Positions 1-64,000 of a stretch of DNA of 64,000 nt are shown piece by piece. Source of the stretch: an uncultured Phycisphaerales bacterium (GTDB lineage: Bacteria; Planctomycetota; Phycisphaerae; Tepidisphaerales; Tepidisphaeraceae); the NCBI GenBank assembly GCA_963755915.1, contig CAVWLP010000002.1:2080001-2144000 (forward strand). The letters are read 5' to 3'. Position numbers and translations under genes: made by a program. The notes beneath the pieces were generated by a model. The model saw nothing but the letters and a program-made list of their open reading frames with translations. It did not search any database and was not told the DNA's origin. Numbering within the stretch: the first letter of the stretch is position 1; each line of letters begins with the position of its first letter.

Positions 1-854
1 TCTTTCCCCTTATATCGCAACCCCACCGACAGCACCGAAACGATCCCCTCGCGCTTCGCCTCCTGTGGATAGAGCACCCGCTCATCGGTCGCCATGTTGC
101 GCACATACGAATATCCCTTCGACGTCAGCGCCTGGTGATCGATCTTCGCCGAACTCAATCGGATCGGGCCTTTTCCGATATACTCCGGCGAAAGGTTGTA
201 AACAGCCTTGATGACCAGCTCGTCCCGTTCGTAATCAATCAACCGCAGCGATGCCGCTTTGGTCTCCATCACTTCGCAAACCACCCGCACGGTTCGCTGG
301 AGCACCATCTCCAGGTCCCGCGCATCGGCGAGCATGGTGGTCACGTTATAAACCGCCGTCAGTTCGTTGATCCGCTGCCGAAGCTGGAATTCCTGGTAGC
401 AAAGCCGCGCGATCGCATTGGCCAGCAGAAACAGGAACTGAATCGCCGCCGGTTTCGCGGCGCGGTTACGCGTCAGTTGCGACACCGCCTGCTTCAATTG
501 CTTCAGTTCCACGTTCAGTTTTTCGCTCAGCGCCGCCAGCCGCGCCTCATCCACTGGCGCCGCCGCGCTGCCCGCCGCCATGCGGATCGTCCCCAATCGC
601 TGGTTGTTCACGATGATCGGCGCCACATATTCCGTCCCCTCACGCTGCGGGCCGTCCTTTTGCGCCTCCGCGATCGCGCTCTGCCGCTTCAGAAAATCAC
701 TGGTCGGCGTCTGCTGCGTCAGCAGCTTTCCCTCCGCGTCCGTGATCGTCGTTTTCACGTTCGCCACGGCTGCAAAGCTGTCCTGGATCTCCTGCAACGT
801 CGGCAGATCCATGAAATCCGTTAGTTTGAGGTGGTCCGGATCAAAGGCAGGCAT
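1..854 (-). CDS. PocR-sensor + GAF domain signalling protein (C-terminus runs off the window; output domain not visible)
   Basis: Not in the ORF track. Manual translation from ATG 854 (GGAG upstream): MPAFDPDHLKLTDFMDLPTLQEIQDSFAAVANVKTTITDAEG (PocR-like), then ARDLEMVLQRTVRVVCEVMETKAASLRLID...EGIVSVLSVGLRYKG (GAF-like). Open to position 1. Confidence 0.75.
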   Translation of the reverse strand, partial: MPAFDPDHLKLTDFMDLPTLQEIQDSFAAVANVKTTITDAEGKLLTQQTPTSDFLKRQSAIAEAQKDGPQREGTEYVAPIIVNNQRLGTIRMAAGSAAAPVDEARLAALSEKLNVELKQLKQAVSQLTRNRAAKPAAIQFLFLLANAIARLCYQEFQLRQRINELTAVYNVTTMLADARDLEMVLQRTVRVVCEVMETKAASLRLIDYERDELVIKAVYNLSPEYIGKGPIRLSSAKIDHQALTSKGYSYVRNMATDERVLYPQEAKREGIVSVLSVGLRYKGK

Positions 855-1031
855 CAACACTCCAAGGGCCTCCCGTCCCTGGGAAGCAGGACCAGCATTG
901 TAGGCGACCCAACATCCCAATCAACGCCCGCGCGAATTCTGCGCACGTCTATTCAATAGACAATAGGAAATAGGAAATAGGCGATTGAATTACCCTAACT
1001 TTGAGCGACAATGACTTTCCCAGGAGACCGC

Positions 1032-1826
1032 ATGCCCCATCTCAACGTCAACGGCTCTAGCCTCTTCTACCAGGAATCCGGCCACGGAGTTCCTCTCGTC
1101 CTTCTCCACGGATTCCCCCTCGATCACCGCGTCTGGCACCATCAGGCCCACGATCTTTCCGGAGTCTGCCGCGTCATCACTCCCGATTTCCGCGGCTTCG
1201 GCCACTCTCACGACAACACCGCCTTCACCATCCAGAGCCTTGCCGAAGATATCTACGTCCTGCTCGCCCAACTGCGCGCCCTCCCCTGCGTCCTCGGTGG
1301 CCTCTCCATGGGCGGCTACGTCTCCCTCGCCTACGAACGCGCCTACGCGTCCACCCTTCGCGGCCTCATGCTCATCGACTCTCGCGCCTCCGCCGATTCC
1401 CCCGAAGGAAAAGCTGGCCGCAATACCATGATCGATCTCGCCAAAACCTCCGGTTCTTCCGCTATCGCCCAGGCCATGATGCCCAAGCTCCTCGCCCCCG
1501 GCAGCATCGAATCCCACCCCGATCTCGTCGCCGAGCTGAAAACCATCATGGAAAACTGCCCCTCCCAAACCATCCAGCACGCCCTCGCCGCCATGCGCGA
1601 TCGCTCCGACATGCGCTCCACGCTCAGCCGCATCGCCGCTCCCACCATGATCCTCGTTGGCGAATCCGACGCACTTGTCTCCAAAGCCGAAGCTGAGGAA
1701 ATGCATAAATCCATCCCCGGCTCCACGCTGAACATCATTCCCGCCTCCGGCCACATGACCCCCATAGAACAGCCCCAGCAGGTCAGCCGCGCCATCCGAA
1801 ATTTCCTCGCCAATCTCGGCTCCTGA
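1032..1826 (+). CDS. Alpha/beta fold hydrolase
   Basis: LVLLHGFP, nucleophile elbow GLSMGG, C-terminal GH; AGGAG RBS before ATG 1032. Confidence 0.9.
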   Translation: MPHLNVNGSSLFYQESGHGVPLVLLHGFPLDHRVWHHQAHDLSGVCRVITPDFRGFGHSHDNTAFTIQSLAEDIYVLLAQLRALPCVLGGLSMGGYVSLAYERAYASTLRGLMLIDSRASADSPEGKAGRNTMIDLAKTSGSSAIAQAMMPKLLAPGSIESHPDLVAELKTIMENCPSQTIQHALAAMRDRSDMRSTLSRIAAPTMILVGESDALVSKAEAEEMHKSIPGSTLNIIPASGHMTPIEQPQQVSRAIRNFLANLGS

Positions 1827-1880
1827 TCTGCATCGCCTGATTTCATCTTGTCAAACCCGCCCCCGACTCCTACACTTTTC

Positions 1881-1973
1881 CCATTCGCTAGGGGTGATCC
1901 CAACAAAACCCGGGATCTGAGACCAAACCCTTAGGACCTGATCCGGATGATGCCGGCGTAGGGAAGCGAATGG
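1881..1973 (+). ncRNA. TPP riboswitch (thi-box)
   Basis: P1 ccattcgct/agcgaatgg; GGGG...CTGAGA...ACCC...ACCTGATCCGGATGATGCCGGCGTAGGGAA core; directly upstream of thiC. Confidence 0.95.
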
Positions 1974-2023
1974 ACAAATCCCATCTGCCCGTCCTCGCTT
2001 CCCGCTTATAAAGGAGAATCCCA

Positions 2024-3760
<1,737 letters not shown>

Positions 3761-3774
3761 AATGGCGCGCCCAA

Positions 3775-4275
3775 TTGAAGGTCATCGCTTTTCACATTAC
3801 GTGGGGTACGTATGGGACGCGATTGCACGGGGATCCGCGCAAAACTGTCGACCGTCAACACAACCAACCAGGAACGCCTGTTCTCGGTTTCGATGAACAT
3901 CGTTGGGAGCAGTAAAAGGTCCGATTGAAATTTCAACCCATCGTTTTTACTCGCGAGCAAATGATTCTTGCCGAGTCACTTGTCCCCAAAGTTTGCGAGC
4001 GGGGCTATTGGAAATTTCACACCTGCGCCGCCGGACCGGATCATGTTCATGTGATTCTCTCATCCCAGCACGATCCCGAAGGAATTCGTCGGATGATGAA
4101 GCGCTGGGTGGGGCAAGAATTATCACAACGATTTTCGCTGCCTCAAGGCGCCACCTGGTGGGCCGAGTGCGGGAGCATCCGCTGGATCATGGATGAACAA
4201 TATTTCGATCGTGCCCTCAACTACGTCACCCGACAGCGCGCCGCAAGTGACCCGGGGCCCCCGACCCGTCTCTAA
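3775..4275 (+). pseudogene. REP-associated (IS200/Y1 HUH-type) tyrosine transposase with an in-frame stop
   Basis: TTG 3775: KVIAFHITWGTYGTRLHGDPR..., TAA at 3913-3915, same frame continues to DHVHV (HUH) and ALNYV (catalytic Tyr). Confidence 0.75.
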
Positions 4276-4300
4276 TTACACTCCCTCTCCGTTCCAAATC

Positions 4301-4325
4301 TGAGCCGGGGCGTCCCCGCCCCGTC
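4301..4325 (+). repeat. REP-like GC hairpin, right copy
   Basis: TGAGCCGGGGCGTCCCCGCCCCGTC, inverted relative to 3728-3756. Confidence 0.65.
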
Positions 4326-4345
4326 CCCCCGGTCCCCGACCCAAT

Positions 4346-5044
4346 TCACTGATCGCTAGTATCCGGAAATACAATCTTCAACGGCACCCCATTCAACTCC
4401 GCCTCCGGCGACCCATCCGTCTTCTCCCTCCCCGTAATATGAACCTGCCCCGTCGCCTTCGCCAGCGCCACCGCGCCCCCAAACGTCATTCCCCCATACT
4501 GAACATCCGCATCGATCTCCCCAGTCGCCGGATGGTAATGCCCTTGAAACTTCCCCTGACTGCTCGCCCCAAAAAACGTAATACTCTCCGGCATCCTCAT
4601 CACCAGCGTCGGCCGGAAAAAATGCACGTCATCCGAATCCACCGCGGGCCCGTGCGAATCTTTCGCAGGGTTGTACATCCCCTGCTGCGAAAGATACGCC
4701 TTCATCGCAAACTCGATCACGTCCGCGATCTGCTGCTGCGCCTTGGGCCCCACGTCTTCCCACTGATTCCACACCCTCACCGGCCCAAAGTAAAACATCG
4801 CCCCCAGCACCACCACCAGCAGCAGCGATCCCGCCGCGATGATCTTCCCCGTCGAAATATAAATCTTCGGCGAAGCCGCCGGCTTCCCTCTCGCCGCCGC
4901 TTTTCCTCCTCCCGCCCGGCTCGCCCCTCCCGAACCCGGCACCGAAATCGCCCTCCCGCACGCTGGGCACTTCGCCGTCTTTCCCGCCAGCGCATCGCTC
5001 AAACCCATCCGCTTCCCGCATTCACATTGCACCACAATTGCCAT
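4346..5044 (-). CDS. Membrane-anchored protein with N-terminal zinc ribbon
   Basis: CECG...CPACG at the N-terminus, one TM helix (IIAAGSLLLVVVLGAMFYF). Confidence 0.8.
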   Translation of the reverse strand: MAIVVQCECGKRMGLSDALAGKTAKCPACGRAISVPGSGGASRAGGGKAAARGKPAASPKIYISTGKIIAAGSLLLVVVLGAMFYFGPVRVWNQWEDVGPKAQQQIADVIEFAMKAYLSQQGMYNPAKDSHGPAVDSDDVHFFRPTLVMRMPESITFFGASSQGKFQGHYHPATGEIDADVQYGGMTFGGAVALAKATGQVHITGREKTDGSPEAELNGVPLKIVFPDTSDQ

Positions 5045-5143
5045 TGTTTCGCTCCAGAAATGTGGCTCAAATTATACGCGCCCATCGCCCCATTGCGAAA
5101 AACCCTCAACATGATCTAACTTATGCAAATCAAAGGAGCCCCC

Positions 5144-5581
5144 ATGGCCGAAGAGAAACCATCCCTTCACATTGACACCGACTGGAAACGCCAGGCCCAG
5201 GAAGAGAAAAAGCGTCTCGCCGAGGAAGAATCGAAAAAAGCCGCCACCGCAACACCCGTCGCCGCGCCCACAGCCCCCGGCGCCGCCCCCACACCCGGCG
5301 CCCGCCCCGGCTCACGCCCGCGCGGTGAGCTTCCCCCCGCCAACTTCGCCACCCTCGTCCAATCGATGCTCACCCAGATTCTCTTTTATCTCGGCGACCT
5401 CACCACCCGTGGCTCCGAGCCCACCGTCAACCTCGATCTCGCCAAACACCAGATTGACATCCTCGGCACCCTCGAAGAAAAAACCCAGAACAACCTCACC
5501 CCCGAAGAAAAGCAGCTCCTCGACACCGCCCTCTACGAATCCCGCATGCGCTACGTCAGCGTGGCTTCGCAATACACTTGA
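5144..5581 (+). CDS. DUF1844 family protein
   Basis: AAGGAG RBS; LHIDTDWK...ANFATLV...NLDLAKHQIDILGTLEEKTQNNLTPEE...LYESRMRYV. Confidence 0.85.
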   Translation: MAEEKPSLHIDTDWKRQAQEEKKRLAEEESKKAATATPVAAPTAPGAAPTPGARPGSRPRGELPPANFATLVQSMLTQILFYLGDLTTRGSEPTVNLDLAKHQIDILGTLEEKTQNNLTPEEKQLLDTALYESRMRYVSVASQYT

Positions 5582-5596
5582 TTCCAAATAGGAACG

Positions 5597-5623
5597 CCCA
5601 CGGCGCCGCCGTGGGTTGCTTTT
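5597..5623 (+). terminator. Hairpin between convergent genes, probable intrinsic terminator
   Basis: CCCACGGC-GCC-GCCGTGGG followed by TTGCTTTT. Confidence 0.55.
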
Positions 5624-6593
5624 AACGACTACGAATCAACTCCTCATCCGCAATCCCCAACTTCCGCCTCTCCGGTTCAATATCGCGAAGGAATCTCTCC
5701 CCATCATTGTAATACCCCGCCGTAGGCACAACCTCCGGCCGATGCCGCGCCCAGAACGCATTAAACCGCCGCATCATCGCCTCGCGAAGATACTTGCTCA
5801 TCATCGACGCCAGCGCCACTGCCATACACTGCATCTCCGCCTTCTCCCGGAAAATAACCCGTACGGTATTGCCGTTGCGGCTCAGTCGATAATCACAAAA
5901 CCCATCCAACTCCTGCCGCACTTCGAGCGACCACTCCTCGAACATCAGCCGCAGGAGCGAACCATAATGCTCCCTTCCCCCTTGCCGGTCGCAGAAGATC
6001 GTCATCGGCCGCGACCCATAGGTCTTCAGCAGATAATCCAAGTGCATCGCACTGGTCGAAAACAAAACCGACGCCTTATTCCGCGTCGCATTAAACTGTT
6101 GATTCAGCCGCCGCTCCAAGACCACCTGCGCCGCCAGATGCACGCATCGCGTCCGGCTCCGCTGCATCTCCGTCCGCAGCGCGTTGGCGAAAATCTCAAT
6201 CGGCAGCCCCTGCTGCTCGATCGGAAACGTCTCCCCCTCCCCCGGCTGATACCACGAATACCCCGGCAGATCCCCCAGCACCTCCGCCGCCGTCCGCGCC
6301 AGCAGCGCATTCAAGTCCCCCGGCAAATCCCCGCACGCGCATACCATCGCCAGCACCGACCTCTCCAGCTCCTTCAGCCCAATGCTCGGCGAGTAAACCA
6401 CCTTGCTGTCATTGACATGAATCTTCCGCCCCGACGCCACCCGGCTTTTGCTCACCAGCTTCCTCAGCCGCTTCCAGAGGCACGGCAGCGACTCCAGCGA
6501 ATCCGCGTCCTCCAGATCAAACGCGCAGCAACCCACCACCAGCGGCCCAAGCAGCGGGCCATACCCCGCCTCATCAATCCCTGCCACGATCAT
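5622..6593 (-). CDS. Ribonuclease HII-like protein
   Basis: MIVAGIDEAGYGPLLGPLVV, VNDSK, VALASMMSKYLRE, GY motifs; long Planctomycete-type version. Confidence 0.8.
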   Translation of the reverse strand: MIVAGIDEAGYGPLLGPLVVGCCAFDLEDADSLESLPCLWKRLRKLVSKSRVASGRKIHVNDSKVVYSPSIGLKELERSVLAMVCACGDLPGDLNALLARTAAEVLGDLPGYSWYQPGEGETFPIEQQGLPIEIFANALRTEMQRSRTRCVHLAAQVVLERRLNQQFNATRNKASVLFSTSAMHLDYLLKTYGSRPMTIFCDRQGGREHYGSLLRLMFEEWSLEVRQELDGFCDYRLSRNGNTVRVIFREKAEMQCMAVALASMMSKYLREAMMRRFNAFWARHRPEVVPTAGYYNDGERFLRDIEPERRKLGIADEELIRSR

Positions 6594-6680
6594 TGGCCGC
6601 GGATTATACCGACTTGACTTCCGATCCAACCTACTTAGATTTAGAAAAATCGCGGCAAACAAAAAAGGCCACGAAGTCAT

Positions 6681-6754
<74 letters not shown>

Positions 6755-6873
6755 CATTTGATAAAATGTGCCGGACGCAGTGAATAGCGTACCCCCCTTC
6801 GTTGGGGAGCGCGGCCTGAAATGACCTGGTTCCTCCGTAGTCTACGGAGGAACTAATATTTCGAGGTCGCGAT

Positions 6874-7155
6874 ATGGTTGCTTCTTCTGTGCCAAAACTT
6901 TCCCATCACAAGGCAAGTGATCAAGGGGTCGTCCGTCTGGACGGCAAGGACTTTTATCTCGGCCGCTGGAGCGACGAGCAAACCCAGCACAATTACGAGC
7001 GGTTAATGGCCGAATGGCTGGCCGGCGGCCGCAAGTTGCCGACCGAAAAAGGCGATTCAACAACCATGACCGTAACCGAAGTCATTGCTTCCTTCTGGGA
7101 CAGGGCAAATACCTACTACCGTTTTCCCGACGGGACACTCTCCAAAGAGATTTCG
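6874..7155 (+). pseudogene. N-terminal fragment of a Planctomycete-type tyrosine integrase
   Basis: PKLSHHKASDQGVVRLDGKDFYLG...YERLMAEWLAGGR...TVTEVIASFW; catalytic domain absent. Confidence 0.7.
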
Positions 7156-8185
7156 CAAAATCCCCCGGTTCCGATGACCTCAGGCTGGAGATACTCGATA
7201 CAGCGGAACGCTGGTCCCTTTGCCGCCAGTTGCATGAGGAAATTACCGAACGGAGATATAAGCCAGGACCGAGCAGGATCGTAAAGACACAAAAACCCGG
7301 AAAGACCGGCTGCCGAGAATTGACAATCCAAAACGTGCGTGACCGAATTGTTGGCCGAGCGACTGTTCGAATTCTTCAGCCCGTTATCGATCCGAAATTC
7401 TCCCCGTTTAGTTTCGGCGGCCGCCGCGATCGCAGTGCTGCGATGGCCCTGGCAACGGCTTTGGGTATCGCGCTAAGCGAGAATAAATGGGTCTGGCTTG
7501 CCGATGACGTTCAGAAAGCATTCGACCACATCCCGTTCGAACGCTTTTTGGCCGCCTGCCGGGCGCACTTTCCAGAAGCTGTGGTGGATTTCTTGCGGCT
7601 GATTGCCGACAAAGGCACCCGCCGCGGCATTCGTCAGGGTAATCCGTTCTCGCCGCTGGCAGCGAACATTTTTTTTGACTGGTATATGGATCGTTGTTGG
7701 CATCGGGACCACCCGGATCTGCCGATTGTCCGCTACATCGACGATATGCTGCTGGTTTGTGACAGTGTCGAGCAGGCGACACTGATGTATACCGCCTTGG
7801 CTTCGCGTGCGACGGCGATGGTAACCCCGCTCAAGGGTTCCGTCGCAACGGGCGTTTTGGATCTTTCTGCCGGGGCGACGACCGACTGGCTGGGGTACCG
7901 TATCGGCCTTGAGGATGGAACGCCGGTGGTTCGGATAAGTGAAAGAGCCTGGCAGAAATTGAGCGATCGATTGAGCGCGGCCTACCTAACGCCACTTCCA
8001 CCAATAAGGGCTGAGCAGATCATACGCGGCTGGTTGGGATATCTCGGCCCGTGCTACGCGTACGAAAATCGAGCAATTGCGATCGACCGCGTCCGGGATA
8101 TCGCCTCACAGCTTGTGTTCGATGAAATTCCCTGTGCCGGTGAACTCGAGAGATTTTGGAGCGCCGCCCACGCCCGACGGCAACG
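7150..8185 (+). pseudogene. Group II intron-like reverse transcriptase, truncated at both ends
   Basis: KSPGSD (RT0), YKPGPSRIV..KPGKTGCRELTI..VRDRIV, FSPFSFGGR, DDVQKAFDHI, GIRQGNPFSPLAANIFFD, VRYIDD, WLGY, IRGWLGY. Confidence 0.85.
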
Positions 8186-8421
8186 GCAAAACTGGCGCCC
8201 ATGCGCCGCAAAGTGATATAGATGCTCACAAACAGCAGGTAGTCCCCGATGCCGTTTTCTGTGAATGTCGACCCAATAACGCGCCGTCGGGACGCAAAAA
8301 TTTTGATCGCGTTCTCGGCTGCATTGTTGTTCCATGACACCCCATTGTGCGACAAAAACGTGAACAGCCTGGTCTCGCCGATCATCCGACGCGACTGATC
8401 CGGGCGACCTTTATGCCGCAT
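8186..8421 (-). pseudogene. IS66-family transposase C-terminal fragment
   Basis: LFTFLSHNGVSWNNNAAENAIKIFASRR...SIYITLRRMGASF. Confidence 0.7.
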
Positions 8422-8460
8422 CGCAAGCGGGGCGAGGGAAAAAGCCGGTGCTACCAGCCG

Positions 8461-9363
8461 TCAATACCACGCCGCCACGTTGGTCGGGCGGCGGTAGACG
8501 TGGGGTTCGACGATCTTTCGGGCCAACGGGTTGAGTCGCGCCTGCAATTCGGCCGACGCGTGGTAACCCCAGCGAGAATTTCCCCACGACGGGCCGTACC
8601 GGAAAACGCCAATTCGCCGCAGCCCTGGATTCCCGCGCTTCGCCGAGCCGTGGGCAGTCGCATCCACGAATACGATGGCGTCGCCGGCTTTCAGCTGCAC
8701 TTCAATCGCACCGCGAATTCCCTCCATCGATCCGCCTCCCTTTTCGTCCCAGACAGTTGCCTGTTCAGAATTCAGGAACGCGGGATGGATGATGTTCGAC
8801 TTATGCGAGCCTGGGATGACCATCGTCGCGCCATCGCCCGGGCCGATGTCGTTGAAGGCAATCAGAACATTGACCTGCCCGCAGGCGAATCGTCCATCGT
8901 GATAACGGTATTGCGTGCGTTTGCAGATGTCGTGCCCTCCGGAATGCAGCGGAATCGCTTCACCCGGCCCGCGGAGGTTGTAGAAGTTCTCGTCAATATA
9001 CAGAGGACCACGGTCGTAATCGAACGTCGCCTGGCCTCCGACGAATCTGGCGACATAATTAATATAATTGCGATGATCGATCAAGCGTGAGAAGGCCGGC
9101 ATCTCATACACCTGCTGATAGCTCACCCCGCGATGTTCCGGGTGGTCTTCGCGTTGAACGTGGCCGTGCCAGCCCAGGCGTGGCAGTGAGCTCGGAATCT
9201 CAGTCACGGCCGCGTTGCAGTCGGCGACCTCCTGCGCCGACAGCGCCCCCTTGAGAACCAGGAAACCGTTTAGATCAAACAAATACTCCTCCATCAGTGA
9301 CGGAACGGGAGCATCTGGAACAAGGGGCGCCGGTGGCGGCGGGATATGTTGGCTTGTTGTCAT
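8461..9363 (-). CDS. Phytanoyl-CoA dioxygenase (PhyH) family Fe/2OG enzyme with HxG metal motif
   Basis: FDLNGFLVL, LHSGG, DGATMVIPGSHK, KAGDAIVF..ATAHGS. Confidence 0.85.
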   Translation of the reverse strand: MTTSQHIPPPPAPLVPDAPVPSLMEEYLFDLNGFLVLKGALSAQEVADCNAAVTEIPSSLPRLGWHGHVQREDHPEHRGVSYQQVYEMPAFSRLIDHRNYINYVARFVGGQATFDYDRGPLYIDENFYNLRGPGEAIPLHSGGHDICKRTQYRYHDGRFACGQVNVLIAFNDIGPGDGATMVIPGSHKSNIIHPAFLNSEQATVWDEKGGGSMEGIRGAIEVQLKAGDAIVFVDATAHGSAKRGNPGLRRIGVFRYGPSWGNSRWGYHASAELQARLNPLARKIVEPHVYRRPTNVAAWY

Positions 9364-9437
9364 ACGGGGTATTTTGCATGGGGATTAAACGCCATTCATC
9401 GCTTTATTGCCGCCGTTTTCTCCTGTAAAGTAAGATT

Positions 9438-10286
9438 ATGAGGAAGCGGGCGTCATTTGGTCAGCCGACGGTCCACGAAGCGGGGCTCAATTTCCGCGTC
9501 TGGCGTCACAATGTGACCCGGCCCATGCGGGTGGCCCACACCCATCCGGATGTGGAGATGAACTGGATATCCGCTGGGCGGCTCGAATACCTCATTGGCG
9601 GTGTGCGCAGAAGTATCGAAACGGACCAGTTGGGCATCTTCTGGGGTGGCATGCCACATCAGGTGGTAACCGACCACGCGGTCGGCGGCATCTGGTTGAC
9701 GCTGCCACTGGCGTGGTTGCTCAGCGCCAAGCTATCGAACAATTTTGCCGCGCGCTTGATGAGCGGCCAACTGGTATGTCTCTCCTTCGAGCCTCATCGT
9801 GCAGAGCAGTGGCTCAGCGACTTCCGCGCCGGTCCCCAATTTTCACGACTGATCCTGCTTGAAATTGAGGCGATCCTGGAACGCATCGCTTTGGGTTCGC
9901 CTTCGTTTACCCGTGCGACGGTCAAGCTCGGCCCGCGCTCACGCCTGCAATTCAACAGCGTTGAGCGCGTCATTCAGCATCTGACAGCCCATTACCAGGA
10001 GCCGGTATCGATCGAATCGATCGCCGCGAACGTGGGACTACACGCAAAGTATTTGATGACGCTGTTCAAACGCGCTGTTGGCATCACGATCAATCAGTAC
10101 CTGAATCAACTTCGCATCGCCCATTCGCAGCGTCTGCTCGCCACCACACAGATGGGGATAATTGACGTGTCATTGCACAGCGGCTTTGGATCGCCCAGTC
10201 GTTTCCATGTGGCGTTTCGCGAACAAGTCGGCATTACTCCCTCAAGGTATCGCCGAGGCATAAAAGAAGACATTCACGCCCTGTAG
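9438..10286 (+). CDS. AraC family transcriptional regulator (cupin + HTH)
   Basis: AHTHPDVEMN cupin; C-terminal SGFGSPSRFHVAFREQVGITPSRYR. Confidence 0.9.
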   Translation: MRKRASFGQPTVHEAGLNFRVWRHNVTRPMRVAHTHPDVEMNWISAGRLEYLIGGVRRSIETDQLGIFWGGMPHQVVTDHAVGGIWLTLPLAWLLSAKLSNNFAARLMSGQLVCLSFEPHRAEQWLSDFRAGPQFSRLILLEIEAILERIALGSPSFTRATVKLGPRSRLQFNSVERVIQHLTAHYQEPVSIESIAANVGLHAKYLMTLFKRAVGITINQYLNQLRIAHSQRLLATTQMGIIDVSLHSGFGSPSRFHVAFREQVGITPSRYRRGIKEDIHAL

Positions 10287-10391
10287 AGATCCGACCCCGA
10301 AGGAACAGGGGCTCTCTGTAAACGGAGGAGGAGCGACACCGAGCGCGGTCAAAAGACGCGAGTACGGCCCTTGAGGATTCATGAGACGAGC

Positions 10392-11279
10392 CTAATGCGG
10401 AGCCATAACCGCGTCTTGCAAAGTTCCGCAAGGCCCTCCACCGCTCGCACCCTTGAAATAAACGAGCTCGCCTTCGAACGACATTGGTGACTCGTACCAT
10501 CGCGCAAGTTCCGTGGAGCTGCGCGGTATGTAATGGCAAATGAAGGAGCGGCGGAACCGCGTTTTGCTGCGGTTGGGATAACTGCCGTGAATGAGACTCC
10601 CGTTGAAGAACAGCACATCCCCCGCCTTGAGATTCGTCTGCGCTTCGCGCATTCCCGCCGGCACGGGGATATGTTCGCTTGTAAAGAACTGGGTGCTGTC
10701 GGCCTTTTCCGGACAGACAATATCCATCCGGCCCGTGCCCGGCACGATCACCATTCCGCCGTTTTCTTCGTCGGCATCGTCGATGGCGAACCACGCCGCC
10801 ATACACGTTTTCGGAGCGACGCGAAGATAAAAATTGTCCTGATGAAGAGCCTGCCCACGTGCCCCCGGAGGCTTGAAGTAGAACATACTTTGTACGGCAA
10901 CGGGTTCCTCGCCCAGCAGATCTCGCAGTATCGGAAACAAGCGGATGTCGAGCATGTATTTCAATGAGACAAGCCCAACCGGCAACTCGCGATGGCGATG
11001 CGGATGGAGCATTCGCGGGTAAAACCGAAGAGGATCGCTTTCGCTGTAGCCGATCTTGTCCCCGTTTTGTTTGATTTCCGAAAGTCCTGGCACCGGGCCG
11101 TCGACGTTGGCCGCCATGAACGTATCCCGGATCTCCGCCACTTCGCCTGGCGAAAACAGTCCCCGCGCAACGTGAAAGCCGTTTTCGTTCGCCGCGTTCA
11201 ATTCGTCGGCCGATAATCCTGTGTTTGTGGTCACAATCATGACGCTCCTAAGGTGAATATTTTGAGGGGAATATGACAT
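10392..11279 (-). CDS. PhyH family Fe/2OG dioxygenase (start may be 11240)
   Basis: QSMFYFKPPGARGQALHQD, ENGGMVIVPG, AGDVLFFNGSLIHGS. Confidence 0.9.
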   Translation of the reverse strand: MSYSPQNIHLRSVMIVTTNTGLSADELNAANENGFHVARGLFSPGEVAEIRDTFMAANVDGPVPGLSEIKQNGDKIGYSESDPLRFYPRMLHPHRHRELPVGLVSLKYMLDIRLFPILRDLLGEEPVAVQSMFYFKPPGARGQALHQDNFYLRVAPKTCMAAWFAIDDADEENGGMVIVPGTGRMDIVCPEKADSTQFFTSEHIPVPAGMREAQTNLKAGDVLFFNGSLIHGSYPNRSKTRFRRSFICHYIPRSSTELARWYESPMSFEGELVYFKGASGGGPCGTLQDAVMAPH

Positions 11280-11333
11280 TACCTGGGGAGCAATGCCATT
11301 GAATATGCAGTCAAATACCTATAATAATCTGCT

Positions 11334-12182
11334 ATGGTTCGGACTTCTCGGGAAACGCCATTTCGGCACACGGTGACTCTCGTGACGGGCCACTTCCGCC
11401 GCGGCGCAGGATACGCCGCGTTTCGATCCCGCGGAACCACCGATTGGCTGCTCATCTACACCATTACCGGCAAGGGGCGATTCGGTTATGGAGATGAGCA
11501 GGTAATCCGCGGAGAAATCTGCACGCAACCTGGTGATATCGTGCTATTGCGCCCGGGGACCTTGCATTCGTACGGCGTAGAAGCATCGCTTCGGCGATGG
11601 GAACTGGTATGGTCGCACTTTCATCCCAAACCGTCCTGGCATGATCTTCTCTGCTGGCCCGCGGCCGTCGTGGGCTGGCCGGGATTGATGCGTTTGCACC
11701 TCACGCGGTTTAGGGGCCTCGTGCATCGGCGATTCATGGAAGTAAATCGTCTCGCCAACGGTGCGCAGCGCCGACGCATCGAGCTTGCTCAGAACGCGCT
11801 TGAGGAAGTCCTGCTGTGGTGCGATGCTTCAAACCCAGGTGCGGGCTCGACCGATCCGCGCATCCAGACGGCAATGGATATGATCTGCGCCGATTTGCAA
11901 AGGCCGCTTACTGTGGGTGCGGCCGCGGAAGTCGCGGGCCTGTCGCTTTCGCGTTTCAGTCATCTGTTCAGCCGGACCGTTGGAATGCCACCGCAGCGAT
12001 GGATTGAACTTCAGCGCCTTAATCGCGCCCGTCAATTGCTCGGTTTGACAAACCTGTCGATCAAAGAAATCGCCGCAGAGGTGGGTTTCGACGATCCGTT
12101 TTACTTTTCGGCGCGATTCCGGCGACGGCTGGGTCGGAGTCCCAGGGCGTTCCGGGCCGCGCGCAATAGTATTTTCGCCTGA
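11334..12182 (+). CDS. AraC family transcriptional regulator
   Basis: AraC ligand domain (DWLLIYTITGKG, WSHFHP) + VGFDDPFYFSARFRRRLGRSPRAFR. Confidence 0.9.
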   Translation: MVRTSRETPFRHTVTLVTGHFRRGAGYAAFRSRGTTDWLLIYTITGKGRFGYGDEQVIRGEICTQPGDIVLLRPGTLHSYGVEASLRRWELVWSHFHPKPSWHDLLCWPAAVVGWPGLMRLHLTRFRGLVHRRFMEVNRLANGAQRRRIELAQNALEEVLLWCDASNPGAGSTDPRIQTAMDMICADLQRPLTVGAAAEVAGLSLSRFSHLFSRTVGMPPQRWIELQRLNRARQLLGLTNLSIKEIAAEVGFDDPFYFSARFRRRLGRSPRAFRAARNSIFA

Positions 12183-12296
12183 TTCGAACTGGATTTATGC
12201 TCCGCACAACCGTGGAAGTACAATTGGGAAGCGCGACGCCCAGAAGTTCCTGAATTTTCAACGGATTCGGCGCTGGAAAAACTGGATCAATATGCC

Positions 12297-14454
12297 ATGA
12301 CCCTCGAGCAGCAAATTCTTTCCGGACTTTCGCATCACCAGGCGGGACGATTATCGGAAGCCGAGAAGATCTATCGGCAGGCGTTGGAGCGGGAACCCAA
12401 TCACGCCGAGGCGTTGCATTTGCTCGGCATGGTCGCGGCGCAATCCGGACAACTGGAGGCGGCGGCAGAGTTAATCCAGCGGGCGATCGCCCAGTGCCCG
12501 GGCAATCCCGTCTATCACGGAAACCTCGGAAAAGTTCTGGAGGGAATGGGCCGGCTGAATGAGGCAATCGCGTCCTACAGGCAGGGCATAGCGTTGCGGT
12601 CCGACCTTGCCGAACTGCATAACAATCTCGGAAATGCGCTGACGATGATCGGTGATTACCAGGCAGCCGCCGCGGCTTGTGGGGAGGCGATCCGGCTAAG
12701 GCCAACCTTCGCTGGGGCGCATTATAACCTCGGAATCGCCCTGAAAAATATGGGACGAATTGACGAAGCCGTTTCGGCTTACCGACAGGCGATTCGGCTT
12801 CAACCTACTTACGCAGAGGCGTACAACAACCTGGGAAATGTGCTCAAGGAGAATGGACAATTGGAAGATGCCATCGCCTCTTACCGGCAGGCTATCCGGT
12901 TGAAACCTGCGCATGCGATCGCCCACAGCAACCTCGGTACGGCGCTGATGGATTTAGGATCGGTTACGGAGGCGGCCGAAGCGTTCCGGCAGGCAATTCG
13001 GATCGAGCCGGATTATTCGGCTGCGCATTTCAACCTCGGTGTTGCGCTCCAATTCGAAAAGCAAACTGGCGACGCGATCAAAGCATACCGCCAAGCCATT
13101 CGGTGCGACAAAGATTTCGCTACCGCCTATAACAATCTCGGTAACATGCTGGTGCGGTGTGGGCGGATCGTCGAGGCGATCGATTCGTATCGGGAGACGA
13201 TACGGATCAATCCCAAATTTATCGAGTCCCACAGCAACCTGATCTTCGCCTGCCATTATCATCCCGACTATGACGCCACAAGGATCGGCGAAGAACTTCG
13301 GTTCTGGAATCAGCGGCATGCCGAGCCGGTGAAGAAATTTATCCGGCCTCACAGCAATGACCGAAATCCCGATCGCCGATTGAGGATTGGGTACGTTTCG
13401 CCGGATTTTCGCGATAATGTGGTAGGACGGCTTTTGCTACCGCTGTTGCGCGAGCATAACCCTGAGGAGGTTGAGCTCTTCTGTTATTCCAATTCCAACA
13501 AAATGGATTCGCTGACTGAGCGACTTCGAAATCATTCCGATCATTGGCACGTTGTCGCCAGGCTTTCCGATGCTGACGCCGCCGATCTGATCCGGCGGGA
13601 TGAGATCGACATACTGGTGGACCTTGCGCTTCACACGTCCGGCAACCGGCTGAGAGTGTTTGCATACAAGCCGGCGCCAGTGCAAGTGAGTTATCTCGCG
13701 TATTGCTCCAGCACGGGTTTGGAGACGATGGATTATCGTTTCACCGATCCATATCTCGATCCACCTGGAATCGATGACAGCTATTACTCCGAACAATCGA
13801 TCTGCTTACCGGAGACATACTGGTGCTACCCCGCGCGCGGAAAGTCCGGAAGTGGCTCCGCCGCCATGCCTACGGGCGGGGGTTATTACGTTTGGTTGTC
13901 TGAACAATTTTGCGAAAGTTTCGCAGCCCGCGCTGGATTTGTTTGCCGAGATTCTGCAGAAAGTGGATCGGTCGCGGCTGATTCTCCACTGTTATCCCGG
14001 CGCGCACCTGGATGGGATTAGAGAGTGGTTCGAGCAGAACTGCATTTCCCGCGATCGGTTAGAGTTTGTGGGGGAAAGGCCGTGGTTTGAATACGCGCGA
14101 ACATACGAACGGATCGATATCGCGCTGGATCCATTTCCCTGGGCCGGCGGAATTACGACCTGTGATGCCCTTTGGATGGGAGTGCCGGTGGTGACCCTTG
14201 CGGGCAGGATGGCGGTGGGACGCGGTGGCGTAAGTATATTGTCCAACATCGGCCTCACCGATTTCATCGCGCCGGATGCGCGGCGATATCTTGAGATCGC
14301 TGTTGATTTAGCCGCGGATTTGCCGCGGCTGGCCGAGCTGCGCGGCTCGATGCGGGCTCGTATGCTCAAATCACCCTTGATGGACGCGCCGCGATTCGCT
14401 CGCAATGTCGAAGCCGCCTACCGGCAGATATGGCGAAACCACTGCGCGGGTTGA
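12297..14454 (+). CDS. TPR-containing GT41 (SPINDLY/OGT-like) glycosyltransferase; frameshift near 13830
   Basis: TPR array, RLRIGYVSPDF, DILVDLALHT, KPAPVQ; second frame TFGCLNNFAK, DIALDPFPWAGGITTCDALWMGVPVV. Confidence 0.9.
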
Positions 14455-14458
14455 CAAA

Positions 14459-16824
14459 ATGAATCTTCAGCAGCAGTTGGCTTCGGGAATCTCGCACCAT
14501 GGCGCGGGCGCCTCGGCGAGGCCGAAAAAATATATCGACAAATCCTCACGCAGCAGCCGGACCACGCGGAGGCGCTGCATATGCTGGGCGTGCTCAAGGG
14601 ACAAACGGGACAATTCAAACATTCGGCGGAGCTGATTCGCCGAGCGATTGCTATTTGCAGCACAAATCCAGCGTATTACAGCAATCTAAGCATAGCGCTG
14701 CAAAGCATGGGACGAATCGAGGAGGCCATTTCATCTTATCGGGAGGCTATCCGGCTGAAGCCGGATTACGCCGAAGCACATAGCAATATTGGCAGCGCAT
14801 TGGCGGCGCTCGGGCGATTCGACGAAGCCATCGCTTCTTTCCATAGCGCAATCAAGTGCGGACCTGATCTTCCCGAGACCCGCAACAATCTCGGAAACGT
14901 GTTGGCCGCCACGGGCAGGATTGACGAAGCGATTGCCTGCTTTCGCCATGCGATCCGGCTCAAACCTCAGTACGGTGACGCACATTTTAATCTGGCCAAC
15001 TCATTGCTTTCCAAAGGTCAACTGGACGAGGCTGCAGTGGCATATCGAAGCGCGATTTCCTGCAATCCCCGTCATGCCGAAGCATACAGCAACCTCGCGA
15101 ATGTGTTGGCCGCCTCAGGCCAATTGGATCAAGCCATTGCGCTTTACAAGGACGCCATACGGCTTAAGCCCGATTTCGCCGATGCTCACTACAATCTCGC
15201 AAACGCACTGAATAACAAGGGGGGACTTGACGCAGCGATCCTGGCTTACCGTGCCGCAATTCGGATACAACCAAATTTGGCCGAAGCCCACGGAAACTTG
15301 GGCAATGTACTGAGAGATTTGAACCATCTCGATGAGGCGATTGATTGTTATCGCCGGGCGATTCAAATCAGGCCGCATTTCCCCGAGGCTTATTACAATC
15401 TGGGTCCGGCGCTACAGGACCGGGAGGAGCTTGACGAGGCAATAACCGCCTATCGAGAAGCGATCCGTCTGAAGCCTGATTACGCCGAGGTGTACAGCAA
15501 TCTGGGACGGGCGCTGCGAGGTATCGGGCAACTTGACGAGGCAATCACGTGTTTCCGCAAGGCCGTCCAAATCGACCTCAATCTCACTGTGGCCTACGAC
15601 AATCTGCTTTTCGCAATACAATTCCATCCCGCGTTCGATGCGGAAAAAATTCTTGAGGAAAACCAGCGGTGGGACCGTCAATACGCCGAACCTTTGGCAA
15701 AGACCATCCAGCCGCACGCGAATAGGCGCGATCCAAACAGGCGGCTGAGGATAGGCTATGTGTCGCCCGATTTTCGAGAGCACTGTCAATCCTTTTTCAC
15801 AATCCCGCTTCTATCGCATCACGATCGCCAAGCGTTTGAGATCGTCTGCTATTCGGATGTGAAGCGGGCCGGCGCACTGACGGAGCGCATCCGCGGATAT
15901 ACCGACCGCTGGCACTCGATCGTCGGAATGACCGATGCGGATGTGGCCGAGAAAATCCGTCAAGACGGCATCGATATTCTCGTGGATTTGACCATGCACA
16001 TGGCCGGCGGTCGGCTGCTAGTCTTCGCGCGAAACCGGCGCCGGTGCAATTGACGTGGTTGGCCTATCCGGGGACTACCGGCTTAACTGCGGTGGATTAT
16101 CGCTTGACCGATCCCTATCTCGATCCACCTGGGCTCACGGATCAATTTTATTCTGAAACTTCAGTGCGCCTTCCCGAAACCTTCTGGTGCTACGATCCGC
16201 TGATCGAGGACCTGACGGTCAGCCCATTGCCCGCGCTTGCGCGGACATATCACTTTCGGATGTTTGAATAACTTCTGCAAAGTCAATGAGCTGGCGCTTG
16301 GGCTTTGGGTGCGGATTCTCAGCAATATCCCCCAGTCACGCATGAAGATTCTGTGCCCCAAAAGAAAACATCGGCAATCATTTTTGGAGATGCTGCCGAA
16401 TCACGGAATTGATCCAAATCGCGTTGAACTCATCGATTTCCAGCCGCGGTTGAACTACATGCGACTCTATCAGGGGATAGATGTGGGGCTGGACACATTC
16501 CCATACAACGGCCACACGACAAGCCTCGATTCATTCTGGATGGGAGTTCCGGTCGTGACGCTGGTCGGACGGACGGTCGTGGGCCGTGCGGGAGTGTCGC
16601 AATTGACTAACCTGGGCATCCCCGAACTGATCGCCCATACACCAGAGCAATATGTTTTGATCGCCACCGACCTTGCCGGCGATCTCCCGCGCCTGGCCGA
16701 GCTTCGTCGAACACTACGCGCGCGGATGGAAGCCTCGCCGCTGATGAATGGGGAGCGTTTTGCACACAACGTCGAGGCGGTTTACCGGAAGATCTGGCGG
16801 ACTTGGTGCGAGCGGAGTGAGTAA
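14459..16824 (+). CDS. Second TPR-GT41 glycosyltransferase; frameshifts near 14510, 16030, 16240
   Basis: MNLQQQL start, TPR array, RLRIGYVSPDF, WLAYPGTTG, LDTFPYNGHTTSLDSFWMGVPVV across consecutive ORFs. Confidence 0.9.
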
Positions 16825-16850
16825 TGCGCGACCCGGCGGTCGCCGGGTTC

Positions 16851-18878
16851 TTATGTTTCGCGAGCTGCAACGATAAAACTCTGCGGATCGCTGCCGGCAA
16901 TATTGGAATGGGGATCCGTTGGGGCCGGATTGCCCCGATTTTCGATGACGACGCCGTCATCGTTTGGATTGATTTTTTCGCTGCGCAGGCGTCGGAAGAA
17001 GATCGCCATGTCGCTGAATCCGCCAATGGTGAACCATACGGTGGTGAAAGCGGCGAAAATCAACGGCAAAATGATCCAGGCGATGAACCAATAATCCACC
17101 CAGGCGCCGCGCGACCAGGGATGGACAAAATAGATTGCCGAACCGATGACGAAGACGGTGAGCATCAGCATTCCCCAGCCGAAGATTCCGAACGTTGCCA
17201 GGCGATCAGTAAAAGTGAAATTCTCGTCGATTCCCATGATACGATATTTCCAGGGGACGGGGCGTCGCTCGAGTTTCTGCGGCGTAAGCGGACCTTCGGA
17301 TTCGACGGCGTACTTGCCACGATGCAGGAGACGATCCATGTCATGGGGCGTTCGGCAGGTGAGATAGGAAATGACGATGTAAGCGATCATCGAAAGGAGA
17401 CAGATATAAAACGCAATCTGCTGTCCATTCAGCGGGAATTCGTGTCCGAGCCAGTCTTGATAGTAGAGCCGAAGGCCCATGCCAATGAGCGTAAGGGTGG
17501 CCCCGAGGATCATGCTGACCCATGCGGCGCTGGCGGTTCCACGGGACCAGTATAATCCGCCGATGATGGCAGCGCCGGCGCCGCGCAGAATATGGCCTGA
17601 GTTACCGTCCACCAGATCGTCACGTATTCGGTCTGGGGAAAAATGCTGCCGAAGATAAAGGCGAAAACCGCCACGCCCACAATCGCGAGCCGTAAAAGCA
17701 TCAAATGGTGTTTCGTGGACAAGTGCCGGCGGCGCAAAGGGAGGATGACGTCCTGAACGAGAATGGAACCCCAGGAGTGCAGATGGATGCCGTCGCCGGC
17801 GATCATGCCCATCAGGCACACGGATGCCAGGGCGCCCCGGATACCGATGGGGGTGATGTGCAGGAGAACGACGGCGATCCGCATCTGGCTTGCCGTGTTG
17901 GGATTGGAAGTGCGGGCCAGCGCGTGGCGAACGACGTCGCTGCCTTGCGGCGTTCGAAGGTACATGAGTCCACAAACCCCGAGCAGGGAAAGCATGATTA
18001 GCGGGGCAAAGTTGCGCCAGCGGCCCAAAACAGAGCCCATTCGGACTTCATGGGGAGAGGAGCCCGAGGAATTGGAGGCGTGGCCATATTGCCACGCCAT
18101 TGTAGAATAAATGTACATGAACCAGCCCATGAACGCGAAGGAAAGATTGAAATCCTTGGTCGAGGACGAATCGAACGGATTGACGAGCGATTGCCCCGGC
18201 GGAGCATCGAGCAGTGCCGCTTTGGCCGCCTGCCAATGAAAGTATGTGAAGAGAAGCCCGACAGAAATAATCACGAACAAGAGCTGGCTGAACATGCCGG
18301 CGGCACAATCGGCGATCAAGGCGGTTATCTGTCCGCCGGCGGTCGTCATTACCACGCAAATTGTAAGGAACAGTCCCATCAGCAATTGATAGGTCGGGAT
18401 CGGCAGACCGAACAGATGGACCTGCTGAGGCAGTTCGCAGAAAAAGACCATGAATCGCGCGCCAATGGCGGGCGTGATTCCGAAATTGATGATGCCCGCC
18501 ACGAATGCTATCGCTCCCGCAAAGAGACGAAAGCGGCGGCTGTACCGAATTTCAAAAAACTGCGCGACGGTAAGCGCGCGTGTTTGGCGATAGCGATAGA
18601 GGACAAATCCGCTAATCGCGACGACGGAATAGACCACCCCCGCGAACTGCGCCCACCAGCTCAGGGTAAATCCCGAAGCGAAGAAAATCTGCAGGGTGGC
18701 AACGAAGACCACGGTGCCGGTACCTTGCTCGGCGCGAGGTCGAGATGAGATACCTGCCGGCGTGGCGGCCGCCGGCCATGAAATCGGCGACGCTGCGCAC
18801 GTATCGTCGCGTGTAGATTGCGATCCAGCCACAGATGAAGATTGGAAGCGTGAAGACCAGCCAGTCGATTAGCGTCAT
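16851..18878 (-). CDS. Sodium:solute symporter (SSS); frameshifts near 18735 and 17580
   Basis: MTLIDWLVF...RSVADFMAGGRHAGRYL; RYRQTRALTVAQFFEIRYSR; many TM helices; GGLYWSRGTASAAW. Confidence 0.88.
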
Positions 18879-18974
18879 ACGCCTGGTCTCCAACGCTCCT
18901 GGGCCCGTTGCCCTCGGAACCGAAAATGCTTCGGTAGCTTGAGTATACCATGCAAAAAAATCCCAAAACGGCCG

Positions 18975-19013
18975 ATGCGCGAAACCTAATGGTAATTGCG
19001 CGAAATCGAATTG
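18975..19013 (+). promoter_or_regulatory. Direct-repeat operator, copy 1 (SSS/esterase divergent region)
   Basis: ATGCGCGAAAC-N10-TTGCGCGAAATCGAATTG; TGCGC cores 21 bp apart. Confidence 0.75.
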
Positions 19014-19091
19014 GCCCATTTGGGGTTCCCACTATTTTGATTGGCTGGTGAAGTACCTCCAGATGATGGCCCCCGCAGAGAATGAGGTGCG

Positions 19092-20657
19092 ATGAAATCT
19101 ATTTGGCTGATGGTCGTGGCGCTGATGATTTTGGGTTTTGGCAGGAGTGTGCGCGCAGACGTGAAATTGCCGGCGATCATCGGCGACAACATGGTCCTGC
19201 AGCGAAGCGTCAGCGTGCCAATCTGGGGTTGGGCCAAATCCGGCGAGCATGTGCGCGTCCAATTCGATCAGCAGGTTGCGCAGGCTGTTGCCGGAGATGA
19301 CGGAGCATGGCATGTGTCGCTTGACTTGTCCAAGGAGCCTCGCGGTCCGCTGGATATGACCGTTGAGGGCGACAATACGCTGACGGTCAAGAACATATTG
19401 GTGGGCGAAGTCTGGATTTGCTCCGGTCAATCAAACATGGAGTTTGGAATTAAGGGCGCATTCAACGCGGCCCACGAAGTCGCCGACGCCAATCATCCCA
19501 ACATCCGCCTATTCAACGTAAAGCCGCATCTCTCGGATTCCATTGTCAATGATGTGACAGGCAAATGGGATGTTTGCACGCCGCGGTCCGTGGTCCTGGG
19601 GCGCTGGACAGGATTTTCGGCCGTTGGCTACTTCTTCGGCCGGGAGCTGAATCAGCACCTTGATGATACGCCCGTTGGAATGATCGACTGCTCCTGGGGC
19701 GGAACGGTTGCAGAGGCATGGATGAGCCGAGACGCTCTGGCGGCCAATCCAGCTCTCGCATCTCTGCTGGGGCGCTATGACACTGATGTGAAGAACTATC
19801 CGACCGCGATGCAGAAATATGAGCGGGACCTGGCGGACTGGCAGAAGGAGGCCGACGCGGACAACGCCGCCGGACGGCAACCGCGAATGCGCCCTGCTAA
19901 GCCTTACGAGCCGACCACGCAGCCGAATTATGGCGCCCGAATCTATGACGGCATGCTCGCCCCCATAATTCCTTATGCCATCGCCGGCGTCGTTTGGTAT
20001 CAGGGCGAGTCCGATACCTTCCACGCCTACCGATACCGAACGATTTTTCCCGCCCTCATTACCGACTGGCGCACGAAGTGGGGGCGCGGAGATTTCCCCT
20101 TCCTTTTCGTGCAGCTCGCCAATTACTACCTTCCCACCTCCGGGCCGGCAGATGACGCGTGCGCCGAGCTTCGCGAGGCACAGGCCATGACGCTTTCCGT
20201 CCCGAATACCGCCATGGCCGTCACGATCGACATCGGCGAAACACTCACCATACATCCCAGGGACAAGCAGGATGTTGGTTACCGCCTGGCTCTGGCGGCT
20301 TTGGCCACTGTTTACGGAAAAAACGTCGAGTACCAGGGGCCAACGTATTCGTCGATGTCGGTTGAAGGAAACAGCATCCGAGTGAAATTTGCCCACGCCC
20401 AGGGCCTGGTATTCAGGGACCACAAGCCCGTCAATTTCGCTATTGCGGGAAAAGATCGCAAATTTGTCTGGGCGGATGCCGTTATCGACAAAGACACGAT
20501 CGTCGTTCATAGCGATCGCATATCGGCGCCGGTCGCCGTGCGCTACGCCTGGGCGCAGAATCCTCCCAACGTATGCGACATGTACAACCAGGCTGGGCTC
20601 CCCATGGTGCCGTTCCGGACTGACGACTGGCCCGGGATCACTGAGGGCAAGGAGTAG
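19092..20657 (+). CDS. Sialate O-acetylesterase family (SASA) secreted esterase
   Basis: Signal peptide; GEVWICSGQSNME, FSAVGYFFG, WYQGES, IHPRDK. Confidence 0.93.
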   Translation: MKSIWLMVVALMILGFGRSVRADVKLPAIIGDNMVLQRSVSVPIWGWAKSGEHVRVQFDQQVAQAVAGDDGAWHVSLDLSKEPRGPLDMTVEGDNTLTVKNILVGEVWICSGQSNMEFGIKGAFNAAHEVADANHPNIRLFNVKPHLSDSIVNDVTGKWDVCTPRSVVLGRWTGFSAVGYFFGRELNQHLDDTPVGMIDCSWGGTVAEAWMSRDALAANPALASLLGRYDTDVKNYPTAMQKYERDLADWQKEADADNAAGRQPRMRPAKPYEPTTQPNYGARIYDGMLAPIIPYAIAGVVWYQGESDTFHAYRYRTIFPALITDWRTKWGRGDFPFLFVQLANYYLPTSGPADDACAELREAQAMTLSVPNTAMAVTIDIGETLTIHPRDKQDVGYRLALAALATVYGKNVEYQGPTYSSMSVEGNSIRVKFAHAQGLVFRDHKPVNFAIAGKDRKFVWADAVIDKDTIVVHSDRISAPVAVRYAWAQNPPNVCDMYNQAGLPMVPFRTDDWPGITEGKE

Positions 20658-20698
20658 GACATCAAGCCGCCCCCGCTTCCGACCGCAAAGGAGTATGA

Positions 20699-21544
20699 AT
20701 GTTCAAGTGTCTGAACCCTTCGTTATTTGGAGTAAACGCAGGGCCGTTCGATACGGCGCGGATGGCTACTCGACATGGTTACGAAGGTATCGACGTGAAT
20801 TTCGCCGCCGCAAGCGAAGTGATCGCCGCCCGTGGGGGAGCGACAGCGCTGCGTGATACGCTGGAGGCGGCCGGGCTGTGGGCAGGGGCGGCGGGCCTGC
20901 TTCCAGGTACCATGAGCGCGACGGATCAGGAGTGGAACGCAGGGGTGAAATCACTCCCGGCGCTGGCCCGCATGGCCTGCGACTCGGGTTTCACTCGTTC
21001 CACAATTGTTGTGCTGCCCTTCGACGAAAAGCTGGACTTCAAGAAGAACTTCCGCTTCCATATCGATCACCTGGGGCAAGTGGCGCCGGTGCTGGCCGAT
21101 TATGGCATCCGCCTCGGGCTGGAATACGTTTCACCCGAAACGCGCCGCGCGGCACATCGGTTTGAATTCGTGCATGATCTCGCCGGGATGCTCGAATTGA
21201 TTGAAGCCGGCGGCCAGACAAATGTTGGCCTGCTGCTCGACAGCTTTCATTGGTACTGCGCCGGGGAGACACCCGCCGACATCGCGGAACTGCAAAATCG
21301 CCAGATTGTGGCTGTTCACGTGAATGACGCACCGCTGGGACGAACGCTTCGTGAGCAGAGTGCATTTGAACGGGAACTGCCCGGCGCCACGGGGCAGATC
21401 GATCTCAGTGGATTTCTTCGCGCCTTGGCCGATCTCGGCTACGACGGCCCTGTCACCTGCGAGCCGATGAATAAGGAACTGAACGCCAAACCTCCCGAGG
21501 AGGCGATTGCCGCGGTTAGTCAGGCATTCGAGAAGGTCTGGTAA
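20699..21544 (+). CDS. Sugar phosphate isomerase/epimerase (xylose isomerase-like TIM barrel)
   Basis: LGLEY, LLLDSFHW, VHVND, GYDGPVTCEP. Confidence 0.88.
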   Translation: MFKCLNPSLFGVNAGPFDTARMATRHGYEGIDVNFAAASEVIAARGGATALRDTLEAAGLWAGAAGLLPGTMSATDQEWNAGVKSLPALARMACDSGFTRSTIVVLPFDEKLDFKKNFRFHIDHLGQVAPVLADYGIRLGLEYVSPETRRAAHRFEFVHDLAGMLELIEAGGQTNVGLLLDSFHWYCAGETPADIAELQNRQIVAVHVNDAPLGRTLREQSAFERELPGATGQIDLSGFLRALADLGYDGPVTCEPMNKELNAKPPEEAIAAVSQAFEKVW

Positions 21545-21599
21545 TGACTTCCTCCGCGCACGATGGCCTTACGTCTCCATGCCGCTGGCAAGACGGGGT

Positions 21600-23139
21600 T
21601 CAACGATAGCCCGGCAGAAATTCCTTTTCAGCTTCAAAAAGCTCGTTTGCCATCGCGCGAATTTCTCTGGGAGACAGAATCGCCGCCGTCAGGGGGTCCA
21701 GCATCATCGCGTGAATCGCCGCCTCCTTGCTCCGCTCGATGCATGCCGTTGCCGCCAAATCGAAATAGTTCATGTTCGTGCGGCAGATGGCCGCCATTTG
21801 CGATGGAAGCGCACCATACCGCGTTGGATGAATTCCATTGCGGTCAATCATGCAGGCCACTTCAACCGCACCGTCTCCTGGTAGGTTCGTGATGAGCTTG
21901 CCGCCCTCTCCGGAACCTCGGCGGCCGGGTTGCTCTGCATTATTCATGACGTTCCCGTGAATCCGCACCGGGGCGTCCTTTTCGATTGCTTCGATGATCC
22001 AGCTCGCATATTCCCAGCTGCGCTTGAGCTCCATGGTGGTTTCCCCGCTAAGGAGCTTCAGCCGATTTGAATCCGCATTCGCGCACCATTTGGGCCAGCA
22101 GGTCACGTAAAAACGGCTGCCCCCGTCATAACCCTGTCGCAGCAATTTTCTACCGGCGTCGTTCTTGCGATAGTAGGGCAGATATTCGCTGAGATGCCCG
22201 CTGCTTTCCGTTATGAACGCTCCAAATTGGATGCACATGTCCTTGCGCACCAGATCCGTGTGTGTCCAGGTCTTGTCCGGAAGTTCATCGCCCGGTGAAT
22301 TTGTCGCCCGTTTCATATGAAGCGGCGCCAGACCCGCGTCCGCCTCTTTGATGCCCAGCTCAATTTCCTCCTTGAATTTCTCGCAAAGAACCGTGGTGTA
22401 GAGATCCTGGCCACGATGGCGCAGCTTCGTGAACCACGAAAGGTGATTAATGCCGGCGCACTCCCATTCCATTTCCTCGTACGGTATGCCCGCATATTTT
22501 GCCAGGAGATGACTGGTCCCCTGAACGCTGTGGCAGAGCCCCACGATGGGAACCTCCGGAACCGCACGCCCCGCGGCAAGTATCAGCATGCTCATGGGGT
22601 TGGTGTAATTGAGCATGATAGCCTGCGGCGCCAGTTCGCGCAGACTTCGAAGTATGTCAAGAAATACCGGGATCGTGCGCATTCCCTTGAGCAATCCTCC
22701 GGGGCCGAGCGTGTCGCCGATGCACTGATCGATGCCGTATTTCAGCGGAATATCATTATCGAAATGCACGCAGGCCAGGCCCGATACCTCAACGCAGCAA
22801 ATGGCATAATCGGTGCCCGGAATCATTTCGCGGTGATCGGTGCCGGCGCGAACGGTCCATCCATTGGAGCGGCCGCTATCGCTGATCAATTCGGTGACGA
22901 CGTCGCGCATGGTGGAGAGTCGCTCCGGGTCGATATCGACAAGCCGAAATTCGCCGCGATCGGCGCCGGGCATCGCCAGCACGTCACGGCAAAGCGTCGG
23001 GCAGAACCCGGAACCTGCGCAAAAAAGTAATATGGATCGGTCTCGTGATCTTGCCCGAAAGGCCTTCCTGCGGCTTTACTTCGAGTGAGCGCATGATCTG
23101 GCCAATTTGCTGCTTAGCGCGTGTGGTTGCTGTTGACAT
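21600..23139 (-). CDS. GH4 NAD-dependent glycosidase (MelA-type alpha-galactosidase-like); frameshift near 23020
   Basis: AGGAG RBS before ATG 23139; GAGS dinucleotide motif broken at the shift; DQCIGDTLGPGG, NYTNPM, GLCHSV, AGINH, TESSGHLSEY. Confidence 0.9.
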
Positions 23140-23381
23140 TTATAACTCCTGATCCGCGATCATCCTTATCATTGTTTAGACGAAACCGATTTTGCCCGTT
23201 GTATTAGAGCTCGCGTTCCAGATTCCATCAGGCCTCATCAATTGTGCGGCCATGATCCGCAAACAGCATTTGATCAGGCCCTGACCCCCCTGACTCCGGA
23301 AATTGCCTAAATACAAGCCCATGCGTAGTAAAACTGGTTGCACGACCGACAGACAAACAATAGCATGCTCGCCCATCGGAC

Positions 23382-23420
23382 CAATTCGATTTTGCGCAAT
23401 TGTTTATGGGTTTCGCGCAA
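23382..23420 (-). promoter_or_regulatory. Direct-repeat operator, copy 2 (GH4/regulator divergent region)
   Basis: Minus strand TTGCGCGAAAC-N10-TTGCGCAAAATCGAATTG. Confidence 0.75.
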
Positions 23421-23473
23421 TGGCGAATCCGGGTCACACGGGCGCCTCAAATTGCTGGCGCGGAGAGTAGCGC

Positions 23474-24660
23474 ATGTCGCTGGTACGGAATGTTGCGTTG
23501 CTTATCGAGACCTCCCGTTCTTACGGCCGAAAAATGCTCGGCGGCATTGCCAATTATGCGCGCGCACGGCCGCTGGGCCTTCCATCTTGTTCCCGGCGAC
23601 CTCGTTCAAACTTTGCCTCCGCGCCACGTATGGGATGGTGACGGCATTATCGCCCGTGTCGAGACCGCCGCGCTGTTGCGGCAACTTGCACGCCGAAATC
23701 TGCCCACGGTCGTCCTCAACCGACGCTTCGCCAGCGACAAATTCCCCGGCGTTGGCGGCAACCAGCACATCTCTTGCCGCATGATCGCCGAGCATTTTTT
23801 AACCCGCGGGTTCAGACGTCTGGCTTACTGCGGAATGGCAAATGTTGATTATTGTGTATCCCGAGAGCAGCAGTTCCGCGAATTCCTGAATCAAAACGGG
23901 ATCGAGCCCGAGGTGTTCTGGTACGCACACGAGGATAAGCAGAGTTTTCGTGAACAGGTGCGTTTAGTGGAATGGCTCAAACGGCTCGCCAAACCCTTGG
24001 GTTTATTTGCGTGCGACGATCTGCAGGCGCCGGGTAATCGACGCCTGCAACGCCGGTGATGTCGCTGTGCCGGAGGAAATCGCGGTCGTAGGCTTTGACA
24101 ACGATGAGCCGCTTTGCGAGCTGGCTGAGCCCCCGCTGTCGAGCATGGCCAGCAATTCGGCCCGGATCGGCTATGAGGCCGCGGCGCTGCTCGATCGCCT
24201 CATGAGCGGCAAATCGGTAAGGGAGCCCTGGCTCGAGGTCGATCCGCTCGGCGTCGTCACCCGCAAAAGCTCGGACCGCTGGGCTATCGAAGATCCCGAC
24301 GTGGCCGCCGCCGTTCGCTACATTCGTGAAAATGCATCTAATCCTATTGGTGTCAGCGATATCGTCTCAGCGCTGTCCCTGTCCCGCCGGTCTCTGGAAC
24401 TGCGCTTCAAGCGAGCACTGCGGCGATCTCCGCTGGATGAAATCAATTCCGTTCGCGTCGAGAGAGCCAAGGAACTCTTAATTAAAAGCGACTTTAAACT
24501 GAGTCGCATTGCCCTGGCCTGTGGATTTCACTCAGTGATCCACTTTCATACGGTATTCCGACGGCATGCTGAAATGACGCCGCTGGCATACCGTCATCGC
24601 ACACGCGGCACGGCCCCATCGCGCCACGCCCGATCCGCGTCGCCTCGAACGATTGCCTGA
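23474..24660 (+). CDS. XylR-type regulator (periplasmic-binding fold + AraC HTH); frameshifts near 23565 and 24030
   Basis: GGAG RBS; MSLVRNVALLIETSRSYGR, WDGDGII, VPEEIAVVGFDNDE, PPLSS, IALACGF...MTPLAYR. Confidence 0.9.
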
Positions 24661-24755
24661 AGCCAGGTGCCGGAGCGCTGGAAATACCGTCTGAAACGGC
24701 GATGCCGACTAATCCGTGCGCCCCGCACGATGCCCCGAATCCGCGAACCGCTCTC

Positions 24756-24794
24756 TTGCGCAAAACCTATGTGCAATTGCGCGATATCGAATTG
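24756..24794 (+). promoter_or_regulatory. Direct-repeat operator, copy 3 (before prepilin-motif gene)
   Basis: TTGCGCAAAAC-N10-TTGCGCGATATCGAATTG. Confidence 0.8.
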
Positions 24795-24909
24795 TTCCAC
24801 TTCGTTACCGTTGTATTATCTCAGCCGGCGGTGATGGGACGGGCATTTCGGGCCACTTGGAATCGGCGGTCCCTGGTTAGACGGGCGGCCAAGCGCTTGC
24901 GGAGGAATC

Positions 24910-25971
24910 ATGAAGTTGCAAACCACCAAAGAACAAAGCCGCGACGCCGCGAGCCACAGCGACCATCGCCGAAGCCAGGCATCGCGTCACTCGATGGCGG
25001 TTCGATCGGCGTTCACCTTGGTGGAACTCCTGGTGGTGATTGGAATCATCGCCGTCCTGGTTGGCATCCTGCTGCCGGCGCTCACCAAGGCACGCGTGCA
25101 GGCCAAGCGGGCGGTGGACCTTTCATCTCTTCGCCAGCTTTGCGCGGCCACCATCATGTATGCCGGGGAGAATCAGGGCTACCTGCCTGTGGGCCGGCGA
25201 AAATGGTTTAACGGGCAAGGATATACTTCCGATACGGCTTGGCCGCCGGGCGGCGTCTATCCCGACGAATACAGCAGAATGGCCGGTGACGCTTGGGTGC
25301 TTCTGCGCGATCACTACGGATTAGGCAAGGGAACTGAAAATTCAAGCGTCCTTACGTGCTCCAGCATTGCCGATACCCAGACTGCCATTGATAGCTACGT
25401 CAGCAGCAGTGAACCTATGTACCAGGGAGACAGCTATCTCCAGTACCTTCGGAGCTTCCAGTTCAATCCGACAAATCTTACCCCGGCCAGCGTCACAGCG
25501 ACAGCGGCCGATTCCGGCGATCTGGACCTTTCATTCGCCGGATGGACCTACTGGGGAGGGCGCGACAACTTTGGATGGAATCCCACCGGTGGTCCAACCG
25601 ACGTTGGAGACATCACACAGTGGCCGTATCAGGCAAACGCTACGTATAACAGTCCGCATAAGATTGGAGACCGCTGCACGGCGGCAAATCATAGCTCGAC
25701 GACGCTGTGGACGTGTCCCATACGATATGTCTTCACCGCTTCGGGCGAGTCGTTTTCGGTTTTTCCACACGTGTATTCCAACGACACAACGATTACGCCC
25801 GCCGTGACGAGACCACCGCCGCCCGGGCAGACCCCAGTCCCCCCCGCCATTCCCAATGGCATCGGAGTCGGACGCATCGACGGCTCAGCTGAGTTTGTTC
25901 CGTTCAAATCACTGATATCAATCAACGTCGGTGATTCATCATACTTCTACTACTACGCGCCAAATCCGTAA
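24910..25971 (+). CDS. Prepilin-type N-terminal cleavage/methylation protein (DUF1559-like)
   Basis: AFTLVELLVVIGIIAVLVGILLPALTKAR...SSLRQL; C-terminal GRIDGSAEF; GGAGG RBS. Confidence 0.9.
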   Translation: MKLQTTKEQSRDAASHSDHRRSQASRHSMAVRSAFTLVELLVVIGIIAVLVGILLPALTKARVQAKRAVDLSSLRQLCAATIMYAGENQGYLPVGRRKWFNGQGYTSDTAWPPGGVYPDEYSRMAGDAWVLLRDHYGLGKGTENSSVLTCSSIADTQTAIDSYVSSSEPMYQGDSYLQYLRSFQFNPTNLTPASVTATAADSGDLDLSFAGWTYWGGRDNFGWNPTGGPTDVGDITQWPYQANATYNSPHKIGDRCTAANHSSTTLWTCPIRYVFTASGESFSVFPHVYSNDTTITPAVTRPPPPGQTPVPPAIPNGIGVGRIDGSAEFVPFKSLISINVGDSSYFYYYAPNP

Positions 25972-26013
25972 TTTCAGAGCTTTGTGAGGCGGTCTTTTAC
26001 CAGGAGGTTCGAG

Positions 26014-27888
26014 ATGAGCGTTGGAGCTAGGAAACGTCGTGGGTCAATGGCCCTTGCGGTTGCTTCGGGTGTTACGGTCTGGTCCAACTGGGGTTTCGCC
26101 CAGCAGGTCACACCGATTGTCGATCAGACATTTAACGAAGCGGGCTATGCATTCCATGATTTGGCGGCCGGCAGCACTACTTCCGGGGCGTATCTAGCAG
26201 CGCCGGCGGCAAATAGCGAATTGCTCAACTGGTATCAGGGGGGCGGAACGAGCGACCTCAGCTTTCAGACCGATTCGGCGCTCTATTCAGGAAACGCCCT
26301 CGATAACGCCGGCACCAACGACCACACCGTCAGCGGCCAATTTCCAACCCCGGCCGTACTCGGAAACCAGGTTGGCGATGAGGTCACTTTCAGCTTCCAG
26401 TTTGTTATTCCCAACCCCGGTACAGTCAATTCCGGCAACGATTTCCGCTTCGGTATTTTCAACGACAATGGAACCCCCGTCACGGCTCCTTTCAGCTCGG
26501 GATATACCGCCACGAACGACGATTTCGGCTATTCAGGCTATCTCGGAGTTGGGACGAATTTTACGACGGTTTTCTCCGAAACCAACGAGGGATCTGGCAT
26601 CCTGGTTTACGATCAGAACTACGACTATCGGCTCGACAGCACCTCGACGAACGCGCCCGACATAAGCGATGGCTTGGTGCATTCGGTGTTGATGACCATG
26701 ACCAATGCCGGGTCCGGGCAGGTCAACGTTGCTTTGGCCGTTGACGGGACGACACTTTACAGCGGACTTGACACCAACCCAGACCCCACAACGACGTTTA
26801 ACGAGATCGATATCTGGGAGCATAGTCAGACTCTCGATTACCGCATCCTTAATGTTCAGGTGGACGAAGTTTCCCCGTCGGTGAACCTTACCTGGAACAA
26901 CATGGGTGCAAGTGCACCTGACGACGGACAGACCTGGGATACCACGAGCAACAATTGGAACAACGGCTCGATTGTGACGACATACGCGGATGGCGATCAG
27001 GTCACGTTCAGCGACACCAACAACAGCAACTACGCCGTAACGCTGAATACCACCGTTTCGCCTGGCGCCGTGTTCTTCAACAACAGCACCGGCAACTACA
27101 CCATCAGCGGCGCGGGCAAAATCGACACGGCATCTTTGGCGATGTCCGGCGCCGGCACATCGACGATCGGGACGGCACTGACTGCCAGCAGTGTGACCAT
27201 ATCGAGTGGAACGCTGCGTTTGGGAGCCGGTGCGTCAGGCGGCACAGGGCCATCGGCCACGAGCGCAGTCAACATCAGCTCCCTGTCGATCACGGGTAAC
27301 GGCAATCTCGACATCAACAACAATCACGTCATCGTTACCTATGGCTCAAGCGATCCGATCGCCGCGATCGCTGCTTATGTCGCGTCCGGCTACAACGGTG
27401 GGGCTTGGAATGGCCCCGGTATCGTATCCTCGGCCGCCAGGTACCCAACGAATGGCTACCTCTATGGTGTGGGCTTTGCCGATGGAGCTGATAACATAGT
27501 TTCTGGGTTATCGTCCGGCGAGATTGAATTGGCATACACCCTGTTGGGGGACGCCAACCTCGACGGCTCCGTCAACGGCTCCGACTTCTCCATCCTCGCC
27601 GCCAACTTCGGCCTGGGAGTAACCAACTGGGATCAGGGCAACTTCCTATACGGTTCCTCCGTCAACGGCTCCGACTTCAGCGCCTTGGCCGCCAACTTCG
27701 GCCAGGGCGACAGCGGCGGCGCCGTGGCGGTGACCCCCGCCGACGTAGCCGCCCTTGACGCCTTCGCGGCGGCCAATGGACTGTCGTCCCCGACGTTTGC
27801 CAGCGTTCCCGAGCCGGCCTCGGTCGCGCTGTTGACGATCGCCGGCGCAACGATTCTCGGCAGACGCCGACGATCCATGGGGCGATGA
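26014..27888 (+). CDS. PEP-CTERM surface protein (beta-rich N domain + beta-helix + dockerin-like module)
   Basis: AGGAGG RBS; signal peptide; GDANLDGSVNGSDFSILAANFG; VPEP-TM-RRRR. Confidence 0.9.
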   Translation: MSVGARKRRGSMALAVASGVTVWSNWGFAQQVTPIVDQTFNEAGYAFHDLAAGSTTSGAYLAAPAANSELLNWYQGGGTSDLSFQTDSALYSGNALDNAGTNDHTVSGQFPTPAVLGNQVGDEVTFSFQFVIPNPGTVNSGNDFRFGIFNDNGTPVTAPFSSGYTATNDDFGYSGYLGVGTNFTTVFSETNEGSGILVYDQNYDYRLDSTSTNAPDISDGLVHSVLMTMTNAGSGQVNVALAVDGTTLYSGLDTNPDPTTTFNEIDIWEHSQTLDYRILNVQVDEVSPSVNLTWNNMGASAPDDGQTWDTTSNNWNNGSIVTTYADGDQVTFSDTNNSNYAVTLNTTVSPGAVFFNNSTGNYTISGAGKIDTASLAMSGAGTSTIGTALTASSVTISSGTLRLGAGASGGTGPSATSAVNISSLSITGNGNLDINNNHVIVTYGSSDPIAAIAAYVASGYNGGAWNGPGIVSSAARYPTNGYLYGVGFADGADNIVSGLSSGEIELAYTLLGDANLDGSVNGSDFSILAANFGLGVTNWDQGNFLYGSSVNGSDFSALAANFGQGDSGGAVAVTPADVAALDAFAAANGLSSPTFASVPEPASVALLTIAGATILGRRRRSMGR

Positions 27889-27923
27889 TCCGCGGCATCT
27901 ATCAGAGGGCTGCACGCCAAGAT

Positions 27924-27954
27924 GGCCTCGGATGCTGTTCGCCGAGGCCTTTTT
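27924..27954 (+). terminator. Intrinsic terminator
   Basis: GGCCTCGG...CCGAGGCC + TTTTT. Confidence 0.7.
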
Positions 27955-27971
27955 ATTGCCCCTCTTTCGTA

Positions 27972-28010
27972 TTGCGCAAAACGGATGCAGTATTGCGCGA
28001 TATCGAATTG
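27972..28010 (+). promoter_or_regulatory. Direct-repeat operator, copy 4 (before GH16 array)
   Basis: TTGCGCAAAAC-N10-TTGCGCGATATCGAATTG. Confidence 0.8.
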
Positions 28011-28208
28011 CCGTGCGGAAAATAGCGGGGTATGAGTGAATCGAGGAAACTTGCGGTGCCTAAGGTTAGTCTCATTAAAAAATCGTAACCCTGGTGAAGC
28101 GATGAGGCAGTCCAAGGCTTTTGGTGTGCGCGGGCCGATTGGGGATGACTCTCATCTGCGCCGCGCGCAATAAGTTTCAGAGGTTCTTCCGCACTGGCGA
28201 TCGCCGCA

Positions 28209-30042
28209 ATGGCCGCTCTTGCCCCCGTCGCCAAGGCACAGAACTGGCAGCTTACCTTTGACGACGAATTCAATGGCAATAATGTCAATACTGCCCTATG
28301 GAGCTACGGGATGCCGTGGGGGAACGACGTTGATCCGAGCGAGGAAGAAGAGGCGTACAACGAAACCGACCCCGGCGTGAACAATGCCAACGTGTCGGAA
28401 TCGGGCGGATATCTCTATCTCACCGCGACCCACACCCCCTACCCCGCGCAACGCGTCGAACAATGACGCGCCCATCACCCAGCCGTACACGTCCGGCGCC
28501 CTGACTACTGTCAACAAATTCACGCAGACCTATGGCATGTTCGAAATGAGCGCCGAGCTGCCGGCCGGCCAGGGTTTGTGGCCGGCATTCTGGCTGTTGA
28601 ACGAAACCCATGGGCCCCCGGAGCTCGACGTCATGGAGAATCTGGGGAACAACCCCAGCGAAATCTACATGACGGATCACTACGATCCGAACAACACCGA
28701 CAATGCTTATGGGCAGTCTTACACTGGTCCGAACTTCTCAACGAGTTTCAATCTTTTCTCGCTGGTTTGGACGCCAACGACCGTAAGCTGGTATGTAAAC
28801 AACAACCTCGAATATTCAGTATCCGATACAACCCAAAATCCAATTGTATCCCCCAACGAGCCAATGAATATTTTGCTCGACCTGGCGGTCGGTGGTCCCG
28901 ATGGCTGGCCCGGCGCTCCCAACGCGCAGACTCAATTCCCTGCCACGATGACCGTCGATTACGTGCGTGCCTATACGGCGGTCGCGGTGGGCGGCACCGT
29001 GAGCTGGGATAGTGCCGGCGGCGATGGCAACGGCACCGCCTGGGACACAACCTCATTCAACTGGAACAACGGGGCTCTCACTCCCACCGTTTACACCGAC
29101 GGAGATCTGGTTACGTTTGATGACACCAACAACGGCGACTACTCCGTGACCCTGAGCAGCACGGTGAGTCCCGGCGATATCACCGTCAACAACAGCGCGG
29201 GGAATTATCTCATCACCGGCTCCGGCACCATCGCCGGCTCCGGCTCCCTGACCAAAACCGGCACCCGCACATTGACGCTCGATACCGTCAACACCTACAG
29301 CGGCGGCACCACCGTCGGCGGTGGGAATCTGATCGTCGGCGTTCACGGCGCTTTGCCCGATGGGACGCTGGCCATCACCGGCGGCACGTTGCAGCTTGGA
29401 ACCAACACCGGCCTCACCCAGGTCACCTCCCTGGCCATCATCAACAGCGGTGTACTGGATGTGACAAACAATGAACTGATTATCACCTACGGCTCCAGCG
29501 ATCCCATGGGGACCATCCAGGGATACCTTGCCTCGGGTTACAACAATGGGACGTGGAACGGCCCAGGCATCATCTCTTCAGCGGCGTACGGCTATAAATA
29601 CGGCCTGGGATATGCCGACGGCGCTGACGGAGTCGTTCCCGGTCTTTCTTCCGGCCAGATCGAAGTGAAGTATACGTTGTATGGCGACGCCAATCTGGAC
29701 GGGGTGGTGAACGGCTCGGACTTCAGCATCCTGGCGGCAAACTTCGGGACGGGGGTGACCAACTGGGACCAGGGGAACTTCCTATTCACCAGTTCGGTGA
29801 ACGGCGCTGACTTCAGCGCGTTGGCGGGAAACTTCGGACAGGGCGCCAATGGCGCGGACGCGTCGGTATCGGCGAGCGATTTGGCAGCGTTGGATGCCTT
29901 CGCCGCCGCCAACGGCATCAGCCTGGCCAATGTTCCCGAACCCGCCAGCACCTCATTGGTGATTGCCGGCCTCGCAGCGGGTCTGGCTAAACGCCACCGT
30001 ACCCGAGCCAATTCATTCGCGCCGCACAACGGCTGCGGATGA
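28209..30042 (+). CDS. GH16 PEP-CTERM protein 1; frameshift near 28455, true start probably slightly upstream
   Basis: WQLTFDDEFNG, YTSG, GLWPAFWLL, PPELDVME, VDYVRAY; LTKTGTRTLTL..VNTYSGGT repeat; dockerin-like; VPEP. Confidence 0.88.
28964..29995 (+). repeat. ~1.03 kb direct repeat, copy 1 (C-terminal stalk module)
   Basis: Apparently identical to 31012-32043 (offset 2048); translations are identical. Confidence 0.9.
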
Positions 30043-30145
30043 CTTTCGGAGGCGATGTAAGTCGGAAGCAAAGATACTAGTAGGGGTTAACCGCCGGGCT
30101 TAGAGCTGGCCTGACTAATAACATGCAGAGGGCATAGGTGAATCC

Positions 30146-32075
30146 ATGAAGTGCTTGGAAGCGATTCGTGCCGGTGATCCAATCACAAAACTCACGTTTT
30201 TGGGTCAAAGCGTGCGGCGTACCCGAAGGCAATGCTCGGCGCTGGCGATGGCGGCGATGGCCGCGATGACCGGTGTGGCCAAGGCCCAGAACTGGCAAAT
30301 GACCTTCGACGACGAATTCAACGGCAATAACGTCAACACCGCGCTCTGGAGTTACGGGTATCCCTGGGGCAACGATATCGACGCCAACGAAGAACAGATG
30401 GCGTTTAACCTAACCGACCCCGGCGTGAACAATGCCAACGTGTCGGAATCGGGCGGATATCTCTATCTCAGCGCGACCCATACCCCCTATCCTGCGCAAT
30501 ACGGCGAACAATGATGCGCCGATCACAATGCCCTACACGTCTGGTTGTATCACCACCGTCAATAAATTCAGCCAAACCTACGGCATGTTCACGATGAGGG
30601 CCGAACTCCCCGCCGGCCAGGGTCTGCACACGGGCGCGTTCTGGCTCCTCAGTGCCAACGGACCGCCGGAACTCGATATGGCCGAGCAAGCCGGCGGAGA
30701 TCCAACCAGCACGATCATGACGGATCATTACGATCCCAACAATACCGACAATGTTCTTCAAGGGACGTTGAACGGTACGAATCTCACCACGGGATTTCAC
30801 ATTTATACAATGATTTGGACCCCGACGACCGTAAGCTGGTACATCGACAACAATCTCGACTTCTCGGTGTCGGATACTTCCCAAAACCCAATCGCTTCAC
30901 CCGACGAGCCGATGAACATATTGATCAGCCTTCAGGTCGGCACGGCCAATTCATGGGTGGGCGCTCCCAACGCACAGACTCAGTTTCCCGCCACGATGAC
31001 CGTCGACTACATGCGTGCCTATACGGCGGTCGCGGTGGGCGGCACCGTGAGCTGGGATAGTGCCGGCGGCGATGGCAACGGCACCGCCTGGGACACAACC
31101 TCATTCAACTGGAACAACGGGGCTCTCACTCCCACCGTTTACACCGACGGAGATCTGGTTACGTTTGATGACACCAACAACGGCGACTACTCCGTGACCC
31201 TGAGCAGCACGGTGAGTCCCGGCGATATCACCGTCAACAACAGCGCGGGGAATTATCTCATCACCGGCTCCGGCACCATCGCCGGCTCCGGCTCCCTGAC
31301 CAAAACCGGCACCCGCACATTGACGCTCGATACCGTCAACACCTACAGCGGCGGCACCACCGTCGGCGGTGGGAATCTGATCGTCGGCGTTCACGGCGCT
31401 TTGCCCGATGGGACGCTGGCCATCACCGGCGGCACGTTGCAGCTTGGAACCAACACCGGCCTCACCCAGGTCACCTCCCTGGCCATCATCAACAGCGGTG
31501 TACTGGATGTGACAAACAATGAACTGATTATCACCTACGGCTCCAGCGATCCCATGGGGACCATCCAGGGATACCTTGCCTCGGGTTACAACAATGGGAC
31601 GTGGAACGGCCCAGGCATCATCTCTTCAGCGGCGTACGGCTATAAATACGGCCTGGGATATGCCGACGGCGCTGACGGAGTCGTTCCCGGTCTTTCTTCC
31701 GGCCAGATCGAAGTGAAGTATACGTTGTATGGCGACGCCAATCTGGACGGGGTGGTGAACGGCTCGGACTTCAGCATCCTGGCGGCAAACTTCGGGACGG
31801 GGGTGACCAACTGGGACCAGGGGAACTTCCTATTCACCAGTTCGGTGAACGGCGCTGACTTCAGCGCGTTGGCGGGAAACTTCGGACAGGGCGCCAATGG
31901 CGCGGACGCGTCGGTATCGGCGAGCGATTTGGCAGCGTTGGATGCCTTCGCCGCCGCCAACGGCATCAGCCTGGCCAATGTTCCCGAACCCGCCAGCACC
32001 TCATTGGTGATTGCCGGCCTCGCAGCGGGTCTGGCTAAACGCCGGCGCCCCAGTGACGACCGCCATTCAGAATGA
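30146..32075 (+). CDS. GH16 PEP-CTERM protein 2; frameshift near 30500
   Basis: WQMTFDDEFNG, AFWLL, PPELDMAE, VDYMRAY; same C-terminal module. Confidence 0.88.
31012..32043 (+). repeat. ~1.03 kb direct repeat, copy 2
   Basis: See 28964-29995. Confidence 0.9.
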
Positions 32076-32138
32076 CGCAAGCTTCGTCGGATAATTATCT
32101 CTTGTAGACATATGGGCGGGGAAAAATAGTGGTGACCC

Positions 32139-34016
32139 ATGGAACGGTGGCAGACGACTCCGCCGAATCGAACCCCCAAGCTCAGAAATCGGCGACAATG
32201 CCCGACATTAGCGATCGCCGTGGTGGCAGGGTTGGCTGCAACTGCGAGGGCCCAGAACTGGCAAATGACCTTCGATGATGAATTCAATGGAAACAATGTA
32301 AATACCTCTCTTTGGAGTTACGGCCTGCCATGGGGTAACGATATCGATGCTACCACGGAACAGGAGGCGTACAACTTAAACGATCCCGGTGTGAACAATG
32401 CCAATGTGTCGGAATCGGGCGGCTATCTCTATTTGACAGCGACGCAGACGCCCTATCCCGCGCACAACACGGCGAACGATGAAGCGCCGATCACCCAGCC
32501 GTACACCTCCGGTTGCATTACCACCGTCAATAAATTCACGCAGACCTATGGCATGTTCGAAATGAGCGCCGAGCTGCCGGCCGGCGCGGGAACGTTTCCG
32601 GCATTCTGGCTGTTGAACGAGACCCATGGTCCGCCCGAGCTCGACGTCATGTTGTATCTGGGCCGGACTCCAGACACGGTTTATACGGGCGACGCCTATG
32701 ATCCCAACAACACCGCGAATGTCATTGGTGGACAGTATACCGGTTCGAATTTCTCGACGAGTTTCAACCTTTTCTCACTGGTCTGGACGCCGACCACCGT
32801 CAGTTGGTACCTGAACAACAATCTCGAATTCTCACTGACGGATTCATCGCAGTACCCGATGGTGTCCCCCGACGAGCCGATGAATATTTTGCTCAACCTG
32901 GCCGTCGGAAATACGAATAGCTGGGCCGGCACTCCCAACGCTCAGACTCAGTTTCCTGCCACGATGACCGTCGATTATGTGCGCGCCTACACGGCAGTCG
33001 CGGTGGGCGGTACCGTGAGCTGGAATAATGCCGGCAGCGGCGACGGCGGCGGGGACGGCTCGACGTGGAACACTAATCAATTCAATTGGAACAACGGCGG
33101 CTACACGCCCACCGTCTACAGTGATGGCGATCTCGTCACCTTCAACGATACCAACAACGGAAATTATTCCGTCATCCTCAACAGCACCGTGAGTCCGGGC
33201 GATATCACCGTGAACAACAGCGCGGGGAACTACCTCATCACCGGCTCTGGCAGCATCGCCGGCTCCGGCTCCCTGACCAAAACCGGCACCCGCACATTGA
33301 CGCTCGATACCGTCAACACCTACAGCGGCGGGACGATGGTTAGCGCTGGGGAGTTGATTGCCGGCGTTCTCGGCGCGATTCCCGATGGGACGCTTGCCAT
33401 CACCGGCGGCACGTTGCAGCTTGGAACCAACACCGGCCTCACCCAGGTCACCTCCCTGGCCATCATCAACGCCGGTCTACTGGATGTAGCGAACAATGAA
33501 CTGATTATTACCTACGGCTCCAGCGATCCCATGGTGGCGATCCAGGGATACATTGCCTCGGGTTACAACAATGGGACGTGGAACGGCCCAGGCATCATCT
33601 CTTCCGCCGCGTTCGGTTATAAATACGGCCTGGGATATGCCGACGGCGCTGACGGCGTAGTCTCTGGACTCTCCTCCGGCCAGATCGAAGTGAAGTACAC
33701 ATTGTATGGGGATGCGAATCTGGACGGGGTGGTGAACGGCTCGGACTTCAGCATCCTGGCGGCAAACTTCGGGACGGGGGTGACCAACTGGGACCAGGGG
33801 AACTTCCTATTCACCAGTTCGGTGAACGGCGCTGACTTCAGCGCGATGGCGGGAAACTTCGGACAGGCGCCAGCGGCGCGGACGTTACCTCCTCCGATTT
33901 CGCTGCGCTGTACGCCTTCGCTGCCGCCAACCGCATCAGCCTGGCCAACGTTCCCGAACCAGCATCGATCGGCCTTTTGGCGAGCATTGCCTTTTTCGCT
34001 CGGCGACGGCCCGTGA
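32139..34016 (+). CDS. GH16-like PEP-CTERM protein 3 (acid/base Glu replaced); frameshift(s) near 33865-33900
   Basis: PPELDVMLY; diverged copy of the C-terminal module; NVPEP is in another frame near 33950. Confidence 0.85.
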   Translation: MERWQTTPPNRTPKLRNRRQCPTLAIAVVAGLAATARAQNWQMTFDDEFNGNNVNTSLWSYGLPWGNDIDATTEQEAYNLNDPGVNNANVSESGGYLYLTATQTPYPAHNTANDEAPITQPYTSGCITTVNKFTQTYGMFEMSAELPAGAGTFPAFWLLNETHGPPELDVMLYLGRTPDTVYTGDAYDPNNTANVIGGQYTGSNFSTSFNLFSLVWTPTTVSWYLNNNLEFSLTDSSQYPMVSPDEPMNILLNLAVGNTNSWAGTPNAQTQFPATMTVDYVRAYTAVAVGGTVSWNNAGSGDGGGDGSTWNTNQFNWNNGGYTPTVYSDGDLVTFNDTNNGNYSVILNSTVSPGDITVNNSAGNYLITGSGSIAGSGSLTKTGTRTLTLDTVNTYSGGTMVSAGELIAGVLGAIPDGTLAITGGTLQLGTNTGLTQVTSLAIINAGLLDVANNELIITYGSSDPMVAIQGYIASGYNNGTWNGPGIISSAAFGYKYGLGYADGADGVVSGLSSGQIEVKYTLYGDANLDGVVNGSDFSILAANFGTGVTNWDQGNFLFTSSVNGADFSAMAGNFGQAPAARTLPPPISLRCTPSLPPTASAWPTFPNQHRSAFWRALPFSLGDGP

Positions 34017-34130
34017 GAAGCAGGTAAGCTAAGAACTGTGTTGCTTGCGCGAAGCCTCGGGGTTTCTCTACAAGTTTTATTATTGGACTTTGAGAGGGGT
34101 ATTGCGCCGACAAAGTCTATGCAGTCTGGT

Positions 34131-34169
34131 TTGCGCAAAACCTATTAACTATTGCGCGATATCGAATTG
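34131..34169 (+). promoter_or_regulatory. Direct-repeat operator, copy 5 (before catabolic operon)
   Basis: TTGCGCAAAAC-N10-TTGCGCGATATCGAATTG. Confidence 0.8.
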
Positions 34170-34318
34170 TTCCGTTTGCGACATCGTCGTATCGTTTCGC
34201 GACGTAGAGACTCGAGGCCGGCAGTTACAAGGTTTTTACCTGTTCGTTTTGAACCGGAAATCCAATCAACGTTCAGTGGGTGTGGAATACCAATTGTTCT
34301 CTTATTCGGAGGTGTGAG

Positions 34319-35199
34319 ATGGGCAACTCTATTCTGAAGCGCCATGGGTTAATGGCACTCGCGGCAGCCTCGGGGCTGGCCGCGCTTACCACAACTTCGC
34401 GCCGAGCGTCATTTACAGTCAGACATTCAGCGAGGGTACCTATACAGGAGGTGGCACCTCCGACAAGCTTTCTCCGCCGTCAAGCCCGGCCGGGCTCTTG
34501 ACCTACTACACGGGCGGCACCCCCACCAGTTATACGGTCCTCAACGATGCGGATATGGGCAACGCCCTCGATTTCAGTGATGCCGGCCAAAGGATTTACA
34601 GCGGCAGCCTCAGCGCCATCACGCTTGGAAATGCCGTCGGCGACACCCTCTCCTATTCGTTCCAGTTCCGCATTCCTACCGTGTCCGGCTCCGACAATGT
34701 CGGATTCCGGTTCGGGATTTTCAACGATAACGGAACACCGGTAACGGCACCATTCTCCTCCGGCCTGACAGCCGGCAATGATGACTATGGTTACTCAGCC
34801 TATCTCGGCGTCGGAACAAACTATTTGACGGTTTATCATGAAACCAACATCGGCTCCGGCACGCTGGCCAACGACGTCACCAACGATACCCGCCTGGCCA
34901 GCACCGCGACGGCTCCCAACATCAGCGATGGCAACGCGCATACCGCAATGTTCACGCTGACCGAGGAAGCCGCAGGGAAGGTGAACGTCGCATTTTCTGT
35001 TGACGGAACCACGTATTTCAGCGGACTCGACACCAACGCGACGCCCGTAACCAGCTTCAATGACCTCCAATTCTGGGAGCATGACAATCTGGATCTCCGC
35101 ATAAACGATATCCAGATTTCGACGACCGTGCCGGAGCCAGTTACTTTGGGCGCCATGTCTTTAGGAGTAGCCGGATTGCTCGTCAGACGCAGACGATAG
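34319..35199 (+). CDS. Small PEP-CTERM protein; frameshift(s) at 34400-34490
   Basis: GGAGG RBS, MGNSILKRHGLMALAAASG signal; FRFGIFNDNGTPVTAPFSSG; VPEP-TM-RRRR. Confidence 0.82.
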
Positions 35200-35213
35200 G
35201 ACCGGAAGTATCA

Positions 35214-36285
35214 ATGGCTGGCAAATATTCTCCGATCAACGTCGGAATTTTAGGTTTAGGACGCAGCGGCTGGGGAATCCATGTAGATGCGATCACCCAC
35301 CTGCCCGAGATGTTTAAACTCGTTGCGGTCACGGATCAATTGCCCGGTCGTGCCAGTGAGTCCGCGGCGTCCACCAGGGCGCAACTTCATCAATCTTTTG
35401 AACAACTTCTCGCGGATCGCGAAGTAGAGTTGGTGGTCGTTGCGACTTACAACTCATTTCACGCCCGGCACGCGGCCGCTGCATTGAGGGCCGAAAAGCA
35501 TGTGCTTTGCGAAAAGCCTTTCGGGCTTACAACTGCCGATGTGGACATGATGATTTCCACGTCGCGCGCAGCCGGAAAAGTTCTCCAGCCATTCCACCAG
35601 CGCAGATTCGAAGCAGATTTCCAGAAAGTATATGAAGTGGTCAAAAGCGGGATTCTTGGCCAGATTCTGTTCATCCGGATCTGCTGGCATGGGTTCAAAC
35701 GTCGGTGGGATTGGCAAACCGATAAGAGCATGGGCGGGGGAACGATGAATAATAACGGGTCGCATCCCATCGACCACGCCCTCGAACTTTACGGAGAGGG
35801 CGAGCCGAGCATCTGGTCCCAAATGCGCCGGTGCCTTTGCTCCGGTGATGCTGAAGACCACATGAAGATTATTCTCACCGGAGACAAAAAGCCCACCGTT
35901 GAAGTCGAGCTTACCGATGTCTTTGCCTATCCCCAGGACCGTTGGTTTGTCTGCGGTACGGCGGGTGGATTGCGAGGTACCGCTAATGCACTGGAATGGA
36001 AATGGGTGGACTGGTCGCAAATGCCGCCTCGCCCGCTCGAACTTCAGTCCACGCCCGACCGCGGTTACAACAGCGAGTCGCTAAAGTGGCAGAGCGCCTC
36101 ATGGCAACCAGCCGGCAGCGCAGACGCCGCGCCGGGGCGGCACCGCGCGACAGCCGGTCATCGATCTGTACACGAGTCTTTTCCAAACGATTCGTCTCGG
36201 AGAGCCCCAGAAAATTACCCCAGAGAGCGCTCGACGTCGCGTTGCGGTGATGGAAAAGGCTCGACAATGCGGCGGATTCTATTGA
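35214..36285 (+). CDS. Gfo/Idh/MocA oxidoreductase; frameshift near 36135
   Basis: GILGLGRSG, HVLCEKP, HQRRF, GGG..NNGSHPID. Confidence 0.9.
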
Positions 36286-36344
36286 CACATCGGTATCTCC
36301 AGAGAGACCTTTATTCGTAATTTCACCTCAAACAAGACTCCATC

Positions 36345-37350
36345 ATGCATAGACTACCGGACATTTTCGTTGCCATTCGTCCCGGTCTTTATTCGAGGCT
36401 CTTTTCTGCGCGGAGCGATGCAATTTTACGTGGCGCCGCAAGAGTTCACGCCCACGATGCCGAAACTGATCTGACCCGCGAGCAACTCTTTTCACAGTTG
36501 CCAAACTTCGACGCTGTCATCACCGGTTGGGGCACGCCTTCCTTCGACGATTCCGCCATCTTGGCGGCTGAAAGGTTGAAATTGATTGCCCACTCCGCCG
36601 GCACAATCAAACATCTGATTCCAAAAGCCGTTTGGGAACGAGGTATTGCCGTTACGCATGCCGCAAGCGCAATGGCCTCCGCCGTTGCCGAAGCTTCGCT
36701 TCTGATGACCATGCTGATGCTCCGGCCATTCCACCAGTTTGATGCCGCCTTGCGCCGGCGGAAATTGGGACCCGCTCAGGGCAGTTCCCGGTCAGGAACT
36801 TGCCACTACAAGGATCGGCGTGATCGGCGCCGGATATACCGGACGCCGCTTCATTAATCTGTTGAAAGCTCTCGAAGCCGAGGTGTGGGTTTATGATCCA
36901 TATCTGACCGAGCCCGTTGCCTCTGAAATGGGCGTTCGCAAGGTAAGCCTGCCAGATTTAATGCGTGATTGCCCCGTGGTATCCATCCAAGCGCCCTCGA
37001 CGAAGGAAACCTATCACATGATCGGGCGGCAGCAACTGGCGCTGCTCCAGGACGGCGCGATTCTCGTCAATACCGCCCGCTCCGCGTTGGTGGATGAGTC
37101 CGCGCTTTTGGTCGAACTCCAATCGGGACGAATTCACGCGGCGCTCGATGTCTTCGACAAGGAGCCCCTCCCGCCGGACAGTCCGTTTCGCAAATTGCCC
37201 AACGTACTCCTGACGCCTCACATTGCGGGAATCACGCCCCAGGCGTCGCTGCGCCAGGGGCAGACGATCGCCGAGGAAGTCCGCAGATTTTTCGCCGGCG
37301 AGCCGCTGAAATATGCAGTCACCGCTCCCATGATCGAAACCATGGCCTAG
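36345..37350 (+). CDS. D-2-hydroxyacid dehydrogenase family; frameshift near 36755
   Basis: IAHSAGTIK, GVIGAGYTG, VNTARS, LDVFDKEPL, LTPHIAG. Confidence 0.9.
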
Positions 37351-37362
37351 AAGATTACGACG

Positions 37363-38760
37363 ATGCGCGACTCAGACATCCGAGTCATCGAAATCCACCC
37401 GCTTTTCAGCATCGAGCGCACGCGCGAGCCGTACAAATTTGGTAATGTCGTGCAGGATCAAGTGACCCTATGCCATGTCAAGGCCCGTACCGAAACCCGC
37501 GGCGGCAAAATTTCCATCGGATGGGGCGCCATCTCGCTCAGCCACTTCTGGGCGTTTCAATCCAATACGCTGTCCATCGAGCAGAAGGATCACGCCATGC
37601 GGGCGCTCGTTTCGGGATTCTGCCAGGTGTTGGCGTCGAATCGCGAGTTTGGCCATCCGATCGATCTCTTTCTCGCCGCCAAAAAAGAGCTGTCACGCCT
37701 CTGCCGCGAAATTTCCGAGGCCGGCTCACTTACAGACGAAATTCCAATGCTCGCCGCTTTGGTCTGTGCGTCACCCGCTGACGCCGCCTTGCACGACGCC
37801 TTCGGAATCGCTAGCGGAATCAGTAGCTACGATGGGTACTCATCCGACTTCATGACGCACGACCTCAGCCGCTATCTTGGCAAGCACTTCCGAGGGATCT
37901 ATTTGTCGGAATTCATCCAACCCGCTCAGGGAGTAACGGTTCCGATTTTCCATTCCATCGGCGGCCTCGACAAACTGACGGAATCCGAGGTAAGCCACAA
38001 TGCTCCAAAAGACGGCCTGCCGAATTCGCTCGAACAGTGGATCCAGCACGACCAGTTGTTCTGCCTGAAATTGAAGCTCCGCGGTGTCGATCTGAAATGG
38101 GACTTGGACCGCTGCCTCGCCGTTTGGAAAATAGTTGAATCGGCGATTTCCCGCCGCCGGCAAAAGACAATGCACCTCTCGATCGATCCGAACGAGCAAT
38201 GTCGCGATCCCCAGTACGTGATCGAATTGCTTCAGCGGCTACGGGAATGCTCCCCCGCTGCCTTTGATGCCGTCCTCTTCGTTGAGCAGCCAACGGACAG
38301 AGACCTGCGACGCAAGTCTTACGACATGCGACCATTGGCCGCGCTGAAGCCGGTGATGATCGATGAAAGTTTGAACAGCCTCGAAGATGTCGAGGTTGCC
38401 AAAGAATCAGGCTGGTCGGGGGTGGCAATTAAGACGTGCAAATGCCACACGATGGCGCTTCTAACAGTCGCAAAAGCTGTGGGGCTCGGTCTGCCATACT
38501 GCGTTCAGGATTTGAGCAACATCGGTTTGGCGCTGCTGCACTCGATCGGCATGACAGCCCGCCTCAACCCCATCATGGGCGTCGAAGCCAATGGCCGGCA
38601 ATTTTTCCCCTTCAGTTCCCGGCCGGAACAGGCCGTACATCCCGATATTTTTCGGGTCCGCGGCGGTGTCGCCCAGACGGATTCACTGCGCGGAACAGGC
38701 CTCGGGTATCAGATCAATAGAATCGACCGCCCGATATTTCACGAGGAAACACTCCGATGA
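37363..38760 (+). CDS. Enolase-superfamily (mandelate racemase-like) enzyme, probable acid-sugar dehydratase
   Basis: KLKL, IDPNE, VEQP, IDES, AIKTCK. Confidence 0.82.
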   Translation: MRDSDIRVIEIHPLFSIERTREPYKFGNVVQDQVTLCHVKARTETRGGKISIGWGAISLSHFWAFQSNTLSIEQKDHAMRALVSGFCQVLASNREFGHPIDLFLAAKKELSRLCREISEAGSLTDEIPMLAALVCASPADAALHDAFGIASGISSYDGYSSDFMTHDLSRYLGKHFRGIYLSEFIQPAQGVTVPIFHSIGGLDKLTESEVSHNAPKDGLPNSLEQWIQHDQLFCLKLKLRGVDLKWDLDRCLAVWKIVESAISRRRQKTMHLSIDPNEQCRDPQYVIELLQRLRECSPAAFDAVLFVEQPTDRDLRRKSYDMRPLAALKPVMIDESLNSLEDVEVAKESGWSGVAIKTCKCHTMALLTVAKAVGLGLPYCVQDLSNIGLALLHSIGMTARLNPIMGVEANGRQFFPFSSRPEQAVHPDIFRVRGGVAQTDSLRGTGLGYQINRIDRPIFHEETLR

Positions 38761-39596
38761 AATGGATGATGTTTTCCAAACATCTTCAGGGCCTGCCCCT
38801 GGCGGAAGCGGCGCGGAACATGCGCGATCTCGGATTCGAGGGAATGGATCTCACCGTCCGTCCCGGCGGTTTCGTCGATCCCGCTCGGGTCAAAACCGAA
38901 CTGCACACGGCCGTTCACACTGTGGCAGATCAGGGACTCTCCGTCCCCCTGATTACGACCTCCATTACCTCAATTTACGATCCTTTTGCCCAATCCACGT
39001 TTATCGCGGCGGCGGAAGAAAAAATCGGCGAGATCAAACTCGGTTATGTCCACAACGGCCCCTTCGGAACGCTGGCGGAAATGGTGGACAAGATGAATGG
39101 ATGGCTCGATGGCCTCGAAAAACTTGCCGTCCGCACGGGCGTCCGCGCTAATCTTCACGTCCACAGCGGCACTCATACCACGGCGCTGCCGGCGCTGATC
39201 TGGTACTGGCTCAAGGATCGCAATCCCGCCGCCATCGGCGCTTATGTGGATCCCGCTCACATGGCCGTCGAAGGGGGCGACTGTGGTTGGAAAATGGGGC
39301 TCGATCTTTTGGCGGGCCGTATTTCCCTCGTCGCAGCAAAGGATTTCAAATGGGTTAAACTGAATGCCGCCGCCCCCGGCAATGCCGTCTATACTCCCGA
39401 GATCGCCCCACTAGGAGAAGGTATCACCCCTTGGCCGCATGTCTTCGCCTGCTTGCGCGTTGCCAAATTCGATGGCTGGATTTCCGTTCATAGCGAATAC
39501 GAGCACATGCCGGCTGCCCAGTTGCTGCGGCAGACACGGCTCGATTTGGATTTTCTCCAGTGTGCGCTGGAAGCGTCAAAATCAATCGCGCCCTAG
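38757..39596 (+). CDS. Sugar phosphate isomerase/epimerase (TIM barrel)
   Basis: GFEGMDLTVRPGG, DPAH, KDFKW, PLGEG, SVHSEY. Confidence 0.85.
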   Translation: MKWMMFSKHLQGLPLAEAARNMRDLGFEGMDLTVRPGGFVDPARVKTELHTAVHTVADQGLSVPLITTSITSIYDPFAQSTFIAAAEEKIGEIKLGYVHNGPFGTLAEMVDKMNGWLDGLEKLAVRTGVRANLHVHSGTHTTALPALIWYWLKDRNPAAIGAYVDPAHMAVEGGDCGWKMGLDLLAGRISLVAAKDFKWVKLNAAAPGNAVYTPEIAPLGEGITPWPHVFACLRVAKFDGWISVHSEYEHMPAAQLLRQTRLDLDFLQCALEASKSIAP

Positions 39597-39620
39597 GAGT
39601 TCAAACCGCCAGGAGAATCG

Positions 39621-40704
39621 TTGCAAAAAGCTTCCGCCGATTTTCGAGCTATCCTGCAACCGTACGTCGATCGCGGCCTACTTGCCGGCGCCGTTATCGC
39701 CGTCGCCGACGCCCAGCGGCTGCTCCATATCGACGCCCTCGGCTTCGCCGACATCGCCCAGCACCGACCCATGACTCCCGACGCCTTGTTCTGGGTCGCA
39801 TCCCAGACCAAGCCCGTGACCGCAACGGCAATAATGATGCTCGTCGATGATGGCAAGCTGATGCTGGACGATCCCGTTGAGAAATATCTGCCCCAGTTCA
39901 AAGACCTTTGGTTGGCCGCGGAGAAAGACGAGAATCATGTACTGCTGAAGCGGCCGCACCCGCCGATCACGTTCCGGAATCTGCTGAGTAATACGTCCGG
40001 AATGCCGTTTCAGTCCGCGATCGAAACACCGACGCTCGACGGTTTGCCATTGTCAGTCGCCGCCGCCAGTTATGCCATTACGCCGCTTGAGTCACAGCCC
40101 GGCACGAAATACTTCTATTCGAATATGGGCTTTAACACCGCGGCGCGCGCTCGAAGTGATCACCGGCCAGACCTATGCCGATTTTCTGCAAGAGCGCGTA
40201 TTCGATCCCCTTGGTATGCGCGATACAACCTTCTGGCCCAGTTCCGAGCAGCTTTTCCGACTCGCCACTTCGTATAAGCCCGATCCGGCCACAAACGAAC
40301 TGCGGATGACACGTACAACCCAGCTTCGCTATCCCCTCGACGATCGTTCCCGTTACCCGATGCCGGCCGGAGGTTTATTTTCCACCGCGGCCGACATGGT
40401 TCAATTCTGCCGCATCTTCATCAACGGCGGACGGGTTGATGGCCGGCAATATATTTCCCAAACATCCATTGCCGAAATGACACGTAAACAAACGGGCGAT
40501 GCGGTCAGCGAAAATTATGGCCTGGGTTGGCGCATTGATGATCAAGGCTTCGGCCACGGCGGTGCATATTCCACGAACATGACAATCGTCCCCTCCCAGA
40601 AACTCATTACCACGTTTCTCGTCCAGCACGCAGGCTTCGCAGCCGACGGCGCTCAAAGCGCCACCGATTTTCACAGCGCGGCGCGACAACGATTTCGTGG
40701 GTAG
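39621..40704 (+). CDS. Serine hydrolase (beta-lactamase class C fold); frameshift near 40145
   Basis: ASQTK (SxxK), YFYSN, PAGGLFST, FGHGGA. Confidence 0.88.
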
Positions 40705-40748
40705 TGAAGCGGGTGAGGGACCTGAAAAGGAAAGGCCGGTTTTTCGGA

Positions 40749-43033
40749 ATGACCAAGCTATTTGTGATTGTGTTGGCGTTGCTCTGTTCAATCGTTCCAT
40801 CGCGGGCAGACGATGTCACTCCCTCACGCGCCGCCCTGCACGAAGGAACCTTTCAAGTCCAGCCCAGTTTGCGTGGAGTACATCCGCGGCTCTATTTCAC
40901 TCCCGCGGAAGTCCGCGCCGCGATCGATCACTACGCCAGGGATCCCGAATTCTTTAAGGCCTACCTGCCTGACAGCAACGACATTAACGCCGAGCTGGCC
41001 GACTTTACGGTCGGCGAACAGGGCGCTGCTGATTCCAAGCACATTCTGCGACTGGCCGCCGGCTATGTACTTACCTCTAATCCCGCCTACCTGCAATCGC
41101 TCCAGCGGTGGATCCCGATGTTGAAGCAGTATAAGCCGATGACCTTCAAGGTAACCGAAATTAACAATAACAATCTGGTCGCGGGTGAATTGCTCTACGG
41201 CCTGTCCACGACTTACGATCTTTTGAAGGGCAGCTCAGCCGACCCGCGGCTGACGGCGGAAGTACGCAACGCGCTGATCATCCAGGCGGCGCAACCTATG
41301 CCGACACCATGGCGCTTCCCGCGTTACCCTACGAACAGAACCATTTCACAATTCCAGTCAGCGGGCTGGCTGACGCCGCCTGCGTCCTCGCCGACGAGCT
41401 TCCCGAAGCCCAGCTTTGGGGGGTCTATAGCCGAAATATTCTCATACGCAGCTTGAGCATCCTCGCGCCCGATGGCTGGTATTACGAAGGCTTCGGCTAC
41501 TGGGAATATGCCATGCATTACATCGTGTCGGGCGCCGCGGCGCTGCAAACGACAACGGGCGAAGATTTCTTTTCCAAACCGCCACTTTGCAACTCGCCGC
41601 TGTTTTTGGCCCATATGTATCTGCCTGTCCCAACCTTCGCATTCGACTTCTGTGATTTCGGTCCGCGTGTCGAACGCGACGGCATCCACGCGCAAAAAGG
41701 GTACTACTTGCCCTGGCACACGCTGCATGTTTATCTGCCATTCGGCACCGCGTCCTTGATGCAGCGCATGCGGCCCACTCCGCTGCTGCAAAGCGTGATT
41801 GACGCGCACGCTCTGCCATCGTCCATCCCTTCGACAACTGATTTCTTCAATATGTTCTGGCAGATGCCGGCGCCCCAGGAAGGCACAACCATGACCAGCG
41901 CCGCATGCGGCCCCCCTTACCACTATTTTACCGACATGGAGGTGGTTCATTGGCGCTCGAATTGGGAGGATCCGAATGCCACCGCGCTGGCGTTTAAGTC
42001 GGGCCCGCCGGAGGGACACAACGCGGCCCAAATGGTGGCGCGGTTCCCCGAGTGGAAAATGGCCGCCGGGCATGCCCACCCCGATGCCGGAAGCTTCGAG
42101 ATCTTTTCCAAAGGCGTTTTCCTCGCCAACGCCGGCGACGCCTATGTCGGAAAAAAAGACAGCGCCAACACCGATACCATCCTCGTCGACGGCACCGGTC
42201 AGGCCCGGACCGGCACCGCATGGGCCACCTTCGACGATCGCCCCTATCAAGTCTACGACCAGATCCACATGGCCAACGTCTGGCTCGGGCCCACTATCGC
42301 CGCTTCCACTGCGGTATTCGCCACCGCCTATCCGGACGCGCTCCAGGTCACCAAAATGCAGCGGCAACTGGTCATGGTCGACGGGCGGTTTCTCATCGTC
42401 CGCGATTCCATCGACTCCAACCTCCCCCACCAATACCAGTGGCGCTTGCACGGCGATCGCCTGGCCACCAATCCCGGCCCCAACCGCTTCGTCATGGAAA
42501 ATGGCCCCGGCCGGCTCGTCGTGCAACATCTTCTTCCCACCGATGGTTTTAAACTTGGGCCAACCATCGTCGACACAGAGATCAACGCCGGCAACCGCCC
42601 CCGACTCCTGCAACGCGGCTTTCATATCGAGGTCTCATCTCCACCCGGCCAGAGACAGTTTCAGTTTCTCGCCGCCATGGAGATTCAGTCTTCCAAGGAT
42701 GCCGCCTCGGACTTCCTCGCCAAACAGACGCAGTCTGGTTCCGTTAGGTTGTCCGACAGAGCCGGCTCCTGCCAAATCTGGACCTCGGGAGATGCCGGCC
42801 TGGATGGATCCTACGCCTATGTACTGCGCGACAGCGTGGGCAAAATCATTTCCGCCGGCCTGTGCGGACGCTCTCTGGTGAGCGACGATCTGTCTCTTCA
42901 ACTCACATCGCCGGGCCAGGCATGCATTCGCCCGGCAGCCGCGGACTCCTGGCAACTCGACGGTTCCTCAAGTGCGACGAACGAACTGAGAATCTCCGGA
43001 AAGTCCGCAACCGACCAGACGCTGAAATGGTAA
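40749..43033 (+). CDS. Secreted heparinase II/III-like polysaccharide lyase; frameshift near 41290
   Basis: Signal peptide, HPRLYFT, QNH, DGWYYEGFGYWEY, FKSGPP, GHAHPDAGSF. Confidence 0.8.
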
Positions 43034-44014
43034 AGCAATCGAAAGCCATATTGTCGTGCGGGCGCGGATTCGACCTCCTGGGCCAGGGCGAGTTTCGCTA
43101 TCGTGTCGTTCCCGGCTGGGGCGTACTCGGCGACGACACGCCGGTCGGTAACTGCCACGGCATCGTGACCGATCGCGAAGGCCACGTTATTCTCCTCACC
43201 GACCAGACCCGAAACAACGTGATCGTCTACGACAAAGCCGGGAAGCTCGTCCATAAATGGGGAACCGCATTCCCCGGCGCAGCACGGGCTGTCGATCGTC
43301 CCGGAAGAAGATCAGCAGGTCCTCTTCATCACCGACGTGAAAACGCACAAGGTCTACAAAACTTCCCTCGATGGGAAGATTCTGAACGAGTGGGGCTGGC
43401 CGAAGGAGACCGGCAAATATGACAAAGAAGATGATTACTGCCCGTCCTGGACATTGCACTTCCCCGACGGCGGCTTCTTCGTTTTGGACGGCTACGGCCG
43501 CGACTACATCACCCGCTTCGACGCCGCAGGCAAATTCGTGAAGATCTTCGGCGGGAGCGAGGGCGGCATTCACCATTGGGGCCCGCATGGTGGTACGGCC
43601 GATCTGAGCGACCCTGCCGTCCCGACCCTCCTGATCGCCATGAGCGACCAGCAGTACCTGCTGCGCCTTTCCCTCGACGGTGAAAAGCTGAAACAGATCG
43701 ACCTGCCCGGCGGAAACCCCCGGCAAATCCGCCTGCACAACGGCCATTACTTCGTTGCCCACCTCGGCGACGACTGGCCCAACGATACAAATTGTCGCGG
43801 CTTCGTCTCCGTCCTGGACCAGAATTTCCGCGTGCTCTCCAACATTGGCGGGACCCCGCCCATCTACAACGTCGCCGGCCAACTCCAGCCGATGCAGCAC
43901 CAGGAAAACGTCTTCCGCCACCCGCACGACGTGATCATCGATGATGAGGAGAGTCTTTACGTGGCTCAGTTCGCGTCGAACAACACGTACCCGATCAAGC
44001 TGGAGCGTGTGTGA
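43027..44014 (+). CDS. NHL-repeat beta-propeller (PAL-like) protein; frameshift near 43280
   Basis: YRVVPGWG, NCHGI, DGYG, PHG, HPHDV...YVAQFAS. Confidence 0.8.
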
Positions 44015-44097
44015 TTCGGCAGTGAAACGACGACGGACGCGCCTCGGAATTTGCGGCCTGAATCGTTTTAACAGACCTCACTATAAGGAGAGTACAC

Positions 44098-44409
44098 GTG
44101 GCACGCATTACGTACGTCACACCGACCGGAAAAGTCGTCGTCGTTGAGCAATCGGACGGTACCCTGATGACAGCGGCGGTGCGGAACCAGGTCGAGGGAA
44201 TCGACGGCGAATGTGGCGGGGTGTGCTCCTGCGCCACGTGCCATGTCCACATCGACCCCGAATGGGTCGATCGAGTGGGCCCTCCCGGCAACGAGGAGGC
44301 CGCGATGTTGGAATTCGATGACAATGTGACTACCGCCAGCCGATTGGGTTGCCAGGTTCCCATCCGGCCGGAATTGGATGGGCTCAAGGTGAAGGTGGTA
44401 CCACGTTGA
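44098..44409 (+). CDS. 2Fe-2S ferredoxin (putidaredoxin type)
   Basis: AAGGAG RBS; GECGGVCSCATCHV...SRLGCQ. Confidence 0.95.
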   Translation: MARITYVTPTGKVVVVEQSDGTLMTAAVRNQVEGIDGECGGVCSCATCHVHIDPEWVDRVGPPGNEEAAMLEFDDNVTTASRLGCQVPIRPELDGLKVKVVPR

Positions 44410-45631
44410 GTCAGGCACAGCACAGATGTGTGATCGTGGGCGCCGGTCACGCTGCGGCTCATTTGTGCGTTTCGCTGGGCCAGACGCATTGGTCGGGCGC
44501 ATCACACTGGTAGGCGATGAACCAATCGCTCCTTATCACCGCCCGCCACTGTCCAAGTCACAGTTGGATCCCGCCGTCGAATCATCACTTCAACTGATTC
44601 GGCCCAGCGATTTCTATGCACGACAGCAAATCGAGCTGAGGCTCGGACAGACGGTCCGATCTATCGATCGCGCCACACGCACGATCGAAATCGACCAGAC
44701 GAAGCTGCCGTACGACACGCTCGTCCTGGCGACCGGCTCGGTAAACCGCCGGCCATCGATCATTGGCATCGAGCACCCCCGTGTCCTTTCCCTCCGAACT
44801 GCCGAAGACGCCGTGGCGTTGCGGACGCGAGTCCGAGACACACAACGCGCGGCCATCATCGGGGCTGGTTTCATTGGTCTCGAGATCGCATCCTCGCTGC
44901 GGAAGATCGGTCGCGAAATCACCGTTCTGGAGATGGCCAACCACGCCCTGTCGCGCGTCACGTCACCGGTGGTTTCGACTTTCTTTGAATCGCTGCATCG
45001 CAGTCATGGTGTCGATCTGCGGACCAATGTTTCGGTGTCGAAGATCCAGGATGAAGACGGCCGGCTCACCTTATTCGCGGCCGACGAATCGGTTGTTTGC
45101 CGAGCGGACCTCGTCGTCATCGGCGCCGGCGCAAGACCCAACGACGATCTCGCTCGACTCGCAGGCCTCGACGTGAAAAATGGCATCCTCGTGGACGAGC
45201 ACAACCGTACATCCGATCCGGCCATTTATGCGATAGGCGACTGCTGCAACCAGTTCCATCCGATGTACCAAACGCGGCTAAGGCTTGAATCCGTGCAAAA
45301 CGCCACCAACCAGGCCAAAGCTGTCGCGGCGGCGATCTGCCAATTACCCACGCCGCCTGCAACGCTGCCGTGGTTCTGGTCAGACCAGTATGACGTCAAG
45401 CTGCAAATCGCCGGCATTTCAGCAGGATACGACCAGTGCATCATCCGGGGCCATCCAGAGCCGGGTTCTTCATTCTCCGCCTGGTACCTCAAACACGGCC
45501 GCCTGATCGCCGTCGACGCGATCAACGACGCCCGCGCCTACGTCGTCGCCGGCAAGCTCATTCTGCGCAGCGCGCGGCCCGCTCCCGACGACCTGGCCGA
45601 CCCCAACCGCGACCTCAGGGATTTTCTCTAA
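44406..45631 (+). CDS. FAD-dependent ferredoxin reductase; frameshift near 44495
   Basis: TTG 44406: CVIVGAGHAA; PYHRPPLSK, IIGAGFIGLE, AIGDC, RLESVQNA, PWFWSDQY. Confidence 0.92.
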
Positions 45632-45648
45632 CCCGGGACAAAAATATT

Positions 45649-46789
45649 ATGGACCCGCAGCAAGATCCTTTCCGTCAAAAACGTCAAGACACCGGTATAG
45701 AGTACATGCGCCGAGGGGCAGGAGATGCCCTTGATCCTGCGTCTGCAGGATGTGCGAAAGACTTGTAAGAACTGGAGGACGTTCAGCAACGACGATCCAT
45801 TCATGATCGTTCCGCACTCGGAAGCATCCGTCCGTTCAGTCCGGCAATACCCCATCGAAACCGATCCGCCCGATCACGCCGACTATCGCGCGCTGGTCGA
45901 ACCATTCTTCAATCGTCCCAATGAACCGGAGTACCAGACGGGCATGCGGAAATTGGTGGATGGAATCCTCGCCGCCGCCGTCAGAGCGGATACCGTCGAA
46001 GTGGTGCACGAGTTGGCGTTGCCGCTCCAGTCGCGCTCACTCACGCGGTTGCTCAACGTCGATGAGTCCGAGGCCGATCTCTGGATCAGCTGGGGGATCC
46101 ACGTTTTCAAAGAGGGCGACGGTGTTTCAAAAGGAGCGGAACTGGAGACCTACATCCGCCGCAAGTTCGAGGAGACCGCGAACTCCGATGCGAACGATTT
46201 TTTCAGCGTGCTCAATCGCGTCGATTTCCGCGGCCGAAAACTTACACTGGAAGAGAAGCACGGATTTGCCAACATGGCGTTCGCCGGTGGCCGGGACACG
46301 GTGATCCACACGGTCTCAAGCATCATCGCCTATTTTGCGGCGCATCCGGAAGGATTGGACTTTATGCGCCGCGATGCGTCGCGCATCATTACCGCCACCG
46401 AAGAGTTCGTCCGTTATGTAAGTCCGCTGACCGCGATCGCCCGAAAGTGTCCGCATGGCGCCCGGGTGCTCGATGCCGAAGTTGCGCCAGGCGGCCGCGT
46501 GGGCCTCTGCTGGCCCTCCGCCAACCGTGATGAAACCACATTCACCAAACCTCAGGAAGTTATTCTCGATCGCTCCCCCAATCCGCACGTCGGGTTCGGA
46601 TTCGGGATCCATAGGTGCCTGGGCGCGGCACAGGCCCGGCTCATTATCCGCAGCCTGCTTCACTCGCTCTGCAGTCAGATCGATACCGTCAAGCTGATCG
46701 AAGCCGTCCCGGAAGTCGAAACCGAATCGTCCTTTGAGAGGCAAGTTGGATATAGAAGTCTACGCGTCGCGTTTACTCCAAAAGCTTGA
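45649..46789 (+). CDS. Cytochrome P450, CYP236A-like; frameshift near 45710
   Basis: DPPDH, FAGGRDTV (I-helix), EEFVR (ExxR), SANRD, FGFGIHRCLG. Confidence 0.92.
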
Positions 46790-46810
46790 CGTTCAAATCG
46801 TCGTCGCGTC

Positions 46811-47910
46811 GTGCGGGCCGGATCGCACATCACGCTTTCCAACAATATCCGATTGACCTTCCGGCTTGTAAAATGCCTCGCCAATACCCGGGCCATCGTT
46901 CCCCGTTCGCCGGCACAAATAGAAGCTTCCCGGCGGCACGGCGCCTTGAGCCGTGGGCCGGTAACACCTGAAGGCAAGTCGCGATCGCGAATGAATGCCT
47001 TAAAGCATGGCGTGCTGGCCCGCGTCATCAAGCCCGCTTTGGACATTCGCGAGCATGACAGGGTTTTCTGCCAGATCCGCAACGAGTTGATTGATGAGTT
47101 CCAGCCCCAGCGTTTTAGTGACGTTTCACGCATCGATTCGCTGGCTTGGGATTACCTCAATTTAGTCGGGTCACACAATTGATAGAGCAACTTCACCGCC
47201 CGGCACCCCTCCCCAAGGACGACAGCTAGCAGTGGAATCGGATCTATAGGTCCCGGCGCGACTTAGAATTGATCAATCGTGCAATCAAACACATCGATCA
47301 GGGTGAAATGCCACTCTGTGGGGGCGAGGCGGCAGATCGATTGGGAAGCCGGATCAGCGAATTTGTGAGAACTGTCGCGGCGCAAATCGAAGAGGCGAAG
47401 CTGGACGCCGAGGCGGCCGACAAACCACAAACACAGCCTCCACCCTCACCAAGCCCCAGCGAGGCGCCGCAGCCGGAGCCGGCCAAAGACGCTGGCAACG
47501 CGCCGCCGGCGGACGAAGGGCCCAACGACAAGTATGTGCCGCCCCTCAGCCAGTCGGACCTCGATTTCGAGGAAGAGCAGGAGCGACAGTTCCAAGAGCA
47601 AGTGAAACTGATTGGCACGGCGGGAAAACGGCTGGCGGATAAGGAATACGTGGTCGGAGTGCTCCGCGCCGAGCAAAAGCCCAAGGCGGGAGATTTGAAA
47701 CGGCTGCGGGAGATCTTGAAATGGACCTCAGAGCATGATGAGCGATCCCTGATTAGGGAGCAGGAATTCAAACAGCGGATCGAGCCGCGCGTTATGGCCG
47801 CACAACTGGCGCTTGCCAGTGCCCCAGAAAACCTGATTACGCTGGACCAGTATCGGAGAAGGATTGAGAGGGACATCGAGCGAAAGTTGCTGCTACTGGA
47901 AGGCCCGTAG
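46811..47910 (+). pseudogene. Disrupted hypothetical protein of the GPxTxEGKxxSxxNAxKHG family
   Basis: QIEASRRHGALSRGPVTPEGKSRSRMNALKHG; frame broken at 47170-47270. Confidence 0.6.
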
Positions 47911-48493
47911 GGGAACAGTTTCGGGTTCGTTTGGCGCACTCGATGCTGAGATAGCCCTCTTTTTTGATCGGTCGTACGTTTCGACGAAAGCGAACCCGGT
48001 CGCTCTCGGACATTGGAAAAGGACCGGCGGACACGATGTCCATATCGCCGCGAGGCATCAATTCCGTTTTTAATGACAACGAGGTCCGAGGCGTTTGTTC
48101 ATTGCTCGGTTACCAGTGATCGACCCAATTGAGCAAAACGGTGGATTTTCTGTTGCCCCGGGATGGTATTAGCATTACCGTTGACGAGGCGAATTCGAGG
48201 AACAACGGGCACCTTCAACCTATTCATGAATGTGAAAAAGCTGACAGAGCGCAGGGAAGATCTGTTAACAGAATTCTTCGCGGCCGCTTTGCATGTTTCC
48301 CCCACCACACGATGGCGTTATTATAAACTGGTGCTGAATGATTATTGCCGGCGCCGCGGGTGGGCAAATTGCGAAATTCGGACCGTGGACACCCAATCAT
48401 TCCGACAATTCGCTCGCTTTACCGCGCTAAGAGGCCTATTGTTTTATGTCAGTGGAGCTTAAATAAATTGGCTCCGACAGTATTTCGAAGTCC

Positions 48494-48605
48494 TCGGATG
48501 ACTAAATAGAGGGTAATCCGGCCAAAAACCGAAAGACCCGTTAACGAGTAAGCCGACGCAAATGAATCCTGAAACCTCGGGATTCGGGTGCGTCGGCCTT
48601 TTTTT
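48494..48605 (+). ncRNA. Candidate novel cis-regulatory RNA with terminator, copy A
   Basis: TCGGATGACTAA..GGGT..stem..GACCCGTTAACGAGTAAGCCGACGC..GCGTCGGC-T run; three copies in the window. Confidence 0.75.
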
Positions 48606-48675
48606 GGCGCGACGTTTCTCGAGGAAATTGCGCCGACTAATTCGAGCATATCTCTAAAATGAAGGGAGCGTCGTC

Positions 48676-48828
48676 ATGCTCTGGACTTTTGCACTGATAC
48701 TTATGGTCTTGTGGCTGCTCGGGGTCGTTACCTCATACACAGCCGGTGGATTGATCCACATTCTGTTGGTTGTGGCCCTGGTCGTCATCGTCGTCCGTCT
48801 CCTCCAGGGACGCAGGCCCCTGGCGTAG
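48676..48828 (+). CDS. lmo0937-family small membrane protein (50 aa)
   Basis: Below ORF-track cutoff; GGGAG RBS; MLWTFALILMVLWLLGVVTSYTAGGLIHILLVVALVVIVVRLLQGRRPLA. Confidence 0.9.
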   Translation: MLWTFALILMVLWLLGVVTSYTAGGLIHILLVVALVVIVVRLLQGRRPLA

Positions 48829-48949
48829 ATCCAAGCGGCTGGGCGTTCAATTGCGGGCGTCGGCGTCAATATTGTGGCGCTGTTCGGGCCTCACACGGCA
48901 AGAACGCCTGGCCGGTTTACCGAACAGCGGTTGCTTCAGGAGATCCGAT

Positions 48950-49243
48950 ATGAGTCGAATCAAACCAAACGCGAGGAAGTTAGTCGCTCCGATGGCGATG
49001 ACCCTGTTAATGGGTTTGGCCGGTTGCGTCGGGGGCTACGGGTATGTTGATGGAGGCCCGGAGTGGGATGGCGTAGTGGTTGTGGGGGGAGGATATGACA
49101 GAGGGTACAACCGCGATTACCACCCCCAGGCGTTTCACAACGAGGGCGGCCGGCCTGCGGCCGTCGCCAGCGCCAGGGGAAGGGCGTCGATGGGAGCACG
49201 CGCGGGCGGGGGACACGCGGCTTCTGGCGGCGAGCGCAGATGA
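48950..49243 (+). CDS. Small Gly-rich lipoprotein
   Basis: AGGAG RBS; lipobox LAGC; tail ASARGRASMG. Confidence 0.7.
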   Translation: MSRIKPNARKLVAPMAMTLLMGLAGCVGGYGYVDGGPEWDGVVVVGGGYDRGYNRDYHPQAFHNEGGRPAAVASARGRASMGARAGGGHAASGGERR

Positions 49244-49313
49244 TCGCCGCTCGGATTGAGCTCCTTGGCTGGGAGCAGTGGATCGATTGAACAACCATCG
49301 TGAGAAGAAATCT

Positions 49314-50306
49314 ATGAAAACAAAAATACGCGGAAATAGCGGATGGATTGCCGTCGCCCTATTGGCGGGCGGAGCTTTGCTTCTGACAAACGGGTGCAGT
49401 AGCACCACAAGTTCGCCAGCGGACGCGACTTCAGTACAGACCGCGGACATGCCCGGCCAGGGCCAACCATTATTTGCCAGCGACAACGAGGCGATGAATG
49501 CGATGCTGACGGCCGTCAAAAACCAGGACCATGAGCAAGTGCATCTCTTCCTTGGACCGGCATGGAAGGAACTTGTCTCCGGCGACAAGGTGGAGGACGG
49601 CAATGCTTTCAAGGAATTCGCCCAGCGCGCGGCTGAGCGCACGCGACTGCAACGGCAGGATGATACGACTTCCATCATGTATGTCGGCAATGACGATTGG
49701 CCGTTTCCGATCCCGATTGCGAAAACGTCCGATGGGAAATGGTTCTTCGACACCGAAGCCGGCAAAACGGAAATCCTGGCTCGCCGGATTGGTGCAAACG
49801 AACTGGAAACGATCGATGTGTGCCGGAAGTACATTGAAGCGCAGCGCGAGTATGCCAGCGAGGATCGCGATGGCAGCGGCGTACGCAAGTTCGCTCAAAG
49901 AATCATAAGCACGCCGGGGAAGACGGATGGCTTATACTGGAACGCAACCTCGGATCAGGAGCAAAGCCCATTCGGCCGATTGTTCGCGGCGGCGGCAACG
50001 CAGGGGTATGACCTGGCCGCAAGCCATCCGCGCCGGCCTTACTATGGATATCGCTTTCGCGTGTTGAAGCAACAGGGCTCCGCGGCGCCGGGCGGCACGA
50101 GCGACTACATCATCAACGGAGACATGACCGGCGGCTTTGCGCTGGTGGCCTTCCCCGAAGACTATGAATCATCGGGGATCATGACGTTCATCGTGAGTCA
50201 GCAAGGGGACGTCTATCAGAAGGACCTGGGCCCAAATACCACCCAGCTCGCGCGGCAGATGACGGAGTACAACCCCGATGCAAGCTGGACGCTGGTGAAA
50301 GATTAA
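49314..50306 (+). CDS. DUF2950 family lipoprotein
   Basis: GNDDWPFPIPI, EILARRIGANE, STPGKTDGLYW, PYYGYRF, SGIMTFIV, VYQKDLGP. Confidence 0.9.
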   Translation: MKTKIRGNSGWIAVALLAGGALLLTNGCSSTTSSPADATSVQTADMPGQGQPLFASDNEAMNAMLTAVKNQDHEQVHLFLGPAWKELVSGDKVEDGNAFKEFAQRAAERTRLQRQDDTTSIMYVGNDDWPFPIPIAKTSDGKWFFDTEAGKTEILARRIGANELETIDVCRKYIEAQREYASEDRDGSGVRKFAQRIISTPGKTDGLYWNATSDQEQSPFGRLFAAAATQGYDLAASHPRRPYYGYRFRVLKQQGSAAPGGTSDYIINGDMTGGFALVAFPEDYESSGIMTFIVSQQGDVYQKDLGPNTTQLARQMTEYNPDASWTLVKD

Positions 50307-50414
50307 ACATCGCGTCGGCGCATGCGCAACGGAAGGTAAATTATCGGCTATCCCACGTGCGCGGGTGGCGTTGGGCATTGTCGTTTGGCATCTGAACCCC
50401 CTGAGGCATCACAC

Positions 50415-52799
50415 ATGATCGCACCACTTGCACCACCACTTGCTCCGCCCGTCGCCAGTGATGTGTCCCCCAGCGAGTTGGATGCCAAATCATCGCAAGG
50501 CCTCACCAGCGAAGAGGCCCGGCGTTTGTTCGGCCAGTTCGGCCCCAACTCAATGCCCGATACGTCAGCGCATCCGGCGCGAATGGCTATCGAGAAGCTG
50601 TGGGCGCCGATCCCCTGGATGTTGGAAGCGGCGATCGTGCTGGAGTTGGTGCTTGGCAAATATATTGAAGCTGCGATTATCGCGGTGCTGCTGTTGTTCA
50701 ACGCCGCGCTTGGGTTCTTTCAGGAAGGGCGTGCCCAGGCAACGCTCGCCGCGTTGAAAAAGCGGCTGGCGCTGACTGCTTCGGTCCGCCGCGACGGGGC
50801 GTGGAAGAATTGCCCGGCGGCCGATTTGGTGCCGGGGGACATCGTGAATCTATCGCTTGGCGGCGTGGTTGTCGCGGATGTGAAGCTGGTCGAGGGCAAC
50901 GTCCTGCTCGATCAATCGATGCTCACGGGTGAATCGATCGCCATCGAAGCGGGGCCGGGATTCCAAACTTATGCGGGGGCGCTGGTGCGCCGCGGCGAGG
51001 CCGTGGCCCTGGTCACAGCGACCGGAATTCGGACCAAGTTCGGACGCACCGCGGAGCTGGTTCGCACGGCGCATGTTGTCAGCTCCCAGCAAAAGGCCGT
51101 GTTGCGCGTGGTGCGAAATCTCGCGGTGTTTAACGGCATTCTGATCATCGTCCTGGTTGGGTATGCCCTGACTCATTCGATGCCATGGAAGGAGATTCTT
51201 CCGCTGGTGCTGACAGCGGTTTTGGCGTCGATCCCGGTTGCACTGCCAGCCACGTTTACATTGGCGAGCGCTTTGGGGGCTCGAGCACTGGCGCGGCAAG
51301 GCGTGTTGCCGACACGGCTCTCCGCCGTCGATGAAGCGGCCTCCATCGATGTGTTATGCGCGGACAAAACTGGAACGCTCACGCGCAACGAGTTAACGGT
51401 GATGATGGTCGTCCCGATGCCGGGCTTCGACGAGCGGCATGTGCTGATGATGGCGGCCCTGGCCAGTTCGGAGGGTGGGCAGGACCCCGTGGACGAGGCG
51501 ATTTGTTGCTCCGTGTCGGGCAAAGTCGCTTCTAACCCACCCAAATTGTCCCACTTCGAGCCCTTCGATCCGGCGAAGAAGATGTCGGAGGCGACGGCGG
51601 TTGATTCGAGCGGAGGAACAATACGCATCATTAAGGGCGCGTTTGCCGTCGTCGGGAATCTTGCGGCGCCTTCGCCCGGCGCGCCCGCCGCGGCGAACGA
51701 ACTGGAGTCGAAAGGTTTTCGGGTACTCGCCGTGGCGGCTGGACCGCCAGCGGCGTTGCAGCTCATGGGGTTGATCGCGCTCAGCGATCCAGCCCGCGAC
51801 GATTCCGCGGCCCTGGTCACGGAACTGAAAACGCTGGGCGTTCGCACGGTGATGGTGACCGGCGACGCGCCGGCAACGGCGGCAATTGTGGCGCATGCCG
51901 TTGGTCTCGAAGGAGCGGTTTGCCCCCCCGGGCCGATCCCCAGCGACGCTCGCCCTGAAAGTTTTTCCGTCTTTGCCGGCGTTCTGCCCGAGGACAAATA
52001 TAAACTGGTGAAGGCATTCCAAAAGGGCGGTCACATCGTCGGCATGTGCGGCGACGGCGCCAACGATGCGCCGGCGCTGCGGCAGGCTCAGATGGGAATC
52101 GCCGTATCGACCGCGACCGATGTCGCCAAGTCCGCCGCGGGCATTGTGCTCACCAATCCGGGACTCGTTGGCATCGTTGACTCGGTCAAGGAAGGGCGTA
52201 TTACATTTCAACGCATCCTGACGTACACGCTGAACTCCATGACCAAGAAAATCGTGCAGGTGATGTTCCTTGGCGTGGGTCTTGTCATGACCGGGCACGC
52301 GATCCTCACCCCCATGCTGATGGTCATCGTGATGATGGTGGGTGATGTCCTGGGTATGTCGTTGACCACCGACAATGTCCGCCCGTCGCCGCTGCCAAAT
52401 AGCTGGCGCATCGGCAAGCTGACGGTCGCGGGCATATTTATAGGCGCGTCCGAACTGGTGTTTTGCTCCGCCGTTCTGGCGATTGGTCACTTTCGCATGG
52501 GCCTGGGCATTGCAATGTTGCAAACCCTGGCGTTCGTCACGCTGGTGTGCGGGAATCAGGCAACCACCTATGTTGTACGCGCACGCCGGCGAATATGGTC
52601 GTCACCCCGTCCAAGTCACTGGCTTGTCTTATCGTCCGTCGCCGATCTGTTGATCGCACTGGTACTGGCCGAACGCGGCTGGCTCATGCGGCCGCTGTCC
52701 CTATTGGTGTTGGTCAGCGTGCTTGGCGGCGCCATTGCGTTCACCTTTGTCCTGGATTTGGTAAAGGTGTCCGTGTTCAGACGCTTAGAGATTGCATAG
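50415..52799 (+). CDS. P-type ATPase, plasma-membrane H+-efflux (P3A) type
   Basis: PIPWMLE, DQSMLTGES, IPVALP, DKTGTLT, KGA, GDGANDAPAL. Confidence 0.88.
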   Translation: MIAPLAPPLAPPVASDVSPSELDAKSSQGLTSEEARRLFGQFGPNSMPDTSAHPARMAIEKLWAPIPWMLEAAIVLELVLGKYIEAAIIAVLLLFNAALGFFQEGRAQATLAALKKRLALTASVRRDGAWKNCPAADLVPGDIVNLSLGGVVVADVKLVEGNVLLDQSMLTGESIAIEAGPGFQTYAGALVRRGEAVALVTATGIRTKFGRTAELVRTAHVVSSQQKAVLRVVRNLAVFNGILIIVLVGYALTHSMPWKEILPLVLTAVLASIPVALPATFTLASALGARALARQGVLPTRLSAVDEAASIDVLCADKTGTLTRNELTVMMVVPMPGFDERHVLMMAALASSEGGQDPVDEAICCSVSGKVASNPPKLSHFEPFDPAKKMSEATAVDSSGGTIRIIKGAFAVVGNLAAPSPGAPAAANELESKGFRVLAVAAGPPAALQLMGLIALSDPARDDSAALVTELKTLGVRTVMVTGDAPATAAIVAHAVGLEGAVCPPGPIPSDARPESFSVFAGVLPEDKYKLVKAFQKGGHIVGMCGDGANDAPALRQAQMGIAVSTATDVAKSAAGIVLTNPGLVGIVDSVKEGRITFQRILTYTLNSMTKKIVQVMFLGVGLVMTGHAILTPMLMVIVMMVGDVLGMSLTTDNVRPSPLPNSWRIGKLTVAGIFIGASELVFCSAVLAIGHFRMGLGIAMLQTLAFVTLVCGNQATTYVVRARRRIWSSPRPSHWLVLSSVADLLIALVLAERGWLMRPLSLLVLVSVLGGAIAFTFVLDLVKVSVFRRLEIA

Positions 52800-52878
52800 T
52801 TCAACAGATATTCAATAATTTTGTGGGGACGGGACACCAAGCCCTCCAACTTACGACAGGGACAAAGAAGGATAAACA

Positions 52879-54630
52879 ATGAGCATGGCAATTTCCCTTC
52901 CAGCGGTTAAACCCGTCCCGACGCAAATGCAGCACCGCCAGATTCCCGTTTTGCCGGAACGCCCGCGCGTCCATCCTATCGCCTGCGAGATTCGCCGGTC
53001 GTATCCCGTCGGAAGGCAAAACTTCTCGCGCTTGCCAAGGGGAAGTTTTGGTCTTGACCATCACCTCTTGCGATCCAGTTCCCGAGAACGTTCAAGCGAG
53101 TCTTATGACGACGCTGAACTCGGATGATGGCAAGTCGTGGACCAAAGTCCCATTCGTGCGTGCCGATGAGCGGAATCTGACGTGCCACATCAGGCCCGAA
53201 CGTCCCGGCCTCCACTCCTTTCGGGCCGAGTTCTCCCTGGATCGGGGTACGACCTGGCTTCGGGACACCGTCCCCGACGCCTGGATATTGATCGATCCTT
53301 CACAAGTTGATGGCCTGCGCGTCTATACCCTGATTCCCGCCGTTTCCGGCACAGTCGCAGATTGGATGGCCGATCTGAAGCGCATCAGCGCGATGGGCTT
53401 CAATGCCATTCACCTTCTGCCGGTCACGACTTTGGACACATCACAAAGTCCGTATTCGGCCAAAGACCTGTTTGATATCGATCACAGTTACCTGATGGAA
53501 GGATCCCGGCAAGATGGCCTGTCGCAGTTGGAAGATTTTATCGCAGAAGCAAAGAGGCTCGACATACGTCTGATCTTTGATCTGGTCCTGAACCACGTGG
53601 GCGTGAACAGCACAATGGCACGGCGGGCGCCGGATTGGATTGTGCCGGACCAGAATCAGCCCGATCGGTTCCGGCGCGCACGGTATTGGTCCGACCAGGG
53701 GTGGCGTACCTGGAATGACCTCATCTTGATCAATTACGAACATCCCTCCGAGGCAATTCGTTCGGAAATACGGGCTTACATGGTGGACTACGCGCTGTTC
53801 TGGGCGAAATATGCAAATGACACCGGCGGGTTCGTGCGATTCGACAATCTGCACAGCAGCGACCCCGATTTCGTTACAGCGCTCACGGCATCGCTGCATT
53901 CAGAGTATCCCGAGGTGGGCATTCTCGCCGAGTATTTTACCGATGAAAGCACACTGCTGCGTACGGGACCGGAATGGGGGCTGAATCTGAATCTGGCGAC
54001 GCCGTGGAATTTCAAGTTTGTTCCTCAGCTTCGCGAATATCTCAATTACATTCACCGCGTTTCTGAGCACATTCGATACTTTGTGCCGATCACCTCGCAC
54101 GATTCCGGGTCGCCCGCGCAGGAGTTTGGCACCGCTGACTCGACGGTTCCGCGATACGTCACAGCCGCCTTGCTGGGCACCGGAGCCACCGGAATTCCGC
54201 AGGGAGTCGAATTCGGCGAGAAAGAACGGATCGATTTTATCGGCAGAAAACCGAAGATGATCTATCCCGTCGAGGCGAGGTTCGCCAAATTCATCAGCCG
54301 GGTTAACGCTATTCTCGTCGAGTATCCGGCCTTCCGTTGCGGGGGGAATTGCCGGTTCGTCGATAACGGGCATTCCGCTGTCATCGCCGCGTTCCGTGAA
54401 AGCTCGGGCACTGACGCGCAGGGATTTCTAGTCGCATGTAATTTCGATACGCAGAATCAACAGCACATAACGGTCGAGCTTGCGCCTTTGATCTCAACAG
54501 AGGGACCCTTCACATGCTGTGAATTGTTAAGCGGGGAGATTCAGCATTTCTCACAATCACACCTGGAGCTTGTGCTTCCCCCTTTCGTGCGCAAGTGCTG
54601 AAGTTTCTAAGAAACAATCAACCTAATTGA
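52879..54630 (+). CDS. GH13 alpha-amylase-family protein; frameshifts near 53030 and 54590
   Basis: GFNAIHLLP, SPYS, DLVLNH, RFDN, LAEYF, SHD. Confidence 0.82.
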
Positions 54631-54713
54631 AGGGCAATCTGTTTGCTTTGCCCGTAGTCATTCGTTTGCACGAAGCCTAGGATGGGTCAGCTACTGATCG
54701 TCTCTCGAAACAT

Positions 54714-54824
54714 TCGGATGACTAAATGAAGGGTATTTCGGCCCCCCAGCCGGAAGACCCGTTAACGAGTAAGCCGACGCAATTGAGTCCCGACACCTCG
54801 GGATTCGGATGCGTCGGCTTTTTT
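54714..54824 (+). ncRNA. Candidate novel cis-regulatory RNA with terminator, copy B
   Basis: Same architecture as 48494-48605; substitutions preserve pairing. Confidence 0.75.
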
Positions 54825-54866
54825 CGTTTCTGCCAAAATGGATATCCACTCACAGAGGTACTCTAT

Positions 54867-55823
54867 ATGAGAACACCCAGTCCTTTTGCCGCACTGATCT
54901 TTATCGTAATCCTCGGCATTGGCGGAGGGTTGGCGTTCGCCGCCTATAGCGCGGCGGCGCCGGAAAGAAGCGTGTGTATTGCAGTTGTCACTTTTGTGAT
55001 CGCGCTCATCGCCGCCCGCGCAATCAAGGTTGCCGATCAATGGGATAAAGCGGTGATCCTCCGTCTGGGCCAGTTCCACGCGCTCAAAGGGCCGGGGCTT
55101 TTCTTCATCATTCCAATTGTCGATGCCATTCCCTATTGGATCGACACGCGAGTCATCACGACCGGTTTCAAAGCGGAAAAAACCCTTACTAAAGACACGG
55201 TCCCGGTGGATGTGGATGCGGTGCTGTTTTGGAAAGTCATTGACCCGAAAAAGGCGGCGCTCGGTGTAGCTGATTATCGAAGCGCCATAAGCTGGGCGTC
55301 GCAAACAGCCCTGCGCGATGTGATCGGCAAAACCATGCTTTGCGACATGCTGGAAGGCCGGGACAAAATCAGTGAGCTGCTGCAGAAGATCATCGATGAG
55401 CGTACCGAACCGTGGGGAATCAACGTTATTTCCGTGGAAGTGAAAGACGTTTTGATCCCGCAGGCTTTGGAAAATGCCATGTCAATGCAGGCCCAGGCAG
55501 AAAGAGAGCGTCAAGCCAGGGTGATTCTGGGAGATTCCGAGCGACAGGTTGCCGAGAAGTTTGCCGAAGCCTCAAAAAGCTATCAGCACAATCCGGTCGC
55601 CTTTCATTTAAGGGCAATGAACATGCTCTATGAGGGCCTGAAGCAGAATTCCACCATCGTCATCGTTCCCAGTACGGCCGTGGAAAGCATGCAACTCGGG
55701 GGTCTCGCCGGATTGACGGCTCTGACCATGGGAATTGGTCAAGACGCCGCCAAGGGAAACGGAAAGGATGTCGCGAATCTTGGGACAAACGGCGAGCCTA
55801 CAGAACAGGCGTTACTCAGATGA
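54867..55823 (+). CDS. SPFH/band-7 (stomatin-like) protein
   Basis: GAGG RBS; GPGLFFIIP, TLTKDTVPVDVDAV, QTALRDVIG, QAQAERERQA. Confidence 0.92.
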   Translation: MRTPSPFAALIFIVILGIGGGLAFAAYSAAAPERSVCIAVVTFVIALIAARAIKVADQWDKAVILRLGQFHALKGPGLFFIIPIVDAIPYWIDTRVITTGFKAEKTLTKDTVPVDVDAVLFWKVIDPKKAALGVADYRSAISWASQTALRDVIGKTMLCDMLEGRDKISELLQKIIDERTEPWGINVISVEVKDVLIPQALENAMSMQAQAERERQARVILGDSERQVAEKFAEASKSYQHNPVAFHLRAMNMLYEGLKQNSTIVIVPSTAVESMQLGGLAGLTALTMGIGQDAAKGNGKDVANLGTNGEPTEQALLR

Positions 55824-55957
55824 ACGAAACAAGTATCGTTCGTTTGAGTATCGCATCATAACTCTTCGCCAATGGCTCGCATAGAAGAAGCCACCGCACA
55901 CCAGGAAGTGCAATCATTCATACGCTAAATAAAATTTCACCAGATAAGATTTCGCCT

Positions 55958-58351
55958 TTGGAGAAGGCTCCAGGCGCGCCTGGAGTTCCGCCGCGTTGGA
56001 CTTCCAGCGCCAAAACCGGCGTGGGCACGGCCCTCAGCAACAAGAGCCTTGTCTGGTTCACGCTGAGCCACGGAATCTTCAACGAAATCTTTTATCCGCG
56101 CGTCGATCAGGCCTGCATCCGCGACATGGGGCTGATTGTCACCGACGGAGCCGATTTCTTCTCAGAAGAAAAGAGGGATGTCGACTCGCTGGTCCACTGG
56201 CTGACTGAGGGTGTCCCGGCATTCCGGCTGGTCAATACGTGCCGCGCCGGCCGATACCGCATCGAAAAGCAAGTCGTGACCGATCCGCAGCGAAACACTG
56301 TGCTGCAGCGGGTCCAGTTCGTGCCGATGCAGGGCCACCTGTCCGATTATCATCTGTATGTCCTGCTGGCGCCGCATCTGGGGAACCACGGCGATGGCAA
56401 TAGTGCGTGGACCGACGAGTTTGAAGGCCTGCCGATCCTGTTTGCCCAGCGTGATGGATACGCCCTCGCGCTGGCCTGTTCCGCGCCATTCCTGAAGCGA
56501 TCCGTCGGCTACGTCGGCTCGTCCGACGGCTGGCAGGATCTAAAGGCGCATAATCAGATGACCTGGGAATACACGCGGGCTCAGAACGGTAACGTGGCCC
56601 TGACTGCCGAGATCGATCTTCTTCATTGTAAGGGACACTGCGAATTGGCGTTGGGCTTTGGCAAAAGTGCAGAAGAAGCCGCGAAAAACGCCGTCGCCAG
56701 CCTTCACGATGGCTTTGACAACATAAAGCACGAATATATTTCCGGCTGGCAGCACTGGAAGAAGTCGCTCATCTCGACAAAAAAAGACCATCTCCCTCTC
56801 GGCGATCTTTCCCCGATCAGCCTGGCAGTCTTGCGCACGCATGAGTCAAAAACTGCCCTCGGCGGTTTCATCGCCAGCCTCGCCATCCCATGGGGATCAA
56901 GCAAGGGCGACGGCGACCAGGGCGGTTACCATCTTGTCTGGTCGCGCGACATGGTAGAAACGGCGGGCGCGTTGCTGGCCGGCGGTGCACATGAAGACGC
57001 GCGCCGCGCGCTATCTTTTTTGCAGTCAACTCAACAGCCGGACGGACACTGGCCTCAAAACATGTGGGTGGATGGCACACCGTATTGGAACGGAATCCAA
57101 CTGGACGAGACTGCGCTGCCTATCCTGCTGGTGGACTTGGCCCATCGTGAAAAAGCGCTAACCGACGCGGACGTAGTGCGATTCTGGCCGATGGTGGAGC
57201 TCGCTGTGGGTTACTTGGCGCGCAATGGCCCCGTAAGCCCTCAAGATCGCTGGGAGGAAGATCCGGGCTATTCGCCTTTCACGGTCGCGGCGGAAATCGC
57301 CGCGATCCTGGCCGCGGCGGACATGGCTGATTTGAACCACGAACCGTCCATGGCAACCTACCTCCGCGAAATCGCGGATACTTGGAACACGTCGATTGAT
57401 CGCTGGATGTACGCGTCGAAAACGGACTGGTGCCGCAAGTTCGATGTCCAGGGGTATTACCTCAGGATCGCGCAGGACGAGACCGCGGATGGTGCGCGTT
57501 TTCAGAACCTCGTCCACGTGAAGAATGTTGCGGCCGCCGAGGACAACCGTATGGCCAGACATCTGGTAAGTCCCGACGCCTTGGCACTGGTGCGTTTTGG
57601 TTTGCGCGCGGCGGACGACCCGCGCATTCTCGGCACAGTAAAAGTCATCGATTCATTGCTCAAAGTGGAGACGCCCACTGGCCCCAGTTGGCACCGGTAC
57701 AACGATGATGGGTATGGCGAGCATAAGGACGGCGCGCCCTTTGACGGAACGGGTATCGGCCGCGTCTGGCCACTACTCACAGGTGAGCGGGCTCACTACG
57801 AACTGTTGGCAAATCGGGTGCAGTGTGCAAAGGTACTATTGGCCACAATGGAATCGTTTGCCAACGAAGGAGGGCTGATCTCAGAACAAATCTGGGACTC
57901 GCCCGACCTGCCGGAACATGATTTGTTTCTCGGCAAGCCTTCCGGTTCCGCCATGCCGCTGGTTTGGGCTCATGCTGAGTACATCAAGCTCAGGCGTTCT
58001 CTACGCGACGGACACGTTTTCGACCTGCCGCCACAGACCGTGCAACGCTATCTGGTCGACAAAACGGTGTCTCCTCGCATGGTGTGGAGGTTCAACCACA
58101 AACTTCGTTCTATGCCCGCGGGAAAATCCCTGCGTGTCGAAACGCTTTCCCCCGCGGTTATTCACTGGAGCGTTGATGATTGGAAAACTCATCAGGACAC
58201 AAAGTCGCGCGATGCGGGCCTAGGCCTTCACGTTGCGGATCTCTCCACCCAATCGCTTCCGGACGGACAAGAGATCAAATTCACTTTCTACTGGCCCGGC
58301 GCGGGTCACTGGGAAGGAACCGACTTCATCGTTCGTATCGGCTCTTTTTGA
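55958..58351 (+). CDS. GH15 glucoamylase/glucodextranase-like
   Basis: WTSSAKTGVG, GGYHLVWSRD, QLDET, QDRWEE, YNDDGYGE, SAMPLVWAHAEY. Confidence 0.93.
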   Translation: MEKAPGAPGVPPRWTSSAKTGVGTALSNKSLVWFTLSHGIFNEIFYPRVDQACIRDMGLIVTDGADFFSEEKRDVDSLVHWLTEGVPAFRLVNTCRAGRYRIEKQVVTDPQRNTVLQRVQFVPMQGHLSDYHLYVLLAPHLGNHGDGNSAWTDEFEGLPILFAQRDGYALALACSAPFLKRSVGYVGSSDGWQDLKAHNQMTWEYTRAQNGNVALTAEIDLLHCKGHCELALGFGKSAEEAAKNAVASLHDGFDNIKHEYISGWQHWKKSLISTKKDHLPLGDLSPISLAVLRTHESKTALGGFIASLAIPWGSSKGDGDQGGYHLVWSRDMVETAGALLAGGAHEDARRALSFLQSTQQPDGHWPQNMWVDGTPYWNGIQLDETALPILLVDLAHREKALTDADVVRFWPMVELAVGYLARNGPVSPQDRWEEDPGYSPFTVAAEIAAILAAADMADLNHEPSMATYLREIADTWNTSIDRWMYASKTDWCRKFDVQGYYLRIAQDETADGARFQNLVHVKNVAAAEDNRMARHLVSPDALALVRFGLRAADDPRILGTVKVIDSLLKVETPTGPSWHRYNDDGYGEHKDGAPFDGTGIGRVWPLLTGERAHYELLANRVQCAKVLLATMESFANEGGLISEQIWDSPDLPEHDLFLGKPSGSAMPLVWAHAEYIKLRRSLRDGHVFDLPPQTVQRYLVDKTVSPRMVWRFNHKLRSMPAGKSLRVETLSPAVIHWSVDDWKTHQDTKSRDAGLGLHVADLSTQSLPDGQEIKFTFYWPGAGHWEGTDFIVRIGSF

Positions 58352-58387
58352 GGCGATGTAATTGTCTCTACTAAAGCGGTGAGGTTC

Positions 58388-59764
58388 ATGCTGCTGAAGA
58401 ACGATACAAAAACCGACGCAAGACTGTTCGTTTATCTTGCCACGGCTGTCGCGGCTCTGGGAGGCATGCTTTTCGGTTATGACATCGGCGTCATCTCCGG
58501 AGCAATTCTATTCGTCAAGAAGGACTTCTCGCTTTCTCCCGGCCTCGAAGAAATTGTGGTCAGCTCGGTCTTGCTGGGATCGTTAATCGGCGCGATCGCT
58601 GGAGGAGTGCTCGCCGACCGCTGGGGGCGCCGGAGATTGTTGATCATTACGGCGATCGTCTTTGGGTTGGGCGCTATCGGGGCGGCTCTGTCGCCAGACA
58701 CCGCGTTGCTGATCGTCGCCAGGGTCATTGCCGGCATTGCCATCGGCGTGGCTTCTTTTGTCGCACCGCTCTATATCTCCGAAATCGCCCCGGTGGCTAT
58801 CCGTGGAAAGCTCGTTTCGGTCAATCAAGTGGCCCTGACCAGCGGCATTGTCATCTCCTATCTGATCGATTACGCATTCGCGGACGCTCACGCGTGGCGC
58901 TGGATGTTTGCGCTGGCGGTAGTGCCGGCGGCCGCGTTCGGAATCGGATTGCTTTTCATCCCCGAGAGCCCGCGATGGCTTGTCGGACGCGGATTGGCGG
59001 ACAAGGCCCGCGCCGTACTCAATCGAATTCGCGCTCCAGACCAAGTGGAAGCTGAGCTTGGCGAGATTCAGCATAGCGCTCAGCAGCAGAAAGCGAACTG
59101 GAAAGAACTGCTGAGTCCTGTCTTGCGGCCGGCGATGATCGTTGGCGTCGGTCTCGCGGTCGCGCAGCAAATCACCGGCATAAACACCGTCATCTATTAT
59201 GCCCCGACGATTTTCAAATTCGCCGGTTTATCTTCCGCATCCGTGGCCATCCTGGCCAGCGTCGGTGTGGGAATCGTCAATGTCATCTTAACTATAGTGG
59301 CAATGCAATTAATCGACCGCGTCGGGCGCCGTCCGCTTCTGTTGGTCAGTCTCGCTGGGATGTCGCTAAGTCTAATTGTGCTCGGATTGGCGTTTAGGCT
59401 TCCCCGACTGTCCGGCAGTCTCGGATGGATCGCGGTGACGAGCCTCATGCTCTACGTCGGTTCGTTCGCCGTCGGTCTGGGCCCGGTATTTTGGCTGATC
59501 CTCTCCGAGATTTATCCACTGCGTATCCGAGGCCGGGCCATGAGCGTCGGGACGGTCGCAAATTGGGGCGCCAACCTGATCGTGGCATTATCGTTTTTGA
59601 CGCTCACACAAGTCATGGGTAAATCCGCCACGTTCTGGTTGTATGGGATCGTAAGTATCGGGGCATGGCTCTTCGCGTTTTTCCTGGTGCCGGAAACCAA
59701 GGGCAAGACTCTCGAACAGATCGAAGCACATTGGCGGGCGGGAAAACGCCCAAGGGAACTCTGA
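58388..59764 (+). CDS. MFS sugar porter (GalP/XylE-like)
   Basis: LFGYDIGVISGA, DRWGRR, PESPRWL, QQITGIN, PETKG. Confidence 0.95.
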   Translation: MLLKNDTKTDARLFVYLATAVAALGGMLFGYDIGVISGAILFVKKDFSLSPGLEEIVVSSVLLGSLIGAIAGGVLADRWGRRRLLIITAIVFGLGAIGAALSPDTALLIVARVIAGIAIGVASFVAPLYISEIAPVAIRGKLVSVNQVALTSGIVISYLIDYAFADAHAWRWMFALAVVPAAAFGIGLLFIPESPRWLVGRGLADKARAVLNRIRAPDQVEAELGEIQHSAQQQKANWKELLSPVLRPAMIVGVGLAVAQQITGINTVIYYAPTIFKFAGLSSASVAILASVGVGIVNVILTIVAMQLIDRVGRRPLLLVSLAGMSLSLIVLGLAFRLPRLSGSLGWIAVTSLMLYVGSFAVGLGPVFWLILSEIYPLRIRGRAMSVGTVANWGANLIVALSFLTLTQVMGKSATFWLYGIVSIGAWLFAFFLVPETKGKTLEQIEAHWRAGKRPREL

Positions 59765-59792
59765 AAATTTTACACAAGAAGAAAGGACTACC

Positions 59793-60659
59793 ATGTTGAA
59801 CAGAACTAACACGTTGCGAAATTATGCCTTGGACTGCCTCGACGGACGGATAGGAGAGGTCAAGGAATTCTACTTCGACGACTGCTACTGGACGATTCGT
59901 TATCTTGTCGCCGAAACCGGAAACTGGCTCACGGGCAGACAAGTGTTGATTTCTCCGCGTGCGCTCCATGCCGTTAATAAGGAAGAACAAAAGATCGCTG
60001 TAGATTTGAACAAAAAGCAGATTCAAGACAGTCCATCCGTGGACAGTGACGAGCCCGTCTCGCGGCAATTCGAGAAGGCCTACCACGGGTACTATGGATG
60101 GCCGATATATTGGGGCGGCTCATACATGTGGGGAACATCCGGATACCCATACCTGGCGGGGCCTTATCCCGGCGTTGCGCGTGAGCGCAAAGAATTGGCG
60201 GAAGCCACCCGAAGTGAGCAAGCGTGGGATCCCCATTTGCGCAGCACGCACGATGTGAGTGGCCGTCATGTCCATGCTACTGACGGCGAGATTGGCCACG
60301 TTGAGGATTTTATCATCGATGACCAGACATGGGCGATCCGTTATCTGATCATCGATACACGAAACTGGTGGCCGGGAAAGAAGGTCCTGGTGGCACCGCG
60401 ATGGATCGAGAGGGTTAGCTGGAGCGAGGCAAAAGTTTTCATCAATCTCTCCCGCGAGGCCATCAGGCAGTCGCCGGAATACACGGAAGCATCTTTGCTA
60501 ACCCGGGATTACGAGACCCGACTTCATCGGCATTACGATCGGCGGGGATACTGGGTGGATGAGCCGGCTTCCGGGGAATGCGACGAACAACCACAAGTCC
60601 ACGGCAAGGAACGAGCGCCCGCTGAAATCGCGCAACATAAAAAACCGATTGGAATCTGA
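59793..60659 (+). CDS. Tandem PRC-barrel domain protein
   Basis: Two repeats of DGxIGxVxxFxxDDxxWxIRYLxxxTxNW. Confidence 0.9.
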   Translation: MLNRTNTLRNYALDCLDGRIGEVKEFYFDDCYWTIRYLVAETGNWLTGRQVLISPRALHAVNKEEQKIAVDLNKKQIQDSPSVDSDEPVSRQFEKAYHGYYGWPIYWGGSYMWGTSGYPYLAGPYPGVARERKELAEATRSEQAWDPHLRSTHDVSGRHVHATDGEIGHVEDFIIDDQTWAIRYLIIDTRNWWPGKKVLVAPRWIERVSWSEAKVFINLSREAIRQSPEYTEASLLTRDYETRLHRHYDRRGYWVDEPASGECDEQPQVHGKERAPAEIAQHKKPIGI

Positions 60660-60781
60660 TGTCACGGGGCGCGCCAAAACCAGCCAGGGCGGGGCGCTTC
60701 AAAACCGGCCAATGTGCTGACGTATTCTATACCGCATCCGTTCTATCCGACGCAACTGTTCCTTGAGTTATTGGTCCCCGT

Positions 60782-61672
60782 TCACGCCGTCTGGCCGGCG
60801 GATACCCCCACATCAGAAGACAACGGCGGCTCTGTCACGGTGTCTTCCGGGGGGGAGCACCCTTCATCGCCGGCGGTACTCCGCCGTCCTTTTGGATTTG
60901 TCTTTTCCGGTGTCCCGGATTGGCCTGCCGTGAGCGAAGTCGAATGGCCCCCATGCCGAAGGCGGTAGCTCTTGCCGGTGATGTTGATGATCGTGGCGTG
61001 CTGCAGGAACCGATCCAGAATGGCCGTGGCCGCCGGCACGTCGCCGATCAGCTTGGCCCAGTCCTCCAGTGGACGGTTGCTGGTCATCATCGTCGAGCGG
61101 TTCTCGTGCCGGCGCATGACGATCTCCAGCAGGCATTCGCCGCTGCGCCGCGGAAGCTGCTTCATTCCCATGTCGTCGATGATAAGCAGATCAGGCTTGA
61201 GATACCGGGCCAGCGTCTTGTCCTGGGCTCCCAGATCCTCGTCGCCTAAAAAGTCGCGGGCCAGGTCGAAGATGGATCGGTACAGGACCACCAAGCCGCT
61301 CTTGATCGCCTGGTGTCCGATGGCCTGGGCCAAAAACGATTTGCCCACGCCGGGCGGACCCAGCAAGAGCACGTCACGTTTGTCACGAATGAACTGGCCG
61401 GCGGCCAGATCGTGAATCTGTTTGCGTTTGATGGAGGTGTTGAAGGAGAAGTCGAACTCGTCGAGGTTTTTGGTGTCGCGGAACATCGCCGCCTTGACGC
61501 GCCGGCCGATCTGCCGGCTGGATCGGACGTTCAGTTCATCCTGAAGGATCAGTTCCAAAAACTCACTGTGGTCGAGCCGATTGCCGGCCGCCTCGCTCAG
61601 GCGAACTTCAAGGCTGCTCGCCAGACCTGAAAGCCGAAGTTGCTTGAGCGTCTGCATCAACGAAGGTCTCAT
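60782..61672 (-). CDS. istB: IS21 helper ATPase IstB
   Basis: LKQLRLSG, FDFSFN, GPPGVGKS, LLIIDD, TSNR, AILDR. Confidence 0.95.
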   Translation of the reverse strand: MRPSLMQTLKQLRLSGLASSLEVRLSEAAGNRLDHSEFLELILQDELNVRSSRQIGRRVKAAMFRDTKNLDEFDFSFNTSIKRKQIHDLAAGQFIRDKRDVLLLGPPGVGKSFLAQAIGHQAIKSGLVVLYRSIFDLARDFLGDEDLGAQDKTLARYLKPDLLIIDDMGMKQLPRRSGECLLEIVMRRHENRSTMMTSNRPLEDWAKLIGDVPAATAILDRFLQHATIINITGKSYRLRHGGHSTSLTAGQSGTPEKTNPKGRRSTAGDEGCSPPEDTVTEPPLSSDVGVSAGQTA

Positions 61673-63399
61673 GGGGTGGACTCCCTTCGGCTCTGCTCAG
61701 GGCAGGCCTGTAAAGGTTGTGCGGCAGGCAAAGCCTCCGCTTGGGTGATTGCGTCGCGTACGAACTGTCCGTAATCGGCCAGTCCGCGGATGATTGGATG
61801 TTCCTGAACAAACTCGAAGTGTTGTTGAACCGGCGCGCCGTTTTGGTGTTCGATGAGCTGCCGCAGGGAGCGCAGGTGATACGCGCCATGCCCCAGAGCA
61901 ATCTCGCAGGCTCGTTCCACGGCCGGTCGCGGCTGCTGATTGGCCAGCGACAGCAGCCCCATCAACACGCGCACGCCTTCGATGCCGCGATGCTGAAGCA
62001 TTGACTGCGCCCACTGCGTGGCGTGCGGCCCGATGCATTCGATCCGCTGGAGAAGCCAGGTCGTTCCACGCTCGATGCCGCTGATCTTCTCCGGCAGGAT
62101 ATGGGCGTCTTGCGTCGAGAACCTGCCCGGCGGACGCTGCGCGTGCAGAGCGATCGCACGCATCTTCTGATCGAACAGCCGGACCGTGCGCCCGTCCCAC
62201 CGCGCCCAGACCCGCTGGCCCAAAAACTCCGGCGGGACCGAATAGTACGCCCCCTTGATCTCCACGTGCCCGTCGCGGTGAACACTGCGCAACGCCTCGG
62301 TGAAAAGATCGAATCGCACCGGCGGCAGAGCCAACAGTGCCGGCTTCTCTACCTGCTCGAAGACTTCCTTCACCTGCCGCCGCGTCGTGCCGTGGATGCG
62401 CGTGTCGGCCACGCTCTTCTCCCACGTCAGCAGATGCGCGTTCTGATCCGAGAGCGAGGCGAATTGCCGGCCTTTGAGAGCATTGCTCTTCACATAGCCG
62501 ATGCCCCGCTCGATCTTCCCCTTGTGCCGCGGCGTGTACGGCTTGGTGGGCAGAATGGCGATTCCATAATGTTCGGCGAACGACCGGACCTTGGGACACA
62601 ACTCCGCCTCGAACCAGTCCGCCCGCGTCACCGCCGCGCGAAGATTGTCGATCACCAGCGCTGACGGCATCCCGCCGAAGTGCGTAAAGGCATTTTCCAG
62701 ACAACGCAGAAAATCATCGGTCGTCTGCCGCTCCACCGCCTCGGCGTACCCCTTGCGGCTGTGGCTCAGCACAATGCGGAAGACCCAGGTTGCTTTGCGT
62801 TTGCCGTCAGGACCGACCAGGGCGCACCCCGGCCGAAGTCCACCTGCGCCTCGGCTCCCGGCTCGCATTCCATCCGGCGAAAGGGCGCCGGCGCGGCAGC
62901 CGAGAGCTTCTTGATGAACCGGCGCACGCTGTAATAGCTGCCGGCATAGCCGTGATCGCTGGAGATGTCTTGATAAATCCGCTGGGCCGTCAGCCCGGCT
63001 TCCAACTTCTGAACAATGACCTCACGCCAGGGCGATGCCGTACTGACCGACCCGATCGGCGCGCCGGATAACCCGGTGGGCGCGCTCTCCGAGCCGCCTG
63101 CGGCGAGCACCGTCGAGCCGCCTGCGGCGAGCACCGTCGAGCCGCCTGCGGCGAGCACCGTCGAGCCGCCTGCGGCGAGCACCGTCGAGCCGCCTGCGGC
63201 GAGCACCGTCGAGCCGAGGGGCGCGCTGGCCGGTTTTGAATCCGATCCGGGCGCCGCAGGATCGCCGCCCGACAACCGGATGTGGCGTCCAACGGTCTCC
63301 CGGTGAACGCCGAGTTGGCGGGCGATGTTCCGATTGGACCAGCCGCTGCGCAAGTGCCAAAATTGCTTGTACTTCCGCCATCTTGAGTTGATTGGCCAT
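61669..63399 (-). CDS. istA: IS21 transposase IstA; frameshifts near 63350 and 62830
   Basis: MANQLKMA, HTH, YYSVRRF, PGAEAQVDFG, DNLRAAV, KGKIERG, YYSVP. Confidence 0.92.
63091..63216. repeat. 24-bp tandem repeat x5 inside istA
   Basis: GAGCCGCCTGCGGCGAGCACCGTC x5 plus a partial unit; encodes (GSTVLAAG)5. Confidence 0.95.
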
Positions 63400-63650
63400 C
63401 CCACCATTGGCTTGCGGCAACCGCCGAAAGCCAAGGTCGATAACCCAATCTCCTGTGCCTCAAAATGGCCGGTTTTGGCGCGCCCTCAATTGGCCGGTTT
63501 TGCGCGCCCCATGACAATCTGATTTGGATGATATTGCTGGAACTGCATGTGGCCGGCCGGTTATCGCCAAATATAGCGACGATTATCCTTCCTTTGCCGG
63601 TTCTAAGGTAGAACCCAAATGGATAGGATTCCGGCAGACGATTGAACATC

Positions 63651-63758
63651 TCGGATGACTAATTGAGGGGTAGATCGGCCAACGGCCGGTGGACCCGTTA
63701 AAGAGTAAGCCGACGCAATTGAATCCTGAAACCTCGGGATTCGGTGGCGTCGGTTTTT
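63651..63758 (+). ncRNA. Candidate novel cis-regulatory RNA with terminator, copy C
   Basis: Same architecture as copies A and B. Confidence 0.75.
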
Positions 63759-63775
63759 CTGTTGATTGGAAAATA

Positions 63776-63997
63776 ATGAGCGGCACTAAGCATTCTGTTG
63801 AAAGCGAAGGATCCAAGTCACGGGATCACGCCCAACCGCGCCACCATTTTTGGAAACATGCGCACCGGGATTGGCGCGTCTGGGTCACTGTGCTGCTGAT
63901 GCTCCTTGCGATGGTTATCTATGTAATAACGGACAACCTGTCCCTCAGACCCGGCAAACGCGCGATTCAGCCCACGCCTGAGGCAAATGGCCCTTAG
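63776..63997 (+). CDS. Small single-TM membrane protein
   Basis: MSGTKHS...HHFWKHAHRDWRVWVTVLLMLLAMVIYVITDNLS. Confidence 0.7.
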   Translation: MSGTKHSVESEGSKSRDHAQPRHHFWKHAHRDWRVWVTVLLMLLAMVIYVITDNLSLRPGKRAIQPTPEANGP

Positions 63998-64000
63998 AAC

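Follow-up and report, generated by a model that had tools for sequence, protein, structure and literature searches.

Three closely similar elements were located on the forward strand of the window, by which we mean the whole 64,000-nt stretch of DNA that was analysed (Table 1). The sequence-only reading had described them as copies of an unrecognised structured leader, and every motif that it listed was recovered: TCGGATGACTAA; GGGT/ACCC enclosing a stem that varies yet still pairs; the linker GTTAA(C/A)GAGTAA; the long GCCGACGC...GCGTCGG hairpin; and the T run. In the alignment, conservation set in sharply at TCGG and ended at the T run. Copies A and C were 86% and 84% identical to copy B by blastn. 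The distance from the T run to the start codon was about 70 nt in copy A, 42 nt in copy B and 17 nt in copy C. A search of this genome (E ≤ 0.01) gave 21 matches, 11 of them full-length sense copies scoring 69–132 bits; the remaining 10 were weak antisense matches on near-palindromic terminators. A fourth copy of the window cluster was found 7.5 kb past the window end.

Table 1. Positions of the three leader copies, their predicted parts and the genes behind them in the window.
Copy	Feature	Position	Strand	Basis
A	Putative −10 hexamer TATTGT, 58 nt upstream of the C in CGGA	48437..48442	+	Regex match at −58
A	5' hairpin (GGAGC...GCTCC core), between putative start and rod	48447..48479	+	RNAfold
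A	Element	48494..48605	+	
A	Rod-like hairpin (UCGG...CCGA), candidate antiterminator/aptamer, with conserved 3x3 internal loops	48494..48556	+	Fold, covariation
A	Predicted intrinsic terminator hairpin	48552..48598	+	Full-length fold
A	T run	48599..48605	+	
A	Gene block	48676..54601	+	
A	lmo0937/DUF5670	48676..48828	+	ORF, Pfam, NCBIfam NF033488
A	DUF2950	49278..50306	+	ORF, Pfam
A	P-type ATPase	50385..52799	+	ORF, Pfam
A	Amylase/debranching-like	53048..54601	+	ORF, Pfam
B	Element	54714..54824(-26)	+	
B	Rod-like hairpin, UCGG/CCGA-closed	54714..54777	+	Truncated fold, −25.1 kcal/mol, z −4.2
B	Predicted terminator hairpin	54773..54818	+	Full-length fold
B	T run	54819..54824	+	
B	SPFH/Band 7	54867..55823	+	Pfam
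B	Glucodextranase_N+GH15	55958..58351	+	Pfam
B	MFS sugar transporter	58379..59764	+	Pfam
B	PRC-barrel protein	59793..60659	+	Pfam
C	Element	63651..63758	+	
C	Rod-like hairpin	63651..63713	+	Truncated fold, −29.8 kcal/mol, z −5.4
C	Predicted terminator hairpin	63709..63754	+	Full-length fold
C	T run	63754..63758	+	
C	73-aa predicted membrane protein	63776..63997	+	ORF

The names given earlier to the downstream genes held, namely the lmo0937 family (NF033488; DUF5670), the P-type ATPase, SPFH/Band 7 and glucodextranase_N+GH15. Contig C3 carried a second, paralogous set of SPFH, GH15 and MFS genes together with a separate RNA copy. The 73-aa protein behind copy C had no Pfam or NCBIfam match and is followed, past the window end, by a phosphoketolase gene. 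As judged from its position so close to the T run, the 73-aa gene could be reached by read-through alone.

Rfam 15 was searched with the whole window at gathering thresholds, and only a TPP riboswitch and tRNA were returned, both located elsewhere. With the cut-off relaxed to E ≤ 10, the sole match to copy A was a terminator-like one attributed to chance, at 17.9 bits against a gathering threshold of 48.5, and 16 diverse loci gave no match at E ≤ 0.01. The leader RNA was not described, and DUF2294 had no assigned function, in the literature searched. The Rhodopirellula-1 motif was the sole candidate planctomycete cis-regulatory RNA found there, and it is absent from Rfam (PMC2864571). Identity with this motif was rejected because its Stockholm alignment in the supplement differs in both sequence and structure; it also overlaps a transposase-resistance motif (Weinberg et al. 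2010, PMC2864571). The RNA family reported here is an undescribed planctomycete leader, structured and terminator-ended, in front of many stress genes. The description "unrecognised", applied to a structured leader with a predicted terminator, was therefore borne out by the lack of an Rfam match.

Full-length folds of copies A, B and C had energies of −45.0, −56.1 and −56.5 kcal/mol (z −4.65, −7.04 and −6.65), and none of 200 dinucleotide shuffles was as good for any copy. Across 113 sequences 94.8% of cells were paired in the family fold, and 26 of the 35 pairs showed compensatory changes on both sides. Doubly changed cells numbered 340, against 99.9 ± 11 in shuffles (0 of 500 reached 340) and 52–80 in slid controls. 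Terminator helices 3 and 4 were paired in 98.8% and 90.5% of cells. In the rod the stems covary and the purine-rich internal loops are invariant; 80 of the loci were retrieved by a pattern fixing two motifs, which inflates the apparent invariance of both. After divergent variants were added, all 3 pairs of P1b showed compensatory changes (ACU/AGU to AUU/AAU and AUC/GAU).

The rod shares four bases with the 5' arm of the intrinsic terminator; in copy A the two have GCCGA in common. When the terminator 3' arm was omitted, the UCGG/CCGA-closed rod was the minimum free energy structure in 128 of 130 copies (copy A, −18.2 kcal/mol, z −3.5), in agreement with the antiterminator pairing that the sequence-only reading had suggested. 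When the full length was folded, the terminator form won in 128 of 130 copies, and the predicted terminator was much more stable than the rod. Because the 3' strand of the rod base provides the first terminator bases, the two structures would be mutually exclusive according to the folding model. P1a has only 4 bp, of which two pairs are invariant; the outer pair was UA in 15, CG in 3 and UG in 2 sequences, and pair 6-85 was unpaired in 5 of 22, so that covariation in P1a was confined to one pair. The antiterminator is thus supported mostly by conservation and thermodynamics, since P1a is short and varies little. The predicted terminator is a stable hairpin with a U run directly after it. The three window terminators were not listed by a simple consensus terminator scan, as the scan needs an unbroken stem abutting the T run and these stems contain internal mismatches.

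A sigma-70-like putative promoter was found at a fixed distance from the conserved block. In 44 of 127 instances TAnnnT started at −61 to −59 relative to CGGA, where about 1.7 per position would be expected, and a TTG-type −35 element sat 17 nt upstream of it. Variant copies had near-consensus promoters. An extra 5' hairpin was often present; in copy A the segment from −50 to −5 folded with −11.5 kcal/mol (z −2.15), and the GGAGCC/GGCTCC inverted repeat of this hairpin recurs in many relatives. The extent proposed earlier stood for the conserved block from TCGG to the T run but not for the leader start, since many copies appear, from these promoter-like sequences, to begin about 45–50 nt further upstream.

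A putative promoter of its own and a strong predicted terminator, both recognised in sequence only, would also fit an RNA whose short terminated form is the main product and acts in trans, its position before stress genes being secondary. Its conserved 5' single strand might serve as the seed of a base-pairing sRNA family; alternatively, the RNA might be a decoy that titrates the MpsC protein, as CsrB does CsrA. The unpaired stretches are extremely conserved, and the RNA is multi-copy, with 11 copies here, 4–13 in each of four further planctomycete-labelled genomes, and one in a genome labelled Chloroflexi. A conserved terminator base with U tail is often bound by RNA chaperones, and the present terminators resemble such a binding feature. 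We nevertheless regard a trans-acting RNA as quite unlikely, because independent sRNA genes follow no orientation rule, the window start codons lie 17–70 nt past the T run, too close in copy C to accommodate a further promoter, and in tandem arrangements no promoter separates the copies (L090, L135, G102 and L194).

To define orientation, we kept, for each strand at 107 instances, the longest ORF that reached into the 700 nt immediately downstream, with genes defined by ORFs and Pfam (E ≤ 1e-4) without a gene caller. Pfam matches were obtained for 73 of 106 same-strand ORFs but only 2 of 105 opposite-strand ORFs; one of the two was PF10712 facing a DnaK match, and the other was below its own cut-off. 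The downstream matches cover about 50 families, so synteny is not the cause of the bias. The downstream genes were general-stress-like and included Hsp20, DnaK, Dps, BON, YflT, SPFH, P-type ATPases and sigma factors, together with kinases and sugar or carbohydrate enzymes. The osmotic, ion or pH signal proposed from the window genes was therefore too narrow for a set this broad.

The co-orientation rules out a MITE and speaks for an attenuator acting in cis. Random orientation and target duplications, which the earlier reading had named as signs of a MITE, were not borne out; the flanks were unrelated up to the fixed-distance promoter, and a mobile repeat was rejected. More generally, a repeat without any switch might be MITE-like, a constitutive promoter-plus-terminator insulator, or a set of DNA operators for a DNA-binding MpsC protein. 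The elements are indeed multi-copy and clustered in islands adjoining IS21 copies, they are patchy across the phylum (5 of 150 sampled genomes compared with 24 of 60 in the same family), and the two conserved motifs read as an imperfect inverted repeat in the DNA. Such a repeat is very improbable, however, given the strict orientation towards downstream genes, the compensatory base changes that maintain RNA pairs, and the fixed distance from the putative promoter. Neither terminal inverted repeats nor target duplications were seen in the flanks read. Operator half-sites would lie 43–60 bp apart with variable spacing, which makes a DNA operator unlikely.

The RNA was tightly linked to genes for MpsC/DUF2294 proteins (PF10057). 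All five PF10057 genes of this genome, scoring 59.5–129.6 bits against a cut-off of 23, lay within about 400 nt of an RNA copy, and 59 of 130 RNA instances had an MpsC ORF within 1.5 kb. Two paralogue types, A and B, were distinguished, and the observed order was mpsC-A, RNA, mpsC-B. The mpsC-A gene either preceded the RNA or ran divergently from it, and was not under its control. Among 80 metagenomic loci chosen only for mpsC-A, 69 carried the RNA within 900 nt, as did 16 of the 19 mpsC-A loci of a class sample. MpsC-B was found directly behind a leader copy and made up 9 of the 106 longest downstream ORFs; being among the regulated genes, it could account for part of the linkage simply through regulon membership.

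A search for longer PF10057 homologues gave 632 proteins at E ≤ 1e-5, and 59 of 120 among the matches listed combined PF10057 with a receiver domain. Of six fusion proteins checked, three were receiver-MpsC proteins, all with the receiver at the N-terminus and MpsC at the C-terminus; fusions of MpsC with PAS or with a hybrid kinase were also found. Neither a solved homologue of MpsC nor a known nucleic-acid-binding motif in it was found on searching for both, and in the candidate regulator Pfam detected no ANTAR or CAT/PRD domain; PF10057 was the sole family apart from receiver or PAS domains in some proteins. At one locus (L066) variant-type protein residues (HT/ER replacing HH/EE) were paired with a main-type RNA, so there is no simple co-variation of RNA and protein. 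Given the mpsC linkage and the use of MpsC as a response-regulator output domain, a protein is no less likely than a ligand to be the effector.

A covariation-supported structured domain in the 5' leader of co-oriented genes is also what an ON-type riboswitch would present. The rod would then be an aptamer for a small molecule, second messenger or ion; the ligand would stabilise UCGG/CCGA and block the terminator, and the MpsC genes would be core regulon members or would be concerned with producing or sensing this signal. The predicted architecture is that of known ON-type transcriptional riboswitches such as the pbuE adenine riboswitch, in which the aptamer closing helix, with its 3' strand inside the terminator 5' arm, and the terminator exclude each other through shared bases. 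Conserved unpaired nucleotides in internal loops beside covarying stems, tandem arrangements and placement always in 5' leaders are further likenesses, and a variant class in which the loop GGCAGAU replaces GGAUGACU recalls riboswitch specificity variants. However, the regulon is metabolically incoherent (chaperones, Dps, sigma factors, kinases, sugar enzymes) and suggests no ligand, there is no Rfam match, and the RNA is tightly tied to a signalling protein family. A riboswitch would leave the near-obligate linkage to mpsC-A unexplained, that gene being outside the control of the RNA, and the MpsC domain serves as an output module in signalling. The RNA folds as a simple rod that has neither a junction nor a pseudoknot, although this is also true of some known riboswitch classes. 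We therefore consider a riboswitch unlikely.

The antiterminator predicted here overlaps a terminator and the candidate regulator gene is linked to the leader, as in protein-dependent antitermination systems. In ANTAR regulators (EutV, AmiR, NasR/NasT) a receiver domain is likewise fused to a small C-terminal output domain, the regulator gene adjoins leaders whose structure overlaps an intrinsic terminator, and one leader type is common to several operons; the working principle by analogy would be protein-stabilised antitermination. Unlike in those systems, the output domain here is PF10057, and whereas ANTAR leader RNAs form a pair of small hexaloop hairpins, the present RNA, compared by eye, forms a single long rod bearing 3x3 internal loops. 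The RAT hairpin of BglG/LicT/SacY is similarly an imperfect hairpin with conserved internal loops whose 3' part overlaps the terminator 5' arm, and its regulator lies directly beside the target leader, with a leader copy between the regulator and downstream genes. It differs in length (about 30 nt vs the rod of about 63 nt), and the present system has no CAT or PRD domain, no sugar-PTS context and a regulon of stress genes. The leader may work like ANTAR and RAT systems without being a member of either, as the ANTAR and CAT/PRD domains are absent.

The reading that we prefer, at slightly less than even confidence, is that the element is an mRNA leader acting as a conditional transcription terminator, or attenuator, in which an MpsC-domain protein stabilises the antiterminator rod. 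A sigma-70-like promoter would drive the leader RNA, of about 165 nt in many copies. By default the terminator would win, releasing a short RNA and leaving the stress genes downstream switched off. An MpsC/DUF2294-domain protein, either the stand-alone MpsC-A from the neighbouring gene or, among some relatives, a response regulator of the receiver-MpsC type, would bind the conserved loops and keep the rod closed. The terminator then could not form at the base of the rod, and RNA polymerase would enter the stress genes. MpsC-B, directly behind a leader copy, would itself be induced and may give feedback.

A wider proposal is possible but on balance doubtful. MpsC/DUF2294 may be an unrecognised RNA-binding output domain of two-component systems, an analogue of ANTAR, stand-alone or receiver-fused, that binds the invariant loops of the leader and antiterminates a dispersed regulon of about 4–13 operons in each genome. 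The general stress response of soil and peat Planctomycetota would then operate through RNA attenuation rather than an alternative sigma factor, and the mpsC-A, RNA, mpsC-B module would move between lineages as a unit.

To our knowledge, gene regulation in Planctomycetota is almost unexplored. If the attenuator reading holds, one conserved leader RNA would mark, from sequence alone, a general-stress-like regulon of chaperones, Dps, BON/YflT-type stress proteins, membrane ATPases, carbohydrate enzymes, sigma factors and kinases. The widespread domain PF10057 would gain a function, and a new protein-RNA pair would join the small set of antitermination systems. Should the effector prove to be a ligand, the RNA would still be a new candidate orphan riboswitch, and one whose regulon is unusually large and informative.

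The linkage was also seen in the co-occurrence of the RNA and MpsC across genomes, with the reservation that related genomes in these comparisons are not independent: among 101 relatives, 26 had both, 6 the RNA only, 2 MpsC only and 67 neither. In a phylum sample of 150 genomes the corresponding numbers were 4, 1, 7 and 138. A Chloroflexi-labelled MAG carried the RNA-MpsC pair, while PF10057 was found in none of 200 further genomes from that phylum. Six of the seven MpsC-only genomes of the phylum sample carried a divergent RNA beside the mpsC gene.

The three elements that the sequence-only reading had placed in the window were all present, on the plus strand. The names that it gave to the downstream genes also held when ORFs were compared with Pfam and NCBIfam, the genes themselves being inferred from ORFs and Pfam. 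As shown by alignment of copies A, B and C, similarity sets in abruptly with TCGG and stops at the T run. Their folding energies were -45.0, -56.1 and -56.5 kcal/mol (z -4.65, -7.04 and -6.65 against shuffled sequence), and 17 nt separate the T run of copy C from an ATG. A simple promoter and terminator scan of the window did not list the elements, because the stems of their terminator hairpins contain mismatches. The description of the element as unrecognised agreed with Rfam 15, which gave no match to it in the window at gathering thresholds, no family match in the surroundings of copy A at E ≤ 10 and none, at E ≤ 0.01, in a diverse set of 16 related loci. Apart from a TPP riboswitch and a tRNA, the window had no Rfam match. 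Literature searches found no description of the leader RNA. Identity with the Rhodopirellula-1 motif (Weinberg et al. 2010, PMC2864571) was rejected on comparison, that motif being a different RNA. Two large motif surveys (PMC11109978 and PMC5737381) had no mention of planctomycetes or DUF2294 in their main texts, and unnamed motifs could be held in their supplements.

Coordinates of leader copies and associated features. Locations without prefix are in the window; G000 is the genome of the window (C2 and C3 are its contigs), other G numbers are further genomes and L numbers are fetched related loci.
Feature	Location	Strand	Details
Leader copy A	48494-48605	+	Behind it: lmo0937 family (DUF5670, NF033488), DUF2950, P-type ATPase, amylase-like protein
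Leader copy B	54714-54824	+	Behind it: SPFH, GH15 glucodextranase-like, MFS sugar transporter, PRC-barrel protein
Leader copy C	63651-63758	+	Behind it: 73-aa membrane protein
Copy B block	54714-59764		SPFH-GH15-MFS; paralogous block on C3 (G000:C3:61700-67143, together with that of the copy C block)
Copy C block	63651-64000		Small membrane protein, then phosphoketolase; paralogous block on C3
IS21-type element	60782-62868	-	Between copy B operon and copy C
IstB	60782-61672	-
IstA-like integrase	61669-62868	-
TPP riboswitch (RF00059)	1880-1981	+	72.2 bits
tRNA	6681-6754	+	67.7 bits
Tandem leader copies	L090 1196-1431
Tandem leader copies	L135 1023-1268	-
Tandem leader copies	G102:C133:14190-14428	-
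Tandem leader copies	L194 1511-1715
PF10712 'NAD-specific glutamate dehydrogenase'	L132:1311-2462	-	325.7 bits; antisense to Hsp70 match
100-aa ORF	G000:C2:1452888-1453190	+	Between RNA copy and mpsC-B in core module
mpsC-A, then one RNA copy	L066 / G101:C73:8444-9013		Aggregatilineales-labelled (Chloroflexi) MAG; RNA 60.1 bits

The genome (6.6 Mb, three contigs) contained nine sense copies by blastn with copy B as query. R1, the covariance model built from these nine, found 11 full-length sense copies together with weak antisense matches on the near-palindromic terminators. The copies were grouped in islands: four within 23 kb (the three in the window and one 7.5 kb past its end), three within a 2.6-kb stretch elsewhere on that contig, and three within 13.5 kb on another contig, which carried one further copy. 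Each paralogous block on contig C3 has its own RNA copy, indicating a joint duplication of leader and genes. An RNA/mpsC cluster at C2:1.45 Mb is flanked by ORFs that share the protein starts of the IS21-type element, so that one and the same IS borders the stress islands.

Of 101 related genomes, 32 carried the RNA by R1, a count that includes the genome itself and the unpublished genome G014 and in which the relatives are not independent samples. It was present in each of the 12 other members of the genus and in 24/60 genomes of the family. The 80 fetched loci gave 95 full-length sense matches, and five other genomes held 1, 13, 12, 8 and 4 matches, clustered again. An even sample of the phylum, searched with stricter filters, had the RNA in only 5 of 150 other genomes. 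The repeated matches over loci and genomes and the sparse phylum sample indicate that the RNA family is real and multi-copy, yet patchy over the phylum. A two-motif pattern scan with one genome per species returned at least 132 stretches. Among the matches listed, nearly all records were titled Planctomycetota MAGs of both major classes, labelled by their depositors as Pirellulales, Planctomycetaceae, Gemmataceae, Isosphaeraceae, Thermoguttaceae, Phycisphaerae and Tepidisphaeraceae; one record was Chloroflexi-labelled and one, Limnohabitans-labelled, was a chance match.

RNAalifold on the nine blastn copies gave an irregular hairpin followed by a terminator. The hairpin, a rod, is closed by P1a (UCGG/CCGA) and continues through a 3x3 loop (A.G in 112/113 sequences, N.A, and G.A in 113/113), P1b (ACU/AGU), a second 3x3 loop, and a distal part made up of P1c, an A.G mismatch, P1d (GGGY/RCCC) and a variable tip. 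How invariant two of the motifs look is overstated, since the 80 source loci were retrieved by a pattern fixing CGGA.GACT and AGTAAGCCGACG. In the alignment of 113 sequences, which is fitted to the model and includes locus L044 of G014, 94.8% of cells were paired and 26 of 35 pairs were changed on both sides. Doubly changed cells numbered 340, compared with 99.9±11 in shuffled alignments (none of 500 reached 340) and 52-80 with slid partners. Covariation in this alignment supports the fold. P1b showed compensatory changes at all three pairs once we added six divergent variants, members of an RNA class in which GGCAGAU(C/U) and GAUA(A/G)GCC replace the main motifs and the rod is shorter. A leader peptide AUG ACU AAA UAA (in this genus) was rejected, the U of its AUG being only 70% conserved and otherwise C or A, and a 5' mini-hairpin using the four bases before UCGG was set aside, as its registers conflict among copies. 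We take UCGGAUGA to resemble a CsrA/RsmE site.

The initial bases of the terminator 5' arm (GCCGACG) include the CCGA of P1a. When the terminator 3' arm was omitted, 128 of 130 copies had the P1a-closed rod as their minimum-energy fold; at full length, the CCGA bases paired in the terminator in 128/130. The three window copies folded both ways in the same manner. The antiterminator that had been proposed from UCGG and CCGA is thermodynamically coherent, explains the conserved sequence of the terminator base, and is only weakly supported by covariation. Two P1a pairs were invariant, the outer pair was UA in 15, CG in 3 and UG in 2 sequences with divergent variants included, and pair 6-85 was unpaired in 5 of 22 sequences.

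For the 107 instances with enough flank, we took on each strand the longest ORF that overlapped the 700 nt immediately downstream. Pfam matches at E ≤ 1e-4 were obtained for 73/106 ORFs on the same strand and for 2/105 on the opposite strand, L044 entering both counts. One of these two was PF10712 opposite Hsp70, presumably the familiar antisense-of-DnaK artefact and no gene; the other was below its cut-off. The same-strand matches span about 50 families, including MpsC (9), YflT, ice-binding-like, SPFH, P-type ATPases, ferritin/Dps, Hsp20, Hsp70, BON, PRC-barrel, DUF3309, DUF2934, PLD, fatty-acid desaturases, sigma-70/ECF factors, PAS and histidine kinases, a response regulator, CsrA (once), phosphoketolase, transketolase, 6PGD, class-I aldolase, phosphoglucomutase, GT4/starch synthase and sucrose-phosphatase-like HAD proteins. 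With so many families involved, conserved synteny is ruled out as an explanation of the co-orientation. The gene set resembles the general-stress regulons of other bacteria. Direct tandem leader copies, 6-20 nt apart, had no promoter between them. Strand bias, family diversity, the short distance in copy C and the tandem copies favour a leader that acts in cis over an independent sRNA gene or a MITE. A mainly trans-acting or decoy RNA is improbable, as it conflicts with the strand contrast and with the promoterless spacing of the tandem copies. A non-switching repeat or DNA operator is more improbable still, the bias toward downstream genes of so many families speaking against a MITE. We are fairly confident that the element is a cis-acting conditional terminator.

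A TAnnnT hexamer started at -61, -60 or -59 from CGGA in 44/127 instances (about 1.7 expected per position) and lay within -66 to -54 in 72/127, with a TTG-type -35 element 17 nt upstream of it. Judging from these sequences, the transcript probably starts further upstream than UCGG. The segment of about 45 nt from this putative promoter to UCGG showed more structure (mean z -1.04) than a control segment did (-0.13), and a GGAGCC/GGCUCC hairpin was frequent in it. In the divergent variants the 5' end was shorter and the promoters read from the sequence came close to consensus, as in TTGACA-17-TATAGT.

When all flanking ORFs were compared with one another, one dominant neighbour family emerged: PF10057 (DUF2294), the domain of MpsC, which neighboured 59/130 instances (upstream and divergent in 42, upstream and co-directional in 11, directly downstream in 25). 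MpsC-A (about 126 aa) was always upstream of an RNA copy and, in planctomycete-labelled loci, was 62-84% identical to the copy of the window's own genome. MpsC-B (about 140 aa) was directly behind an RNA copy. In the commonest layout the RNA is divergent from mpsC-A, with about 115 nt between the modelled 5' end of the RNA and the start codon, and a second RNA often follows the mpsC-A gene. All five PF10057 genes of the genome lie within about 400 nt of an RNA copy. Among 80 metagenomic loci chosen for mpsC-A alone, by a scan with an MpsC-A-only alignment, 69 had the RNA within 900 nt, and the upstream flank was truncated in 10 of the 11 others. A class-level sample had the RNA at 16/19 mpsC-A loci. 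The 101 relatives, G014 included, comprised 26 with both, 6 with RNA only (few or weak matches), 2 with MpsC only and 67 with neither; the corresponding numbers in the phylum sample of 150 genomes were 4, 1, 7 and 138. An unfiltered search found divergent RNA beside mpsC in 6/7 of these MpsC-only genomes (E 7.5e-8 to 1.6e-3), which had seemed RNA-free in the filtered search. Divergent RNA was next to mpsC-A in L190, L193, L194 and L195, and L191 and L196 are also class members. Comparison of main and variant types showed no simple co-variation of RNA class with protein class. It seems that mpsC-A and the RNA move together as a pair. The pair in the Chloroflexi-labelled MAG, from a phylum in which 200 other genomes had no PF10057, reflects either horizontal transfer of both together or an error in contig binning.

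Receiver domains accompanied PF10057 in 59 of 120 longer homologues among the matches listed, with the receiver N-terminal and MpsC C-terminal in the Pfam layout. Other fusion forms were PAS-MpsC and receiver-PAS-kinase-MpsC. The receiver-MpsC fusions indicate that two-component signalling uses the A-type MpsC domain for its output. In the class sample, one full receiver-MpsC gene was located 1.36 kb upstream of a co-directional RNA copy. We propose, with somewhat less than even confidence in the full statement, protein-dependent antitermination by MpsC-A or a receiver-MpsC protein. The protein would bind the invariant loops and keep the rod closed, and the base of the terminator would thereby be prevented from forming. 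MpsC-B, behind a leader copy, would be induced, with possible feedback. This proposal builds on the observed fold, overlap, orientation, linkage and domain fusions; transcription start, termination, protein binding and the direction of control are its predicted parts. An ON riboswitch for some ligand, which has its architecture in common with the element, is unlikely in our estimation. Antitermination by an MpsC protein would work like ANTAR response regulators and LicT/RAT; the element and MpsC lack the domains and RNA motifs of both and so are members of neither.

Searches of the PDB by sequence and profile gave nothing below E 0.16 for MpsC, and the portion of the MpsC literature covered held nothing beyond S. 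aureus MpsABC. NCBIfam and PADLOC had no match for MpsC-A, MpsC-B or the 100-aa ORF between them, for which Pfam had none either. In protein alignments A7 and A10, A-type MpsC showed an invariant H-(H/T)-D-I-S-T-x-T-G-E stretch (98-108 in the genome's own protein) and a GRGP motif, which could form a metal, ligand or nucleic-acid contact site. The histidines of this stretch are lost in the MpsC-B paralogues.
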